Source: an uncultured Gemmatimonadaceae bacterium (GTDB lineage Bacteria; Gemmatimonadota; Gemmatimonadetes; Gemmatimonadales; Gemmatimonadaceae). From it: a DNA stretch of 64,000 nt. The DNA lies in assembly GCA_963761305.1 (NCBI GenBank), contig CAVXGK010000002.1, positions 3,264,001-3,328,000 of the forward strand, written 5' to 3'. Positions 1 through 64,000 of this stretch are shown one piece after another. Numbering within the stretch: the stretch's first letter is position 1; the number at the start of each line of letters is the position of its first letter. The position numbers and the translations under genes were made by a program. The notes under the pieces are model-generated. The model worked only from the letters and a program-made list of their open reading frames with translations, was not told where the DNA came from and ran no database searches.

Positions 1-2772
1 ATCGTCTCGTTGGCGCTCACATCGAGCGTGCTCACGCCCCCGCAGCTCACGCAGATCGCCGACCAGACGATCGCCGGCGACCTGCGCGCGATCGCCGGCG
101 TCGCTCAAGTGAACGTCGTCGGCGGCGACAGCGCACAGCTCAACGTCAACGTGCGCCCGAACGATCTCGCGGCGGTCGGCGTCGGCATCGATCAGGTCGT
201 GAACGCGCTCCGCGCGCAGAATCTCGCAGCGCCGGTCGGCAACGTGAACAGCGCGCTCGAGCAGCGGTCGATCCGACTCGAGGGACGCCTCGATCATCCG
301 GAGGATTTCAGCGCGCTCGTCATCTCGTCGCGCAACGGCGGGCTGGTGACGCTCGGTCAGGTGGCCGACGTCGAAGCCGGCGCCGCCGAGCCGCTGTCGG
401 GCGCCTTTTTCAACGGCAAACAGGCGATCGGTCTCGACATCGTGAAATCGCGCGAGGCCAGCACGACGGCCGTGGCCGATCGCGTGCGAGCTCGGGTCGA
501 CAGCCTGCAGCGGCAAATGCCGCCCGGCACGCAGATCGAGGTCGTGCGCGACGCCGGTGTGCGCGTCCGCAATTCGGTGCGCAACGTCCAGGAGGCGCTC
601 ATCGAAGGGGCGTTGCTCACGGTGCTTGTCGTGTTCCTGTTCCTGAATTCGTGGCGTTCGACGGTGATCACCGGTCTCGCTCTGCCCGTGTCGGTGCTCT
701 CGGCGTTCGTGCCGCTGTTGATGCTCGGGTTCACCCTCAACACGATGTCGCTGCTCGGCCTGTCGCTGGCGATCGGCATTCTCATCGACGACGCGATCGT
801 CGTGCGCGAGAACATCGTGCGGCACGTCGAGATGGGTGCCGACCACATGACGGCGGCGCACGAAGGCACCGACGAGATCGGACTCGCCGTGGCCGCGACG
901 ACGTTCTCGATCGTCGCGGTGTTCGTGCCGGTGGGCTTCATGCCCGGCGTCGCGGGTCAATGGTTCAAACCGTTCGCGCTCACGATCGCCGCGGCGGTGC
1001 TCGTCTCGCTCTTCGTGTCGTTCTCGCTCGACCCGATGCTCTCGGCGTACTGGGCGGATCCACAGCTCGAGGCGCACGATCGACGCAACCCGATCGCACG
1101 CGCGCTCGAGCGATTCAATCAATGGTTCGACCGTCAGGCTGACCGCTACAAGTCGGTGATCGCGTGGGCGCTCGATCATCGATGGACGATGGTGGCGCTG
1201 GCGGCCGCGTCGTTTGTGTTCGCGATCGTGTTGCAGATCACGATCGGCGGGTTCGCGTTCGTACCGGTGACCGATCAGAGTGAACTGAACATCGCCATCG
1301 AGACGCCGCCCGGCTCGAGCCTCGACTATACGTCGCTCAAGGCGGAAGAGATCGCGCGAATGATTCGCGCGCGGCCGGAAGTGAAATACACGTACACGAC
1401 CGTCGGCAGCACGACCGGATCGGCCGAGGCGGACAACGCGACGATTTACGTGAGGCTCGCTCCAAAGAACGAGCGCTCGCTGAGCCAGGACGAGCTCGGA
1501 CAGGTCATGCGCCAGGAAATGCGGCACGTCGGCGGCGCGACGGCGTTCACGTTCGCGTCCGGCTTCGGCGGTGCGCAAAAGCAGTTGCAACTGCAACTGC
1601 AGGGTCCCGACCAGGCCGTGCTCAACGACTACGCCGAGCGCATCGCCAAGATCGTGTCGAGCGTTCCGGGCGCGGTGGACGTCGGACTGTCCACCAAAGG
1701 ACAGAAGCCCGAATTCAACGTGCGTGTGAACCGTGGACTCGCCGGCACGCTTGGCGTGAGTGTGAGCCAGCTCGCCGCGTCGCTCCGATTCGCCTTCGCC
1801 GGCGTGGATGCCGGAACGTGGGTCGATCCCTCGGGCATCTCGCGCTACGTGCACGTGCGACTCGTGCCGTCGGCGCGCGAGAATGCGGCGGACCTGGGGC
1901 AGTTGCCCGTGCTGGTGACGCCGGCGCAGGCCGCGGCGGCCGGCGCGGGAGCGACGCCCGGCACAGGCGGTTCGGGAGTGCCGCAGTTCGTGCCGCTGCG
2001 GCAGCTCGCCGACATCACGCCGAGTACTGGGCCGTCGCAGATCGACCACTACCAGCGAGAGCGCGTGGTGACGATCGGCGCCAACGTCGAAGGCGCGTCG
2101 CTCGGCAACGTGTCGCGCACGGTGCTTCAGGGGGTGAACAAACTGCAACTGCCGTCGGGCTATCACATCTCGCTCGGCGGCGAGACGCAGAGTCAGAACG
2201 AGGTGTTCGGCAACATCTTCATCGCGCTGGGCATCGCGGTGATGCTGATGTATCTGATTCTCGTCGTGCAGTTCGGATCGTTCCTGGATCCGCTGGCGAT
2301 TCTCGTGTCGCTGCCGTTATCGCTGATCGGCGTCGTGCTGGCGTTGATCGTGACGCGCGACACGCTCAATCTGATGAGCCTGATTGGCGTCATTCTGTTG
2401 ATGGGCATCGTGGCGAAGAACGCCATCCTGCTGATCGACTTCGCGAAGTGGGCGCACACGGGACGCGGACTCGACCGTCGCGCGGCGTTGATCGAGGCCG
2501 GGCGCATTCGGTTGCGTCCGATCCTCATGACGACGCTGGCGCTGATCGCCGGCATGGTGCCGGTGGCGATGGGCCTGGGTGAGGGCGCGGACTTTCGAGC
2601 GCCGCTCGGCCGCGCGGTGATCGGCGGCGTGATCACCTCGACAGTGCTGACGCTGGTCGTGATCCCGACCGTGTACGAGATCCTCGACGAGTGGCGCGAG
2701 GGATTCCTGGCGCGCTTCCGGCGGAAACAGCCGGCGCCCGTGGGCCACGTCGTGCCCGAGCCTGGCGATTAG
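1..2772 (+). CDS. RND efflux transporter permease (AcrB/AcrD/AcrF family), 5'-truncated by the window edge
   Basis: GILIDDAIVVRENI (TM4), GIVAKNAILL (TM10) and RLRPILMTT motifs; frame is open from base 1; TAG at 2770-2772. Confidence 0.95.
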   Translation: MVSLALTSSVLTPPQLTQIADQTIAGDLRAIAGVAQVNVVGGDSAQLNVNVRPNDLAAVGVGIDQVVNALRAQNLAAPVGNVNSALEQRSIRLEGRLDHPEDFSALVISSRNGGLVTLGQVADVEAGAAEPLSGAFFNGKQAIGLDIVKSREASTTAVADRVRARVDSLQRQMPPGTQIEVVRDAGVRVRNSVRNVQEALIEGALLTVLVVFLFLNSWRSTVITGLALPVSVLSAFVPLLMLGFTLNTMSLLGLSLAIGILIDDAIVVRENIVRHVEMGADHMTAAHEGTDEIGLAVAATTFSIVAVFVPVGFMPGVAGQWFKPFALTIAAAVLVSLFVSFSLDPMLSAYWADPQLEAHDRRNPIARALERFNQWFDRQADRYKSVIAWALDHRWTMVALAAASFVFAIVLQITIGGFAFVPVTDQSELNIAIETPPGSSLDYTSLKAEEIARMIRARPEVKYTYTTVGSTTGSAEADNATIYVRLAPKNERSLSQDELGQVMRQEMRHVGGATAFTFASGFGGAQKQLQLQLQGPDQAVLNDYAERIAKIVSSVPGAVDVGLSTKGQKPEFNVRVNRGLAGTLGVSVSQLAASLRFAFAGVDAGTWVDPSGISRYVHVRLVPSARENAADLGQLPVLVTPAQAAAAGAGATPGTGGSGVPQFVPLRQLADITPSTGPSQIDHYQRERVVTIGANVEGASLGNVSRTVLQGVNKLQLPSGYHISLGGETQSQNEVFGNIFIALGIAVMLMYLILVVQFGSFLDPLAILVSLPLSLIGVVLALIVTRDTLNLMSLIGVILLMGIVAKNAILLIDFAKWAHTGRGLDRRAALIEAGRIRLRPILMTTLALIAGMVPVAMGLGEGADFRAPLGRAVIGGVITSTVLTLVVIPTVYEILDEWREGFLARFRRKQPAPVGHVVPEPGD

Positions 2773-2911
2773 TTAAGTCGAATAGCCGCGGGCCCTACGG
2801 ACGCGCACGCAACACGGCTCAGCCGGCTAGGACACGGATGCGTACGGATCTTGCGAACGCTGGAGGCGGCCTCGGAAATGACCGGGGCGTCTCAACCGTG
2901 CGGAGGAACTC

Positions 2912-3580
2912 ATGTCGATACGCCCTGCTCGAGGCATGGCAATCGTGAGCGCGTGCGCCCTTGGTGTGCTTTGGGCGGCCTGCTCGAAAAGCGTAAGCAA
3001 GACGGACACGCTGGCGACTACGATGGACACGACCAAATCGGCCGCTGCGACGCCGACGCCCGACACCACGAGCATGGCGGTACCGACGTTGACTGACGTC
3101 AACATCGTCGCGCTGCTCGATGAAGCGAACGCCGGCGACAGCACGATGGGCAAGCTGGCCGCGACGAAGGGGACGAGTTCCGCGGTGAAGGAATTCGGCC
3201 GCCAGATGGAGCGCGATCATCACATGCTGCGCGAGCAGGGACAGGCGTTGGCGAAGAAGGAGAATCTCGCGCCGCAGCCGCCGGCGAACGACACGCTGGT
3301 GACCGCGACGAGCAAGATGCACGACAACCTCGACGCGATGGCGAAGGGCAAGGACTGGGACAAGGCGTACATCGACAACGAAGTCGCTGCCCACCAGTCG
3401 GTGCTCGCTCTCCTGACGACGGCGGGTACGTCGGCGCAGGACACGTCGCTCAAGGCGCTGATCGTCAAAGTGCAGCCGCTCGTTCAGGCGCATCTCACCA
3501 AGGCGCAGGACATTCAGTCGAAGCTCGCCGCGACGGCGACGGACACTGGGACGAACGCGATGGGCAAGAAGAAGGGCTAA
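2912..3580 (+). CDS. DUF4142 domain-containing exported/lipoprotein (ferritin-like helical bundle)
   Basis: GGAGGA SD; signal with LWAAC lipobox; AVKEFGRQMERDH, WDKAYIDNEVAAH and VQAHL pattern typical of DUF4142. Confidence 0.85.
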   Translation: MSIRPARGMAIVSACALGVLWAACSKSVSKTDTLATTMDTTKSAAATPTPDTTSMAVPTLTDVNIVALLDEANAGDSTMGKLAATKGTSSAVKEFGRQMERDHHMLREQGQALAKKENLAPQPPANDTLVTATSKMHDNLDAMAKGKDWDKAYIDNEVAAHQSVLALLTTAGTSAQDTSLKALIVKVQPLVQAHLTKAQDIQSKLAATATDTGTNAMGKKKG

Positions 3581-3610
3581 GCGAAGCGAAGACTTACAGA
3601 TAGCTCTGAT

Positions 3611-3648
3611 CTCGCGGCGCGCCCCGTTCACTCGGGTCGCGCCGCGAG
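3611..3648 (+). terminator. GC-rich hairpin after the DUF4142 gene (possible terminator, no U-tract)
   Basis: CTCGCGGCGCG (3611-3621) pairs with CGCGCCGCGAG (3638-3648). Confidence 0.4.
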
Positions 3649-3720
3649 CCGCGTTCGATCCATCGCCCTTGGCCGTTCCGGTCCACCGGCCCACAAGACC
3701 ACCAGCAGGTTGTAAAGAAA

Positions 3721-3765
3721 GTAAGTAGGTACTTGCATCGTGGTTGCGAACCGTCTACGGTTCGC
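3721..3765. promoter_or_regulatory. Candidate TetR operator palindromes upstream of the efflux operon
   Basis: AAGTA-GG-TACTT (3723-3734) and perfect GCGAACCGT-CT-ACGGTTCGC (3746-3765), ending 4 nt before the TetR ATG. Confidence 0.55.
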
Positions 3766-3769
3766 TCCC

Positions 3770-4384
3770 ATGGACATCCGCGACCGAATCCTCGACGCAG
3801 CGAAGCGTGTGTACGCCCAGCACGGCTTCCGGGGCGCAACGACGCGCCTCATCGCGATTGAAGCAGACGTCAACGAAGTCACGCTGTTTCGAACATTCGG
3901 CTCCAAGGCCGCGCTGTTCGAGACGCTGATGAAGGCGCACAACGCGCAAACTCCGGTTCCTCCTCTCCCAGAGGAGCCGGTGGATCCCGTCGCGGAGCTG
4001 ACGGACTGGGTGCGCCGCGTGCTGGCCCACCTGCGCGAAAATCGCTCGCTCATCCGCACCTCGATCGGCGAGGCAGAGGATCGTCCCGGCGCCGCGACGA
4101 CGATGTGCGAGGGGCCGACCTGCGCCGGCCGCATCCTGTCCGACTACGTGCGGCGGCTGCAGACGCGTGGAATGGCGGACCCGGCTGTCGACGTCGAAAC
4201 CGTTCGCGCGATGCTCCTCAGCGCGATGTTCGGCGACGCGATCTGCCGAGAGGTGATGGCGGGTGTGTTCCCCGAGCCTGAATCAGAAGCGGCAGCGAAG
4301 TACGTAGGCATCATGGTGCGGGCGCTCGGCATCGGGCGCGGCGCGCGCAAATCGAACGTCGCGCGAGTAGTCGCCGGAGACTGA
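3770..4384 (+). CDS. TetR/AcrR family transcriptional regulator
   Basis: RDRILDAAKRVYAQHGFRGATTRLIAIEADVNEVTLFRTFGSK helix-turn-helix; ATG 3770 preferred over GTG 3740. Confidence 0.93.
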   Translation: MDIRDRILDAAKRVYAQHGFRGATTRLIAIEADVNEVTLFRTFGSKAALFETLMKAHNAQTPVPPLPEEPVDPVAELTDWVRRVLAHLRENRSLIRTSIGEAEDRPGAATTMCEGPTCAGRILSDYVRRLQTRGMADPAVDVETVRAMLLSAMFGDAICREVMAGVFPEPESEAAAKYVGIMVRALGIGRGARKSNVARVVAGD

Positions 4385-4416
4385 CGCGCGGGCATGACCT
4401 CTACCCACCGAGTCAC

Positions 4417-6087
4417 ATGAAGACCGTAGGCCACCATCGCATCGCGCGAGCGGTCGTCACGCTCGCCACGGCGCTTGCTTGCGCCGGTCCACTTGTCGCA
4501 CAACAAACTACCCCCGCCGCAAGCGCGGCCGTCGGAGCCTCCGTTCGGCTCTCACTCGACGACGCGCTGCGGATGGGGGAAGCGCAGAGTCAGAACGTGG
4601 AAATCGCCCGCTCGAGCGTGGTTCGCGCGAACGGCCAGCGGTACCAGGCGCGGAGCCAGCTCTTTCCGCAGCTGAACGCCACGGCCGCCTATAGTCGCAC
4701 GCTCCAATCGCAGTTCTCGAGCTTCAGCGGCACGGCGACGGCTGTTGACACGACGACGCCGAAGGTCCAGGCGGTGTGCGCGCCGAACATTCCCGCCGAT
4801 GCCACGCCCGACCAACGGCTCGCCGCGCTTTCACAGGCGACGACATGCCAGTCGTCGAGCTCCTCGGCATTGGGGTTCAATCTGAGTCAGACGAGTTTCG
4901 GCGCGAGGAATCAGTGGACGGGTGGTCTGAATTTCTCCCAGAACGTCTACACCGGTGGCCGCATTGCCGCGCAGACCGACGCCGCGAGCGCCCAGGTTCG
5001 CTCGGCCGACATCGAAGTGTCGGCGCAGCGCGCACAAGCGGCGCTCGACGTGGCCTCGGCGTACTATGACGCGGCGCTGGCTGACCAGCTCGTCGTCATC
5101 GCCGACTCGTCGGTCGCGCAAACCGCGATCGTGCTCCAGCAGACGCGCGTCGCTCGACAAGTCGGCAACGCCGCGGAGTACGATCTGCTGCGCGCGCAGG
5201 TGACGCACGACAACGAGCTGCCGGTCGCGATTCAGGCCCGCGCCAATCGCGAGGTCGCGTACCTGCGGCTCAAACAACTGCTCAACATGCCGCTCGAACG
5301 TGTTGTGCAGCTCACGACGCAGATCGAGACGCCCGACGGTCCGACGCTCCCGGCCATCGCGTCGAACGTCGCCGACACCTCTACGGCGTTGCGCGCGCCC
5401 GTGCGCGAGCTCGATGAAGCCGTCCGCGCATCCGAAGCGCAGGTGCGCGTGACGCGCAGCGAGCGCATTCCGTCGCTGTCGGTCGTCTCGGCGTATCAAC
5501 GTCTCTACTTCCCGACGCAATTCCTGCCCCAGGCGAACTTCGGCGTGAACAACTGGACGGTCGGTCTCCAGACGAGTTTCCCGATTCTCGACGGCGGGCG
5601 GATCAAGGGTGACCAGCTGATCGCGCAGGCAGGGGTGCAGCAAGCGAAGGCGCAGCGCGAGCAGACGCGCCAATTCGCGGCGCTCGACACGCGAGTCGCA
5701 CTGAATCAGCTCGCCGAAGCGCAGTCCTCGTGGGAAGCGAGCAAGGGCACGGCCGAACAGGCGCAGAAGGCCTACGCCATCGACGAAGTGAGACTCCGCG
5801 AAGGCATTTCGACGCAGACGGACCTCACGCAGTCGCGGCTCCTGCTCGAGCAGTCGCTCGCGAACCGCGCGCAGGCGGCGCGGAATCTGGCAGTGGCGCG
5901 CGTGCGTCTGGCGCTCATCCACGACTTGCCCATTCAGCAGACGGGCACCGGCGCGGTGTCGGCGCAGAACGCGACGGCGCAGCAGCAACAACAACAGCAG
6001 CAGCAATCCCAACAACAAACGAACTCAAGTCAGGCCGCGGCCTCCACCACGGGCGCGGGCGGACCACCAGGGGGCATTCAGCCATGA
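4417..6087 (+). CDS. TolC family outer membrane efflux protein
   Basis: Signal peptide; LSLDDAL, LFPQLNATAAY and FPILDGG outer-membrane-factor repeat motifs; ATGA overlap with the next gene. Confidence 0.92.
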   Translation: MKTVGHHRIARAVVTLATALACAGPLVAQQTTPAASAAVGASVRLSLDDALRMGEAQSQNVEIARSSVVRANGQRYQARSQLFPQLNATAAYSRTLQSQFSSFSGTATAVDTTTPKVQAVCAPNIPADATPDQRLAALSQATTCQSSSSSALGFNLSQTSFGARNQWTGGLNFSQNVYTGGRIAAQTDAASAQVRSADIEVSAQRAQAALDVASAYYDAALADQLVVIADSSVAQTAIVLQQTRVARQVGNAAEYDLLRAQVTHDNELPVAIQARANREVAYLRLKQLLNMPLERVVQLTTQIETPDGPTLPAIASNVADTSTALRAPVRELDEAVRASEAQVRVTRSERIPSLSVVSAYQRLYFPTQFLPQANFGVNNWTVGLQTSFPILDGGRIKGDQLIAQAGVQQAKAQREQTRQFAALDTRVALNQLAEAQSSWEASKGTAEQAQKAYAIDEVRLREGISTQTDLTQSRLLLEQSLANRAQAARNLAVARVRLALIHDLPIQQTGTGAVSAQNATAQQQQQQQQQSQQQTNSSQAAASTTGAGGPPGGIQP

Positions 6088-7223
6088 ACCAGCGTAAGAG
6101 CGACGCACGTCGCGGCACTACCACCACCGCGATCTTGACGTTCGCGCTCGTCGCCCTGGCCGGATGCAAGGGCGCCGACACGGGGAAGGCTGCGACGACC
6201 ACGCCGGCGATGCTCGTCGGTCCGGAGAACATCGCGGTGGTGAAGGGCGAGCAACTGCGCTCGGGCCCCGCGCTTTCGGGTACGTTGCAGCCGGAAGAGC
6301 AGGCGAACGTCCGCGTCGAAGTGGCCGGAACCGTGTTGCAGACGTACGCCGAAGCGGGCCAGCACGTGACGCGCGGGGAAACGCTGGCGCGCATCGACGA
6401 CGCGACATTGCAGGAAGCCGTGCTTTCCGCGCAGGCGGCGACGACGACGGCGCAAAGCACGGTCGATCTCGACAAGAAGCAGGTCGACCGCAACACCGCG
6501 CTCCTCAAAGCCGGCGCGATCGCCGACCGCGACCTCGAGATGTCGCAGAACCAGTTGAGCGCCGCGCAAGCACAACTCGCGAACGCGCAGTCGTTGCTCG
6601 CCAACGCGAAGAAGCAGCTCAGCAAGGCGACGATCGTCGCGCCGTTCTCGGGCATCGTCAGCGCGCGGCAAGTGAGCGCGGGCGACGTGTTGCAACCCGG
6701 TGGCGCGCTCTACGTGATCGTGAATCCGGCGACGATGCGCCTCGAGGCGTCGGTGCCGGCGGATCAGCTGTCGTCGATTCGAATCGGCGTGCCGGTGGAT
6801 TTCACGGTGAACGGCTATCCGAACCGGGCGTTCACCGGACACATCACCGCGATCAACCCCGTGGCCGACCCGGCGACGCGCCAGGTGCGCATCATCGTGT
6901 CGCTGCCGAATGAAAACGGCGCGCTCGTGGGCGGTCTGTTCGCCGACGGTCACGTGGCGAGTGAAGTACGCTCGGCGCCCGTCGTGCCGATCGCGGCCGT
7001 CGACGAGCGCGGGTTGAAGCCGTACGTCATGCAGATCAGGAACGGGCTCGTGACGAAGACGGAAGTGGAGCTCGGCATTCGCGACGCGGCGACCGAGACG
7101 GTGGAGATCAAGAGCGGCGTGCAGGCGGGCGACACGATTCTCCTCGGCGCGGCGCGCGGCATCTCGGAGAAGACGCCGGTCAAGGTCAGCGCGGTGGCGG
7201 CTGACACGGAGCGCAAGCAATGA
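6084..7223 (+). CDS. RND efflux periplasmic adaptor (membrane fusion protein), lipoprotein
   Basis: ATG 6084 overlaps the TolC stop; LAGC lipobox; lipoyl/hairpin motifs GQHVTRGETLARID and IVAPFSGIV. Confidence 0.93.
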   Translation: MNQRKSDARRGTTTTAILTFALVALAGCKGADTGKAATTTPAMLVGPENIAVVKGEQLRSGPALSGTLQPEEQANVRVEVAGTVLQTYAEAGQHVTRGETLARIDDATLQEAVLSAQAATTTAQSTVDLDKKQVDRNTALLKAGAIADRDLEMSQNQLSAAQAQLANAQSLLANAKKQLSKATIVAPFSGIVSARQVSAGDVLQPGGALYVIVNPATMRLEASVPADQLSSIRIGVPVDFTVNGYPNRAFTGHITAINPVADPATRQVRIIVSLPNENGALVGGLFADGHVASEVRSAPVVPIAAVDERGLKPYVMQIRNGLVTKTEVELGIRDAATETVEIKSGVQAGDTILLGAARGISEKTPVKVSAVAADTERKQ

Positions 7224-10200
7224 TCATCTCGGATTTCGCGATCAAGCGGCCGCTCATCACCGTGGTGACGATGGTCGCTATGGTGATCTTCGGACTGTTC
7301 GCGTTGCTCAAATTGAAGACCGACGAATTCCCGGACGTCGATCCGCCGTTTCTCACGGTCGGCATCGTGTACCCGGGCGCGTCACCAGACGTCGTCGAGA
7401 GCGAGGTGTTGAAGCCGGTCGAGGAACAGATCGGCTCGATCTCCGGCGTCAAGCGCATCATGGGCAAGGCGTACGACGGCTACTCGATGATCATGATCGA
7501 GTTCTTCTACGACAAGGATCTCAACGTCGCGTCGCAGGAAGTGCGCGATGCGATCTCCGGCGTCCGCGAGGATCTGCCGATCGAGATGAAGGAGCCGATC
7601 GTGCAGAAGTTCAACGACACGGACCGTCCGATCGTGTCGCTGGCGATCTCGTCGACAGTGCTGTCGCCGCCGGAGCTCACACGCTTGGCCGATCCGGGCA
7701 TCACGCGCGAGCTGCGCGCGCTGCCGGGCGTCGCTGACGTGCAGATCTTCGGCAAGGTGGAGCGCGAGCTCACGGTCGAAGTCGACCCGCACAAGCTGCA
7801 AGCGGCGAACATCAGCGTCGCCGAAGTCGTGCAGGCGCTCCAACTGCAGAACCTCGCGGCACCGGTCGGCCGAGTGAACGGCGATCTCGACGAGCGCGCG
7901 ATTCGCTTGCGCGGTCGTCTCGACAATCCGGCGGAGTTCGAGAACCTCATCGTCGCCGACCGGAATGGGCAGCTCGTGCGGCTCGGACAGGTCGCGACGA
8001 TCAAGGACGCGACGGAAGAGCCGCGCACGCTCGCGCTCTACAACAGCAAGGAAGCGATCGGCATCGACGTGAAGAAGGCGAAGGGTTACAGCACGACGGA
8101 CGTCGCCGATCGCATTCGCGCGCGACTGGACCAGATCGAACCGACGCTGCCGAAGGGCACGAAGTTCGACCTGGTGAAGGACTCCGGCGAACGCGTGGAC
8201 CACGCGGTGAGCAACGTCGAAGAGGCGTTGATCCTTGGCGCGGCGCTCACAGTGCTGGTCGTGTTCCTGTTCCTGAACTCGTGGCGATCGACGGTCATCA
8301 CCGGCGTGGCGCTGCCGATTTCGGTGCTGGCGAGCTTCATCGCCGTGTGGGCGCTCGGCTTCAAGCTGGAGACGATGTCCCTGCTAGGCCTATCGCTCGC
8401 GATCGGTATCTTGATCGACGACGCGATCGTCGTTCGAGAGAACATCGTGCGACACGTCGAGATGGGGAAAGACCATTTCACAGCGGCGCACGACGGCACC
8501 GACGAGATCGGCCTGGCCGTCGCCGCGACGACCTTCTCGATTCTCGCCGTGTTCGTGCCGATCGGCTTCATGCCGGGCATCGGCGGTCAGTGGTTCAAGC
8601 CGTTCGCGCTGACCATCGCATGCTCGGTGGCGGTGTCGCTGTTCGTGTCGTTCTCGCTCGACCCGATGCTGTCGGCGTACTGGGCGGATCCGCACAAGGC
8701 GCCGCACGAGCGCGCGTGGATCACGCGGCAGCTGGACAAGTTCAACCACTGGTTCAACGCGCGCGCCGAGGACTACAAGAAAGTCATCGCGTGGGCGCTC
8801 GACCATCGCACCGCGATGGTGTTGATGGCAGCGCTGACGTTCATCGCGTCATTTTTCCTCCCGTCGTACGGATTGACGGGTCTCGGCCTGGCCGTCGCGG
8901 CAATCGCCATCATCGTGTTCGGGATGACGAAAGCGGGGCTCAATCGTGCCACGCGGAGCGCGGTCATCGCGATTGGATCCATCGGCTACGTGTACGCGGC
9001 AGTCACTTCGTTCGGCATTGCTCCGCGGGCCTTGCAGCCGATCCGCACGGTCGGCACGGGTTTCTTCCCGGAAGACGACCGCGCCGAGTTCACGATGGCC
9101 CTCGAAACACCGCCGGGCTCCAACCTCGAGTACACGCGACTCAAGGCCGAGGAAGCGGCGCAGATCGCGCGCGCACACACGGATTTGGTGAAGTACACGT
9201 ACACGACGCTCGGCAACCAGGCGACGGGCGGCGTGGACGAAGGGCACATCTACGTGCGGCTCGTGCCGAAGGACAAGCGAAGCCTGTCGGCGGAGGAATT
9301 CGCCGAGGTGCTGCGGCACGAGACGAAGCGCATGTCCGGCGCGACGATCTCGATCTTCACGAACGATCTCAACGGCGGATTCAAGGCGATTCAGCTGCAG
9401 TTGCGCGGGCAGGACGTGGCCGCGCTGGCGGAAGCGGCCGACATGGTGAAGGCCGGCGTCGAGAAGATTCCCGGCGCGGTCGACATCGGCCTGTCTACGA
9501 AAGGACAGAAGCCGGAGCTCGAAATCGATCTGAATCGAGGTGTCGCCGGTTCGGTGGGTCTCACCGTGGGACAGGTCGCGCAGTCGCTGCGCCCGGCGTT
9601 CGCGGGTATCGACGCCGGCTACTGGATCGATCCGAGCGGCAAATCGCGCAAGGTCACCGTGCGACTGACGCCCGAATCGCGCCAGCGCGCGTCGGATCTC
9701 GAGCGCTTGCCGATGGTGGTGCAGGGACCGAACGGGCTTCCGGCGACGATGCCGCTCGGCCAGATCGCGACGATCAAACCGGGCGTTGGTCCGGCGATCA
9801 TCGACCACTTGAATCGTGAACCGGTCGTGACGGTCGAGCTCAACACGTCGGGACGCGCCGCCGGTGACGTGACGGCGGACATTCAGACGATGCTCGGCAA
9901 GATGCGCCTGCCACCTGGCGTGCGGTACACGATCGGCGGCGACGCCGAATCGCAGGCGGAGGTGTTCGGCCAGATTTTCTCGGCGCTGGGACTGGCTGTG
10001 TTGTTGATGTATCTGATTCTCGTGGTGCAGTTCGGATCGTTCATCGACCCGATCGCGATTCTCATGTCGCTGCCGCTGTCGTTGATTGGCGTGATGATAT
10101 CGCTTGCGATCACCAAGATGACGATCAACATCATGAGCTTGATCGGCGTGATCTTGCTCATGGGCATCGTGGCGAAGAACGCGATTCTGCTGATCGACTT

Positions 10201-10534
10201 CGCGAAGTGGGCGCGCGAGGATCGCGGCGTGCCGCTGCGCGAGGCGTTGATTCAGGCCGGCGCGATCCGGTTGCGTCCGATTCTCATGACGACGTTCGCG
10301 CTCATCGCCGGCATGATCCCGGTGGCGCTCGGCCGCGGCGAAGGCGCGCAGTTCCGCGCTCCGCTCGGTGTGGCGGTCATCGGCGGCGTGATCACGTCGA
10401 CTTTCCTCACGCTGCTCGTGATTCCGACCGGCTACGAGATTCTCGATGAATGGCGCTCGTGGTTCATGCGCAGCATCGGCTCAACGCCGAAACAGATGAC
10501 GGCAGAGCACGCGGTGCCGGCGGCGGGGGACTGA
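7220..10534 (+). CDS. RND efflux transporter permease (AcrB/AcrD/AcrF family)
   Basis: 1104 aa; ISDFAIKRP start; IDDAIVVRENI, AKNAILL and RLRPILMTT motifs; ATGA-coupled to the adaptor gene. Confidence 0.96.
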   Translation: MIISDFAIKRPLITVVTMVAMVIFGLFALLKLKTDEFPDVDPPFLTVGIVYPGASPDVVESEVLKPVEEQIGSISGVKRIMGKAYDGYSMIMIEFFYDKDLNVASQEVRDAISGVREDLPIEMKEPIVQKFNDTDRPIVSLAISSTVLSPPELTRLADPGITRELRALPGVADVQIFGKVERELTVEVDPHKLQAANISVAEVVQALQLQNLAAPVGRVNGDLDERAIRLRGRLDNPAEFENLIVADRNGQLVRLGQVATIKDATEEPRTLALYNSKEAIGIDVKKAKGYSTTDVADRIRARLDQIEPTLPKGTKFDLVKDSGERVDHAVSNVEEALILGAALTVLVVFLFLNSWRSTVITGVALPISVLASFIAVWALGFKLETMSLLGLSLAIGILIDDAIVVRENIVRHVEMGKDHFTAAHDGTDEIGLAVAATTFSILAVFVPIGFMPGIGGQWFKPFALTIACSVAVSLFVSFSLDPMLSAYWADPHKAPHERAWITRQLDKFNHWFNARAEDYKKVIAWALDHRTAMVLMAALTFIASFFLPSYGLTGLGLAVAAIAIIVFGMTKAGLNRATRSAVIAIGSIGYVYAAVTSFGIAPRALQPIRTVGTGFFPEDDRAEFTMALETPPGSNLEYTRLKAEEAAQIARAHTDLVKYTYTTLGNQATGGVDEGHIYVRLVPKDKRSLSAEEFAEVLRHETKRMSGATISIFTNDLNGGFKAIQLQLRGQDVAALAEAADMVKAGVEKIPGAVDIGLSTKGQKPELEIDLNRGVAGSVGLTVGQVAQSLRPAFAGIDAGYWIDPSGKSRKVTVRLTPESRQRASDLERLPMVVQGPNGLPATMPLGQIATIKPGVGPAIIDHLNREPVVTVELNTSGRAAGDVTADIQTMLGKMRLPPGVRYTIGGDAESQAEVFGQIFSALGLAVLLMYLILVVQFGSFIDPIAILMSLPLSLIGVMISLAITKMTINIMSLIGVILLMGIVAKNAILLIDFAKWAREDRGVPLREALIQAGAIRLRPILMTTFALIAGMIPVALGRGEGAQFRAPLGVAVIGGVITSTFLTLLVIPTGYEILDEWRSWFMRSIGSTPKQMTAEHAVPAAGD

Positions 10535-10540
10535 ATAGAG

Positions 10541-10667
10541 GGTGGACAGGTGGACAGGTGGACAGGTGGACGGCGAGATGTCCGACGTCTGGATGCCAGA
10601 AGACTGACTCAGCGGTCCGGCCCTCCCTGTCCACCTGTCCACCTGTCCACCCGTCCACCCGTCCACC
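10541..10667. repeat. REP-like palindromic element: (GGTGGACR)x4, unique core, (YGTCCACC)x5
   Basis: Tandem octamers 10541-10572 and inverted tandem octamers 10628-10667 read directly from the sequence. Confidence 0.85.
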
Positions 10668-10758
10668 TTTAGAAACGGCCAGACGTGCCGATATGCAATG
10701 AAAGGGGGCCGCGATTGCGGTCTCCGAGAAGCGCGACGCCGCACCACGGGAGGGCGTC

Positions 10759-11829
10759 CTGCCGCATATCGGACGAAGCATCACGGCGACCGTTGTCATC
10801 GCCTCGACGGCCTGTGCGTTCTCGCGCGGCTCCACGGGATTCCATCCCGCGGACGACTTCGTTCTGTCCGGCACCGCGCTGTCCGATCTCACCGAGGGCA
10901 CGACGCTGCGGACGAGATCGGCCGCGCTCGACCGAATCACCAAGCGTGAGCCGCGGCTCGACAGCACGATGCGTCGACTCGGCACGGGCCGCGGCGTGGC
11001 GATCTACGTCTTCGACGGCGGTGTCAGCGATACGCACGCGGAGCTGGCGGGGCGCGTTCGAGTCGGATTCGACGCGTTCCCGAGCTCCCCTCGAGTCTGC
11101 AACGCGCACGGCACCGCCGTCGCCGGCGCCGCGGCCGGTGCGACGCTCGGCGTGGCCCCCGAAGCCGAGATCGTCGACGTCAAGATCATCAACTGCGATC
11201 ACATGCGCGGATCCGTGAGTGCCATCGCCGACGCGGCGCGGTGGACGGTGCAGGATCACCATCGCCATCCCGGGCAGGCCGCGATCGCGAACTGGTCGTT
11301 CGCCGTCGACACGACGCGCGGCGTTCCGGAGGTGGACAGCGCGCTCGCGATGCTGCGCGACGCGGGAATTCTCGTCGTCGTCGCGGCGGGCAACTTCGAC
11401 ATCGACGCCTGTCACGTCTCGCCGGCGAACGCGCCGCGCGCGTTCGTCGTTGGTGCGAGCGCGCTGATGCATTCGACCGACAAGCAATGGCAGGACGTGC
11501 GGGCCAAGAATACTGCGTGGGGTCCGTGCATCGATCTCTACGCGCCAGGGGACTCGGTGCTGTTGCCGGGTTTCGATCGCGAGGGGCCGACAACGTCCGT
11601 GTGGAGCGGCACGTCGATGGCGGCGGGCTACGTGAGCGGCGCGGCGAGCCTCATCTTCCAGCGCGATCCCGGCGCCACATCCGATGACGTCATGATGTTG
11701 CTGCTCGAGCAGGCCACGCCGTCGGTCGTCGACGAGCGCGCGGGTATCACGACGTCGGCGCGCTCACCGCTGCTCTACGTCGGCCCCGCGGTGCGCACCG
11801 TAGCCGCCGTTCCGCACGTACGGTACTAG
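10759..11829 (+). CDS. S8 family (proteinase K/aqualysin-like) serine peptidase; start uncertain (CTG 10759 proposed, first ATG 10969)
   Basis: Catalytic motifs VFDGG, HGTAVAG, AAGN and GTSMA; ALDRITKR (equivalent to GLDRIDQR) lies upstream of the first ATG in the same open frame. Confidence 0.85.
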   Translation: MPHIGRSITATVVIASTACAFSRGSTGFHPADDFVLSGTALSDLTEGTTLRTRSAALDRITKREPRLDSTMRRLGTGRGVAIYVFDGGVSDTHAELAGRVRVGFDAFPSSPRVCNAHGTAVAGAAAGATLGVAPEAEIVDVKIINCDHMRGSVSAIADAARWTVQDHHRHPGQAAIANWSFAVDTTRGVPEVDSALAMLRDAGILVVVAAGNFDIDACHVSPANAPRAFVVGASALMHSTDKQWQDVRAKNTAWGPCIDLYAPGDSVLLPGFDREGPTTSVWSGTSMAAGYVSGAASLIFQRDPGATSDDVMMLLLEQATPSVVDERAGITTSARSPLLYVGPAVRTVAAVPHVRY

Positions 11830-12303
11830 TCCGCCGGCCGACAGCACGCCGGCCATGAAGGGTGCGGGCGGCGCCGCGGCGATCGTCTCGTTCCTGTCGA
11901 GCAGGGTGATGATCGCGGTCCGATCGTCCATCGACACACGGAGCCTGTCTCCTTCGCGAATTGCGCTCGTGTCGCACTCGATCGGCAGCAGCGCGTTGTT
12001 GACGGCGTTGCGGTAGAACGTTCGCGAAAAGCTCTTGGCGAGGACCGCCTTGATGCCCGCGGCGAGAATCACCGTGGCGGCGATCTCCATGGCCGATCCG
12101 CAGCCGAAGTTCGCGCCGGCGACGATCAGGTCTTCCGGTTGCACCGACGCCGCGAACGCCGGATCGACCGCCTCGAGGAGATATCGCCTCAACACGCTCT
12201 CATCCAGCGTGTCGCGCTTGCGCGTGGAGGCGATGATGTAGTCGGTGTTGATATCATCGCCGAGCACGCGCGCGCGGCCGTCGAGTGCGATGTGCATCGT
12301 CAT
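11764..12303 (-). CDS. LeuD-like small subunit of an aconitase-family (3-isopropylmalate dehydratase-type) hydro-lyase
   Basis: GDDINTDYII, GANFGCGS, SFSRTFYRNAVN and GGLVPY motifs; ATG 12303 overlaps the large-subunit stop. Confidence 0.92.
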   Translation of the reverse strand: MTMHIALDGRARVLGDDINTDYIIASTRKRDTLDESVLRRYLLEAVDPAFAASVQPEDLIVAGANFGCGSAMEIAATVILAAGIKAVLAKSFSRTFYRNAVNNALLPIECDTSAIREGDRLRVSMDDRTAIITLLDRNETIAAAPPAPFMAGVLSAGGLVPYVRNGGYGAHRGADVEQR

Positions 12304-13643
12304 CGGATGTCGCGCGGGTCGGTGATGCGGCCCGTGGCGGCCGACGCGGCGCACGTCGCCGGCGACGCGAGGTAGATCGACGCCGTGGCGTTGCCCATGC
12401 GCGCCTTGAAATTGCGGTTCGCCGTGGAGAGCACGTTCATGCCGTCGCCCGGAATCGCGCCGCTCGTTCCGCAGCACGCGCCGCAGCCAGGCGTCGTGAC
12501 GATCGCGCCCATCGTCGTGAGCTTGGCGAGCGTGCCGTCGTCGGTGAGCGTGAGCAGCACCTCGCGCGACGCCGGCGTCACGACCAACTGCACGCCTGGC
12601 GCCACGCGTCCGCCGGCACGCTCGAGCACGTGCACAGCTTCGTGAAAATCGGAGACCCGGCCGCCGGTGCAGGTGCCGAGGAAGACCATGTGCACCGGGA
12701 CGCCGGCCGCCGCGCTGACGTCGACCACGTCAGTCGGATTGTGCGGAATCGCGACGCGCGGCGAGAGTGTCGAGAGGTCGAGGGTGAGGGTGAGTGAATA
12801 GGTCGCGGTGGAGTCGGGGTGGACGGGCGTGGACGGGTGGACAGCGAGACGTCTGACGTCAGACCCCTCGGCTTCCGAGGCGTCGCCTCTCGTTGTCCAC
12901 CCGTCCAGCCCGTCCACCCTCTCGGCGAGGTACGCCTCCGTCGCCGCATCGACGCTCCACATCGCCGCCTTCGCGCCCGCTTCGACCGAGAGATTCGACA
13001 ACACCATGCGCTCGTCGAGCGTGAACGCGCCGACGCCCGGACCGTGGAATTCGAGCGCCTGATAGTTCGCGCCTTCAGAGCCGAGTGCGTGGATCATCGC
13101 GAGACCCACGTCCTTCGCGGCGAGCGCGGGCGGACGCGTTCCGGTGAGCTCGATCCTGATCGTCTCCGGCACGCGCAACCACGTCCGGCCGGTGATGAGC
13201 GCAGCCGCGATGTCGGACGAGCCGAGTCCGGTCGCGAACGCATTGAGCGCGCCGCAGGTCACGGTGTGACTGTCGGCGCCGATGACGAGATCGCCGGGCA
13301 CGATGCGCCCGCGTTCTGGTGCGACCTGGTGGCTGATTCCTTCGCCGACCTCGAACACCGTCGCGCCATGGCGTCGCGCGAATGCGCGTACCTGGTCGTG
13401 AAACGCAGCGGTCTTGGGCGTGGACGGCGGCGAGTAGTGGTCGAGCGAGAACACCACGCGATTCGCGTCGAACAACCGCTCGCCGCCCATCTGCTCGAAG
13501 TAGCCGATGGTCATCGGCGTGGAGGCGTCGGTGCCTATGACGAGGTCCACGTCGCATACGACGACGTCGCCCGCGCGTGCATCGACGCCCGACTTTGCCG
13601 ACAGAATCTTCTCGCTCAGTGTCTTGCCGCGAGCCGCCGTCAT
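12300..13643 (-). CDS. LeuC-like large subunit of an aconitase-family [4Fe-4S] hydro-lyase
   Basis: KTLSEKIL, LDH, GADSHT, GTCTGGR, CGACCG, STANRNF and YLASP motifs; ATG 13643 overlaps the transporter stop. Confidence 0.93.
   Translation of the reverse strand: MTAARGKTLSEKILSAKSGVDARAGDVVVCDVDLVIGTDASTPMTIGYFEQMGGERLFDANRVVFSLDHYSPPSTPKTAAFHDQVRAFARRHGATVFEVGEGISHQVAPERGRIVPGDLVIGADSHTVTCGALNAFATGLGSSDIAAALITGRTWLRVPETIRIELTGTRPPALAAKDVGLAMIHALGSEGANYQALEFHGPGVGAFTLDERMVLSNLSVEAGAKAAMWSVDAATEAYLAERVDGLDGWTTRGDASEAEGSDVRRLAVHPSTPVHPDSTATYSLTLTLDLSTLSPRVAIPHNPTDVVDVSAAAGVPVHMVFLGTCTGGRVSDFHEAVHVLERAGGRVAPGVQLVVTPASREVLLTLTDDGTLAKLTTMGAIVTTPGCGACCGTSGAIPGDGMNVLSTANRNFKARMGNATASIYLASPATCAASAATGRITDPRDIR
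12817..12919. repeat. REP-like palindromic element (same family as 10541-10667) embedded in frame in the LeuC-like CDS
   Basis: GGGTGGACGGGCGTGGACGGGTGGACAGCGAGA pairs with TCTCGTTGTCCACCCGTCCAGCCCGTCCACCC; internal hairpins GTCTGACGTCAGAC and CCTCGG-CTT-CCGAGG. Confidence 0.8.
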
Positions 13644-14947
13644 TCGCTCGACGCCGCGGCGGCTGTCGGATCGATTGTCACCGGGCTGGCGAGCATCGTG
13701 TCGGCGGCGGCGCCGCGCTCCGTGCGCGCGATCCACGTTGCTCCAACGAGGTTGCTCAACGTGTTCACCGCCGACCGGCACATGTCGAGCGGGCGGTCGA
13801 TCGCGGCCACGAGCGCCATGCCCGCGGCGGCGCGCGAGCCGAGGCCGATCGCGTTCAGCACGATCAGCGTCGTGACGAGCGAACTGCCCGGCACGCCCGC
13901 GCCGGCAAACGCGGCGATCGTCGCCATGGCGACGACCGTGAGCATCATGCTCGGCGTGACGGGAAAACCGTACAGATGCGCGATGAAGACGGCCGTCACC
14001 GCTTTATAGGCAGCCGACCCGTTCTTGTTGAGCGAAGCGCCCGCCGGCAGGACGAAGCTCGTGATGTCGCTGGGTACGCCTAGGCGGTCGTTGGCCGCGG
14101 CCATGCTCACGGGAAGCGTCGCGTTGGACGACGCCGTAGAGAACGCGAGGAAGAGCGCGTCGGACGTGCGCTCGAGGAAACCGGCAATCGGTTGGCCGGC
14201 ACCGAAGCGCAGCATCGGGATCAGCGTGACGACGACGTGCACGACCAGCGCCACGACGACGACGGCCGCGAACGCGAGAAGCTGGTCGAGCAGCCCGAGA
14301 CCCGCCTTCGCGACCGCGGCCGCGATGAGGGCGAAGACGCCGAATGGCGCGAGCTGCATGAGCCAACCGACGACGACCATCGCCATCTCGTTCACGCCCC
14401 GGAAGAAACGCACGACCGGTTCGCGCCGGTGGGTTTCGATGACCGTCGCGGCGGCGCCGAAGAAGCACACCGCGACGATGAGCGGCAAGAGATCGGCGCC
14501 GCCCTGCGCTGCGGCCGCGAACGGATTCTGCGGCACGAGGTTGATGAGCGTCTGCGCGACGCCTGGCACGGACGCGGTACCTGCGCCGCCCGGCTGATTC
14601 GCCGCGCCAACGGCATTCGGAAAGGTGAAACCGGCGCCGACGTTCGATGTCGTCGCGACGAGCAGGCCGATGAGCGCGGCGACGAGCGTCGTTCCGAAAA
14701 AGAAAAGTAGTGTCTTGGCGCCCACTCTGCCGAGCGATCGGATGTCGCCCAGCGATGCGACGCCGACGAACACGCTGGCGATGACGAGCGGCACGACGAC
14801 CATCGTGATCAGTCGAATGAACACGGTGCCGACCGGCTCGAGGTTCGCGACCACGCCTGCGAACAACCCAAAACCGGGCGCGCGCGCGACCAGCCCGACG
14901 ACCACGCCGGACGCGAATCCTATGAGGATCTTGCGCTCGAGCTTCAC
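13640..14947 (-). CDS. Dicarboxylate/amino acid:cation symporter (DAACS, GltP/DctA family)
   Basis: FIRLITMVVVPLV, FSTASSNATLP (HP1), GAGVPG (HP2) and IDRPLDMCRSAVN (TM8) motifs; GTG start overlaps the upstream stop. Confidence 0.93.
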   Translation of the reverse strand: MKLERKILIGFASGVVVGLVARAPGFGLFAGVVANLEPVGTVFIRLITMVVVPLVIASVFVGVASLGDIRSLGRVGAKTLLFFFGTTLVAALIGLLVATTSNVGAGFTFPNAVGAANQPGGAGTASVPGVAQTLINLVPQNPFAAAAQGGADLLPLIVAVCFFGAAATVIETHRREPVVRFFRGVNEMAMVVVGWLMQLAPFGVFALIAAAVAKAGLGLLDQLLAFAAVVVVALVVHVVVTLIPMLRFGAGQPIAGFLERTSDALFLAFSTASSNATLPVSMAAANDRLGVPSDITSFVLPAGASLNKNGSAAYKAVTAVFIAHLYGFPVTPSMMLTVVAMATIAAFAGAGVPGSSLVTTLIVLNAIGLGSRAAAGMALVAAIDRPLDMCRSAVNTLSNLVGATWIARTERGAAADTMLASPVTIDPTAAAASSE

Positions 14948-16104
14948 GACGCGCCCGCTCTCGCCGCGTTGGCGTCGTGCGGCGAATAGTGGCCGGAGAG
15001 CACCTCGTCGAGCGCGAGCTTCAAGGCGTCGAGCGTGCGCTCGGCGTCAGCCATGCGAATGTCGCCCATGTGGCCGATGCGAAAGCCGACCGACTCGTAC
15101 GGCCCGAGGCCGCCCGCCGTGAGAATGCCGCGCGACTTGATTCGTTCTCGGATCGCGCGCGGCTCGACTCCTGCCGGCAGCGCGATCGCCGTCATCGTTG
15201 CCGAGAGATGCGGGAGCTGGGGACATTGCAGCGTCAGTCCGAGCGCGCCGACGCCTTCGCGGACTCGTCGAGCGAGCGACGCGTGGCGCGCGTAGACGTT
15301 GTCCAGGGCTTCCTCGTGGATCATGCGCAATGCTTCGGCGACTTGCAGCACGATCGCCACGGGCGGCGTGCCGGGCGTCTCCGGGCGCGCTTTCTCGACC
15401 GCGTGCTTCACGGCGGTGAAATCCCAGTAGTTTCTCGGCAGCGTCGACGTCGCGCAGGCGGACCACGCACGCTGGCTCAGCACCGCCCACGAAAGCCCCG
15501 GCGCCGACATTAAACACTTCTGCGTCGCCGTGACCGCGACGTCGGCGCCCCACTCGTCGAACGCGAACGGCATTCCGCCGAGGGACGACACGCCGTCCAC
15601 CAGCACGAGCTTGTCGCGCGAGCGGGCAATGCGGGCGACCGCCTCGACGTCGTTCCTCACACCGGTTGACGAATCACCGAACGCGAGCGCGATCGCGCGC
15701 GTTCGTGGATGCTCGTCGAGCACGGACTCGAGCTCGCGCGCATCGACGCCCAGCTCCCATTGTGTCGCCAAGCGATGCGCGACGACGCCGTACGATTCGG
15801 CCAAGCGCGCCCACATCTCGCCGAACTTGCCGTTACAGCACACGGCGATCTCGTCGCCGGGCGAGAAGAGGTTGCAGATCGTCGCTTCCAACGCACCGCG
15901 GCCCGTCGTGTGGATCGGGATCGGTGTCTGCGTCGTGCCAAATACGGGACGCAGAAGCTCCAGCGCGACGGCCAGCTCGCGAGAGAACTCCGGCGTGCGA
16001 TGGTGGATCATGGGCCGCGCGCCCGCGCGCAGCACGCGCTCGGGCACGCGCGTCGGACCCGGCGTCATGAGAAGCAACGGCTCTCCGGCAAACGGCTCCG
16101 TCAC
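14944..16104 (-). CDS. PLP-dependent class V aminotransferase (alanine-glyoxylate/serine-pyruvate family)
   Basis: LMTPGPT, HHRTPEF, VDGVSSLGG, ATQKCL (PLP lysine) and FRIGHMG motifs. Confidence 0.93.
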   Translation of the reverse strand: MTEPFAGEPLLLMTPGPTRVPERVLRAGARPMIHHRTPEFSRELAVALELLRPVFGTTQTPIPIHTTGRGALEATICNLFSPGDEIAVCCNGKFGEMWARLAESYGVVAHRLATQWELGVDARELESVLDEHPRTRAIALAFGDSSTGVRNDVEAVARIARSRDKLVLVDGVSSLGGMPFAFDEWGADVAVTATQKCLMSAPGLSWAVLSQRAWSACATSTLPRNYWDFTAVKHAVEKARPETPGTPPVAIVLQVAEALRMIHEEALDNVYARHASLARRVREGVGALGLTLQCPQLPHLSATMTAIALPAGVEPRAIRERIKSRGILTAGGLGPYESVGFRIGHMGDIRMADAERTLDALKLALDEVLSGHYSPHDANAARAGAS

Positions 16105-16787
16105 TCGATCACGCCCTTCTTCCTGAGCGACTCGTCGATCTCCGCGCGATACAACACACCCTTTCCGATCTCGGCGATTCGCGCCGTCTCGCGGGCCATC
16201 AACTCGCCGACGGCCGCGAGCACGGATTCAGCATCGTCGCGCGGGACGACGGCCACGCCGTCCTTGTCACCCACGACGAGATCGCCCGGCATGACGACCG
16301 TATCACCGCAGGCGATCGGCAGATTGATCTCGCCGGGTCCGTCCTTGTCGCACGCGCCGGGACTCACCGAACGGCTGAACGCGGGCATGCCGAGCCGGCG
16401 GATGCCGTCGACGTCGCGAATCGCGCCGTCCACGATGATGCCGCCGAGCTTCTTTGCCGACGCTGTGTGACACATCAATTCGCCGAACACGGCGCTCGTC
16501 GTGTTGCCGCAGGTGGCGACGACGATCACGTCGCCCGGGTCGGCAACCTGAAGCGCCTTGTGCACCATGAGATTGTCGCCGGGCCGACAGCGCACGGTCA
16601 CCGCGCGACCACCGAGCGACAACCCGGTGCGCGAGAGAATTCCTGGATCCATGAAATTGAACCGCCCCATCGCGTCGGCGAGGTTCGCGGCGGCCGTGCC
16701 GCGAAAACGTTCGACGAGCGAATCGGGGAGTCGCGGTGGAGCGGTCGCGATTCGAAAGCCTGGTTTTCCGCTGGCTGAGACGGGCAT
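16101..16787 (-). CDS. RraA family protein / HMG-CHA aldolase-like class II pyruvate aldolase
   Basis: ANLADAM, GRAVTV, PGDNL, AVFGE, DGAIRD and PGDLVVGDKDGVAVVP motifs; ATG 16787 preferred. Confidence 0.9.
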   Translation of the reverse strand: MPVSASGKPGFRIATAPPRLPDSLVERFRGTAAANLADAMGRFNFMDPGILSRTGLSLGGRAVTVRCRPGDNLMVHKALQVADPGDVIVVATCGNTTSAVFGELMCHTASAKKLGGIIVDGAIRDVDGIRRLGMPAFSRSVSPGACDKDGPGEINLPIACGDTVVMPGDLVVGDKDGVAVVPRDDAESVLAAVGELMARETARIAEIGKGVLYRAEIDESLRKKGVIE

Positions 16788-17048
16788 GCGCTGGGATGGG
16801 ATGGCTGGTGAGCGCCTGAGAGTTGACTGCCGGTTGACGATGGCGAGTCGCACCGACCGGGGGAAGGGACGACGTAATCCGATCGTAATCCGGGCGTGAG
16901 CCGCCGTTCATCGGGCGGTGATGCGATCGTCATCGAGGGCTCACGGCGCTCTCACGGCCTCACCATCGGGGCGCAATCGGCGGGTGGTATCGTGGCGCCG
17001 AGCGATAGTCCGTCGCTCTGCGGTCACCCGATGGTGGAGGCCCAGGTC

Positions 17049-17753
17049 ATGTTTGGAACGCTTCTCGAGTCCCGAGCGCGCCGGCGTCGCCGGCCCGGTG
17101 GTGCGGCGGTGAGCGTGGCGGTGCACATGGCAATCATCGTCACCGTGACGGCGACGACGGTGCGCGGGAGCGCCGTGATGAACAGCAAGCCCGATCCCAT
17201 CCTGATCCGCTTCGATCGACACATTCCTTCGCCGCCACGCGTTTCTCACACATCGACGACGCAAGCCGTGACGGCGAGTCCCGTCTCGATCGCGTCCATT
17301 GTGATTCGCCACGTCGACGCTCCCACGACGATCCCAGTGGATCTCCCGCCGATCGATCCCTCAGTTGGCAACGGCACTGACAGCATCGTGATCGGCGGCG
17401 GCCCGTCGGGCCCCGGCTTGGCGCACGGCATCTTTGACGGCGCCGAGGGAAACAACCAGAGCGAATGGCGAGGTGTCGATCTTCAAACGCGAATCGTCAC
17501 CTCGGCCAGACCGCGCTACCCGGAATCGTTGCGACAGGCGGCGATCGACGGCACCGTGCTCGTTCGCTTCGTCGTCGACACGACGGGCCGCGTCGATATG
17601 AGCAGCGTGGCGGTGGTGTCGAGCACGCACGATCTCTTCACCCGCGCTGTTCGCGACGCGCTGCCGGGCTTTCGTTTCAAGCCGGCCGAATCCGGCGGTC
17701 AGCACGTGCGCGTGTTGGCTGAGATGCCGTTCGAGTTTCACATCACGAGGTGA
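17049..17753 (+). CDS. tonB: TonB family energy transducer
   Basis: GGAGG SD at 17036-17040; SVAVH transmembrane motif; Pro-rich linker; C-terminal PRYPESLRQAAIDGTVLVRFVVDTTGRV. Confidence 0.88.
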   Translation: MFGTLLESRARRRRRPGGAAVSVAVHMAIIVTVTATTVRGSAVMNSKPDPILIRFDRHIPSPPRVSHTSTTQAVTASPVSIASIVIRHVDAPTTIPVDLPPIDPSVGNGTDSIVIGGGPSGPGLAHGIFDGAEGNNQSEWRGVDLQTRIVTSARPRYPESLRQAAIDGTVLVRFVVDTTGRVDMSSVAVVSSTHDLFTRAVRDALPGFRFKPAESGGQHVRVLAEMPFEFHITR

Positions 17754-17759
17754 CGACCG

Positions 17760-18290
17760 TCAGAGCGCGGCGAGCTTGCGAACCGTCGTGATGTTGCGGG
17801 CCGTCGTAGGCATGCCGAGCAGTTTGTCGAGCGTGCCTTTGAATTCCGACCCGTTGATGTCGCTGTGGCGGAGCCAATAGACCTCACGTCCGTGGAGGTG
17901 GAAGTCGTCGGTCGCGCAGCGCGCCGCCATCAACGCGTCGGCGGCGGCTCGACTCGGTTTCTGCTTGAGAAACGCGATCCAGAGCGCTCTGGCGGCCTCG
18001 ACCTTGGCGGCCGGAAAGCCCCCGTCGTGCGCGATCACCGCCTCGAGATCGGCTCGCGAGCGCGTGAAGGTATCCGTCGCAAAGCCCAGTCGCGCGTGAA
18101 GATGTCGTTCAATCTTGGCTTCCAACTTGGCGGCGTCGGCCGTGGTGGCATCGAACGTGACGTTACCGCTCGCAATGAGCGTCGCGACGTTGCTGAAGCC
18201 GAGCTCGACAAACAGCGAGCGCAGGTGGTCCATCTTCACCGTGCGGCCGCCGACGTTGATCGCTCGCAACAGAGCAATGTGCCGGGGCAT
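17760..18290 (-). CDS. DUF1697 domain-containing protein
   Basis: IALLRAINVGG, TLIASGNV and TARNITTVRKL signature; ATG 18290 with GAGG SD. Confidence 0.88.
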   Translation of the reverse strand: MPRHIALLRAINVGGRTVKMDHLRSLFVELGFSNVATLIASGNVTFDATTADAAKLEAKIERHLHARLGFATDTFTRSRADLEAVIAHDGGFPAAKVEAARALWIAFLKQKPSRAAADALMAARCATDDFHLHGREVYWLRHSDINGSEFKGTLDKLLGMPTTARNITTVRKLAAL

Positions 18291-18425
18291 TCGACCTCTC
18301 TGGAGGTTCTTCGCTAGAATCGCGTCACGGCCGAACTCGCCTAACCACCATGGCGCGAAGAAATTGAATGATATCACACCCGTTCTCGGCGAATCGAGTC
18401 CCCACGTCCGACTCGATTCGACGGT

Positions 18426-20090
18426 TTGCGAGCGTGTGAACGCGGAGCGGTAAAGTTGCGAGCATTCGAAACCAATTCCGGCAATTCGCGACCGGTTACT
18501 TCGAGCGGTTCAGCGCGGCCTGCGGGTGAGCGCGCGGTCCCGCCCACGCACGTCGTGCAGTTCTGCGACGACGATCGGGCGCTGACGGCCTCCGCGGCGA
18601 GCTTTCTCGCCGAGGGAATCGCGGCTGGAGAGCCGGCGGTGGCGTTCGCTACACCGGCGCGTCGCGAAGCGATGCGTGACTGTCTTCGTGACCGCGGGCT
18701 CGACGTCAACTATCTCGAGCGACAGTCGCGTCTGACCGTCCTCGACGCGCGTGCGACGCTGGCGACCTTCATGTGCGACGACATGCCCGACGCGCACAAG
18801 TTCAGCCACTCGGTCGGCGCCGCCATCGAAAGGCTGTGCGCCGCGAACGCCGGCAGCCCCATTCGCGCGTTCGGCGAGATGGTCAGCCTTCTCTGGCAGG
18901 ACGGGAACACGCGCGCCGCCGTTCGGCTCGAGGAGCTGTGGAACGACCTGGCGGCGATTCTTCCGATCTCACTGCTTTGCAGCTACGCGGGCGGCGAATT
19001 CCTGACGGCGACAGGCGACGAGGACCGCGAGCGCATCTGTCGGCTCCACACACATATCCTCGACACCGGCTCGCAGTTGGTAGCCGATTCGACGCTTCCG
19101 GCCTATCGCTCGCTCACCGCGCGAACTCTGGCGCTCGAAAAGCAGTTGGAAGACCGTACGGCACTCGAGGCACGGCTCAAAGATGCGCTCGCCGCGCGGA
19201 AGGTCGCCGAGGAGGAGCTGCAGCGCGCCGCCGTCGAACGCGAACGGCTCCTTCAGCGAGAGCGCGAAGCGCGCGCCGAAGCGGAATCGGCCAATCGCGC
19301 GAAAGCGGAGTTCCTCTCGGTGATGAGCCACGAGTTGCGCACGCCCCTCAACGCGATCGGCGGTCACGTGCAGCTCATCGAGCTCGAGCTCCATGGACCG
19401 GTGACCTCGGCGCAGCGCGACGCCTTGACGCGCATCGCGAAGAGTCAGCGGCATCTCCTCATGCTCGTGAACGATGTGCTCAACCTGGCGCGCATCGAGA
19501 CGGGGCAGATGGAATACGCCGTCGAAGAGCTCGATCTTGAGACGGCGGCGCGACAGGTCGTGGGTGCGATGCAGCCCCTCTTCGAGCGCAGCGAGCTGAC
19601 CTGTCACGTGCAGCCTGCGTCAGCCGACGTCGCGCCGCTGGTCGTCTCGGCCGATGGCGAAAAAGTGCGGCAGATTCTGATCAACCTGCTCACCAACGCC
19701 ATCAAGTTCACCCGGTCAGGCGGCTGTGTGACGGTCAGCGTCGGACCATCGCCCAGGAACCCGAGTCACGTCGCCGTGACCGTCAGCGACACCGGCCTCG
19801 GGATCGCGCTGGTGCGACTACGTCATGTCTTCGAGCCGTTCGGACAAGAGCCGCGCTCGACGACGCATCATCTCGACGGCACGGGCCTCAGCCTCGCGAT
19901 CAGCCGCGATCTCGCCCGCGGCATGGGCGGCGAGTTGTCGGCCGAGAGCGTGCCGGGCGAGGGCTCGACGTTCATCTTCGATTTGCCGCGCGCCGTCGCC
20001 GCGCCGATCGTTGCCGATCCGCCGGTCTCCACACGAACGCGTCGTGCGGCTCCGGAAGGCGATTCCGTTCAGCCCGCGGCGAAGTCGTAA
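18426..20090 (+). CDS. Sensor histidine kinase with N-terminal MEDS domain (start uncertain)
   Basis: HVVQF...IRAFGEMVSLLW...LEELWN...LLCSY (MEDS); SHELRTPLN H-box; NLLTNAIKFT, DTGLGI and GTGLSL boxes. Confidence 0.9.
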   Translation: MRACERGAVKLRAFETNSGNSRPVTSSGSARPAGERAVPPTHVVQFCDDDRALTASAASFLAEGIAAGEPAVAFATPARREAMRDCLRDRGLDVNYLERQSRLTVLDARATLATFMCDDMPDAHKFSHSVGAAIERLCAANAGSPIRAFGEMVSLLWQDGNTRAAVRLEELWNDLAAILPISLLCSYAGGEFLTATGDEDRERICRLHTHILDTGSQLVADSTLPAYRSLTARTLALEKQLEDRTALEARLKDALAARKVAEEELQRAAVERERLLQREREARAEAESANRAKAEFLSVMSHELRTPLNAIGGHVQLIELELHGPVTSAQRDALTRIAKSQRHLLMLVNDVLNLARIETGQMEYAVEELDLETAARQVVGAMQPLFERSELTCHVQPASADVAPLVVSADGEKVRQILINLLTNAIKFTRSGGCVTVSVGPSPRNPSHVAVTVSDTGLGIALVRLRHVFEPFGQEPRSTTHHLDGTGLSLAISRDLARGMGGELSAESVPGEGSTFIFDLPRAVAAPIVADPPVSTRTRRAAPEGDSVQPAAKS

Positions 20091-20473
20091 TCGAATTCGT
20101 ACGAGTGCTTCTTGCCTTCGATGATGATCGCGAACTTGCCCGACAGTCCGGAGAGAGCGCCCGTGCCCGTCTCCGGCACGACGTGAATCGCGAGGCTGTT
20201 GACGCCGCGGTGCATCGTGGCCGTGTGCTGAAGCACGAACGAACCCTCGCGGCCCGCAAGCGCGCCGGTCACGCGCTCCATGGCGACGTAGCCCGCTGAG
20301 CCCTTCGCCGGAGATCCCGCGCTCAGCATGAGGCCGCGGCTGATGCCCGCGAGATCTCCGCTGAACTGTTTGTCGAACGAAAAGCGTCCGAGCGGATTCC
20401 CACTCCCGTCGTCGTCCTGGGGCTCCACCGCCATCTTGACCTCGAACGTTCCAATCGCACGCGGCACGATCAC
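20069..20473 (-). CDS. DUF3224 domain-containing protein
   Basis: GTFEVK, FSGDLAG, GYVAMERVTG, GSFVLQH and GTGALSGLSG pattern; coupled to the acylase stop. Confidence 0.87.
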   Translation of the reverse strand: MIVPRAIGTFEVKMAVEPQDDDGSGNPLGRFSFDKQFSGDLAGISRGLMLSAGSPAKGSAGYVAMERVTGALAGREGSFVLQHTATMHRGVNSLAIHVVPETGTGALSGLSGKFAIIIEGKKHSYEFDYDFAAG

Positions 20474-22689
20474 TCTCCCGGGTGGTAGACGCGCTCGGTG
20501 TGAGCCTTGAGCTGCGACGAATAGAAGTAGACTTCGCGCAAATCGCCGCTCGCGTAACGCGTGGCCTCGTCGTCGAAATGCTTCGACTTTGTGTCGCCGC
20601 TCTCACCGCCGGCCGTCACGGCGCGGGCGCGGATGCTGTCGCCGAATTCGATGACCGCGACGAAGCTGTTGCCGCTCGTGCCATACCACTTCTTGGTGTT
20701 CGGATAGGCGCGCGCGCCGAACGACGCGAGTGTGCCCCACCGCGCCGACGCGAAGGGAACCGGAATGCTCGGACCGGCGTCGGTGAATTGCGGGTTGATG
20801 TCGTCGGTGATGCGCTGGAAGCGATTGATGTCGCCCCACGGCGTCTTCCACGTGCCGAAGTCGGAGGCGAGCTTGTCGCTCGCCGCGGCGAGTGACAGCA
20901 ACAGCGTCTCCGCCGGCGCCGCGGCGACTTGATCCTCGGGCTGTCCGCCGCCACCGCTACCGCCACCACGACGGCCGCGGCTCACGCGACGCGTGACGTC
21001 CTCACCGAAGAAGACGGCGAGCGACGTCGCGACGGAATTCGCGCCCCAGCGATAGTCCCACGGACGCAGCACGGCGATCTGGTCGGCCAGCTTCGCCTTG
21101 AGCGGATCGGACGCCGGCGCGGCGTCGTACGCCTTGATGAGCGGCGGAATCATTCGCTCGAACGACGGCATGTAGCTGTCGAACGCGACCGTCGTGAGCA
21201 GGTTGTTCATCGTGAAATCCTTGCGGCCCGGCAGCACCTTGAGGGCGTGATATCCCCGCGGCGCCTCGGCGCGGCCCATCTCGACGTAGGCCGGGAAGTC
21301 CGATTGCTTGGGGCTCGACGGTCCCGCCGCGGACCACGGCCAGTTGTTGCTGTTGAAGATCCAGCCACTCGCCGGGTTGAGCAGGTGCGGCGTCTCGTCG
21401 ACGGAGAGGAGACCCTTGTAATCGGTCGCCGGATCGCTGCCGTCGACGGGCTTCGTCCAGTCGAATTTCGGATCGCGCTTCGGGATGTAGTTGCCGTGGA
21501 AGTACGCGATGTCACCCTGCGTGCTGGCGAAGATCGTGTTGTTCGACGAGTTCGTGTGCAGCTCGAGCGACTGGCGGAACGACTTGTAGTCGGTCGCCTT
21601 CGTGCGGGTGTAAGACTGCGTGAGCGCTTTTATCGGCTCGTTCATCAGGCTGATCGAGACCCACTTTCCGTTCAACTCGCGCACCACCGGACCGTGTTGC
21701 GTGCGATAGACGGTGAACTCCTTGTTCGCCATGCCCCCCCCCGACGCCGTCTTGTAGGGCACGTTGATCTTCCACGATGCGACCGGCAGCTCCTGGTCGC
21801 CGTGCTTGTAGACGTAGCCGTCGCCCTTCTTCGTGACCGTCTCGAGGAAATCGTCGATCGCGTCCACGCCGCTCGACGTGTGCATCCATCCGACGTGCGG
21901 ATTGAATCCCTGGTAGACGAAGATCTGACCCCACGTGACCGCTCCGTAGGCGTTCAGCCCTTCGTCGCTCGACACCTGCACTTCCGACCGGAAGAAGAAT
22001 GACGTGTGCGGGTTGATCAGCAGCAGCGCGTGATGGTTGACGGTATTCGCCGGCGAAATGGCGATGCCGTTCGATCCGCTCGGTTCCTTGTACAACTCCT
22101 CGTCGTCATCGGCGCTGCCGCTCCCCGACGTGTTCGCCGACGCGTGACCACCGTAGAACGCCTCGAGCTCCTGGAGGTTCACCTTCTCGACGTCGCCGCC
22201 GATGCTGCCTTCGGTGAACGAGAGCGCCATCCACGGCTCAAAATGCTTGATGACGCGCGGCGTGACGCCGGGATGCGTCGCCAGATAGTAGTTGAGTCCG
22301 TCCGCATACGCGTTCATCAACTTCTTCAACCACTCCGGACTCTTGCCGTAGAGCGCCTTGAGTGTGTCGGCGTTGATGAAGAGCTTCATGCGCAGATCGC
22401 GATAGACCTGCGTTTCGCCTTCCGCCTCGGCGAGCCGGCCCATCGCGTTGAGGTAGTTGGTTTCGACGCGGTTGAAGTCGTCCTCGGCTTGCGCGTACTC
22501 GAGCCCGAACACGGCGTCCGCGTCGGTCTTGCCGTGGATGTGCGCGATGCCCCAATCGTCGCGCGTGATCGTGACGTTCTGCGCTTCGTGCTTCCACGCG
22601 GCCAGCTCGGCGGCGGTCGGCTGCTGCGCGGCGCTCGACACGGCGAGCGTGGGAACGGCGGCGGCGATGAGGATGAGCACCTTCTTCAT
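20470..22689 (-). CDS. Penicillin acylase family Ntn-hydrolase (peptidase S45), secreted
   Basis: Signal peptide; ITRDDWGIAHI, YAQAED, GSNG (Ser nucleophile), LLINPH and GNSFVAVIEFG motifs. Confidence 0.93.
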   Translation of the reverse strand: MKKVLILIAAAVPTLAVSSAAQQPTAAELAAWKHEAQNVTITRDDWGIAHIHGKTDADAVFGLEYAQAEDDFNRVETNYLNAMGRLAEAEGETQVYRDLRMKLFINADTLKALYGKSPEWLKKLMNAYADGLNYYLATHPGVTPRVIKHFEPWMALSFTEGSIGGDVEKVNLQELEAFYGGHASANTSGSGSADDDEELYKEPSGSNGIAISPANTVNHHALLLINPHTSFFFRSEVQVSSDEGLNAYGAVTWGQIFVYQGFNPHVGWMHTSSGVDAIDDFLETVTKKGDGYVYKHGDQELPVASWKINVPYKTASGGGMANKEFTVYRTQHGPVVRELNGKWVSISLMNEPIKALTQSYTRTKATDYKSFRQSLELHTNSSNNTIFASTQGDIAYFHGNYIPKRDPKFDWTKPVDGSDPATDYKGLLSVDETPHLLNPASGWIFNSNNWPWSAAGPSSPKQSDFPAYVEMGRAEAPRGYHALKVLPGRKDFTMNNLLTTVAFDSYMPSFERMIPPLIKAYDAAPASDPLKAKLADQIAVLRPWDYRWGANSVATSLAVFFGEDVTRRVSRGRRGGGSGGGGQPEDQVAAAPAETLLLSLAAASDKLASDFGTWKTPWGDINRFQRITDDINPQFTDAGPSIPVPFASARWGTLASFGARAYPNTKKWYGTSGNSFVAVIEFGDSIRARAVTAGGESGDTKSKHFDDEATRYASGDLREVYFYSSQLKAHTERVYHPGE

Positions 22690-22879
22690 GGCGGGTCCTG
22701 TCTGTCTCTTATGGTATGGAAGCTGTCGCGGTCCGCGTCGCCGCGGCCGTGTCGGAGTGGCTTTTGGGTAGGGGAAACGCTACGCGGCGAGCGGTGGAAT
22801 TGCCAGAACGCCGGGGGCTGCCTCTCAGTGGATGCCCGAGTTGGGCTCGCCGCCGAGGTCGGCATCGATGGCCCGCGCG

Positions 22880-23380
22880 TCACTTCGCGGCACGATCTCG
22901 AACTTCCTCGGACGTCAGCCCATAGATCGGCGGCGTCGGAACGCCGCGCAGACCGAGCATCATGTAAATCTGGCCGCGGTGGTGTGCCTCGTGCTCGAGC
23001 ATCGCGCGCAGCCACTTCCAGAGCGTGATCGACGTACCGGCGGGAGTCGCGACGCGCTGTTGGTAGGCTTCAGCGCTCAACGACTCGAAGATCTCGCGCG
23101 ATTCGCGATGCAGTCGTGCGTAGTAGTCGAGCACCGCGTCGTAACCGTCGGCGAGCTCGCGCTCGTGTCCGGGATATCGATTCGGCCGCCCCGCCGCCGC
23201 TTCCGCGTACATGTACCGTTCGACGCCGGCGAGATGGCGGATCATGTCACCGAAGGAGAAGCGTCCCGGGCCCGGCGTCCAGTCGAGATCGGCCCGCGGG
23301 ATGCACGCGATCACGCGCTCGGTCCGTTCGTGCATTCGCGCGTGGTAGTCGACGAAGACCTTCGGGTCGCGGATCTCCAT
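22880..23380 (-). CDS. DinB family protein
   Basis: SFGDMIRHLAGVE and EHEAHHRGQIYMML histidine triad pattern. Confidence 0.9.
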   Translation of the reverse strand: MEIRDPKVFVDYHARMHERTERVIACIPRADLDWTPGPGRFSFGDMIRHLAGVERYMYAEAAAGRPNRYPGHERELADGYDAVLDYYARLHRESREIFESLSAEAYQQRVATPAGTSITLWKWLRAMLEHEAHHRGQIYMMLGLRGVPTPPIYGLTSEEVRDRAAK

Positions 23381-23431
23381 GCCTGGGGCAATCTAGGCGC
23401 GTACCAAGCCGTCGGCCCGAGCCCACGCGAG

Positions 23432-23887
23432 TCACTCGGCTTCGTCGCGCGCCGCGTCGAGCTGATCCTCGAAGCGCGTGAGCTCTTCGGGCGTCAACAG
23501 CCTGCTCGCCACCCAATGGCTGAACGTGTCCGGAGTGGGCTCGTTGGGCGGGACTTCACCGCGCAGTACACGCTCGGCGAAGTCGCGCACCAAGGCGGCC
23601 TTCGCGATGTGCCAGAGCGAGACGGCGAACCCACGGGCGTTGAGCGGCTCGCGCCTCGGGGAACCACTCTCGCCGATGAGGCTCCGCAGGTAGGCCGCGA
23701 TGTGAACTTCGGTCGCGTCGGCCTCCACCATGCCGACGATCGTACCGGCGTGCGCCTCCAGCCACGGCTCGTCGCTCGGGTCGAACCGCTCGAAAAAATG
23801 GGCGAGCACGCGCCGCATCGTAGGAATCGGCGACTCGCCCCGGTCGACCCAATTGGCGGCTTTCTTATAGATGATCGTCGGTGGCAC
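23432..23887 (-). CDS. Hypothetical protein
   Basis: 151-aa ORF with protein-like composition, filling the gap between co-oriented genes. Confidence 0.65.
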   Translation of the reverse strand: MPPTIIYKKAANWVDRGESPIPTMRRVLAHFFERFDPSDEPWLEAHAGTIVGMVEADATEVHIAAYLRSLIGESGSPRREPLNARGFAVSLWHIAKAALVRDFAERVLRGEVPPNEPTPDTFSHWVASRLLTPEELTRFEDQLDAARDEAE

Positions 23888-23955
23888 TGGCCGTTTCGAT
23901 CGCTGGTTGATGGGATCTCCACAAGGGAAATCTTACAACCACGCGAGGTCGGCCG

Positions 23956-24531
23956 TCACCGGCCGCCGAGTCGCAGCTTCAAGCCGACCATCAGAAAAGC
24001 GTCGTGGACGTTCCACTTGTCGCCCCCGCCCTTGCTGACGAAATCGGTGAGCTCTCCGGCCACACCGACTGACCCGAGCATCACGTCGGCGCCAAGTCCG
24101 CCGTGCAAACCGAAGGCGTTGGTGTTGCCGCCGGTGAAGACGCTGGCGTCGTCGTCGTAGCGATAGAATTTCTCGCCCGCGCCGGCGATCACATACGGCT
24201 GCACGAACACCCTCGGCAGCGGCCGCAGAACGAGATCGGCCGTCGTCGCCAGCATCGACCCTTTGCCGATCGTCTGGCGGCTCGCGTTCTGGATCGTCGT
24301 GCCCGAGGCGTACGCCAGCGTCCCGCGAAGCATGCCGACATCGACGTCGGCGCCGAGTGAGAGGATGCCGTCGCGATTTCTGGCCAGCGTTTGCGCCCCG
24401 CTCGAAACCCGATGGATGTCGCTCGCCGCGATGTAGCCGCCGGCCATCGGAGTGATCGTCACCTGCGATACGGCAATCGGCGCGACGACTGCGACCAACG
24501 CGGCGCCCGAAATGAGTGCGCGAACGTGCAT
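23956..24531 (-). CDS. Small outer membrane beta-barrel protein (OmpA/OmpW-like transmembrane domain)
   Basis: GGAGG SD before ATG 24531; signal peptide; QPYVIAGAG, FGLHGGLGADV and terminal MVGLKLRL beta strands. Confidence 0.75.
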   Translation of the reverse strand: MHVRALISGAALVAVVAPIAVSQVTITPMAGGYIAASDIHRVSSGAQTLARNRDGILSLGADVDVGMLRGTLAYASGTTIQNASRQTIGKGSMLATTADLVLRPLPRVFVQPYVIAGAGEKFYRYDDDASVFTGGNTNAFGLHGGLGADVMLGSVGVAGELTDFVSKGGGDKWNVHDAFLMVGLKLRLGGR

Positions 24532-24692
24532 GCTGCCTCCTGCGTGATGCGTGAGGACAACCCGGCCTCCGCCCATGGGCGGGACAACCCAGATCGGTAC
24601 CCGACACGCATTGGATGGGTTCTCTCGTCAGTCGGCACCATGCGAAATCGAGGCCCCGAGGACGCACCCGTGTAACAAACGCCAGTCTTCGG

Positions 24693-27587
24693 CTAGAACC
24701 CGAACTTCACGCCGACGATGAAGCTCCGCCCGTACACCTCGCGCTGAATGTCGTGCACGGATCCGGGCGTGCCATTGAAAAATCCGAATACGGCGTTGTT
24801 GAGATCGAGTCCCTGAATCTGAAGCTGCGCCCCGCGACTCACGTTGATCCCCACTGACGCATCGAGCTGCGCGTGCGAATATAGGTACGTATCGCCGTTC
24901 GCCGTCGACGTTCCGTCGCCATACGAGTAGATGCTCTGTCCCTGGTACTGCCACGCGACGCGTGCCGACACGCGACCGAGGTCGTACGTGCCGGCGATGT
25001 TGGCGATGTTCTCGGACTGCCGCGGCAGCGGCGCGTACCGAACGGTCGGATGTCCGAGGGTCGTCGCGCTCGAGGCGGTGTCGGACAGCAATTGCGCCCG
25101 GCTGTCGGCGTGCGTCCAGTTGACGTCGAATCCGAGACCCGCCAGGTAGCCCGGAAGCATGTACAACCGCTGCGTGTAGCTCGCCTCGGTGCCGAGCAGC
25201 ATCGCGTTGCCGCCGTTCTCGGGCTCCGTGCCCAGATAGCCGTCGAAATCGGTGACCGGACCGTTGTAGACGAAATCGCGGTCGTAGATGAAGCCGCTGA
25301 TCTGCTTGTAGAAGATGCCGCCGGAGATCAAGCCAGACGCGGTGAGATAGTGCTCGCCAAGCAGGTCGAAGTTCCACGCGCGCTGCGGCTTGAGATCCGG
25401 ATTGCCCGCCGACAGGTTGCCGAAGTCGGTCTTGCACGCCGCGCAGACGGTGCCGGTGAGGTGGGGCGCGAGGTCGATGTAGTTCGGCCGGGCGATGCCG
25501 CGCGTCACGGCGAACCGGATGTCGCTCCGGTCGTCGAGCGAGTACTTGACCTGCACGCTCGGGAAGAGGTCCAAATACGTCTGCGATCCCGGCGTCGTCG
25601 TCACCGACGTCGTGCCGCCGTCCGGCGTGTCCGCGACGTGTCCGGTGTAGGTCGAGTTCGTAAGCTCGGCGCGGATGCCGACGTTGACGTGCATCGCTCC
25701 GAAGTCAGAGGTCTGCATCGCGTAGGCGGAGCTGATCGTCTCGCCGCCGTTGTAGCTCGCCAACTGGTTGTCGACGACGTCCGTCTTGTTCTTGAACGCC
25801 CCGGGATTCGCGTTCTCATACGATTCGATCGCGCCGAAGCTCGCCTGCGGCCCCATCAGGAAGCCCGGCGAGATGGTCGTGTAGAAACTCGGGTCGCTAT
25901 AGCTCCCGACCACCTTGTCCATGGTGAGCGGCGAGATCGCGTTGAAGGTTGCGGCATTCGACACGAACGACTTCTCCTCGTACCGCAGCTTGAGCCCGAA
26001 CTGGAGCGTGCTCGCCGTCGTACCCATGCTATAGCGAGACGTGGCATCGAGGTGCGCGCCGATGTCGTGGCCGAGGGCGCTGCCGTCACTCAGTTTGTAC
26101 TTGGTGAGCGCGTAGTTCGCCGGGTTGAGCGCCGCGACCGAATCCGCAGGATTCACGAATCGATAACGCGGCGTGTTCGGGTCGGACATGTCGTAGTGCA
26201 GCGGCACGCCGTTGCCGTCCGGGCCGTCGTACTCGAAGTCATTCGTCCGATAGTTCTTTTCGAGCTGGCTCGTACCGGCGAAATCGACGCCGTACGACAG
26301 CGAGACAGGCACGGTCGGCGACTGACCGGTGAGCGACACGCCGTACATGCGCTCGTCCGGCGTGCGATGCGATACCTCGCGCACGAACGTCGCCCCGGGG
26401 GCGTATCCCGTCGCGCCGGTCGGGAGCGAGTCGTCACCGCCGCCCGCCGCGTCGAATCGGTAGCGCGTTCCGAAGTTGCGGAACGCGCTGTACAGGCCGC
26501 GAAACGCGAGCGTGCTGCCGCCGTCGAACCTGTAGTCGAAGGCGCCGGTGCCGCCGGCGCGCGTGCGCCCGTAGACGTAGTCGCGCTGATCCCATTCGAC
26601 GGGGAACGACCGCGAGCCGTCCACGCTCCACGCCGGCTCCACGTCCTCGATCGAACGATTGTTGCGGTCGAACGTAAAACCGAGCAGGGCGCCCACCTTC
26701 TGCTGCTCGCCGAAACGGCCACCGTACATCAGGCTCCACTGTCCCTGTCGCGCATCGAGCTGCGATTGTTGGCCGCCCTGCAGCGCGACGTACCCACGCG
26801 GTGGGCCCTCGGGAAGCTTCGTCACCATGTTGACCGAGCCGCCGATCGCGTCGGCGTCCATGTCGGCTCGCAACGTCTTGGACACCTCGAGTGCGCCCAG
26901 CAAATCGGACGGAACGTCGTCGAGTTTCGGAACGCGATCGGTGTCCTCGGTGCCGGGGACGTGCGCGCCGTTGATCGTCACGTTGGAGAGGCGCGGCTCG
27001 GTGCCGCGGATCTGCACGAACTTTCCTTCACCCTCGTCGCGTTCCGTCGAGATGCCGGGCATGCGCGCGAGTGCCTCGGCCGCGTTCGCGTTGGGCAGCG
27101 AGCGAATCTCGTCTCCCGACTGGACGACCATGATGTTGTCGGCCTGATCCCGCTTCGCGAGCGCCGCTTCGCGCGTCTCGTTGAGCCGCGGCGACTCCTT
27201 GACGACGACGCCGGCCAGCACCGCGGCCGCGCTGCGCATCACGCGATCGGGCATCGTGACGACACTCGATCCGATCGTGACCGAGAACGTGTCCGACGCG
27301 AATCCAAGACGCCGCACACTGACCGTGTACGAACCGGACGCGATCGACTCGACGCGGTATCGTCCTCCGCCGTCCGTCACGCCGCCGTAGGGCGTGTTGT
27401 TGAGGTGGACGACGGCTCCGGCGACACCCGCGCCGAGCGAGTCGGTGAGGCGTCCGGCGAGAGCGCCTCTCGTGGGCGATTGCGCGCCGAGCCAGCACAT
27501 CGGCGCCAAGACGAGTGACGCAATGACCAGCCGTGCGTGCCGGCCGGGGGGCCGTACGCGAGCGATGAGAGCATTCTGATGTGGCAT
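24693..27587 (-). CDS. TonB-dependent receptor with N-terminal carboxypeptidase-regulatory-like domain
   Basis: NAAEALARMPGIS, IRGTEPR and DAIGGSVN plug motifs; GNPDLKP; C-terminal YGRSFIVGVKFGF. Confidence 0.95.
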   Translation of the reverse strand: MPHQNALIARVRPPGRHARLVIASLVLAPMCWLGAQSPTRGALAGRLTDSLGAGVAGAVVHLNNTPYGGVTDGGGRYRVESIASGSYTVSVRRLGFASDTFSVTIGSSVVTMPDRVMRSAAAVLAGVVVKESPRLNETREAALAKRDQADNIMVVQSGDEIRSLPNANAAEALARMPGISTERDEGEGKFVQIRGTEPRLSNVTINGAHVPGTEDTDRVPKLDDVPSDLLGALEVSKTLRADMDADAIGGSVNMVTKLPEGPPRGYVALQGGQQSQLDARQGQWSLMYGGRFGEQQKVGALLGFTFDRNNRSIEDVEPAWSVDGSRSFPVEWDQRDYVYGRTRAGGTGAFDYRFDGGSTLAFRGLYSAFRNFGTRYRFDAAGGGDDSLPTGATGYAPGATFVREVSHRTPDERMYGVSLTGQSPTVPVSLSYGVDFAGTSQLEKNYRTNDFEYDGPDGNGVPLHYDMSDPNTPRYRFVNPADSVAALNPANYALTKYKLSDGSALGHDIGAHLDATSRYSMGTTASTLQFGLKLRYEEKSFVSNAATFNAISPLTMDKVVGSYSDPSFYTTISPGFLMGPQASFGAIESYENANPGAFKNKTDVVDNQLASYNGGETISSAYAMQTSDFGAMHVNVGIRAELTNSTYTGHVADTPDGGTTSVTTTPGSQTYLDLFPSVQVKYSLDDRSDIRFAVTRGIARPNYIDLAPHLTGTVCAACKTDFGNLSAGNPDLKPQRAWNFDLLGEHYLTASGLISGGIFYKQISGFIYDRDFVYNGPVTDFDGYLGTEPENGGNAMLLGTEASYTQRLYMLPGYLAGLGFDVNWTHADSRAQLLSDTASSATTLGHPTVRYAPLPRQSENIANIAGTYDLGRVSARVAWQYQGQSIYSYGDGTSTANGDTYLYSHAQLDASVGINVSRGAQLQIQGLDLNNAVFGFFNGTPGSVHDIQREVYGRSFIVGVKFGF

Positions 27588-27727
27588 CGGAGACTCGGAG
27601 GCAGGGTAGTGATACGTGCGGCCACTTCGCCGCCCTCCGAATAACCCGCCGTCTCCCCATCACTCGGCGATCAACGAGTCACGGTGCTGGAGTATCGGCG
27701 TCACGAACGGTGCGGTGCTTTGGCGGT

Positions 27728-27843
27728 GCCGCGATACGCCACCGAAACCCGATTATCAGGGCACCGACAGCTTGGGGTCACTCGTGCCTCTTCGCCGCGC
27801 CGCGATACACGACTGGCACCGGATTGTCAGGGCAGCGACAGCT
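27728..27843. repeat. Two 45-bp imperfect direct repeats with internal 11-nt periodicity upstream of the TonB-dependent receptor
   Basis: 27728-27772 versus 27799-27843: 37 of 45 positions identical by manual alignment. Confidence 0.75.
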
Positions 27844-27879
27844 CGCGCGTCAATCTCGTCTCGATGTGACTCCGTAGAA

Positions 27880-29052
27880 TCACGGATTGCCCGGCTTCGG
27901 GTCGTTGAGCGACACGCCGCTCGAGTGATAGGGCGCGAATCCCTTGCCCCAATCAACGCCGACGACTTCGATGTTGAATCGCTCGCCGTCCACGTGCACG
28001 ACGACGTAGTGGAACGGGTTCGCGCCCGGGTCGCTCGACGGCCGCGCGAGGTGTTCGAGCGACACCTTCAGCGCCGCGTTTTCGGCGATGTACGGCCGCA
28101 CATCCGGTTCGCCGCGATACGTGTAGAGCGGTGCGCCACCGCCGCCCGACACGATTTCGTCGATGCGATACGCACCGCTCGCGTCGCTATACCGCTCCAC
28201 CCAGTGCTCGAAAAGATGTTCGTGGCCCGTGAGCAGCAGCCGGACGTGATATTGGTGGAAGAGCGGCATCCATTTCGCGCGGATCGAGGCCGCCTGTCGC
28301 TCGAGCGTCGATCCGCCGTGCGGTCCGGACGAAAACGGCGGATGGTGGAAGAAGACGGCGACGTTCGGGTATCGCCGGCGGTCGACACCGGCAAGTTGCG
28401 ATCGCATCCAGGCGATTTGTGTCGTGTCGTCCGGAATGTCGGAGTCGACGGCGATGAAATAGGTATTGCCGTATCCGAATGCGTACGTCGGATAGCCCGC
28501 CAGCCGGCGCGGCGACCCTTCCGGCGGGATGAGCTTGGCGTTCGCCGCGAAATAGTTTCGCAGGCCGGCGACGCGCCGGGCATTCGTCAGATCGACAGCG
28601 TTGCCGACGTCGTGATTTCCAACGGCGAGGAAATACGGTACGTCGCCGTCCTGCATCAGCCGGTTGATCAGTGGCGCGTAGCTGACATTCGTCTGGGCGG
28701 CGATGCTCCCGTCCTGGATCGCGTCGCCGCTCTGCACGACGAAACGAATCGGGTCGGACGCGGCGGCCGCCTTCTTGATCGTCGACAGCATCGATTCGAC
28801 GACCAGCTGATGCTCGGCTTGCAGCTGGGTTCCGTCGTGGCGGCCGCGCGTGTCACCATACATGATGAACGAGAAGCGCGTCACGCTCGCCGTCGCGTTT
28901 TCGGAAGGGAACCGCGTTCGCGGCGGTACGAGTGCAGCGACGGAGTCCGACGGCGCGGGAACCTGACCGGCCAGAGCTCCAGCGAACACAGCCAGCGACG
29001 CGAGCGAAAGCGCGATGTGGCGAGATCTCAAAACGGAAGTCATCGTGACCAT
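27880..29052 (-). CDS. Secreted metallophosphoesterase (calcineurin-like/purple acid phosphatase type)
   Basis: YGDTRG, SGDAI, GNHD, HHPP and GHEH metal-binding motifs; signal peptide after ATG 29052 or 29043. Confidence 0.9.
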   Translation of the reverse strand: MVTMTSVLRSRHIALSLASLAVFAGALAGQVPAPSDSVAALVPPRTRFPSENATASVTRFSFIMYGDTRGRHDGTQLQAEHQLVVESMLSTIKKAAAASDPIRFVVQSGDAIQDGSIAAQTNVSYAPLINRLMQDGDVPYFLAVGNHDVGNAVDLTNARRVAGLRNYFAANAKLIPPEGSPRRLAGYPTYAFGYGNTYFIAVDSDIPDDTTQIAWMRSQLAGVDRRRYPNVAVFFHHPPFSSGPHGGSTLERQAASIRAKWMPLFHQYHVRLLLTGHEHLFEHWVERYSDASGAYRIDEIVSGGGGAPLYTYRGEPDVRPYIAENAALKVSLEHLARPSSDPGANPFHYVVVHVDGERFNIEVVGVDWGKGFAPYHSSGVSLNDPKPGNP

Positions 29053-29228
29053 CGATGCGAAGGGATGAGGACGAAACGCGTGTCGCTCACTCTTGCGATC
29101 GATGGGCGTGCACGCGTCACGCGGTGGCAACACCCGCGTAACAGCGCCCCACCGCGGGATGCTCAGACCTTCTTGAGATCCCGATGGCGACGACCCGACG
29201 ACCGGGGTTCGACGCGTCGTGGCCACCG

Positions 29229-29244
29229 TGGCGTCATGGTTGCA
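29229..29244 (+). promoter_or_regulatory. Candidate sigma-54 (-24/-12) promoter
   Basis: TGGCGTCATGGTTGCA fits GG-N10-GC, about 38 nt upstream of GTG 29282. Confidence 0.5.
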
Positions 29245-29281
29245 CTAGCACCGGCGCAGTTGGAACGTGCGAGGTGCTGCC

Positions 29282-29539
29282 GTGGCCGAAGTGCTCATCG
29301 ATTTCGACGCAAGGATCGTCGCTCCCGATGGACGACGATGGACTCCGCGCGCGTGCGGCGGCGTCGCCGATGATGGCTTGTGGGAAGGGTGGATCGAGTT
29401 CGCCTCGACCGACGGCGCCGATCGCGTTCGGACGCCGCGAGAAACCGAACAGCCCAATCGTCAGGACCTCACGTACTGGGCGACCGGCCTGACGGAGGTT
29501 TACCTCGAGGGCGCGTTGCGGCGGGCGCTCACGCTCTGA
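29282..29539 (+). CDS. Small hypothetical protein
   Basis: GAGG SD then GTG; Trp-rich WEGWIEF...RETEQPN...YWATGLTEVYLEGAL sequence looks like a real protein. Confidence 0.72.
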   Translation: MAEVLIDFDARIVAPDGRRWTPRACGGVADDGLWEGWIEFASTDGADRVRTPRETEQPNRQDLTYWATGLTEVYLEGALRRALTL

Positions 29540-30339
29540 GCGTCTCCGTAACGCTCCGGCGCGTACCGCATGGCAAGGGCTCCCGTCGCGAGCTCGGTGT
29601 CGATCGACTGTACGAGCACTCCCTCGGTACCATACGGCAGAAATGCCTGGCAGCGCCCCGACGGATCGATGAGCGCCGTCGCCGATTCCTGAAACGGAAC
29701 CGCGTAATTCACGCTGGCGAAGTAGATGCCGTTCTCGATGCTGCGGCACATCATCGCTTTCTCGTAGTACGGCGCGTTGGCTGAACCCCATTCGGTGAGA
29801 TGCGCACCGTTCGTGTGCACGCCCGTGAGCTGCGGGTGGAAGACGATCTTCGCCCCGCGCGTCGCAGCCCAGCGCACCGTCTCCGGGTAGCGCCACCCTT
29901 CGTGGCAGATCACGACGCCGAATGTCACGCCATTCACCTCGAACACCTGTCGCGTGTTGCCCGGGACATAGAACGGATCTTCCGTCGTATCGAGCTGATT
30001 CTTCGTTTGAATTCCCTGAAGCTTGCCTTGCGCATCGATCACGAATGACGCGATCTGCCGTCCGCCGTCGACGATTCGCTCCATGCCGAGGATGACGGCG
30101 ATGGCGTAGGTGCGCGCCCATTGGGACACCGCGGCGAGCGCGCGTCTGTGCTCGCCGGCATCGAACGGCGGCACCTCGAAGTCCTGTCCGCGCAGGCCCG
30201 GCAAGTACGCCTCGGGGAAACACACGAGCAGCGCACCGCGGGCGGACGCGTCGGCCATCAGGCGCCGAACCCTCGCCAGCCCGTCGTCGACCGAGGACGC
30301 GACACGAGGGGACGCCAACGCGATGATCAACGCACTCAT
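29500..30339 (-). CDS. Carbon-nitrogen hydrolase (nitrilase/amidase superfamily)
   Basis: Catalytic triad motifs FPE, QTKNQL and ICHEG; ATG 30339. Confidence 0.9.
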   Translation of the reverse strand: MSALIIALASPRVASSVDDGLARVRRLMADASARGALLVCFPEAYLPGLRGQDFEVPPFDAGEHRRALAAVSQWARTYAIAVILGMERIVDGGRQIASFVIDAQGKLQGIQTKNQLDTTEDPFYVPGNTRQVFEVNGVTFGVVICHEGWRYPETVRWAATRGAKIVFHPQLTGVHTNGAHLTEWGSANAPYYEKAMMCRSIENGIYFASVNYAVPFQESATALIDPSGRCQAFLPYGTEGVLVQSIDTELATGALAMRYAPERYGDAQSVSARRNAPSR

Positions 30340-30456
30340 GACCGCCTGAATGTGCGGCCTGACGGGCACGGCGCAAGGCGCAACGCCGTTCCTTGACGCT
30401 GCCCGCGTCGGGGTCGGATAGTTGAGGACCTCGAACCCGCACAGCTCGCCAGACAC

Positions 30457-32217
30457 ATGCCGGCCATCCTGAACCATCAACGGGCACTTCGCGCGCGAAT
30501 CGCGCGATCGATCGCCAGCATCGCGATCCTCACCGTCGCATCATCCCCATCCGCGCTGAAGGCGCAGTCGCCCGACTCGACCCACTTTTCCTGCGACGGC
30601 AAGACGATCACAGGCATCGACATCGAGTCGCAGCCGCCGGCGATCGTCGGTCGCGATCCGTCGGCCGTTCGCCGCGCGATGCAGCACGTGCTCTTTCAGC
30701 ACGGGACCACGCACGAGGGACGCATCCGTGCGTTCCTGCTCGCGCACGTGGACGAAAAATGCTCGGACGATCTGCTCCCCGAGGTCTCGCGCGTCATCCG
30801 CGCCGAACCCTACATCGCCTCGGCGACGGTCACGGCCGTAAGCGACGGCGCCGACGGCGTGCGACTCAAAGTCGAGACCGTGGACGAAGTTCCGGTGATC
30901 GCCGGCGGTGGCATCACGAAGGGCGGCCTGTCGAACGTGAAGTACGGCAACTCGAACGTCGGCGGCTCCGGGCTGCTCGCCGCCGGGCAGTGGCGCAACG
31001 GCGGCGAGTATCGCGACGGCCTGACGTTCACGATGCGACAATTCGGCTTCCTCGATCAGCCGGTCGTCGCCGAGGCGACCGAAGATCGCGAACCGCTCGG
31101 CGGAAGCTTCAGCGCCGACGTTACCCGGCCCTTCTTGAGCGATCTCGAACACATCGCCTGGTACATGGGCGGCACGCACGAGAACGCGTATCGCTCGTTC
31201 GTTCGTCCGGCGGCGCCGAGCTTCGTGCTCCCGGTCGCACGCGACGTCTGGTCGACCGGCGCCGTCGCGCGGTATTCGTGGCGATCGACGGGACTCATGA
31301 TCGGGCCCGTCGTCACCTACGAGCACGCTCGACCCGGCAGCGAGGCGTTCGTCGCGTCGGACAGCGGACTCTTGCTTGGCGACACGACGACGTTCAAAAA
31401 TCGGTACACACCCTATCGCACGTTCCGCGGCGGCCTCGCCGCCGGCCTGCGCTGGATCGACTACATGCGCGTCAGCGGATTCGACGCGCTGCTGGGCGAA
31501 CAGGATGTCGCGCGCGGCTTCCAGCTGTCGGGCACCGTCGAGCGCGGGCTCGGTCTCGCCGGCGCAACCGATAAGACGTCGCTCGTGTCGCTGGACCTGT
31601 ATTCGGGAGCAGGAACGCCGAAATCGTTCATCGGCCTGGCGATGCAGGGCGAAGAGCTGCCCGCCGGCGGCGGGGACTCGTGGAGCGCCGGCGTGCTGAG
31701 CGGACGCTCGGCGTGGTACTTCAAGCCGAGTGACGGCGCGACGTTCGTGGCAAGCGCCGAATTCGCCGGCGGCTGGCGCGAGCGCTTGCCGCTCCAACTC
31801 ACGCTCGGTGATCCGGTGAACGGAATTCGCGGCTACAACGGCTCTGATCTCGCCGGCGGTCGTCGCGCCGTGGTGCGACTCGAGGAACGCCAGAACCGAT
31901 TTGCCACGGGACACTACTCGCAGTGGGGCACCGCGTTCTTCGCCGACATCGGCAAGACGTGGGCGGGCGACGTTCCTTTCGGCCAGACGACTGTGGCACG
32001 GGCGAGCGTCGGCGTGAGCCTTCTTGCCGCCGTCCCACCGACGTCGCGCCGAATGATTCGCGCGGACCTCGCCGTTCCAGTGACCGGCGATGCCCCCAAG
32101 CACTTCGTGATCCGCGTGTACGCCGTCGACATGACGCGCCTTTTCTGGCGCGATCCGGGCGATCTCGCGCCGGTGAGAGCGGGCGCTCCGACCCGGTCGA
32201 TCTTCGGATGGCAGTGA
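30457..32217 (+). CDS. Outer membrane protein, Omp85/BamA-TamA-like (POTRA-like N-terminus plus beta-barrel)
   Basis: Signal peptide; EVSRVIRAEPYI POTRA-like segment; IRGY motif; FADIGKTW and IRADLAVP strands. Confidence 0.7.
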   Translation: MPAILNHQRALRARIARSIASIAILTVASSPSALKAQSPDSTHFSCDGKTITGIDIESQPPAIVGRDPSAVRRAMQHVLFQHGTTHEGRIRAFLLAHVDEKCSDDLLPEVSRVIRAEPYIASATVTAVSDGADGVRLKVETVDEVPVIAGGGITKGGLSNVKYGNSNVGGSGLLAAGQWRNGGEYRDGLTFTMRQFGFLDQPVVAEATEDREPLGGSFSADVTRPFLSDLEHIAWYMGGTHENAYRSFVRPAAPSFVLPVARDVWSTGAVARYSWRSTGLMIGPVVTYEHARPGSEAFVASDSGLLLGDTTTFKNRYTPYRTFRGGLAAGLRWIDYMRVSGFDALLGEQDVARGFQLSGTVERGLGLAGATDKTSLVSLDLYSGAGTPKSFIGLAMQGEELPAGGGDSWSAGVLSGRSAWYFKPSDGATFVASAEFAGGWRERLPLQLTLGDPVNGIRGYNGSDLAGGRRAVVRLEERQNRFATGHYSQWGTAFFADIGKTWAGDVPFGQTTVARASVGVSLLAAVPPTSRRMIRADLAVPVTGDAPKHFVIRVYAVDMTRLFWRDPGDLAPVRAGAPTRSIFGWQ

Positions 32218-32235
32218 GCCCTGCCCGCTCGGCCG

Positions 32236-32272
32236 CGGCTGACGGCTGACTGTTACCCGCCGCCGTCAGCCG
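32236..32272. terminator. Hairpin between convergent genes
   Basis: CGGCTGACGGC / GCCGTCAGCCG 11-bp stem. Confidence 0.5.
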
Positions 32273-32284
32273 AGCTCTGCGCGA

Positions 32285-32914
32285 TTACGGCTTGACCATC
32301 TTGGGCGGGCCGTCGGCGAACGTGTAACCGTAGCCCGTCTTCGGGCACTTCACGGCCGAATTCGTCGCGCTGAACATGCCGTTCGGATTGTCCTTGAAAA
32401 GCCAAACGTGCAGGTCCCAGTGGTGCAGCTCGGCCGGCATGATCGGGGCGTGTCCTTCCATTGGCCCCATGAGCTGGTGGCCAAGGATCGTCGGCGGCGT
32501 CTTCGACACTTCCGTCGGCACGAACCACTCGGCGCCAGTGAGCACGAGCTTGTCGCCCACGGGTTCGTAGAGAAGAACCTGCGGCTTGGTCGAGTCGAGT
32601 TTGGGGCTCACGTACGACATGTTGATGAAATGGACGCCCATTGCGCCCGGCTTGTATTCCATGGCGCCGTGTTCAGTGCCGCCGGTCGGGAAATCCACAC
32701 AGCCGACCGTCGAGTAGTAGCCGTCGCGCACCGCGGCGATGGGATCTTTGTACTTCTCGAGCGCCTTTCGCACCGCGGTGATCGCCTGGACGTTCGTGAC
32801 GGTCGAACCCTGTTGCTTCGCTTGCGCACCGAGAATCGCCGGAGCGGCGGTCGCCAGTGCGGCAATCGTCACGCACGCCGTGGCAGAGAGTGACCGCGTG
32901 TGTCCATTCCGCAT
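32285..32914 (-). CDS. Secreted hypothetical protein, His/Met-rich
   Basis: Signal peptide; GAMGVHF, PQVLLYEP and WDLHVWLFKDNPNGMF motifs. Confidence 0.8.
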   Translation of the reverse strand: MRNGHTRSLSATACVTIAALATAAPAILGAQAKQQGSTVTNVQAITAVRKALEKYKDPIAAVRDGYYSTVGCVDFPTGGTEHGAMEYKPGAMGVHFINMSYVSPKLDSTKPQVLLYEPVGDKLVLTGAEWFVPTEVSKTPPTILGHQLMGPMEGHAPIMPAELHHWDLHVWLFKDNPNGMFSATNSAVKCPKTGYGYTFADGPPKMVKP

Positions 32915-32969
32915 CGAAGGACCCCTAAAAGTTTGTGAACACGGAGCATCCCGAGAATCCGGGCGTAAG

Positions 32970-33968
32970 TCAAGTCGTTGAGAAAAACGTTTCAGCGATC
33001 AACTCGCGAAGTTCGGCCACGATCGCGTCCGGAACGTCGTCTCGGGTCAGCAGCTCGCAGAGTGCCGGCAAATCGGCCAGCCGCGCGCGGAGAAACCAAT
33101 GGTCGGGCGCGCTCCAGCCGCCGGCCGCGAGCCCGCGCGAGAAATACGGTTCGTAGCGCGATTGGCCCGGCCGCTCGTAGCGAAGCATGTTGCCGACGTC
33201 GGCGAGCACCGACCCGGCGAACGCGAACTCCCAATCGAGAATGGCTGCGACCGCCCAACGGCCGCCCCGCTCGGCGACGAGGATGTTCGGCGAGTTGAAG
33301 TCGCCGTGCACCAACCAGACCGGATCGTTCACCGCGGGGTGCAGCGGCTCCGTCGCGCGCAGGAAGTCGTGCAAACGTCGCCGAAGTGAAGCATCCAGAC
33401 GCTCGCGAAACAGCGGCGACGCAACGAAGTGTTCGACGACGCCCGCGAGCGGGGCGCCCGTGAATGGGCCGTCGTCCACGGCAAGCTCCGGTGACAGCAG
33501 TCCAGATCTTTGAAACCGATGCCGCGCCAGTCGTGGCAGCATTTGTCCCGCGTCGGCCGTGGCCTCGGTGACACCATTCAGGTTGCCGCGCCGTCTCAAC
33601 TCTCTGAGCGAGATTCCGTCGATGAACTCGAGCAGGCAAAACGGCGGATACCCGGGCGCGCCGCCGGTCTCGGCGAAGACGACCGTTGGTACCGGCACGT
33701 CGCCGCGCACGAGCTCCAGCACCCGCACTTCCTTGGCGCACGACGCCGGCGTTCGATCGTAGAAACGAAGGACGAACCGCTCGGCCGACCCCGACAGCCG
33801 GATGCGATAGTTCCAGTTCATGATGCCGCCGGCGAGTGGCTCCGCTTCGACCACCGCGCGCCCGCCACGCCAGGCCGCGAGGAGTGCGTCCGCGCTTTCG
33901 AGCGGCAGGTGCGGAGGCGGCGACAAGACCTTCCACGTCGCCTTCTCGGCGAGATTCGGATTCGTCAA
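32970..33968 (-). CDS. Phosphotransferase family protein (APH/choline kinase fold)
   Basis: LAGGIMN, LVHGDFNSPNIL and ILDWEFA motifs; start overlaps the upstream stop. Confidence 0.9.
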   Translation of the reverse strand: MTNPNLAEKATWKVLSPPPHLPLESADALLAAWRGGRAVVEAEPLAGGIMNWNYRIRLSGSAERFVLRFYDRTPASCAKEVRVLELVRGDVPVPTVVFAETGGAPGYPPFCLLEFIDGISLRELRRRGNLNGVTEATADAGQMLPRLARHRFQRSGLLSPELAVDDGPFTGAPLAGVVEHFVASPLFRERLDASLRRRLHDFLRATEPLHPAVNDPVWLVHGDFNSPNILVAERGGRWAVAAILDWEFAFAGSVLADVGNMLRYERPGQSRYEPYFSRGLAAGGWSAPDHWFLRARLADLPALCELLTRDDVPDAIVAELRELIAETFFSTT

Positions 33969-34522
33969 GGAGGCGTGTAAGTCGCCTTGATGCGAACCGG
34001 CACGCCGACCGTTCCCCAGTGAACGCGCATCACCGCTTCATCGCGCAAGACCAACGGAAACTCGATCTCCAACGTCTCCACGTGCGACGCTGTCTCCGTC
34101 GCGACATTCACGCGAAGCACGTCGTCCGCCGAACCCGGATACGGTTTGTGAAACACGTGGGCCGCGCGATTGAAGATCACCGTCCACGGACCGTGCTCGC
34201 GCGGAACGATCCATAGCGAGTACTCGCCCGCCTTGAGCTCGTGTCCCTCGACCAGCACGTCGTGATCGAACGTGACGCGGGTCGCCGAGTCGGCGCCGGG
34301 ATGCCAGACGCTGTCCCACGGCACGAGCTGTCCGAACAGCGGCCGCCCGCGTGCGACCGGCCGTCCGTACGTCACGGCGATCGTCGTGAACGCGACGGAC
34401 TGCGTGATGCTGCCGCGCTGGCTGAACGGATAGCCCTGCGCGACCGCGTCATGGCCTCCGCCGAGTGAGAAGGTGATGCAAAGTGCGGCGCTCGTCCGGC
34501 AGCGGAGGAAGCCAGTTCGCAT
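33965..34522 (-). CDS. DUF2911 domain-containing secreted protein
   Basis: SQRGSITQ, YGRPVARGR, LVPWDSVWHPGAD and GEYSLWIVP signature. Confidence 0.87.
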   Translation of the reverse strand: MRTGFLRCRTSAALCITFSLGGGHDAVAQGYPFSQRGSITQSVAFTTIAVTYGRPVARGRPLFGQLVPWDSVWHPGADSATRVTFDHDVLVEGHELKAGEYSLWIVPREHGPWTVIFNRAAHVFHKPYPGSADDVLRVNVATETASHVETLEIEFPLVLRDEAVMRVHWGTVGVPVRIKATYTPP

Positions 34523-34549
34523 ACCGGTAGAAACTACGTGCCCAGAGGC

Positions 34550-34981
34550 TCAGCGCGCTTCGACGAACCGCTTGAGTCCGTCGAGCACCTGCTGCCAATT
34601 CGCCTTCGAGTGCTCCTTTTCTCTCTCAGTGGTGTTCTTGTCCTGCGTGAGCACGACGTGTGTGCGTCCGCCCTCCGGCGACAGCTCGATCGTCACCGTG
34701 TGGTGGTTCTCCGGCACGTCGGGAAGGCCGGCGAGCGGGCTGAAATGCGTGTACTGGAGCAGGCGCTCCGGTTTTGACTGAACGATGACGCCTCGGTCCT
34801 CGTAGCGCGTTCCTTTCATTTCCCCCGCCCAGGTGATCGGACTTCCCTCGGTCCAATCGGACGTCACCGTCGTGCCGAACATGTATGCCTTGATCGCGGC
34901 GGGAGACACGAGCGCGTTCCACACGTCGCCGGCGCGCGCGTCGATCGTCACGTCCGCTTCCGCCACCAGATTCGTTGGCAT
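34550..34981 (-). CDS. SRPBCC/AHSA1 family ligand-binding protein
   Basis: VWNALVSP, MFGTTVTSDW, LQYTH and NWQQVLDGLKRFVE pattern. Confidence 0.87.
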   Translation of the reverse strand: MPTNLVAEADVTIDARAGDVWNALVSPAAIKAYMFGTTVTSDWTEGSPITWAGEMKGTRYEDRGVIVQSKPERLLQYTHFSPLAGLPDVPENHHTVTIELSPEGGRTHVVLTQDKNTTEREKEHSKANWQQVLDGLKRFVEAR

Positions 34982-35047
34982 CGAACTAGCTCCTCAAAGT
35001 CGTCGTCCGGCGAGCGTGCGAGAACCGTGCTCGTGCCGCTCGCCGTC

Positions 35048-35884
35048 TCAGCGAACCGCGACGCCGCACCAGCAGCGTGCGGGCAGTGTGACGCCGTCCG
35101 CGCGGGTAAACGGAACCAACCGCTCGTCGATCGTCGCGCGGAACGCCTCGCGCTCGGCGTGGGACAGCGCGCGGACGCGCGGGCCGAGCGCCGTCAGCTC
35201 GATGAGAAAATCCCAATAGGCGTTCGCGTCGGCGAACCGCCACGCCATGTCGACGGGCTCGAGGCGCGTCGACGCGAAGCCGGCGCCGTCGAGCAACGAC
35301 TGCAATCGCGCGCGGTCGCCGAGCGCGAGGATTCCCGGCTGCCATTCGCCCGTCGGTCGCGGCAGATGGCCGGCTTCAATCAACGCGCGCGCCGGGAGGG
35401 ACGCGAACGGATTGTCCTCCGGACCCGTGAACACGGCGAACACGAAGCGCCCGCCTGACTTGAGCACACGGCGACACTCGCGCAGGGCCGCCGCGGGGTC
35501 GGGCATGAGCATGATGCCCCAGCGACAGATCACACTGTCGAACGTCGCGTCGCTCACGTCCATCGCCTGGGCGTCGAGCACGCGGTAGTCGGCGTTCGTG
35601 ATCCCGAGCTCGGCTCCTCGCTTGCGGGCCGCCTCGACCATGTCTGGCGACAAGTCCGTCGACACCAGCCGCCCGTTGCCGAGGTGCTTGGCCGCCAAGA
35701 ACCCGGTGTCGCCCGGACCGGCGGCGATCTCCAGAACGCGCTGCCCGCTCTTCGGCTCGAGGTTCCTCACGAGCCACTCGTGAATGGGTCGCGACGATGC
35801 CAGCAGCGACTCGCGCTGATCGAACCACGCCTTCGCCTGGCTGTCCCAATCCTTACGAATCTGTTCGGTTGCGCCACCGGTCAT
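35048..35884 (-). CDS. Class I SAM-dependent methyltransferase
   Basis: VLEIAAGPGDTG motif I; TDLSPDM, FDSVIC and RVLKSGG motifs. Confidence 0.92.
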   Translation of the reverse strand: MTGGATEQIRKDWDSQAKAWFDQRESLLASSRPIHEWLVRNLEPKSGQRVLEIAAGPGDTGFLAAKHLGNGRLVSTDLSPDMVEAARKRGAELGITNADYRVLDAQAMDVSDATFDSVICRWGIMLMPDPAAALRECRRVLKSGGRFVFAVFTGPEDNPFASLPARALIEAGHLPRPTGEWQPGILALGDRARLQSLLDGAGFASTRLEPVDMAWRFADANAYWDFLIELTALGPRVRALSHAEREAFRATIDERLVPFTRADGVTLPARCWCGVAVR

Positions 35885-35926
35885 TGAGATCTCTTAATTC
35901 GCGAATGGTTCGTGTGGACGGCTTCT

Positions 35927-35954
35927 TAGACGTCATAGAACCTGTCGACGTCCC
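35927..35954 (-). promoter_or_regulatory. Candidate ECF sigma promoter for the methyltransferase gene run
   Basis: Minus strand GGGAC-N17-CGTCTA, about 40 nt before the ATG. Confidence 0.35.
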
Positions 35955-36071
35955 TCGGTCGCCCACAACGCCCGAGCGAAAACGCCCGACGGCTGGCTCG
36001 TGTTCCGGCTGAACGAGTTGCCCGCTCCCCGAGTTCCGTCACCCTCGGCAGGTCCGCTCGTCATCTAAGGT

Positions 36072-38234
36072 ATGGGTACGTCCATCCGGCTCCCCGTCCC
36101 GAGACTGCCTCAGGAACCGCTTGCCCGGTTCCGGTTCATGTCGGTGTGTTTCGCCGCAACGCTGGCGTTCTTCCACACCGTCCTGTTCACCATCGACCAA
36201 GACCTCCCAAGCTCGCTCCGGTGGGAGGAAGCCGCGGCGGCGGCGACGCTCGGCACGTGGTGGATCTACGGATACCGCCGCGGGCGATTCCCGGTCGCCG
36301 GCTGGCTGGTCGACATGACGCTCGTGCTGGTCGTGGCCGCCGTGTCGCCGATGCCGTCGGACGCGATCGCGCTCTTTTTCGGCGGCCTCCAATTCCGCTC
36401 GCTCTTCGTGCCGCGGCGACAGCTCGGGTACCTCATCGTTTCGTATTCAGTCGCTCGCGTCGGATCGACGGCGTTGTGGTACTCGAATGGACACATCACG
36501 TACAGTCCGCTCTCGCCGAATTCGCTGATCTCCGTGCTCGGACTCACGATCATCGCCGTGAGTCTCCACCTCTTCGTCGAAGCGACGCAACGACAATCGA
36601 CGATGGCGCGGGATCTCGCACGCAGCGACGAACGCTATCGGCTGGTCGCCCGCGCGACGCGCGACGTCGTGTACGATTGGCACGTCGCGACCGGCACGAT
36701 CGTGTGGACCGAGTCGATGCAGTCCGTCTTCGGTTACGCGCCCGAGGAAATCGGCGACGGCGCGTGGTGGCTCGAGCGGGTTCATCCCGCCGACCGCGAG
36801 ACGCTGCAACACGCCGTCGAAGCCGCGGTGACCGATCCCGCGACGTCCATCGGCGCCGTGCAGTACCGCGTCCGACGCGCCGACCAACATTACGCGTACG
36901 TCTCGGGAAGTCTGATCGTTCAACGCGCGGCGGACGGCACCGCCGAGCGCGTGATCGGCTCCATTCGCGACGTCACCAGCGAGCATCTCCTCGAGGAGCG
37001 CCTCCGCCAAGCGCAGAAGATGGAAGCCGTCGGACAGCTCGCCGGCGGCGTCGCCCACGACTTCAACAACCTGCTCACCGTCATCGGCGGGCACGTGTAC
37101 ATGCTCGAGCGAGCATTGGGTTCCGCCACACACGGATCCGGCGACGCATCGGCTACGGCCAAGCATGTCGCCGGCATCACCCGCGCCACTGATCGCGCCG
37201 CGTCGCTCACTCGGCAACTGCTCGCGTTCGGACGCAAACAGCTGCTCTCGCCGTCGGTGCTGGATGTGAACGCGATCGTCGACGACACGCTCCATATGAT
37301 GCGGCCGGCGCTCGGCGAACGCGTCAAGGTCATCACGCGGCTCGAGCGCGGCCTGTCGCCCGTGTACGCCGACGCGGGGCAATTGGGTCAGGTGCTCGTG
37401 AATCTCGCGCTCAACGCGCGTGACGCGATGCAGGCGACAAATGGCGGTACGCTGACCATCGAGACGGAGAACACGACGCTCGACGACGAAACCGAAGCGG
37501 CCGCCGACGACGCGAGCGCGTCCGGCGGTGGGCTGGCGGCCGGAGATTACGTGCGTCTCACGGTGCGCGATACCGGCACCGGCATGGACGCTGCGACGCT
37601 CGCGCGCGCATTCGAGCCGTTCTTCACCACCAAGCCGCACGGTCGCGGGACTGGCCTCGGACTCGCGACGGTCTACGGAATCGTCAAACAATCTTCCGGC
37701 GACATCCAGGCCGAGAGTACCCCGGGCGCCGGCTCGACGTTCGCGATCGTTCTTCCCGTCGCAACGGCGGAACGTCGCCGCTCGGCTCGCGCCGTCGACG
37801 CCGACCATGGCCCGGCCGCGATCTCGTTCCCGGATACGACATCACGCCCCGGCCACCGCGGCGTGTTGCTCGTCGAAGACAACGCCGGCGTGCGCACGTT
37901 CGCCGCCGAGGTGCTGTCGCAGGCGGGATACGACGTGCGTTCGGCTCGTCATGGTGCCGAGGCACTCGAGCTGATGCGAAAATACGAATCGTCGATCGAC
38001 GTGGTCGTGACCGACGTCGTGATGCCGGAGATGGGCGGCCGGGCGCTCGTCGATCAGCTTCGCAAGCGGCGCCCGCATCTGCCGGTTCTGTACATCACCG
38101 GCTACACCGACGACGCGTCGATGCTCGAGGAGCTCAAGTCGGCCGGCGCGCGCATGCTGGAGAAGCCGTTCACCGCCGGAGCGTTGGCCGAAGCGGTCGC
38201 CTTGCTCGGAACTCCGCTCGCCAAGGCGAGCTGA
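36072..38234 (+). CDS. Membrane-bound hybrid sensor histidine kinase (multi-TM, PAS, HisKA, HATPase, receiver)
   Basis: Several N-terminal TM helices; PAS motif [18 protein letters not shown]-box; NARDAM and GTGLGLA; receiver LLVEDN...TDVVMP...KPF. Confidence 0.94.
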
Positions 38235-38273
38235 CAGCGCCGGCTAGCCGCTGGCCGACAGTAGGCACAGCCG

Positions 38274-39116
38274 TCAGACGTGCGTCGCAGGAGTTCCAAG
38301 GATCTGCTTCGCCCGCTCGACTACCGGTCGATCCACCAGCTCGCCCCGATGGGTAAACACCGCGTCTCCCTGCCTCGCCTCCAACTCGGCGAGCACCGCG
38401 CGCGCCCACGCGACCTCTTCGTCGCTCGGCCGGAATGCGTCGTTCGTGATCGCGATCTGTTTCGGATGAATGCACAGCTTGCCGCCGAACCCGAACGCGT
38501 GACTCCGCGCGGCGTGCCGCGCGAGTAGATCCTGATCGTCGATCGCCAGCGTCACGAGGTCCACCGGCGGCGCGATCCCGGCGACGCGCGATGCGACGAC
38601 GATGCGCGTTCGTACCGGATCGAACGCGCCGTCGCGGTCGTGGATCCCTGTGTCGAGTGTGAAATCCAGCGCGCCGAAGATCACTCGTTCGACGCGCGGC
38701 GACTTCGCCACCTCGAGCACGTTCCACAGTCCCGCGGCCGTCTCGATGATCGGAACGATTGTGTGCTGCGGCGCGATCTTGGCCACGGCGCGCTCGACGT
38801 GCGCCGCGCCGTCCGCTTTCGGCAGCAGCACGCCGCGAATCGCCAGCGTGCACGCCACCGCGAGATCGTCCTCGAACCACGGCGTGAGCGCGCTGTTCAC
38901 GCGCACGTAGACGGGCACGTCGCGCGGGATCGTGGCGCCGAGCAAACCGCGCCGCGCGTCGGCCTTTTCATTCGGCGCGACCGCGTCCTCGAGATCGAGT
39001 ATCACGCGATCCGCGCCACTCGTCGCCGCTTTGGCGAATCGGTCGGGCCGTGTCGCGGGAACGAAGAGCCAAGACCGGGCCGGCGCCGCGTCGGTCCGGT
39101 GGTTGAGTTGGTTCAT
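38274..39116 (-). CDS. CitE-family CoA ester lyase, (S)-citramalyl-CoA lyase-like
   Basis: RSWLFVPA, ILDLEDAV, YVRVN, IIETAAG and GKLCIHPKQ motifs; ATG 39116 overlaps the upstream stop. Confidence 0.9.
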   Translation of the reverse strand: MNQLNHRTDAAPARSWLFVPATRPDRFAKAATSGADRVILDLEDAVAPNEKADARRGLLGATIPRDVPVYVRVNSALTPWFEDDLAVACTLAIRGVLLPKADGAAHVERAVAKIAPQHTIVPIIETAAGLWNVLEVAKSPRVERVIFGALDFTLDTGIHDRDGAFDPVRTRIVVASRVAGIAPPVDLVTLAIDDQDLLARHAARSHAFGFGGKLCIHPKQIAITNDAFRPSDEEVAWARAVLAELEARQGDAVFTHRGELVDRPVVERAKQILGTPATHV

Positions 39117-39604
39117 TCGGTTCGCAGAATGAACTCGTTCGACGGCGCCGCATCGATGACGCTGCCGTCGGTCGCGTACACACCCGCACGGAACCGATAT
39201 GTGCCGGCGACCTGCGGGCTGTTCCACATCGGGCCGCCAGGCCCCGCGACCGCCGCGCTGACGTCGATCTGGAACTGCCGGCTATCGCCCGGCGGGACGT
39301 TATCACCGTCATCATCGCCGGCGCTGAGCACGAAACAGGCGGGACTCCAGACGTTGGACCATCCCGTCCCCGCGTTGCCTTCGATCGACGACATGCAAAT
39401 CGTGAAGGCGACGGTCGCCCTTCCTTGATTCTCGACGGTGACGGCGAGCGGGAAGCGAAGCCAATCGACGTCGCCGGCGTGAACGATCGTTCCCACGATC
39501 GAGTTGCTCGCCACGCTCACCCGCACTTGTGCGTTCGGACCGGTCGGCTCGCCGCATCCGAGTCCGCACGCCACCGCAATCGCCAACAGAATCGATCGTT
39601 TCAT
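39113..39604 (-). CDS. Hypothetical lipoprotein, beta-sandwich-like
   Basis: GGAGG SD; MKRSILLAIAVACGLGC signal/lipobox; internal Cys pair; GTYRFR strand. Confidence 0.75.
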   Translation of the reverse strand: MKRSILLAIAVACGLGCGEPTGPNAQVRVSVASNSIVGTIVHAGDVDWLRFPLAVTVENQGRATVAFTICMSSIEGNAGTGWSNVWSPACFVLSAGDDDGDNVPPGDSRQFQIDVSAAVAGPGGPMWNSPQVAGTYRFRAGVYATDGSVIDAAPSNEFILRTE

Positions 39605-39644
39605 CGATGCCCTCCAGCCCGCGAACCCAGAGAACCGCGCGCAA

Positions 39645-40496
39645 TCATCGCGACACCCACGCCTCGGCCTCGACGGCACGCGCACCCTGGTTGTCCGTCG
39701 ACCACAACTTGAAGTGTCCGTCGTCGGGGGCAGGCGCGCCGTACACGGTGAAATCCGACGTGTCGCACGTAGGGCGCATCGCCCTGAAGTGAAACCGCTC
39801 GATCCGTTCTGCCGTCACCTGCGCCTGCGATAGATCGAGCAACAACGTGGCGATGAGCGGCCCGTGCACCACGAGTCCGGCGTATCCCTCGACGTCCATC
39901 GCGTAGCGGCGGTCGTAGTGAATGCGATGAGTGTTGAACGTCAACGCCGAATACCGAAAGAGCAGCGTCTCAGTCGGGCGAACGGTATGTCGCCACGCTG
40001 CCGCGACGTCACCCGCATCGTCTCGCGGCGCGACTCGCGCCGCGGGCGCCGTGGCTTCCCGATACACGAGATCCTGTTCCTCTTCGATCGCCACGCCGGC
40101 ATCGGTTGCGAATCGGTGGCGCACGGTCACGAAGACCAACGCCGACTCACGTCCCTTCTTCTCTTCGACCGCGATGATCTCCGAGTTGCGCTCGACGCGC
40201 TCGCCGACGCGCAGCGCCCGCCGAAACGTCACGCGGCTTCCGGCCCACAGCCGCCGCGGTAACGGCACCGGCGGAAGAAACCCGCCGCGTTTCGCGTGCC
40301 CGTCCGTCCCGAGGTCGGACTCGCGCGCGACGTGCGGCGCCAACGTCCAATGAAAACCGAGCGGCGCGGCGTCGCCTTCCTTCGGCCACCCCGCCGCGTG
40401 ATCGAGCATCGCATGCCACGCCGCCACACGGCCAGGCGTGATCCAATCAGCCGCAGTTTGCGTGCGGCCGATCCACTGCTTCCAATCGTGCTCCAC
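39645..40496 (-). CDS. MaoC/hotdog-fold (FAS1-like) dehydratase, itaconyl-CoA hydratase-like (start 40496 or 40523)
   Basis: WIGRT, LGTDGHAKRGGFLPPVPLPRRLWAG, LFRYSALTFNTHRIHYD and GLVVHGPL motifs. Confidence 0.9.
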   Translation of the reverse strand: MEHDWKQWIGRTQTAADWITPGRVAAWHAMLDHAAGWPKEGDAAPLGFHWTLAPHVARESDLGTDGHAKRGGFLPPVPLPRRLWAGSRVTFRRALRVGERVERNSEIIAVEEKKGRESALVFVTVRHRFATDAGVAIEEEQDLVYREATAPAARVAPRDDAGDVAAAWRHTVRPTETLLFRYSALTFNTHRIHYDRRYAMDVEGYAGLVVHGPLIATLLLDLSQAQVTAERIERFHFRAMRPTCDTSDFTVYGAPAPDDGHFKLWSTDNQGARAVEAEAWVSR

Positions 40497-40657
40497 CTGA
40501 ACGAATTCGATTCCTCCTGCCACTCGTGGGCCTCATCGCTTGGTACACCGGGATTCTCGTTCGACAGCCTGTCGCCAGCAAGACCGACCTCGATCCGGCA
40601 TCCCGGGTCTCCCCACCGCGTGCCATATTCGTGACCAGCCGAGCACGAGGATCAACG

Positions 40658-41809
40658 TTGGCGCACGAATCTTTCAGCGAAATCAGGGAGGCAATCCGGG
40701 CCCTCTCCGCGGGTTTCCCAGGCTCATACTGGCAGAAACTCGACGCCGAGCAGCGCTACCCGGACGACTTCGTTTCGGCGCTGACCGCCGCGGGTTGGAT
40801 GGCCGCGCTCATCCCGCAGGAGTTCGAGGGTGCGGGACTCGGACTCGCCGAAGCGTCCGTCATCCTCGAGGAGATCAATCGCAACGGCGGCAACTCCGGC
40901 GCGTGCCACGGCCAACTCTACAACATGGGCACGCTGTTGCGGCACGGGTCGGAGGAACAGAAGCAACAGTACCTCCCGCCCATCGCGCGCGGCGAAGTGC
41001 GTTTGCAATCCATGGCCGTCACCGAACCGACGACCGGCACCGATACGACCAAGACCGCCACCTTCGCCGTCAAGCGCGGCGACCGCTACGTCGTCAACGG
41101 CCAGAAGGTGTGGCTCTCCCGAGCGCACCATTCGGATCTGCTCATCCTCCTCGCGCGCACGTCTCCGTACACCGCCTCCGCACGCACGCAGGGGATGTCG
41201 CTTTTTCTCGTCGACATCAAGGCGTCGCTCGGCAACGGGCTCACGTTGCGGCCGATCCGCAACATGGTGAATCACGAGACGAGCGAGGCGTTTTTTACCG
41301 ACCTCGAGATCCCAGCCGCGAATCTCATCGGCGAGGAAGGGAAGGGTTTTCGTTACATCCTCGACGGACTCAACGCCGAGCGCACGCTCATCGCCGCCGA
41401 GTGCATCGGCGATGCGCGATGGTTCGTCGACAAGGCGACCAAATACGCCAACGAGCGCGTCGTCTTCGACCGGCCGATCGGTCGCAACCAGGGCGTACAG
41501 TTTCCGATCGCCGAGTGCCACATGGAGACCGAGGCGGCCGATCTCATGCGCTGGAAGGCGTGCGCGCTGTTCGACAACCACGAGCCGTGCGGCGCCGAAG
41601 CGAACATCGCCAAGTACCTCGCTGCGAAAGCCTCGTGGGAGGCGGCGAACGTGTGCCTCCAGACGCACGGCGGGTTCGGGTTCGCCGCCGAGTACGACGT
41701 CGAGCGCAAGTTCCGCGAGACGCGCCTCTATCAGGTCGCCCCGATCTCGACGAATCTGATTCTCTCGTACGTCGCCGAGCACGTCCTCGGACTCCCGCGC
41801 TCGTTCTGA
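40658..41809 (+). CDS. Acyl-CoA dehydrogenase
   Basis: GAGG SD then TTG 40658; VTEPTTGTD, NGQKVW, RVVFDRPIG and QTHGGFG motifs. Confidence 0.94.
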   Translation: MAHESFSEIREAIRALSAGFPGSYWQKLDAEQRYPDDFVSALTAAGWMAALIPQEFEGAGLGLAEASVILEEINRNGGNSGACHGQLYNMGTLLRHGSEEQKQQYLPPIARGEVRLQSMAVTEPTTGTDTTKTATFAVKRGDRYVVNGQKVWLSRAHHSDLLILLARTSPYTASARTQGMSLFLVDIKASLGNGLTLRPIRNMVNHETSEAFFTDLEIPAANLIGEEGKGFRYILDGLNAERTLIAAECIGDARWFVDKATKYANERVVFDRPIGRNQGVQFPIAECHMETEAADLMRWKACALFDNHEPCGAEANIAKYLAAKASWEAANVCLQTHGGFGFAAEYDVERKFRETRLYQVAPISTNLILSYVAEHVLGLPRSF

Positions 41810-41811
41810 CG

Positions 41812-42990
41812 ATGCGGCCGCTCGACGGCATCACCGTCGTCTCGCTCGAGCAAGCCGTGTCGGCGCCGTTCTGCACACGCCAACTCGCCGACTACGGCGC
41901 TCGCGTCATCAAGATCGAACGTCCCGGCGAGGGCGACTTCGCGCGGAAGTACGACCGCGCGGTCAAAGGGCAGTCGTCGTACTTCGTGTGGTTGAATCGA
42001 TCGAAGGAGAGCGTCACGCTCGACGTGTCGCAGCCGGCGGCGCGCGAGGTGCTCGATCGCCTGCTCGCGCACGCGGACGTGCTGGTGCAGAACCTTGGCC
42101 CCGGCGCCACGGGGCGGCTCGGTCTCGACTGGCCGTCGCTCGCCGATCGATTCCCGCGATTGATTCTCGTCGACATCTCGGGCTACGGCGACGGCGGCCC
42201 GATGTCCGATCGCAAGGCGTACGATCTGCTCGTCCAAGCCGAGACCGGGCTCCTCTCCGTGACCGGCTCGGACGACACGCCGTCACGCGCCGGCGTCTCC
42301 ATCGCCGACATCGCCGCCGGCATGTATGCGTATTCGGGAACGCTCATGGCGCTGCTCCAGCGCGGCCAGACCGGACGCGGCACGCGCGTCGCCGTGTCGA
42401 TGCTCGACGCGCTCGGCGAGTGGATGAGCCAGCCGATGTACTTCGGGAAATACTCCGGCGTCGCGCCGGCTCGCACTGGCGCGTCGCATCCGACCATCGC
42501 GCCGTACGGCCCGCACCGCGCCGGCGACGGCCACGACGTCCTATTCGGAATCCAAAACGATCGCGAGTGGACGCGTTTCTGCGCCGACGTCCTCGGCGCA
42601 CCCAAGCTGGCAAGCGACGACCGTTTCGCCGACAATCCGCGTCGGGTGGCCAACCGCGCCGACCTCACACGAGTCATCGAGCAGGCGTTCGACGGGATGA
42701 CGAGCGAAGACGTGGTGCGCCGTCTCGACGCGGCGGGCATCGCGAACGGCCGACTCAACGACGTTCATGAATTCGCCGCCCACGATCAACTTCGCGCGCG
42801 CAACCGGTGGCGATCCATCGCGACGGAGTCCGGCGATTTCGACGCCTTGCTTCCTCCGGCGACGCTCGACGGCGTTGACGCGGCGATGGGCGGCGTGCCG
42901 AGCTTGGGCCAACATACCGACGGCGTGCTGGCCGAGCTCGGCTACGACGCCGCTACAATAAATCAGATGCGGGCGACGAGGGCGATATGA
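41812..42990 (+). CDS. Family III (CaiB/BaiF) CoA-transferase, itaconate CoA-transferase-like
   Basis: MRPLDGITVVSLEQAVSAPF, GARVIKIERP, NRSKES, ADIAAG and PSLGQHT motifs; true start is ATG 41812. Confidence 0.94.
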   Translation: MRPLDGITVVSLEQAVSAPFCTRQLADYGARVIKIERPGEGDFARKYDRAVKGQSSYFVWLNRSKESVTLDVSQPAAREVLDRLLAHADVLVQNLGPGATGRLGLDWPSLADRFPRLILVDISGYGDGGPMSDRKAYDLLVQAETGLLSVTGSDDTPSRAGVSIADIAAGMYAYSGTLMALLQRGQTGRGTRVAVSMLDALGEWMSQPMYFGKYSGVAPARTGASHPTIAPYGPHRAGDGHDVLFGIQNDREWTRFCADVLGAPKLASDDRFADNPRRVANRADLTRVIEQAFDGMTSEDVVRRLDAAGIANGRLNDVHEFAAHDQLRARNRWRSIATESGDFDALLPPATLDGVDAAMGGVPSLGQHTDGVLAELGYDAATINQMRATRAI

Positions 42991-44369
42991 CCACAGTGAC
43001 AACGGCAACGATTGGCGCGACGGGGACCCGCGCTCTGGCGGAGTTCGCCGCCGAGCTCCGCTACGACGACATCCCCGCGCACGTGATCGAAGGCGCGAAG
43101 GATCTCATGGTCGATTGGCTGGGATCCGCGCTGGCGGGGAAGGGCGCGCGGCCGGTCGTCGCACTCGAACAGTTCGCCGTCGAGATGGGCCCGCGCGACG
43201 GGCCGTCGGAGATCATCCCGAGCCGCGGCGCCACGAGCCCGTTGTTCGCCGCGCTGATCAACGGCGCTGCGTCGCACGTCGCCGAGCAGGACGACGTTCA
43301 CAACGGTGCGGTGTTCCATCCAGCGACGGTCGTGTTTCCGGCGGTGCTCGCCGTCGCGCAATCCGAACGTGCATCCGGGCGCGAGCTGCTCGCCGCCGCG
43401 GTCGCCGGCTACGAGGTCGGGATTCGCGTCGGAGAGTTCCTCGGCCGCTCGCACTACAAGATCTTTCATACGACCGGCACCGCCGGCACCATCGCCTCCG
43501 CGGCCGCCGTCGCTCGCCTCCTCAACCTCGACGCCGACGCAACGCAACACGCGATCGGTTCCGCGGGCACGCAGGCCGCCGGTCTCTGGGAGTTTCTCCG
43601 CGACGCCGCCGACTCGAAGCAGCTTCACACCGCCAAGGCGGCGGCCGACGGTCTTCTCTCGGCGTATCTCGCCCGATCGGGCGTGACCGGCGCGCGGCGA
43701 ATCCTCGAGGGTGCGCAAGGCCTCGCCGCCGGCATGTCCCACGACGCCGATCCGTCCAGGCTGACCGACCAACTCGGCGTTCGCTGGGCGACGATTGAGA
43801 CTTCTTACAAGCTGCACGCATCGTGTCGGCACACCCATCCCGCCGCCGACGCGCTGCTGTCGCTGATGGAACAGGAACGTCTGTCCCACGACCAGATCGC
43901 GCGCGTCACCGCGCGCGTCCATCAGGGCGCCATCGATGTGCTCGGCCAAGTCGCCGAGCCGACGAGCGTTCATCAGGCCAAGTTCTCGATGGGCACGGTC
44001 CTTGGCCTCATCGCCGTGCGCCGGAGCGCCGGGCTCGACGACTTCGAGCATGCGCTCGACGACGCGCGAGTGTCGGCATTTCGAGATCGCGTGCGCATGG
44101 TGCTCGATGACGAAGTCGATGCCGCCTACCCGCGCCGGTGGCTCGGCCGAGTGGACGTAGAAACGACGGATGGCCGCACGCTGCGCGGGCGAGTGGACGT
44201 GCCGAAAGGTGATCCGGGAAACTCGCTGTCGCGCACAGAGCTCGAGCAGAAAGCCGTGCGCCTCGCGCGGTTCGGCGCGGCCGCGACAGAGTCCGAGGTT
44301 CGCGCGGCGATAGAGCGGATCTGGAGACTGGATTCAGTCGAGCGAGTGGAGCGTTTGGTTCGCGGCTGA
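42987..44369 (+). CDS. MmgE/PrpD family protein
   Basis: NGAASHVAEQDDVH, FHPATVV, KLHASCRHTH, AKFSM and PKGDPGN motifs; ATGA-coupled to the CoA-transferase. Confidence 0.93.
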   Translation: MTTVTTATIGATGTRALAEFAAELRYDDIPAHVIEGAKDLMVDWLGSALAGKGARPVVALEQFAVEMGPRDGPSEIIPSRGATSPLFAALINGAASHVAEQDDVHNGAVFHPATVVFPAVLAVAQSERASGRELLAAAVAGYEVGIRVGEFLGRSHYKIFHTTGTAGTIASAAAVARLLNLDADATQHAIGSAGTQAAGLWEFLRDAADSKQLHTAKAAADGLLSAYLARSGVTGARRILEGAQGLAAGMSHDADPSRLTDQLGVRWATIETSYKLHASCRHTHPAADALLSLMEQERLSHDQIARVTARVHQGAIDVLGQVAEPTSVHQAKFSMGTVLGLIAVRRSAGLDDFEHALDDARVSAFRDRVRMVLDDEVDAAYPRRWLGRVDVETTDGRTLRGRVDVPKGDPGNSLSRTELEQKAVRLARFGAAATESEVRAAIERIWRLDSVERVERLVRG

Positions 44370-44436
44370 AACCCCTGCCAACCCAGCCCCGTACCATGCC
44401 TCACCATCCCGTGCCCCCGTTCCCGAGCGCCTGACT

Positions 44437-46887
44437 GTGCCCTCGATCGCCAGCGACCTTCGTCTCTCCGCCCGCCGCGCACTCAAGCGCCCGGGGTTCA
44501 CCATCGTCGCGCTCCTCTCGCTCACGCTCGGCATTGGAGCGAACACGGCTGTCTTCAGCCTGGTGAACGCGATCCTCCTCCGCCACGCGCCGATTCCGCA
44601 CTCGGAGCAAATCGCTGAGGTCTTTCAGAAACAGACGGACTTCGCCTACGCGCCGTTTTCGTATCCGGACTACGTCGACTTTCGACGCGCGACGGCGGGG
44701 ACGTTCACACAGATCTCGATGTCGATGTTCACGGTCGCTGCGCACGACCTGGGCGATCACGTCGAGTCGCTGATGGGCGAGATGGTGAACGGCGACTATT
44801 TCCCGCTGCTCGGCCTTCGCCCAGCGGCGGGCCGCCTGCTCGGTCCGCAGGATGACATCACTCCCGGCGCGCATCCGGTCGTCGTGCTCTCGCACGACTA
44901 TTGGCAGCGCGCATTCGCGAGCGATCCATCGGCGGTCGGACGCACGATGCGACTCTCGGGGCGCGAGTACACGATCGTCGGCGTTGCGCCGGCGTCCTAC
45001 ACCGGGATCGTGAACGGCATCGCGCCGGCGGTGTTCGTGCCGGTCCAGATGATCAACCAGCTGCAGCCGGACACTCGCGACCAGCTCGTGCAGCGATCCA
45101 ACCACTCAGGGTTCATCAAAGCGCGACTCGCTCCCGGCGCGTCGATGGTGCAGGCGAAAGAGGTCGCCGCTCGCTTCACGGCCGACATGCTGAAGAAGTA
45201 TCCGGCGAACTGGCCGACGGGGACGGCGCTCACCGTCATTCCGATGGACAAGGTCGCGGTGAATCCGCTGATCGATCCCATCGTCGTGCCGGCGGCCGCG
45301 GCGCTGATGGTCGTCGTCGGACTCGTGCTGCTCGTCGCTTGCGCGAACCTCGCCAGCTTCCTCCTCGCGCAGGCGCGCGACCGTCGCAAGGAAGTCGCAA
45401 TCCGCTTGGCCATCGGCGCCAAGCGCAGCGTGCTCGTGCGACAGTTCCTCGTCGAATCGCTGCTGCTCTCGGCGACGGGCGGCGTGTTGGGCGTCATCGT
45501 GTCGGGCGTCGCGCTCCGCGCCGTGCTGCATGCCGACCTGCCGCTCCCGCTCCCCATCACGCTCGACGTTTCGCTGGATTGGCGCGTGCTCTCATTCGCC
45601 ATCGCCGCGTCGGCGATCGCCGGCGTGCTGTTCGGACTATTGCCGGCCCTGCAAGCGACGCGGGCGACCGTCGTCGAGACAATCAAGCACGAAAACGCCG
45701 ACGGCGGTCCGACCCGCCGCTTCACCGTTCGCAACGCGCTCGTCGTCGGTCAGGTCGCGGTGTCACTCACACTGCTCATCACCGCATCGCTCTTTTTGCG
45801 AAGCCTGCAAGCCCGCGCGACGGTGAACCCCGGTTTCGGCGCGTCGCCGGCCGGCATGCTGTGGATGGCGATTCCCGCCGACCGCTACGACTCGACGAAA
45901 CAGCGCCTCCTGCTCGCCGACATCGAGCGTCGCATGGCGCGAATTCCTGGCGTCGTCACCGTCGGCGCGATCGACAACATGCTGCTCAACGTGCTGAGCC
46001 AGCAGGGCAAACGCATTCGCGTTCCCGGCGTCACGCCGCCCAAGGGGCAAGACCGGTTCGACGTCGACTTCTCGGCCGTCGATTCGGGATTCTTCGGAGC
46101 GATCGGAATCACCATCGTGCGCGGCCGCGGCATCACCGCCACCGACGCACTCGGCGCCCCGCGAGTCGCCGTGATCAACGAGACGATGGCCAACCGCTTC
46201 TGGCCCGGCAAGGAGGCCGTCGGCCAGACGTTCAGCACAGACTCCGTGACCTACCAGGTCGTCGGCGTCGCGCACGACACGAAGGTTCGCACGCTCGGCG
46301 AGGACCCGCGCCCGTTCATCTTCACGTCGATCCTGCAGGAATTCTCGATGACGTCGATGCTCGTCGCCCGTACCAGCGGCGACGCCGACCGCACGGCGAC
46401 CGAGATGCTCGCCACGTTGCGTGCCGTCGATCCGAATCTCATGGCGATCCAGGTGAAGACGATGTCCCGCCACCTCGCCGCGATGTTGCTTCCGGCGCGA
46501 CTCGGCGCGATGGCGTTCATGCTCTTCGCCGCACTGGCGCTCGCGCTTGCCGTGCTCGGCGTCTACGGGGTCGTCGGGTACGCGGTCTCGCGCCGCTCGC
46601 GCGAAGCCGGCATCCGTTTGGCCGTCGGCGCCCAGCCGCGGGCGATCGTTCGCCTGCTCATGCGCGAAGGCGTGCTGCTGGTGTCGGTCGGTACGGGAAT
46701 CGGCCTGCTCCTCGGCCTCGGTGCCGCGCAGGTGCTGCGGACCCTGTTGTACGGCGTGGGCGCCGGCGATCCGGTCACCTTCATCGCCGCGCCCGTGATA
46801 CTGCTGGCCGTGGGAGCGATGGCGGCATTTCTGCCCGCGCGGAGAGCAGGGCGAGTGGATCCGGCGAGTGTGCTGAGGGCGGAGTGA
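44437..46887 (+). CDS. ABC transporter permease, duplicated MacB/FtsX (ADOP-type), no adjacent ATPase
   Basis: PGFTIVALLSLTLGIGANTAVFS, LLVACANLA, EVAIRLAIGA and PARRAGRVDP motifs. Confidence 0.93.
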   Translation: MPSIASDLRLSARRALKRPGFTIVALLSLTLGIGANTAVFSLVNAILLRHAPIPHSEQIAEVFQKQTDFAYAPFSYPDYVDFRRATAGTFTQISMSMFTVAAHDLGDHVESLMGEMVNGDYFPLLGLRPAAGRLLGPQDDITPGAHPVVVLSHDYWQRAFASDPSAVGRTMRLSGREYTIVGVAPASYTGIVNGIAPAVFVPVQMINQLQPDTRDQLVQRSNHSGFIKARLAPGASMVQAKEVAARFTADMLKKYPANWPTGTALTVIPMDKVAVNPLIDPIVVPAAAALMVVVGLVLLVACANLASFLLAQARDRRKEVAIRLAIGAKRSVLVRQFLVESLLLSATGGVLGVIVSGVALRAVLHADLPLPLPITLDVSLDWRVLSFAIAASAIAGVLFGLLPALQATRATVVETIKHENADGGPTRRFTVRNALVVGQVAVSLTLLITASLFLRSLQARATVNPGFGASPAGMLWMAIPADRYDSTKQRLLLADIERRMARIPGVVTVGAIDNMLLNVLSQQGKRIRVPGVTPPKGQDRFDVDFSAVDSGFFGAIGITIVRGRGITATDALGAPRVAVINETMANRFWPGKEAVGQTFSTDSVTYQVVGVAHDTKVRTLGEDPRPFIFTSILQEFSMTSMLVARTSGDADRTATEMLATLRAVDPNLMAIQVKTMSRHLAAMLLPARLGAMAFMLFAALALALAVLGVYGVVGYAVSRRSREAGIRLAVGAQPRAIVRLLMREGVLLVSVGTGIGLLLGLGAAQVLRTLLYGVGAGDPVTFIAAPVILLAVGAMAAFLPARRAGRVDPASVLRAE

Positions 46888-46891
46888 ACTT

Positions 46892-46980
46892 CAACGGCAG
46901 TTGTTAGTTGACAGTTGTCAGTTGAAGCGTTCAGTCACCGACTACTCCGACTGAATACCGTCGATTGCCGACCGTCGTTG
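46892..46980. repeat. REP-like imperfect palindrome with heptamer periodicity (family 2, begins CAACGGCAG)
   Basis: CAACGGC-AGTTGTT-AGTTGAC-AGTTGTC-AGTTGAA left arm; inner TTCAGTC/GACTGAA stem; ends CGTTG. Confidence 0.6.
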
Positions 46981-47063
46981 CGGCGATACCCCGCCGGCCT
47001 TGCCATTTTCGGCGGACCCTCGCAGTCTGATCCGGGTACCGGCTCGCCATCACGGAGGCCACT

Positions 47064-47816
47064 ATGCGCACTCGATCTCTTGTCGTCGCCGCATCCTTCG
47101 CGTTCCCGCTCTGTCTGGCCGCGCAAGCTCGCCCGCCGGTCCGCGTTCCTCCTCCACCGCCCCCGCCTTCAACGCGTCCGCCACAGGCTGCGCCGCAGCC
47201 CGCCGCGGTGGCGCGCCAGCTTCAGTACCGGCGGTCGCGCTGGGGTGCCGAGGCGTTCTCGATGATCACGTTGGGCCAGGTGCCGGCCGACAACGGCACG
47301 CTCACGCGATATACGAGTTTCGGCAACGGCCTGCGCGGCGACTATCGCTTCACCGACCACTGGTCGGCCACGATCGACGTGACCGCGTCGTACCTGTTTT
47401 CGCCGACGATCACCGAGTCGGGTGAGATCGGGACCCGTTACTCGCCGCTGTCGCTCGACCGCGAGCTGCGCCCCTTCCTCGTCGGGCGCCTCGGCTACAT
47501 GCACATGTACGACACCTTCCTCACGTCGGTCAGCCCATCGCTCAACGGTGGTTTCGGCGGCAACGACTACACCGACGTCGGACGATACACTCAGGGCTTC
47601 GGCGCTTCACTCGGCACCGGTGTAGAGTTTCCTCTTACACGATCGCTGCTGCTGACGAGCGAATTGTCGGCGATGCGCAACCGGATGACCACGTATCGCA
47701 TCGACGCGTCGCTGCCAGAGGATCGCAGCTTCTGGATGACGGGCTTCCGGTTCGCGGTCGGGGTCAAATTGAATCCGATGCAGACGTTGCACCTGGATCA
47801 GAAGCCCACGATGTGA
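47064..47816 (+). CDS. Hypothetical outer membrane beta-barrel protein with Pro-rich N-terminal linker
   Basis: GGAGG SD; signal peptide; PPPPPP tract; alternating strands RPFLVGRLGY and GFRFAVGVKL. Confidence 0.75.
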   Translation: MRTRSLVVAASFAFPLCLAAQARPPVRVPPPPPPPSTRPPQAAPQPAAVARQLQYRRSRWGAEAFSMITLGQVPADNGTLTRYTSFGNGLRGDYRFTDHWSATIDVTASYLFSPTITESGEIGTRYSPLSLDRELRPFLVGRLGYMHMYDTFLTSVSPSLNGGFGGNDYTDVGRYTQGFGASLGTGVEFPLTRSLLLTSELSAMRNRMTTYRIDASLPEDRSFWMTGFRFAVGVKLNPMQTLHLDQKPTM

Positions 47817-47823
47817 GTCCGCA

Positions 47824-47909
47824 CAACGGCAGCCGTTGTCGACGGTCTTCAGTGAGGTCGCCATGGCTGAGAACCTCCAACTGAGACCACCGACTGACAA
47901 CTGCCGTTG
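47824..47909. repeat. REP-like imperfect palindrome (family 2) between convergent genes; possible bidirectional terminator
   Basis: CAACGGCAG (47824-47832) pairs with CTGCCGTTG (47901-47909); the arms pair further inward. Confidence 0.65.
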
Positions 47910-47930
47910 GACGTTCGGTCGGTACTTCCG

Positions 47931-48404
47931 TCAGAACCGAACGTCCGATCCCGAATCGGCCTTGCTCGCCGCCTTTCCACGCTTCTCCGATATCCGCTCC
48001 ACGACGATCGCGACTTCTCGATCGCTGAGTCCATTCGTGCGGTCGACCGCGCGCGCCAGATCCGCCTGGGCCACGATGCCGACGCAGTTGTCGCCGTCCA
48101 TCACCAGCACGCGTCGCACCTGATTGTCCGACATGACGCGCTGAACTTCCTTCACGTCGTCGTCGGCGCGAACGCTGCACAGCTTCTTCGTCGCGATCTC
48201 GCCGACCATCGCGGCGGAGTTCGTGCCGCTGGCCAGTCCGCGAATCACGAGGTCCCGGTCGGTGACGATGCCGACGGCGCGGCCGTTGTCCACGATCGGC
48301 ACCGCGCCGCAGTCGTGATCGCGCATCGCCTTCGCCACGTCGGCGAGAGAGTCGTTCGACGAACAGAAGCACGGATTCTTCGTCATGATGTCGGCGGCTT
48401 TCAT
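47931..48404 (-). CDS. CBS domain-containing protein
   Basis: GGAG SD; MKAADIMT, CGAVPIV, GIVTDRDL and GIVAQADL tandem CBS motifs. Confidence 0.92.
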   Translation of the reverse strand: MKAADIMTKNPCFCSSNDSLADVAKAMRDHDCGAVPIVDNGRAVGIVTDRDLVIRGLASGTNSAAMVGEIATKKLCSVRADDDVKEVQRVMSDNQVRRVLVMDGDNCVGIVAQADLARAVDRTNGLSDREVAIVVERISEKRGKAASKADSGSDVRF

Positions 48405-48649
48405 TTTGACGTCTCCCGGGAGGGCGCGTGGCGGCCGGCCTCGACGCGAGGTCGGACCATTCGAGATCCCGCGAGCGAGAGCTATGCCGAAATCGCCGGG
48501 CTCGACATCAGGGTGCGACCAGCACCTCCATTGCTCCCTGAACAGTCGGATCCGCGACCCGCCCGCAATGGCGTACGTGTGGCCCACGCGCCTGGCGAGC
48601 ACGAGCCCGGTGCTCGAGTCCGCGACCGCGACGCCGGCAGGCTGGCACT

Positions 48650-48952
48650 CTAACTCCTCGCCTCGTAAGTCCCCACTGCCTCGAGCACCGTCGTCACCGG
48701 CGGCACGTCGCACCGCTCGCGAATGCCGGCCGTAAACGCCTTGAACTCGGCGAGTTGCTGAAGCGGGTTCCGATCCGGATCCGCCACCGCGGCGAGATGA
48801 ACGAACGTCACGCCGTCGTCCAATCGATATGACGTGTAGCTCAAGCCGGGCGGCGTCGTGCGTGAGAGGGCCGAGAACACGTCGCGGATGAGCCGCGCGT
48901 TCTCGTCGGCCTGGTCGGGTCGTGTGGTGTAACGAACCATGATCTGTCTCAT
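48650..48952 (-). CDS. Small hypothetical protein, possibly a dimeric alpha-beta barrel (ABM-like)
   Basis: GAGG SD; MVRY...ENARLIRDVF...DGVTFVH pattern; divergent from the ECF sigma gene. Confidence 0.78.
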   Translation of the reverse strand: MRQIMVRYTTRPDQADENARLIRDVFSALSRTTPPGLSYTSYRLDDGVTFVHLAAVADPDRNPLQQLAEFKAFTAGIRERCDVPPVTTVLEAVGTYEARS

Positions 48953-48993
48953 GTGAGCCTCGCGCTGAGTTGACCTGAAGGGCTATCTAGTTT

Positions 48994-49072
48994 GTCGCCT
49001 TGCGAAGCCAAAAGGATACGCGAGCTCGCGGTTCCCCAAGCCGACGTATCCTTTTGCCGGGTCTCTTTCGTC
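48994..49072. promoter_or_regulatory. Pair of back-to-back candidate ECF sigma promoters
   Basis: Plus strand GTATCC-N17-CGTC (49046-49072); minus strand GTATCC-N16-CGAC (49019-48994); both share CGTATCCTTTTG. Confidence 0.65.
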
Positions 49073-49082
49073 GAACAAGGAA

Positions 49083-50009
49083 ATGACGTCTCTGGGTGAG
49101 AGCTCGACGGAGCTCGCGGCTACGCTCCAACAGTCGCTCGCGCCGCGAAAGGCATTCGTCGCGGCGGTCAGCGGCCTGCGTCCACGGCTGCATCGCTTCT
49201 GCGCTCGCATGTGCGGATCGACGCTCGACGGCGAGGACGTCGTCCAGGAAGTCCTCGCCGAAGCGTTCTTCAATCTCGCGTCGCTGAAGGACCCGGCTCG
49301 CTTCGAGGCGTGGATGTTCAGAATCGCCTACAACAAATGCATCGACTTCCTGCGACGCGAGCGACGCCACGACGACGTCGTTGCGTTCGACGCGGCCCAC
49401 GACCGCGCACCCGAGGTTGACGCCACGACCCCCGACGACGCGCCGATCGACGACGCGTTGGCGAAGCTGGTCGGCGGGTTGCCGCCGAAGGAGCGCGCGT
49501 CGGTTCTATTGAAGGATGTCCTCGACTACTCGCTCGCCGAGGTCGCCGACATCGCCGACACGACGCTCGGCGGCGTCAAAGCGGCGCTGCACCGAGGTCG
49601 TGCCAAGCTCCATCAGCTGAAATCCGTGCCCGCTCCGGCGGTCGCCGCGTTCGACGTCGAGCAACGAAAGCTCTTCGACGCCTACGCCGAGTGCTTCAAT
49701 CGGCGCGACTGGGAAGGCCTCAAGCATCTGGTCAGGGCCGACGCGCGCCTCGAGATCGTCGGCGCGGCCGAGGGTCGCATGTCCGACCTCGGCGTCACGT
49801 ACTCCGCCAACTACGCGGCGTTATCGCACGAGTGGAAGCTGTCCTCCGGCTCGGTCGACGGAACGCTCGCCATCATCCACTGGCGACGCGACGGATCGGC
49901 GTGGCAACCGCACACGGCGATCCGCCTCTGGTCGCAGGATGGAAGGGTCGTGCGGATTCGCGACTACATTCACGTCGACTATTTGCTCGCCGACGCGCGA
50001 ACGGAGTGA
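49083..50009 (+). CDS. ECF RNA polymerase sigma-70 factor with C-terminal SnoaL/NTF2-like extension
   Basis: Region 2 DGEDVVQE and WMFRIAYNKCIDFLR; region 4 LPPKER and VKAALHRGR; extension YAECFNRRDW...IRDY. Confidence 0.92.
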   Translation: MTSLGESSTELAATLQQSLAPRKAFVAAVSGLRPRLHRFCARMCGSTLDGEDVVQEVLAEAFFNLASLKDPARFEAWMFRIAYNKCIDFLRRERRHDDVVAFDAAHDRAPEVDATTPDDAPIDDALAKLVGGLPPKERASVLLKDVLDYSLAEVADIADTTLGGVKAALHRGRAKLHQLKSVPAPAVAAFDVEQRKLFDAYAECFNRRDWEGLKHLVRADARLEIVGAAEGRMSDLGVTYSANYAALSHEWKLSSGSVDGTLAIIHWRRDGSAWQPHTAIRLWSQDGRVVRIRDYIHVDYLLADARTE

Positions 50010-50013
50010 CCCG

Positions 50014-50388
50014 CTACTGCGTGACGACGATCGCCATCGACCCTTTCTTGGTCGAATCGGCCACGGCGCTCGCGGTAATGGTCACGCGTCCGGTTCTGAG
50101 GGCCAGAATGAAGCCCGATGTCGCATCGATGCTTGCGATGGTCGAGTCGGATGACAACCACAAGACGCCCTCGTTCGCCGACGCGGTGCATGATTGGACC
50201 TGCGCGGCGGGTTGGAAGTTCTGCCCAACCTGCATCGTGTCCAGCGACGGTGTGACGATCACCGACGCGACGGCGCAGCTGTCGCTGCTGCCGGTGCCTG
50301 GACCGATGCCGGCGAGGTTCGTGGTCAACGCCGTATCGCAGGCGGTGACGAGAATGGCAGCGAGGCTCAACAGGACGGCGGCTCTCAT
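50014..50388 (-). CDS. Ig-like (Big_2-type) domain lipoprotein
   Basis: GGAG SD; LVTAC lipobox; WLSSDSTIASID...TGRVTITA motif. Confidence 0.82.
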   Translation of the reverse strand: MRAAVLLSLAAILVTACDTALTTNLAGIGPGTGSSDSCAVASVIVTPSLDTMQVGQNFQPAAQVQSCTASANEGVLWLSSDSTIASIDATSGFILALRTGRVTITASAVADSTKKGSMAIVVTQ

Positions 50389-50580
50389 GTTCTCCGAATC
50401 GTTAACGTATATACAGAGAACAAGTTTGGCGGCCTGAGCGTTTGTTTGAATGCGCCGGATCACAGATCGCTGGCAAAGAATCGTTGCAGGGTGACCGGCG
50501 AGTGCGGCTATCGGCTTGCCCGGCGATGAAGAAAAACTTCTTTGTGCACGGCGCTCGCGTGCCCTCTCGTCCCTTGGGTA

Positions 50581-50624
50581 TTGACCGCTTATATCCCCAG
50601 GATATAAGCTGGTTATATCCTCAG
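50581..50624 (+). promoter_or_regulatory. Sigma-70 promoter overlapped by a palindromic operator (candidate PadR site)
   Basis: TTGACC-N16-TATAAG; perfect GCTTATATCC-CCA-GGATATAAGC (50587-50609); extra half-site TTATATCC at 50613. Confidence 0.7.
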
Positions 50625-50649
50625 CTGGTCCGGCCCCCCTCGGGACACC

Positions 50650-51018
50650 ATGATCAAGCGCAACGAGAAACCCGCGCTCGCCCGCATCGAGCTCCTCCAG
50701 GGAACGCTCGACCTCATCGTCCTCCAGGCTCTCCGCTGGGGGCCGCGCCACGGCTACGGTCTCGTGCAGATGATCGACGCCACGACCCGCGGTGTGCTGC
50801 AAGTCGACGCCGGCGCGATCTATCCCGCGCTCCACCGGCTCGAGCGCCAAAGGCTGATTGACGCCGAGTGGACCGTCTCCGAGAACAAACAGCGCGTCCG
50901 CCTCTATCGCCTCACCGCCGCCGGCCGCAAGCGACTCGCCGCCGAGCGCTCGAAGTGGGAGCAGATGTCGAACGCGATCGCCGAATTGTTCGTGCCGCCG
51001 ACCGCCGAGGAGGGCTGA
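50650..51018 (+). CDS. PadR family transcriptional regulator (type associated with ADOP permeases)
   Basis: LLQGTLDLIVL, HGYG, IYPALHRLE and YRLTAAGRKRL motifs. Confidence 0.94.
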   Translation: MIKRNEKPALARIELLQGTLDLIVLQALRWGPRHGYGLVQMIDATTRGVLQVDAGAIYPALHRLERQRLIDAEWTVSENKQRVRLYRLTAAGRKRLAAERSKWEQMSNAIAELFVPPTAEEG

Positions 51019-51021
51019 GAC

Positions 51022-53700
51022 ATGTTCTGGCGCAGCCGATCATCGCGCACGCGCGATCTGAACGCCGAAATGCAAACTCACCTCGACATGGCGATCCGCG
51101 ACCGGATCGCGCGCGGCGAATCGCCGGACGACGCGGCGCGAAACGCGCGACGCGGGTTCGGCGATCAAACCACCGTGCGCGAGTCGACGAGCGACATGTG
51201 GAGCAGCGACTGGCCCCATCAGATTGCCCAGGAGTTCAGGCAGGCGGCGCGCAGCCTCGCGCGCGTCCCCGTGTTCTCGCTCGCCGCGGTGCTGACCCTC
51301 GCACTCGGCATCGGCGCGAACACCGCGATCTTCAGCGTCATCAACGGCGTGGTGCTTCGGCCGCTGCCGTTCGCCAAGCCGGAACAGCTCGTCTACATCA
51401 CGAGCCAGTTCTCCAAGATGAACCTCGACCACTTCCCGCTCGACGGAGCGGAGTTCATCGAGCTGAGCGAGCGGAATCATTCGTTCAAGGACGTAGGCGC
51501 GTACTCCGTCGGCGCGGCGAACGTCGGCGCGGACGAAAGTCCCCGGCGCGTCACCTCTGCGGTCGCGTCGGCGAGTCTGTTCACCGCGATGGGCGTGCCG
51601 CCCATCTCCGGTCGCACGTTCCGGCAGGAGGAGACGCTTCCCAACGGACCCTCAGTCGTCGTGATCTCGCGCGACCTCTGGGAGAGCGCGTTCGGCGGAC
51701 GCCCCGTCGTCGGCCAGCAGATTCAGGTGGACGGCATCGCCCGCACCGTGATCGGCATCATGCCGAGCGGATTCGACGTGCACGACGAGGGCGTGCAGGT
51801 GTGGCTGCCGTTGGTGATCGATCCGGCGAACCGCAATCAATTCCGCGGCGGCCACTTCCTCACCCTCGTCGGGCGGCTCAAGGACGGAGTCTCGATCGAC
51901 CGTGCGCGCAGCGATCTCGAAACGATGATGGCGCAGTGGAACGTCCTCGACGGCGGCGATGGCCGTCCGCCGTCCGAGTGCTGCAGCCCCGGCTACGTTC
52001 ACACGCCGCACCCGAAGGAGCATCGCCTGCGCTACGACAACTTGCAGGCGGACATCGTCGGCGGCATCGGACGGACGCTGTGGCTTCTCCAGGCCGCGGT
52101 CGGGTTCGTCCTCCTCATCGCCTGCGCGAATCTCGCCAATCTGCTGCTCATCCGTGCCGAGGGTCGTCACAAGGAGCTCGCGCTTCGCGCCGCACTCGGC
52201 GCCGGGCGTGGACGATTGGTCCGGCAGTTCCTCGCCGAGAGCCTCGTGCTGTCCGTCGTCGGTGCGGCGGCCGGAGTGGCGCTGGCGCGAGTCGGGCTCA
52301 AGATCTTCGTGGCCGCCGGAGCGCAGAGCATTCCGCGCGCCGCCGCCGTCGGGATCGACGGGCGCGTGTTGGCGTTCACGCTGCTCATCGCCGTCGGCAC
52401 GGGTGTGATCTTCGGCCTCGCGCCGGCGCTGCACCTGAGCGTCGGCAATCTCGGACTCACACTACGAGAAGCGGGGAGCCGGACGACGACGGTCGGCGCG
52501 CGCAGCAGGATGCGCAACGCGCTCGTGATCGGCGAGATGGCGCTCGCCGTCACGCTGGTGATCGGCGCCGGTCTGTTGATCAAGAGCTTCGCGAACCTCA
52601 TGGCGGTGGATGCGGGCTTCGACAGAACGCATCTCACGACCTTCCGTATTGCGCTCCCGCCGCGCGTGTACCGCGACACCGTTCGACGGGTGGCGTTCTT
52701 CGACAACGTGACGCGCGAGTTGGCGGCGGTGCCGGGCGTGCGTGCGACGGCGGCGATGTCCGGCCTTCCGCCACAGCGTTTCGTGAACGCGAACGACACC
52801 GAAATCGAGGGCTACGTGCCGCCGCCGGGCGACCAGAAGATGCCCAACCTCGACTTCTACCAATTCACCACGCCGACCTACTTCACGACGATGCGCATTC
52901 CGATCGTCGCCGGTCGCGGGTTCGGGCAGCAGGACGGGCCGCTGTCGAATCCGGTCGCGCTCATCAATGAAACGACGGCGAAGCGATACTATGGAAGCGT
53001 CAGCCCGGTGGGCCGTCGCATTCGACCGAACGGCAATCCGACCTGGTTCACGATCATCGGCGTCGCCAAGGACGTGAAACAGGGCGGCGTAAACTCGAAG
53101 ACCGGCACCGAGCTGTACCTCGACTACGAGCAATTGCCGCGGCAGACGGGGTTCGTGCCGCCGAACATGTACGTCGCCGTGCGATCGGAGCTCGACAAGA
53201 CGGTGCTGGCACCGAGCATTCGTAGAGTGGTGAGCGGTCTAGATCCGTCGCTGCCGATCGTACAATTGCGGAGTATGGACGAAGTGTTCGGCGACTCCGT
53301 CGCGCAGCCGCATTTCCTCGCTCAGCTGCTCGCCGTGTTCGCGCTCGTCGCGCTCGTGCTCTCAGCCGTCGGCACGTACGGCGTCGTCGCCTACTCGATC
53401 ACCGAACGCGTGCGCGAGATCGGCATTCGTATGGCGCTCGGCGCCAGCGCCGAACGCGTACTCGGCATGGTGCTGCGACAAGGGTTCGCGCTCGGCGTCG
53501 CCGGCGTGGCGCTCGGGGTGCTCGGCGCCGCGGCCGTGACCCGGCTGATGTCGACGCTGTTGTTCGGCGTGAAGCCGGTCGACGCCACGACGTTTGGCGC
53601 GGTGGCGGTGCTGATGTTGATCGTCGCGTGTCTGGCGGCGTACGTGCCGGCGCGGAGGGCGACGCGAGTGGATCCGCTGACCGCTCTGCGAGCGGAGTGA
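51022..53700 (+). CDS. ADOP family duplicated ABC permease with N-terminal prefix domain
   Basis: EMQTHLDM...ARRGFG prefix; LTLALGIGANTAIFS, ACANLANLL, REIGIRMALGA and PARRATRVDP motifs. Confidence 0.94.
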   Translation: MFWRSRSSRTRDLNAEMQTHLDMAIRDRIARGESPDDAARNARRGFGDQTTVRESTSDMWSSDWPHQIAQEFRQAARSLARVPVFSLAAVLTLALGIGANTAIFSVINGVVLRPLPFAKPEQLVYITSQFSKMNLDHFPLDGAEFIELSERNHSFKDVGAYSVGAANVGADESPRRVTSAVASASLFTAMGVPPISGRTFRQEETLPNGPSVVVISRDLWESAFGGRPVVGQQIQVDGIARTVIGIMPSGFDVHDEGVQVWLPLVIDPANRNQFRGGHFLTLVGRLKDGVSIDRARSDLETMMAQWNVLDGGDGRPPSECCSPGYVHTPHPKEHRLRYDNLQADIVGGIGRTLWLLQAAVGFVLLIACANLANLLLIRAEGRHKELALRAALGAGRGRLVRQFLAESLVLSVVGAAAGVALARVGLKIFVAAGAQSIPRAAAVGIDGRVLAFTLLIAVGTGVIFGLAPALHLSVGNLGLTLREAGSRTTTVGARSRMRNALVIGEMALAVTLVIGAGLLIKSFANLMAVDAGFDRTHLTTFRIALPPRVYRDTVRRVAFFDNVTRELAAVPGVRATAAMSGLPPQRFVNANDTEIEGYVPPPGDQKMPNLDFYQFTTPTYFTTMRIPIVAGRGFGQQDGPLSNPVALINETTAKRYYGSVSPVGRRIRPNGNPTWFTIIGVAKDVKQGGVNSKTGTELYLDYEQLPRQTGFVPPNMYVAVRSELDKTVLAPSIRRVVSGLDPSLPIVQLRSMDEVFGDSVAQPHFLAQLLAVFALVALVLSAVGTYGVVAYSITERVREIGIRMALGASAERVLGMVLRQGFALGVAGVALGVLGAAAVTRLMSTLLFGVKPVDATTFGAVAVLMLIVACLAAYVPARRATRVDPLTALRAE

Positions 53701-53701
53701 G

Positions 53702-53730
53702 GACGGCCGGCGGCTAAGCCGCCAGCCGTC
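53702..53730. terminator. Hairpin between convergent genes
   Basis: GACGGC-C-GGCGGC-TAA-GCCGCC-A-GCCGTC. Confidence 0.5.
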
Positions 53731-53737
53731 GGCCCGC

Positions 53738-54613
53738 TCACCCTTTGTCGTCGAACGTCACTACCTGCTGCACAGCGTCCAGCGGCCGATCCACCTTGTC
53801 GCCCATCGGCGCCACGGCCGTTCCCACGGCGAAGAACTCGATCGCGTTCGCGCCCCAACCCCAGTTCGACTCTTCGACTCGCGCCCCGACGATCCCGACG
53901 CCGCCGCGCTCGATCGCCTCGGCTTGCATCCGCTCGATCGCCAGCTCGCGCGCCGCGTACGTCGCGTCGGTGTAGACCTTCATCTCCTGATTGCGGCCGG
54001 CCTGCTTGAGCGCCTGCATGAAACTCAAATGCGCGATATGGTACACGCACGCGCCCATCGCCAGGCTCACCGGCCGATACCCGCCGCGCACGAGCTTCCA
54101 CAAATCCTGACCACTGAGATCCGACGTGAACGGGCGGTTGTCCTTTGTGCGAAAGCTGCCCTTTCGTTCGCGATGCCGAATGCCCGTGCCGACCGCCTGA
54201 AATTCGAGCACGCCCTCGTCCATCGCGTATTCCTTGAAGATGAGACGCACGCCCACGACGCCGTCGGCGCCGAGCAGGTCGGCCTCCTCTTCCATGCGCG
54301 TCATCGCAAGCTCGCGCGCGTCGAACATCGCTTTGGTCAACACGCCGAGCTCCTGACTCACGCTCCACTTCTGCCACTGAAATCCGACGTGGTAGATCGA
54401 CGAGCCCATGACCAGTCCGAGCGCTTCGAAGCCGGCTTGCTCGACGAGCAGAAACTCGTCCACCGTGAGATCGCTCGTGAAGAAGGCAGGTCGGTCGCCG
54501 GCGCCGCGCATCGCGCGCAGACGCTCGGCGGCCCCGCTCGGAAGATTGGCCGTCGACCCCGGGACGTAGTCCGGCATGATGGCTCCCTGTCGTGAATCGT
54601 TAGAAGTGGACAT
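53738..54613 (-). CDS. Tandem YbjQ/UPF0145 (putative heavy-metal-binding) domain protein
   Basis: Internal duplication: FTSDL...ARELA..RM..EA...GADGVVGV/GVGIVGA...EF.AVGT occurs twice. Confidence 0.87.
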   Translation of the reverse strand: MSTSNDSRQGAIMPDYVPGSTANLPSGAAERLRAMRGAGDRPAFFTSDLTVDEFLLVEQAGFEALGLVMGSSIYHVGFQWQKWSVSQELGVLTKAMFDARELAMTRMEEEADLLGADGVVGVRLIFKEYAMDEGVLEFQAVGTGIRHRERKGSFRTKDNRPFTSDLSGQDLWKLVRGGYRPVSLAMGACVYHIAHLSFMQALKQAGRNQEMKVYTDATYAARELAIERMQAEAIERGGVGIVGARVEESNWGWGANAIEFFAVGTAVAPMGDKVDRPLDAVQQVVTFDDKG

Positions 54614-54626
54614 CAGTGACCGGCGA

Positions 54627-55016
54627 TCAGCTGGTGGAGCTCAACCAGGTCCGCAGCGCATCGCGTCCGCGCTCGGTTCGTTTCAGCTCGACGTCGAGCG
54701 CGAGGCCCAGCTCGGCGAGAAAGTCTTCGATCTCGAGCGACATGTTGCGCACGACGACACCGCGCACTTCCTGTTGGCGCACGGCCTCGAACGAGCCGTT
54801 CGAGCTTCGTCTGAGCGCGTAGACGAAACCACCGAGCGGGAGTCGAACGGCCGTCACGCGCCGGCGCAGCAGCGCACGCTCAACCTGAACGCCGGGGACG
54901 ACGTCGGAGAGCATCGACACGAGCTCGTCGAGCAGCGCGTCGCGGTCCTCTCGGCTTCGCTGAGCGAGGATCGCGGCAACGCTCGCGCCCTCGAACGACG
55001 GCGAGGAGTCGGACAT
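54627..55016 (-). CDS. Hypothetical protein
   Basis: 129-aa ORF co-oriented with, and 13 nt upstream of, the YbjQ-like gene. Confidence 0.7.
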   Translation of the reverse strand: MSDSSPSFEGASVAAILAQRSREDRDALLDELVSMLSDVVPGVQVERALLRRRVTAVRLPLGGFVYALRRSSNGSFEAVRQQEVRGVVVRNMSLEIEDFLAELGLALDVELKRTERGRDALRTWLSSTS

Positions 55017-55219
55017 CGTCGAGAAGCTAGCCGGACAGCCGCGGCGCTAACAGACTCGGCTGCCGTCTACGGCTCGGCTTGCGGCCGATGGCCGAGGGGG
55101 GGGACTGGCTTGGCGGACGCGACAGAAAATGAAAGGCCCAGGGCGGCACGCCCCGCCCCGCGCGGTGTAGGACTTTGGGCCTTACCACCATCTCACAACC
55201 AGAGTTATGAGGAGTTTCG

Positions 55220-56836
55220 ATGTCAGCATTGTGGCGTAATCGATGGGGCCGCCGCTCCACCGTCGCCTTGTCGGTCATAGGAGTCGCGGTGGCAGCAGCC
55301 GTCGCCGAGCGCCCCAGCGCGGCACACGGCGCAACGTCGCCGTCCGACACCTCGAGCGTCAAGCGCGCTTCGGCAACGACCCCGGCTGTAGCAAAGTTGG
55401 AGGACCTCAGTGACGCGTTTGCGACGATCGCCGCGCGCGTGAAACCGAGCGTCGTGTACATCATTGCGACGCAGAACGGCGAGCCCGTTGCTCACCGCGG
55501 CGGCCGGCAGCGGCCCCAGCAAACACCGGGACTCGACCAGATCCCGCCTGAGTTCCGTCAATTCTTCCAGATGCCTGGTGGCGGGGGCGGACCGGAGGAG
55601 GCACCACCGCAGGGTCGCTCCGTCGCGTCCGGCTCGGGCTTCATCGTCTCGGCCGACGGGTACATCCTCACCAACAACCACGTCGTCGACGGCGCGAGTG
55701 ACGTGCGTGTACGCCTGCTCGATCGCCGTGAGTACAAGGCCAAGGTCGTTGGCCGCGATCCGAACACCGACGTGGCCGTGATCAAGATCGACGCAACCGA
55801 CCTCACGCCGGCTCCGCTCGGCGACAGCGAGGCGTCGCGCGTCGGCGAGTGGGTGCTCGCGGTCGGCAATCCGCTCGGCGAGAACCTCACGTTCACCGTG
55901 ACCCAGGGCATCATCAGCGCCAAGGGTCGCGTACTCGGCATGCCGGGCCAGTCCCAGCAGACCATTCAAGATTTCATTCAGACCGACGCGGCGATCAACC
56001 CCGGAAACTCCGGCGGACCGCTCGTGAACGTTCGTGGTGAAGTAATCGGTATCAACAGCGCGATCGAGAGCCCGACAGGCTACAACACGGGCTACGGTTT
56101 CGCCGTGCCGATCAATCTTGCGCGCGCCGTCATGAGCCAGATCATCAAGTCCGGTCACGTCGATCGCGTTGCGCTCGGCATCTCAGTGCGTGACGCGAGT
56201 GCCGATGACGCGGCCTACGTCGGCGCGAAGCAGATCGGCGGTGTGCTCGTCGAGGATTTCGCCGACAAGAACTCGGCGGCTGCGAAGGCCGGGTTGGTGG
56301 CTGGTGACGTGATCGTCGCCGTGGACGGCAAGCCGATCAGCTACGTGGCACAGCTCCAGGAGATGATCGCGTTCCGCAAGCCCGGGGACATGGTCACGCT
56401 CGACGTGGCGCGCAAAGGCGGGCAGCGGGCAACCGTTCGCGTTCCGCTCCAGCGTGCGTCAACAGGTGAAGAGTCGACGCCGTCGAACGACCATGGCGAC
56501 GCCGATAGAACGAAGGGTTCGTCCATGCATATGCTCGGAGCGAGCGGCGTGGCGGTCGACGCCCAGGCGGCGCAGGAACTTCGGCTTCCATCCGACATCC
56601 GCGGAGTCATCGTGACCGGGGTCGAAGACGGAAGTTCGGCCGAGAGCCATCTGGCGACGCCCGAAGAGGGTGGCCCCGACATCATTCTTTCCGTCGAGGG
56701 AACGCCGGTTCAGACGCCCGAGCAACTGCGGGCGGCGTTGAACAACATGAAGGCAGGCAGCATCGTGACGCTGAGCGTGTACAACGTGCCGGCGAAGTCG
56801 AAGCGGATCGAGAGAGTGCGGCTGGGCGGGCAATAA
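55220..56836 (+). CDS. htrA: HtrA/DegP family serine protease with two PDZ domains
   Basis: GAGGAG SD; GSGFIV, TNNHVV, TDVAVIK and QTDAAINPGNSGGPL motifs; two PDZ-like segments. Confidence 0.95.
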   Translation: MSALWRNRWGRRSTVALSVIGVAVAAAVAERPSAAHGATSPSDTSSVKRASATTPAVAKLEDLSDAFATIAARVKPSVVYIIATQNGEPVAHRGGRQRPQQTPGLDQIPPEFRQFFQMPGGGGGPEEAPPQGRSVASGSGFIVSADGYILTNNHVVDGASDVRVRLLDRREYKAKVVGRDPNTDVAVIKIDATDLTPAPLGDSEASRVGEWVLAVGNPLGENLTFTVTQGIISAKGRVLGMPGQSQQTIQDFIQTDAAINPGNSGGPLVNVRGEVIGINSAIESPTGYNTGYGFAVPINLARAVMSQIIKSGHVDRVALGISVRDASADDAAYVGAKQIGGVLVEDFADKNSAAAKAGLVAGDVIVAVDGKPISYVAQLQEMIAFRKPGDMVTLDVARKGGQRATVRVPLQRASTGEESTPSNDHGDADRTKGSSMHMLGASGVAVDAQAAQELRLPSDIRGVIVTGVEDGSSAESHLATPEEGGPDIILSVEGTPVQTPEQLRAALNNMKAGSIVTLSVYNVPAKSKRIERVRLGGQ

Positions 56837-56861
56837 AAGCTCGTCTCGCTGAATGAGATTC

Positions 56862-56901
56862 AACGCCGTGGCGAGTCTGCTCGCCACGGCGTTCTCTTTT
56901 T
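56862..56901 (+). terminator. Rho-independent terminator of htrA
   Basis: 14-bp stem AACGCCGTGGCGAG-TCTG-CTCGCCACGGCGTT followed by CTCTTTTT. Confidence 0.85.
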
Positions 56902-56942
56902 GCGGCGATCACGCGCCGAGCCGTCGTCGATGGGTGTTGCCG

Positions 56943-57350
56943 TCAGCGTCGGCTCGCAGTTGGCTCGCCGGCGAGTCGAAGCTCGCGCCATTCCACGCGC
57001 CCGTGTCGGATCGCATCGCGGATTCGTCGTTCGCGAGTGGAGAGCGCGGCATCGCCCGTCTTGATCTCGACGAAAACGATTCGGCGCAGCTCGCCTTCAT
57101 CCAGTCCGTCGAACACGACGAAGTCCACGGGCTTGCCGATGAACTGCGCGTCCTTGGGATTGAACTCGAACGACGGAAAGTACGCGGCGAATTGCTCGAA
57201 CACTTGTCCGCGCGTCACCGCTCGGCTCTGACTCACTGCGTCTCGCCGAATGTCCCGTGAGCGCCGAGCGTGCCGGAGCGCCGCGAACATCGACGCCAGC
57301 GCTCCGCCGATCACGGCGCCGAGCACGAGTCCCGCGATCAGGTTTGCCAT
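56943..57350 (-). CDS. Holliday junction resolvase-like PD-(D/E)XK protein with N-terminal membrane anchor
   Basis: GGAG SD; TM helix; SRAVTRGQVFEQ, PVDFVVFDG and FVEIKTG motifs. Confidence 0.82.
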   Translation of the reverse strand: MANLIAGLVLGAVIGGALASMFAALRHARRSRDIRRDAVSQSRAVTRGQVFEQFAAYFPSFEFNPKDAQFIGKPVDFVVFDGLDEGELRRIVFVEIKTGDAALSTRERRIRDAIRHGRVEWRELRLAGEPTASRR

Positions 57351-57456
57351 GTCTCCGCCGTTCACAGTCCACCCGTCCCGCCGTCTACCTCGGTCCAAGG
57401 TACGCCTGTCCGCTCGGGCTCGCCAAGCAAAATCGTTCGCGACGGAATAGAATGCC

Positions 57457-58488
57457 GTGATGCATCGTCCGTCTCATATCGCCTGGTCCGGCCTCATGGC
57501 CGCGGTCCTCACGTCGGCCGCCGCCTCGCAATCTCCAACGCAAGCCGCGTCTCCTTCTATAGAAAGAGAAAGCGACTCGACGCGCGCGCACCTCAACGCG
57601 GGCCGCAAGAAGCACGACTCGGTCGCGTTCGCGTCGACGGTTGCCTTCGGTCGGCACCAGATGAAAACGTGGCCCGCGGCGCCAACGCCACTCGTCGGAT
57701 CGATTCTCCCCGGCAATCGCATCGTGGCGTTCTACGGCAATCCGCTCGCGAAGCGCATGGGTGTGTTGGGCGAATACCCGACCGATCAGATGCTCGCCAA
57801 GCTCGACGACGCGGTGCGCGAGTGGCAGCGTGCCGATCCAGCGACACCCGTCAAGCCGGCGCTGCAGTTGATCGCCGTCGTCGCGCAAGGCGCTCCCGGC
57901 CGAGACGGCATGTATCGCCTTCGCATGGACTCGGCGCTGATCGAGAAGGTGTACGGCTGGGCGAAGCAGAGGAACGCGCTGCTCTTTCTCGACATCCAGG
58001 TCGGCAAGAGCACCATGCAGCGCGAGCTCCCCAGACTCATGCCATTTCTCTCACGCCCCGACGTGCACCTGGCGATGGACGCCGAGTTCTCGATGCACTA
58101 CAGCAAAGAGGGCCTGCCGCCCGGCAAGAAAGTGGGCCAGTTCGACGCGAAGGACATCAACTGGGTCTCGGAGCAGCTTCAGGCGCTCGTGACGGAAAAG
58201 CAGGTGCCGCCCAAGGTCCTCGTCGTGCACCGCTGGCTCAAGCAGATGATCTCGAACGCCGACAAGATCACCGTCGACCCGCGCGTGCAGGTCGTGATGG
58301 ACATGGACGGCTGGGGTCCGCCGTGGATGAAGTTCGAGTCGTATCGCGACTACATCGATCTCGAGCCGGTCGAGTACACGGGATTCAAGATCTTCTATCA
58401 CAATGACGTCAAGCACCACGACCCGTTGCTCGCGCCCGCCGAGGTGCTGTGGCTCAGACCGCGGCCGCTCTACATCCAGTACCAGTGA
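57457..58488 (+). CDS. Secreted hypothetical protein
   Basis: Signal peptide; RIVAFYGNP, FLDIQVG, HLAMDAEF, DMDGWG and GFKIFY blocks; coding-like codon usage. Confidence 0.82.
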   Translation: MMHRPSHIAWSGLMAAVLTSAAASQSPTQAASPSIERESDSTRAHLNAGRKKHDSVAFASTVAFGRHQMKTWPAAPTPLVGSILPGNRIVAFYGNPLAKRMGVLGEYPTDQMLAKLDDAVREWQRADPATPVKPALQLIAVVAQGAPGRDGMYRLRMDSALIEKVYGWAKQRNALLFLDIQVGKSTMQRELPRLMPFLSRPDVHLAMDAEFSMHYSKEGLPPGKKVGQFDAKDINWVSEQLQALVTEKQVPPKVLVVHRWLKQMISNADKITVDPRVQVVMDMDGWGPPWMKFESYRDYIDLEPVEYTGFKIFYHNDVKHHDPLLAPAEVLWLRPRPLYIQYQ

Positions 58489-58525
58489 CGTTCGCCAGCG
58501 GCCAGCGGGCGCACGCCCGCGAGCG

Positions 58526-59428
58526 TCATTTCGGCCAGATCGTGAAATCGGCCATGGCACGCCGCACGAGCGTGGGCCCCATCTGCTCGAGCGCGGCGTT
58601 CAACTCGAGCAGGTGCCCGCGCGACAGCTCGAGCACGTGTTCGTCCGGCTGGAACTTCGTGCCGATCGGATAGTCGAGAAACGGCGTGCGCGATTCCTCG
58701 ACGTGCGCCCCGAGCACGTGCGCCACGCGCAGGTCTCGCGTGAAGTCGACCAGCCGGCGCACGCTCTTCGTGAAGGCGGCTGCGTCGGCGACGTAGAGAC
58801 GGCCCGGGTACATCGTGTCGCCAGTCAGGAGAATTCCGGTCCGCCGGTCGTAGATGGCGATCGACGCGCGCTCGTGTCCAGGAATCGGAATGACGTCGAG
58901 CACGCGTCCGCCGAGGTCGAACGTCGCCGTCGAGTCAGGCCATGCTTTGATCATAAAAAAGCGCCGGACGGCCTCCGGACTCGTGCCGACGACCGTGAGG
59001 CCGGCCATCGCGCTGAGCGCCGAGTCGCCGGCGACGTGGTCGCCGTGGGCGTGCGAATGCGCGGCGACGAGACGCGGGATCGGCTTGCCATGCGCGTCGG
59101 CCCAACGCTTGAGCGCTGCGGCGATTGCGTCGGCCACTCGCGCACCCTTGGCTCCCGTGTCGACGAGGAGTGCTTGTCCGTCGCCGAAGATCAGGTAGAG
59201 AAACGGCTTCTCATAGTTCGTGCAGCCTGATTGCCGGAGGATGTAGAAGTCCGGGTTGTACTCGTGAAGACGAAAATCGGACTGTCTGGTCGCGCACGCG
59301 TCCGGTGATTCGGCCCAGCTCGCGGGCAGCGTGCCGCGCTCGAGTCCCGCGCCGTCGGGCTGTGGCGCCTGTGCGACGGCGCCCGACGCGGAGACCAGGA
59401 ATGCGGTGAACGCGAGTGTCGGACTCAC
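58526..59428 (-). CDS. MBL-fold metallo-hydrolase, secreted
   Basis: LVDTG, SHAHGDH, PGH, LTGD and GAH motifs; signal peptide. Confidence 0.92.
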   Translation of the reverse strand: MSPTLAFTAFLVSASGAVAQAPQPDGAGLERGTLPASWAESPDACATRQSDFRLHEYNPDFYILRQSGCTNYEKPFLYLIFGDGQALLVDTGAKGARVADAIAAALKRWADAHGKPIPRLVAAHSHAHGDHVAGDSALSAMAGLTVVGTSPEAVRRFFMIKAWPDSTATFDLGGRVLDVIPIPGHERASIAIYDRRTGILLTGDTMYPGRLYVADAAAFTKSVRRLVDFTRDLRVAHVLGAHVEESRTPFLDYPIGTKFQPDEHVLELSRGHLLELNAALEQMGPTLVRRAMADFTIWPK

Positions 59429-59449
59429 TGTCGCTCCCTTTCTGGTCTC

Positions 59450-60151
59450 TTAGTGCGGCGTGACTATTCTCTGCCGCACCTTCTCCCGTTCCGCCACGAC
59501 GATCGGCTCCATCGCGCCGGCTCCGAGGGCCAGCGGTTGTCTCGCGCCGTCTGCCGCGCTCTCACTCTCAGCCGCGGCCCGTCCGGCCATGACCTTGGTC
59601 ACGAACCTCTGTCCCTCCGAGATTCGTTCGACTTCGATCGCGACAGCGTCCACCGCGTGTTCGATTCGCTCCAGCCGCATCGTCATATCGGCGGGCACCG
59701 ACGGCGAAGCAGCTCTCGGCGAGCGTCCGAGAATTCGCTTCGCCATGGCGATCGAAATCGGAAGCGCCAGCATCAGCGTTACAGCCGCCGGCAGGACCAT
59801 GTCGGGATTGAACAACCGCGAGTTCACGGGAATGTTCGGCACGCCGACCGGACGTCCCTGCTTCTGCGCGATGCGTGCGTCGAGGGTGGCGATGTTTCCT
59901 TCCACCTTGGCGAGCTGCACGCCGACGTCGGCCCACTGCTGCTGCACGCCCGGTCGCGCCGGATTGGACTGCAGCATCTCGTCGAGCTGATGCCTCAAGC
60001 CATCCCACTGCGCCTTGAGTCCGGCATGTTCGACTCGCAGATCCGCGACCTGTGCTTGGAGCGACCCGAGGTCGCCGGTTTGAATCGGCGCCGGGACTGA
60101 CGGGGCTGGCGGGGCGGCAGGTGCTGGTGTCTGTGTGGGCATCGTGGGCAC
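59450..60151 (-). CDS. Hypothetical single-TM coiled-coil protein
   Basis: Pro-rich start, coiled coil, one TM helix, then RLERIEHAVDAVAIEVERISEGQRFVTK. Confidence 0.78.
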   Translation of the reverse strand: MPTMPTQTPAPAAPPAPSVPAPIQTGDLGSLQAQVADLRVEHAGLKAQWDGLRHQLDEMLQSNPARPGVQQQWADVGVQLAKVEGNIATLDARIAQKQGRPVGVPNIPVNSRLFNPDMVLPAAVTLMLALPISIAMAKRILGRSPRAASPSVPADMTMRLERIEHAVDAVAIEVERISEGQRFVTKVMAGRAAAESESAADGARQPLALGAGAMEPIVVAEREKVRQRIVTPH

Positions 60152-60178
60152 TCGCGGGTTGATGAGGCCTCCTAAGTC

Positions 60179-60205
60179 TACGGGTCGGACGAGCCGGCGG
60201 TTACA
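60179..60205 (-). promoter_or_regulatory. Candidate ECF sigma promoter
   Basis: Minus strand TGTAAC-N17-CGTA followed by TAGGAGG. Confidence 0.45.
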
Positions 60206-60290
60206 GCCAGCCTGCGTCCCAGGCCCCCAATCTTGCGGCCTCCGCCGACCGCAGCCCTCGCCGCCGGAACCGCAGCGCCCCCCGGCGCAC

Positions 60291-61184
60291 CTACTTTCTC
60301 GCGGTCGCGACCAGCGCCCGCAAGGCCCGGTAGACCGCCGGCCAGCTCGTCGACCCTGGATCGATCATCTCGAAATGACCCGACGCCGACAGCTTAATGA
60401 TTCGCGCCGACGTGTCGCCGATCGCTTGGGGGCGCGCGAAGTATGCTCGGCCGCCCGGACCGAACGCTTGGTCCTTGGCGCCGATCACGAGTGTTTGTGG
60501 AACCCCGACCGGCGCGAGTCGCATCGCTGACGCGGCCGCGTATCGATCGGCGTGCGCCGACGGCGCGCCGCCCATCAGTCTGTCGATGACGCCGCCGCAG
60601 ACTTGGACCTGTTCGACTTGCTCGAGGTCGGGCGCCGGGGCCCAACGCGAACACCGCGCGCACGCGCAGCGGGTCTTTGACGTAGAGCTCACTCGTCGCT
60701 GGAATCTTGCTTCGCGCGGCGAGCCAGAGTGCGAACGCACCGCCCGCCGAGTGCCCCGCGGCGATGACGTGATCGAGGTCCAACCCGTATTTCGACGCCA
60801 CTTGTCGCAGGTAGTCGGTGGCGAGTCCGACGTCTGCGAAGGTATTCGGCCACCCGCCCCCGTCGTCACCGACGCGTCGATACTCGATGCTCCACACGGC
60901 GAACCCGCTGTCGGCGAGCGCCTGCTCGAGCTTTCCGACGTGCGCGATGTCGAACTGCGAAAGCCAACAGCCACCATGCACGAACACGATGACCGGATGC
61001 GGCCCCGGGGAGTGCGGCAACCGAAGGTTCCAAACTGGAGTGGCGACGGACCGTAGGTGATGCGCGCCGTGGGCGGTCCGGCAGCGAGCGATCCAAGATC
61101 GTTCGGCGTCATGAGCCGCTGGGCGCCGAGCGGGCACGCGGCGAGCATCAGCGGTGCGATATGGAGGCGCGAACCCACTCTCAT
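60291..61184 (-). pseudogene. Alpha/beta hydrolase (esterase-like) with two compensating frameshifts: pseudogene or sequencing error
   Basis: N-terminus (ITYGPSPLQFG) and C-terminus (GAKD, GHFEMID) are in one frame; the core VHGGCW, IEYRRVG and GHSAGG motifs are in another; switches near 61029 and 60642. Confidence 0.8.
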
Positions 61185-61340
61185 TGAGCTTCCTCGACGG
61201 CGTGGACTTCCAGAACGCTGACTCCAAAGAGGGGTGGAAAGGCGATCAGAACAAGTCGCGTCCTTTCGGCTTTTTCCCGATGACTTTCCCAATCCCGGCG
61301 TATATGATGATGTAGTTCCCTCCCGCCTCCGCTTCTTTCA

Positions 61341-61625
61341 ATGAGCGCCCCCGGTTCACTCGATCCCGATTCGATCGTTACGCGGCGTCCCCGTCCCGCG
61401 CGTCTCGTCGACCGCCACGAGACTGGCGTCGTGCTGCTGGTCGCCGCATGGACGGCGGCATTCCTGGTCAGATCGCGGTTGGCGCAGTCCGACCGGCTGA
61501 CCGATCTCACGAACGAAGCCCTCCTGTCGCTCTTGTTCGTTGTCCCGATCATGTTCTTCGGCTGGGGCGCGCTGGTCGTCGCGGATCGGTGCTTCAAGTC
61601 GGGACGGTCTCGCGATCGTCGCTGA
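61341..61625 (+). CDS. Small hypothetical membrane protein with two TM helices
   Basis: 94-aa ORF with two hydrophobic stretches in an otherwise empty interval. Confidence 0.5.
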   Translation: MSAPGSLDPDSIVTRRPRPARLVDRHETGVVLLVAAWTAAFLVRSRLAQSDRLTDLTNEALLSLLFVVPIMFFGWGALVVADRCFKSGRSRDRR

Positions 61626-61759
61626 TTCGCGGGAACGTCATCAGCCCAACGCTCGCGACGCGCCACACTCGCCGAGGCGTTCCTACGGCACGAAACTGGG
61701 CGTACATTTCCGCGCCAAGCAGTACGCCCACGTAGCTCCCCTCCAATAAGCCGGTCCCC

Positions 61760-64000
61760 GTGTCGAACGACGACGTTCTCACGCGACTGACGGCCTCGCT
61801 CGCCGATCGCTACCGCATCGACCGGGAGCTCGGCGCGGGTGGCATGGCGACGGTCTACCTCGCGCGCGACCTCAAGCACGACCGTGACGTCGCGATCAAG
61901 GCGCTGCATCCCGACCTCGGCGCCGCACTCGGTGGCGAGCGATTTCTCAGCGAGATCCGGACGACCGCGCGGCTGCAGCATCCGCATATCCTGCCCCTGC
62001 TCGACTCCGGAAGCGCCGACGGCCTGCTGTACTACGTGATGCCGCTCGTCACCGGGGAGACGTTGCGCGCGCGACTCGAGCGCGAAAAGCAACTGCCGGC
62101 GGACGACGCGATTCGCATCGCCGGCGAGGTCGCCGACGCGCTCGCGTACGCCCACGAGCTGGGCGTGATTCACCGCGACATCAAGCCCGAGAACGTTCTG
62201 CTGCAAGGTGGCCACGCGACCGTGGCCGACTTCGGGATCGCGCTCGCCGTACAGCAGGCGGGCGGCCATCGCATGACGCAGACGGGTCTCAGCCTCGGCA
62301 CGCCGCAGTACATGAGTCCCGAGCAGGCGATGGGCGAACGGACGATCGACGCGCGCAGCGATCTCTACGCGCTCGCCGCCGTCACGTACGAGATGCTCGT
62401 CGGCGAGCCGCCGTTCACGGGACCGACCGTGCAGGCCATCCTCGCGCGCGTGATGACGGAAGAGCCGCGTCCGATCGTCGTGCAGCGCAAGTCGATCCCG
62501 GATCACGTGGAATACGCGGTGATGCGCGGACTGGAAAAACTACCGGCCGATCGCTGGGGCTCGGCGCGCGAATTCGCGGCGGCGCTTCACGGCGGATCTT
62601 CGGCGTCGGCGGCACAAGTGCTGGCGACGTCGCGGCATCGCGCCGATGCGCGTGTTGAAAGGTCGTGGCGCGCGCGGCTGCGCGATCCGCTCGTCCTCGT
62701 GCTCGCCGCCGTCGCGGTCGCGAGCATGGCGTTCGCCGCCTGGGCGCGTACCAATGCACCGCGCCACGACGCGGACGTCGTACGATTCACGATCCCCGCG
62801 CTACAGAGTGAACAGGCGAACTCGCTGGGTTACAGCACGCTCGCGATTTCGCCGGATGGGCGGGCGGTCGTGTACATGGGGCTCGGGGACGACAAGCGGC
62901 AGCAGTTGATGTTGCGCACCCTCGACGACATCGTCGCGCGGCCGCTCCCCGAAACGAGCGACGGGGCAAATCCGGTCTTCTCCCCCGACGGCAAATCCGT
63001 CGCGTTCATCCGCAGCAACCGGATCTTCAAGGTCGCGCTCGACGGCACTCGCCCACAGTTGCTCGCCTCGGCGCCCGCCACATACGCCGGGATGACCTGG
63101 TTGGCGACGGGCGAGCTGGTCGTCTCCGGCAACGTGGCGCTCTATGCGATTCCGGAAGCTGGAGGTCAAGTCCGCGAGATCATGAAAGCGGACCACGCCG
63201 CCGGAGAGGTTTTTGTGAGCGCGCCGGTGATGGCGGGCGACGAGGGCCTTGTCCTCTATTCGTCGAACGCGAGCACGTCGATCGGCGGCGCAAAGATCGC
63301 GGTGGCGTCGCTGAAGACGGGCGAGCGCGTCATCTTCGACCTCGTCGGCGCGCAGGCACTCGGCGTCGTGAACGGTGTGCTTACGTACGTGACGGCCGGT
63401 GGTACGATCATGGGTGTTCCGATCGACATGCGGCGGAGGAAGCTCAGCGGGGCTCCGGTGCAGCTCGTGAGCGACGTCGCGATCAATACCACGACCGGGC
63501 TCGCACGGGCCTCTCTCGCGGCGAACGGGACGCTTCTGTATCAAAGCGGGACCCAGTCGTCGCAGGCGATAGCCGTAGGTCTCGACGGTAGCGCGCGCCC
63601 CTTGCTCGCCGAGTCGCGCGAGTATGCGTTTCCTCGTCTCTCTCCTGATGGCCGACGATTGGCGATCGCCGTTGGTGCGTCGGATCGTCGAGATGTGTGG
63701 CTGTTCGAACTGAATACGCAAACGATGACGCGGCTGACGAGCGAGGGCGCGTCGAACGACCGTCCGGAGTGGACGTCTGATGGCAAACGCGTGCTGTATC
63801 GCTCGGACCGGAGCAACCGCTCGGCGATCTGGACCCGTCCCGCCGATCTGAGCGCTGAGGCAACGCAGCTCGTCGGCGGCCCCAAGGTCGACATCTTCGA
63901 GGCGGTGATGTCGCCCGACATGCGCAACGTCGCCTATCAGCTCGATACGACCGGCGCGGACATTTTCTATCGCGCCGTGAGTGGCGACACGGCTCCGCAT
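61760..64000 (+). CDS. Hanks-type Ser/Thr protein kinase with TM segment and TolB-like (PD40) beta-propeller, 3'-truncated by the window edge
   Basis: Manual translation from GTG 61760: LGAGGMATVY, VAIK, HRDIKPEN, DFG, GTPQYMSPEQ, then SPDG repeats; missing from the ORF track because no stop falls inside the window. Confidence 0.93.
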   Translation, partial: MSNDDVLTRLTASLADRYRIDRELGAGGMATVYLARDLKHDRDVAIKALHPDLGAALGGERFLSEIRTTARLQHPHILPLLDSGSADGLLYYVMPLVTGETLRARLEREKQLPADDAIRIAGEVADALAYAHELGVIHRDIKPENVLLQGGHATVADFGIALAVQQAGGHRMTQTGLSLGTPQYMSPEQAMGERTIDARSDLYALAAVTYEMLVGEPPFTGPTVQAILARVMTEEPRPIVVQRKSIPDHVEYAVMRGLEKLPADRWGSAREFAAALHGGSSASAAQVLATSRHRADARVERSWRARLRDPLVLVLAAVAVASMAFAAWARTNAPRHDADVVRFTIPALQSEQANSLGYSTLAISPDGRAVVYMGLGDDKRQQLMLRTLDDIVARPLPETSDGANPVFSPDGKSVAFIRSNRIFKVALDGTRPQLLASAPATYAGMTWLATGELVVSGNVALYAIPEAGGQVREIMKADHAAGEVFVSAPVMAGDEGLVLYSSNASTSIGGAKIAVASLKTGERVIFDLVGAQALGVVNGVLTYVTAGGTIMGVPIDMRRRKLSGAPVQLVSDVAINTTTGLARASLAANGTLLYQSGTQSSQAIAVGLDGSARPLLAESREYAFPRLSPDGRRLAIAVGASDRRDVWLFELNTQTMTRLTSEGASNDRPEWTSDGKRVLYRSDRSNRSAIWTRPADLSAEATQLVGGPKVDIFEAVMSPDMRNVAYQLDTTGADIFYRAVSGDTAPH

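Follow-up and report, generated by a model that had tools for sequence, protein, structure and literature searches.

Within the 64,000-nt stretch of Gemmatimonadaceae DNA that we analyzed (the window), five intact minus-strand genes occupy positions 11764..16787 and are coupled by four 4-nt stop/start overlaps, which read GTGA at 16101-16104 and 14944-14947 and ATGA at 13640-13643 and 12300-12303 (Table 1). Each of the five frames is open throughout and ends in a single terminal stop, and re-reading of frames and coordinates agreed fully with the five genes and four overlaps of the original prediction. Its statement that leuA and leuB are missing from the window was likewise borne out, as neither turned up among the called genes of this stretch, with 41 further genes scanned. 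Promoter and terminator scans gave chance-level results, 51 upstream regions yielded no common operator or RNA motif, and no conserved regulator was found beside the Gemmatimonadota loci. We dropped a tie to an itaconate-type cluster 21 kb away: with Ich-like genes and module carriers counted in the same 301 genomes, an Ich-like gene occurred in 8 of 26 carriers, all of them from the window's genus, and in 0 of 15 outside it.

Table 1. The five coupled genes of the module, in order of transcription.
Product family	Position	Frame	Strand	Length	Domain
RraA-fold class II pyruvate aldolase	16101..16787	16787-16101	-	228 aa	PF03737 Aldolase/RraA
Class V PLP aminotransferase	14944..16104	16104-14944	-	386 aa	PF00266
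DAACS/SDF symporter	13640..14947	14947-13640	-	435 aa	PF00375
LeuC/HacA-type [4Fe-4S] hydro-lyase large subunit	12300..13643	13643-12300	-	447 aa	PF00330 aconitase
LeuD/HacB-type small subunit	11764..12303	12303-11764	-	179 aa	PF00694 aconitase C-terminal

The association of LeuC with LeuD is textbook knowledge. In the aligned loci the large subunit retained its cluster cysteines (C325 in 68/68, C387 and C390 in 69/69) along with the DH, DSH and N-R-x4-R residues, and the small subunit retained its catalytic serine, S70, in 68/68, in agreement with the LeuCD architecture of the aconitase superfamily, in which three Fe-S cysteines are combined with a catalytic serine on a separate small subunit (PMC8184944). 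By fold, the LeuD-type subunit matched 3VBA and 2PKP (TM 0.80–0.84), and Aconitase_C clusters were the sole return of an ESM Atlas search. GSSRE is reported to be highly conserved across IPMI small subunits and related aconitases (PMC7308503), whereas a GSAME-type motif replaced it in all 67 aligned loci of this clade and in 239 of the 240 best database matches; the nine outgroup loci all read SSRE. The recognition loop of LeuD is basic (S-x-R-K-[RK]), and this loop together with SAME is a simple signature that separates the subfamily. The arginine missing from GSAME presumably corresponds to aconitase Arg644, which we take to bind a carboxylate and to activate the serine base, and its loss would fit a substrate activated by a ketone better than one of the malate type.

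One account of such a pair would be ordinary leucine (or lysine) biosynthesis genes lying beside unrelated genes by chance. The pair is the sole LeuC/LeuD-type copy in the genome, it passes broad subfamily models, and its relatives carry the database label 3-isopropylmalate dehydratase. Against this, the whole genome (93% complete) contains neither an HMGL-like domain nor IlvD, with the controls for these searches positive in 14/14, and for both of its Iso_dh proteins the top-scoring family is isocitrate dehydrogenase; the pair remains below the leuC, LEU2, HacA, HacB and leuD equivalog cut-offs, and LeuD lacks GSSRE. The original prediction had proposed a phylogeny of the pair against LeuCD, DmdAB and HacAB as a check; in a tree without DmdAB and maleate hydratase, the pair formed its own branch with support 100. 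It had also taken a sole copy as evidence against a separate pathway; the copy here is indeed the only one, yet this does not refute the proposal, because leuA-type and ilvD genes are absent and other carriers (G309, G311 and G314) hold a separate, canonical GSSRE LeuCD elsewhere. A LeuA regulatory domain was found in one of five other carriers, three of the same five having canonical LeuCD. Neither leucine nor lysine synthesis is the role of this LeuCD-like pair, and the chance reading is largely refuted and hardly tenable.

The five genes, which the original prediction treated as a set, are conserved as one in numerous soil bacteria: of 69 related loci, 41 have the complete set, with LeuC identity as low as 52%, in the order of the window (34 loci) or with the carrier last (7 loci). 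This exceeds chance, and among the neighbors of related loci no sixth gene recurs beyond close kin. The module is present in 26 of 301 genomes of the Gemmatimonadaceae and in 10 of the 13 other genomes of the window's genus, and the LeuCD pair recurs with the RraA aldolase in Gemmatimonadota, Acidobacteriota, Myxococcota and Cupriavidus. After re-binning of one locus (L060), 60 of 90 GSAME loci, many of them on short contigs, had an RraA gene no more than 5 kb away, vs. 0 of 55 true GSSRE loci; at two loci (L020, L036) the LeuCD pair has no nearby partner gene and the RraA gene is on a separate contig.

Around this LeuCD and RraA core, the carrier varies (DAACS, GltS, GltI-type ABC or TctC), as does the transaminase (two class V lineages or aspartate transaminase). 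GltS-type carriers adjoin the core in all six regions from the class of G306 (283–330 bits, cut-off 311) and also at L095, L110 and L113, a GltI-like binding protein at L099 scored 354 bits (cut-off 375), and the Cupriavidus locus has TctC-family binding proteins. Cupriavidus and two metagenome loci (L091 and L099) carry an aspartate-transaminase-type enzyme as replacement (613 bits, cut-off 617), which suggests transamination of an acidic amino acid; adjacency of a class I transaminase is not specific by itself, since 20 of 46 ordinary GSSRE loci have one too. Taken together, DAACS, GltS and GltI-type carriers, which are unrelated glutamate-carrier families, and three transaminase lineages on the same core point to a glutamate-like substrate. 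Of the proteobacterial loci that have long flanks, a single one came from a named organism. The Cupriavidus locus also holds LysR regulators and an oxoprolinase/hydantoinase pair that fits a lactam-forming glutamate at this one locus; a Variovorax locus has the same oxoprolinase, regulator, transaminase and binding protein. A search for the oxoprolinase family gave no match in G000 and recovered it in two of five carriers tested. Oxoprolinase matches in peanut Bradyrhizobium (49%) drew attention because peanut produces 4-methyleneglutamate, and were dropped, their neighborhood being without LeuCD or RraA. Separately, malate synthase was present in one of five carriers.

The RraA protein is closest to NCBIfam PRK06201 (218 bits, cut-off 231), matches PF03737 with 147 bits and has 3NOJ as its best PDB match (E 4e-33). 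It retains the equivalents of Asn71, His75, Arg123, Asp124, Lys147 and Glu199 of the P. putida HMG/CHA aldolase; by a hand-counted alignment, N72, R124, D125, K148 and E200 correspond to Asn71, Arg123, Asp124, Lys147 and Glu199, and each is present in 52/52. In the P. putida enzyme, Arg123, Asn71 and Lys147 are required for HMG cleavage, and Asp124 and Glu199 are metal ligands (PMC5065237). The Asp102 position is Glu in 47/52 and Gly in Cupriavidus, and the protein falls below the curated HMG/CHA families (TIGR02798, 134 of 304.5; PRK09262, 152 of 179). Aromatic 4,5-cleavage genes were absent from the recurring or scanned neighbors of the module; a genome-wide LigA search was silent along with its control. 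The same RraA subfamily is present in unrelated dehydrogenase clusters, and the substrate is therefore not fixed by RraA.

The aminotransferase belongs to the serine/alanine/aspartate-glyoxylate group, with BhcA as its best model (252 bits, cut-off 650), and retains the PLP lysine K196. R69 is present in 44/44 and missing from the second class V lineage (4/4). The class V enzyme is an accessory member of the module, because eight of the 69 loci are without it and none of these eight genomes has an orthologue, so that transamination there would have to fall to a general enzyme. When aligned to the aspartate transporter 9BGZ, the DAACS carrier keeps both TM8 residues of acidic amino-acid carriers, the Asp (D388) and the Arg (R391), in 57/57, which we take to hold the amino group and the side-chain carboxylate, respectively. 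It reads N-K-N-G-S..Y-K vs. N-M-D-G-T..Y-Q in the solved aspartate carrier; most of 56 DAACS loci have N-K-N-G-[AS] in place of the TM7 cation/substrate motif N-M-D-G-T, and the additional lysines K308 and K315 occur in 47/56 and 56/56. The added basic residues of the LeuD loop, the carrier (K308/K315) and the aminotransferase (R69) could signal a third acid group.

What we observed are the genes and their families, the conservation of the set, the altered motifs, the exchanged partners and the lack of a leucine/lysine context; from these we infer each reaction, the reaction order and the substrate. The carrier would take up a C-substituted L-glutamate, the transaminase would convert it to the 2-oxo acid, the atypical LeuCD-type Fe-S enzyme would add water across the resulting 2-oxo-3-enoate, and the RraA aldolase would split the 4-hydroxy-2-oxoglutarate-type product, releasing pyruvate. 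We consider a route of this type, from import of a glutamate-like compound through transamination and hydration to retro-aldol cleavage, to be reasonably probable. The outline given in the original prediction is thus partly supported, by the conserved set and the swapped carriers and transaminases, except that the class V transaminase is accessory. One of the substrates it had offered as an example, 4-hydroxy-4-methylglutamate, should need no hydro-lyase and therefore leaves the conserved core unexplained. The other, 4-methyleneglutamate, occurs in plants and is our preferred candidate, albeit a doubtful one. Searches of listings and abstract openings in the open-access literature turned up no description of this gene set or of how bacteria would break down 4-methyleneglutamate.

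A variant within the same route type, possible but unlikely, has a 3-hydroxy amino acid (3-hydroxyglutamate or 3-hydroxy-4-methylglutamate) as the substrate. After transamination, LeuCD would shift the hydroxyl from C3 to C4, and the aldolase would yield pyruvate and glyoxylate (or two pyruvates), with the class V enzyme recycling glyoxylate to glycine. LeuCD enzymes normally isomerize in this way, by removing water and adding it back (PMC8184944). Three loci (L037, L112 and L123) contain or adjoin genes for serine/threonine dehydratases or threonine aldolase. For both class V lineages the top model is that of the aspartate-glyoxylate transaminase BhcA, but with scores far under its cut-off (244–296 of 650). 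Moreover, a single dehydratase would presumably take 3-hydroxyglutamate straight to 2-oxoglutarate, and removal of the C4 proton needs a strong base, yet the motif that we take to serve the Ser base is altered. If LeuCD instead acted directly as dehydratase/deaminase of a 3-hydroxy amino acid (for example, on 3,4-dihydroxyglutamate to give 4-hydroxy-2-oxoglutarate), no prior transamination would be needed and the transaminase would merely clear aldolase-derived glyoxylate. This would account for the loss of the transaminase in some loci, and the aconitase family offers a parallel in aconitase X, whose substrate for dehydration is a 3-hydroxy amino acid (PMC8184944); however, the aspartate-transaminase-type enzyme in Cupriavidus, L091 and L099 points to removal of the substrate's amino group, and the LeuD loop gains no acidic residue able to hold one, leaving direct deamination improbable.

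The extra basic residues (three in the LeuD loop, two lysines in DAACS and R69 of the aminotransferase) would also suit a tricarboxylic amino acid, the amino analogue of 4-oxalomesaconate or 4-carboxy-2-oxoadipate. At L037, TcuA and TcuB, both over their cut-offs, follow directly after the carrier on the same strand, and they also occur near the Variovorax locus; Cupriavidus has TctC-family binding proteins, and the aldolase fold is known to accept CHA (PMC5065237). Nevertheless, TcuAB was seen in just 1 of 160 loci, ring-cleavage genes do not recur beside the module, R69 is missing from the second transaminase lineage, and the GltS- and GltI-like carriers, which reach or approach the cut-offs of their glutamate families, speak for a small substituent, so we regard this substrate as unlikely. 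It is established that aldolase, hydro-lyase and transaminase steps are reversible, and the module might in principle run synthetically, by aldol condensation, dehydration and transamination, to export an unusual amino acid, a direction with which the Gemmatimonadota loci, having no conserved regulator, would be compatible. This we consider very improbable: the associated carriers are from uptake families, periplasmic binding proteins included, the Cupriavidus locus combines its LysR regulators with an ATP-dependent lactam hydrolase family, and no ligase or assembly-line gene recurs.

Returning to the catabolic route through a substituted glutamate, we tentatively suggest, with somewhat less than even confidence, that the GSAME LeuCD is a new subfamily of the aconitase superfamily that hydrates or isomerizes ketone-activated 2-oxo-3-enoates, not malate-type acids, and that together with RraA it forms an undescribed redox-neutral pathway for substituted glutamates, with interchangeable carriers and transaminases, in at least four phyla. 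The public label 3-isopropylmalate dehydratase makes genomes without leucine synthesis seem to contain some of its enzymes. If the mechanism is true, it would provide a new reaction for the aconitase superfamily, a physiological role for one group of orphan RraA-type aldolases, and the name of a soil carbon and nitrogen source of the mostly uncultured Gemmatimonadota and Acidobacteriota. Since cultured Cupriavidus species have the LeuD subfamily, the question is directly testable.

Among known systems, the beta-hydroxyaspartate cycle (BhcABCD) likewise handles an unusual acidic amino acid with a small module, and its BhcA is nearest to the class V transaminase; it differs in that the module's BhcA score is far below the cut-off, that the PLP aldolase and imine reductase are missing, with a PLP dehydratase at L037 only, and that Bhc partners do not recur. 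DmdAB of nicotinate fermentation, a dimethylmaleate hydratase partnered by an isocitrate-lyase-family enzyme, and maleate hydratase resemble the module in placing a LeuCD-type hydratase before a pyruvate-releasing C-C lyase, but act on maleate-type diacids. Archaeal-type LeuCD and HacAB, which include the nearest solved structures (4NQY, 4KP1, 4KP2, 2PKP and 3VBA), have the same two-subunit build, three Fe-S cysteines and catalytic serine. The pair departs from them in GSAME for GSSRE, in S-x-R-K-[RK] for the Y-L-R-T loop of 2PKP, in the large-subunit changes T38 and G327, in its separate branch and in the absence of a synthase partner; for HacAB a homocitrate synthase would be expected, but the genome has no HMGL-like domain. 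The lower pathway of protocatechuate/gallate 4,5-cleavage (LigJ/GalB, LigK/GalC) is alike in its hydration and subsequent retro-aldol release of pyruvate, as predicted here, and LigK/GalC has its fold and key residues in common with the module's aldolase. The aldolase is nonetheless under the ligK cut-offs, and no ring-cleavage genes are nearby. The 4-oxalomesaconate hydratases LigJ and GalB belong outside the aconitase family, whereas the module would use an aconitase-family Fe-S enzyme for the predicted hydration and would be entered from an amino acid.

The five minus-strand genes of the operon and their four 4-nt overlaps, as described in the original prediction, were all intact, with overlaps reading GTGA, GTGA, ATGA and ATGA. 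Pfam identified the products as an RraA-like aldolase, a class V aminotransferase, an SDF/DAACS symporter and the large and small subunits of an aconitase; none of the five reached an equivalog cut-off, and LeuC and LeuD passed only broad subfamily models. The GC content of the genes (0.66–0.69) is close to that of the window (0.66), and the closest named relatives (83–85% LeuC identity) were uncultured Gemmatimonadaceae. The convergent subtilase layout was also present in L010–L013, and the adjoining RND/TetR gene group was linked to the operon in close kin only.

Positions of the operon genes and of other features observed in the window and in compared loci
Feature	Sequence	Position	Strand
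RraA aldolase	window	16787-16101	-
Transaminase	window	16104-14944	-
DAACS carrier	window	14947-13640	-
LeuC	window	13643-12300	-
LeuD	window	12303-11764	-
Subtilase gene, convergent with the operon, 66-nt overlap with LeuD 3′ end	window	10969-11829	+
Two AcrB-family RND genes with TetR, outer-membrane factor and membrane-fusion genes	window	1-10534	
Itaconate-degradation-like cluster: CitE/RipC-like lyase, Ich-like dehydratase, acyl-CoA dehydrogenase, family III CoA-transferase, MmgE/PrpD protein	window	38277-44366	
Serine/threonine dehydratase-like gene between LeuD and carrier, then TcuA and TcuB (above cut-off), same strand	L037	10371-15142	
PhnS/AfuA-family ABC transporter after core; serine dehydratase or threonine aldolase adjoins	L112 (metagenome)	5295-9054	
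As for L112	L123 (metagenome)	12956-17737	
RraA-transaminase-DAACS operon start, twice (L171, L175)	G308, C1	330174-336897	
Oxoprolinase pair, LysR, transaminase, TctC protein; then amidase, TcuAB, class II aldolase, 2-hydroxyacid dehydrogenase, MmgE/PrpD	L199 (Variovorax sp. RA8 plasmid 2)	11879-29605	

A genome scan returned 79 loci, 69 in the module's branch and 10 distant; nine of the latter stood at ≤46% identity and carried GSSRE, the motif of canonical LeuCD, wherever LeuD was aligned. Conservation of the five-gene set, a check put forward with the original prediction, was borne out in 41 of the 69 loci, 34 in the window's order and another seven with the carrier last. The transaminase was absent from eight and the carrier from two, three held a LeuC/LeuD pair without any partner inside the flanks, and in most of the remainder a contig end or an insertion breaks the set. 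Locus L046 of genome G303, a locus flagged as unpublished, counts among the 69 and among the eight transaminase-less genomes, and supplies one row of alignment A3. No sixth gene recurred in the module neighbourhoods beyond close kin. RraA lay within 5 kb in 60 of 90 loci with GSAME, the motif of the module's branch, versus 0 of 55 true GSSRE loci, a count that omits 14 loci without a readable motif and re-assigns L060, which a chance match had mis-binned. The module occurred in 26/301 genomes of the window's family and 10/13 others of its genus, in 7/301 across the phylum (by aldolase), in 2/201 and 7/401 in two Acidobacteriota classes, and in 1/301 genomes from the phylum to which the Myxococcota carrier belongs. 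The doubled operon start in G308, with copies ~3 kb apart and 9–12 kb from the LeuCD locus, results either from duplication or from faulty assembly.

The operon LeuC/LeuD retained the catalytic serine and all three Fe-S cysteines known from aconitases (PMC8184944). GSSRE is called highly conserved across all isopropylmalate isomerase small subunits and related aconitases (PMC7308503); at this position, SAME was found in 67/67 aligned loci and in 239 of the 240 top database matches (two queries). The recognition loop of LeuD read S-x-R-K-[RK] in 67/67 loci. The arginine lost from GSSRE presumably serves both to bind a carboxylate of the substrate and to activate the serine base. When LeuC was placed in a quick maximum-likelihood tree (143 rows, midpoint-rooted and composed of uncharacterised enzymes), a branch with support 100 separated all 78 SAME rows and six rows of undetermined motif from all 49 SSRE rows. 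The predicted LeuD fold was ordinary (pLDDT 86; TM 0.80–0.84 against archaeal LeuD/HacB), and structure searches returned no solved member of the SAME subfamily. The pair belongs to a mis-annotated aconitase-family subfamily.

A role for the pair in leucine or lysine synthesis was largely ruled out. Neither an HMGL-like synthase nor IlvD was found in the window's genome (5.2 Mb, 93% complete), with control searches positive in 14/14 genomes, and both of its Iso_dh proteins matched best as isocitrate dehydrogenases. The second leuCD sought under the original prediction was lacking in this genome, where the only other match was a full-length aconitase, but a separate canonical GSSRE LeuCD was present in three of five other carriers checked (G309, G311, G314). 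Among the same five, an additional GSSRE pair of different type occurred in G311, G312 and G313 (L194–L196), adjoined in two cases by an amidohydrolase-like gene.

Judged from gene content and residues, the operon probably encodes a route in which a substrate would be imported and transaminated, water would be added at C4 of a 2-oxo-3-enoate, and the product would undergo retro-aldol cleavage. Such a route requires no dehydrogenase, and none is conserved in the module. 4-Methyleneglutamate, which occurs in plants, is a tentative candidate substrate; it is the best fit, since hydration activated by the ketone would suffice and both products would be pyruvate. Swapped partners around LeuCD and RraA point to a glutamate-type substrate: regions from the class of genome G306 combined a GltS-type carrier with LeuC, LeuD and RraA (6/6) and a second class V transaminase lineage at 35–39% identity (5/6), in locus L099 an aspartate-transaminase-type enzyme accompanied a GltI-like ABC system, and the Cupriavidus campinensis locus comprised LysR, TctC, LeuC, LeuD (whose start looks frameshifted in the record examined), an aspartate-transaminase-type enzyme and RraA. 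The window's DAACS has the Asp and Arg typical of carriers for acidic amino acids, conserved in 57/57 loci, but its TM7 is altered, with two lysines gained. The aldolase retained the residues whose mutation cripples cleavage of 4-hydroxy-4-methyl-2-oxoglutarate by the P. putida enzyme (PMC5065237).

Several observations count against this route or its substrate. The transaminase is dispensable to the module; none of the eight genomes of the transaminase-less loci had an orthologue (best match 30–37%). Class I transaminases flanked 20 of 46 ordinary loci too. Related RraA proteins occur in unrelated gene clusters; relatives at 40–44% identity (L177–L180; from Rhizobium, Paracoccus, Mesobacillus and a Comamonadaceae strain) share uncharacterised clusters with dehydrogenases for hydroxyacids, aldehydes and alcohols. 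The substrate could instead be a tricarboxylic compound, as the basic residues gained in module proteins and the TcuAB pair in L037 would suggest, but TcuAB was seen in only one of 160 loci.

The itaconate-type cluster, whose proteins all fell short of equivalog cut-offs, was found together with the operon in the window's genus but in no carrier beyond it. Paralogous LysR and TctC genes with an oxoprolinase/hydantoinase pair adjoin the module in C. campinensis; that this is the one locus with the oxoprolinase link also counts against the glutamate reading. On the Variovorax plasmid, the oxoprolinase pair, LysR, transaminase and TctC protein are 65–79% identical to those of the C. campinensis locus, and neither LeuCD nor RraA was found within the 29 kb examined there; the plasmid cluster may handle a related compound by a different route. 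In line with the original prediction, no description of a pathway with this gene set was found in listings of the open-access literature. The operon is a genuine and conserved orphan module, self-contained and probably catabolic.
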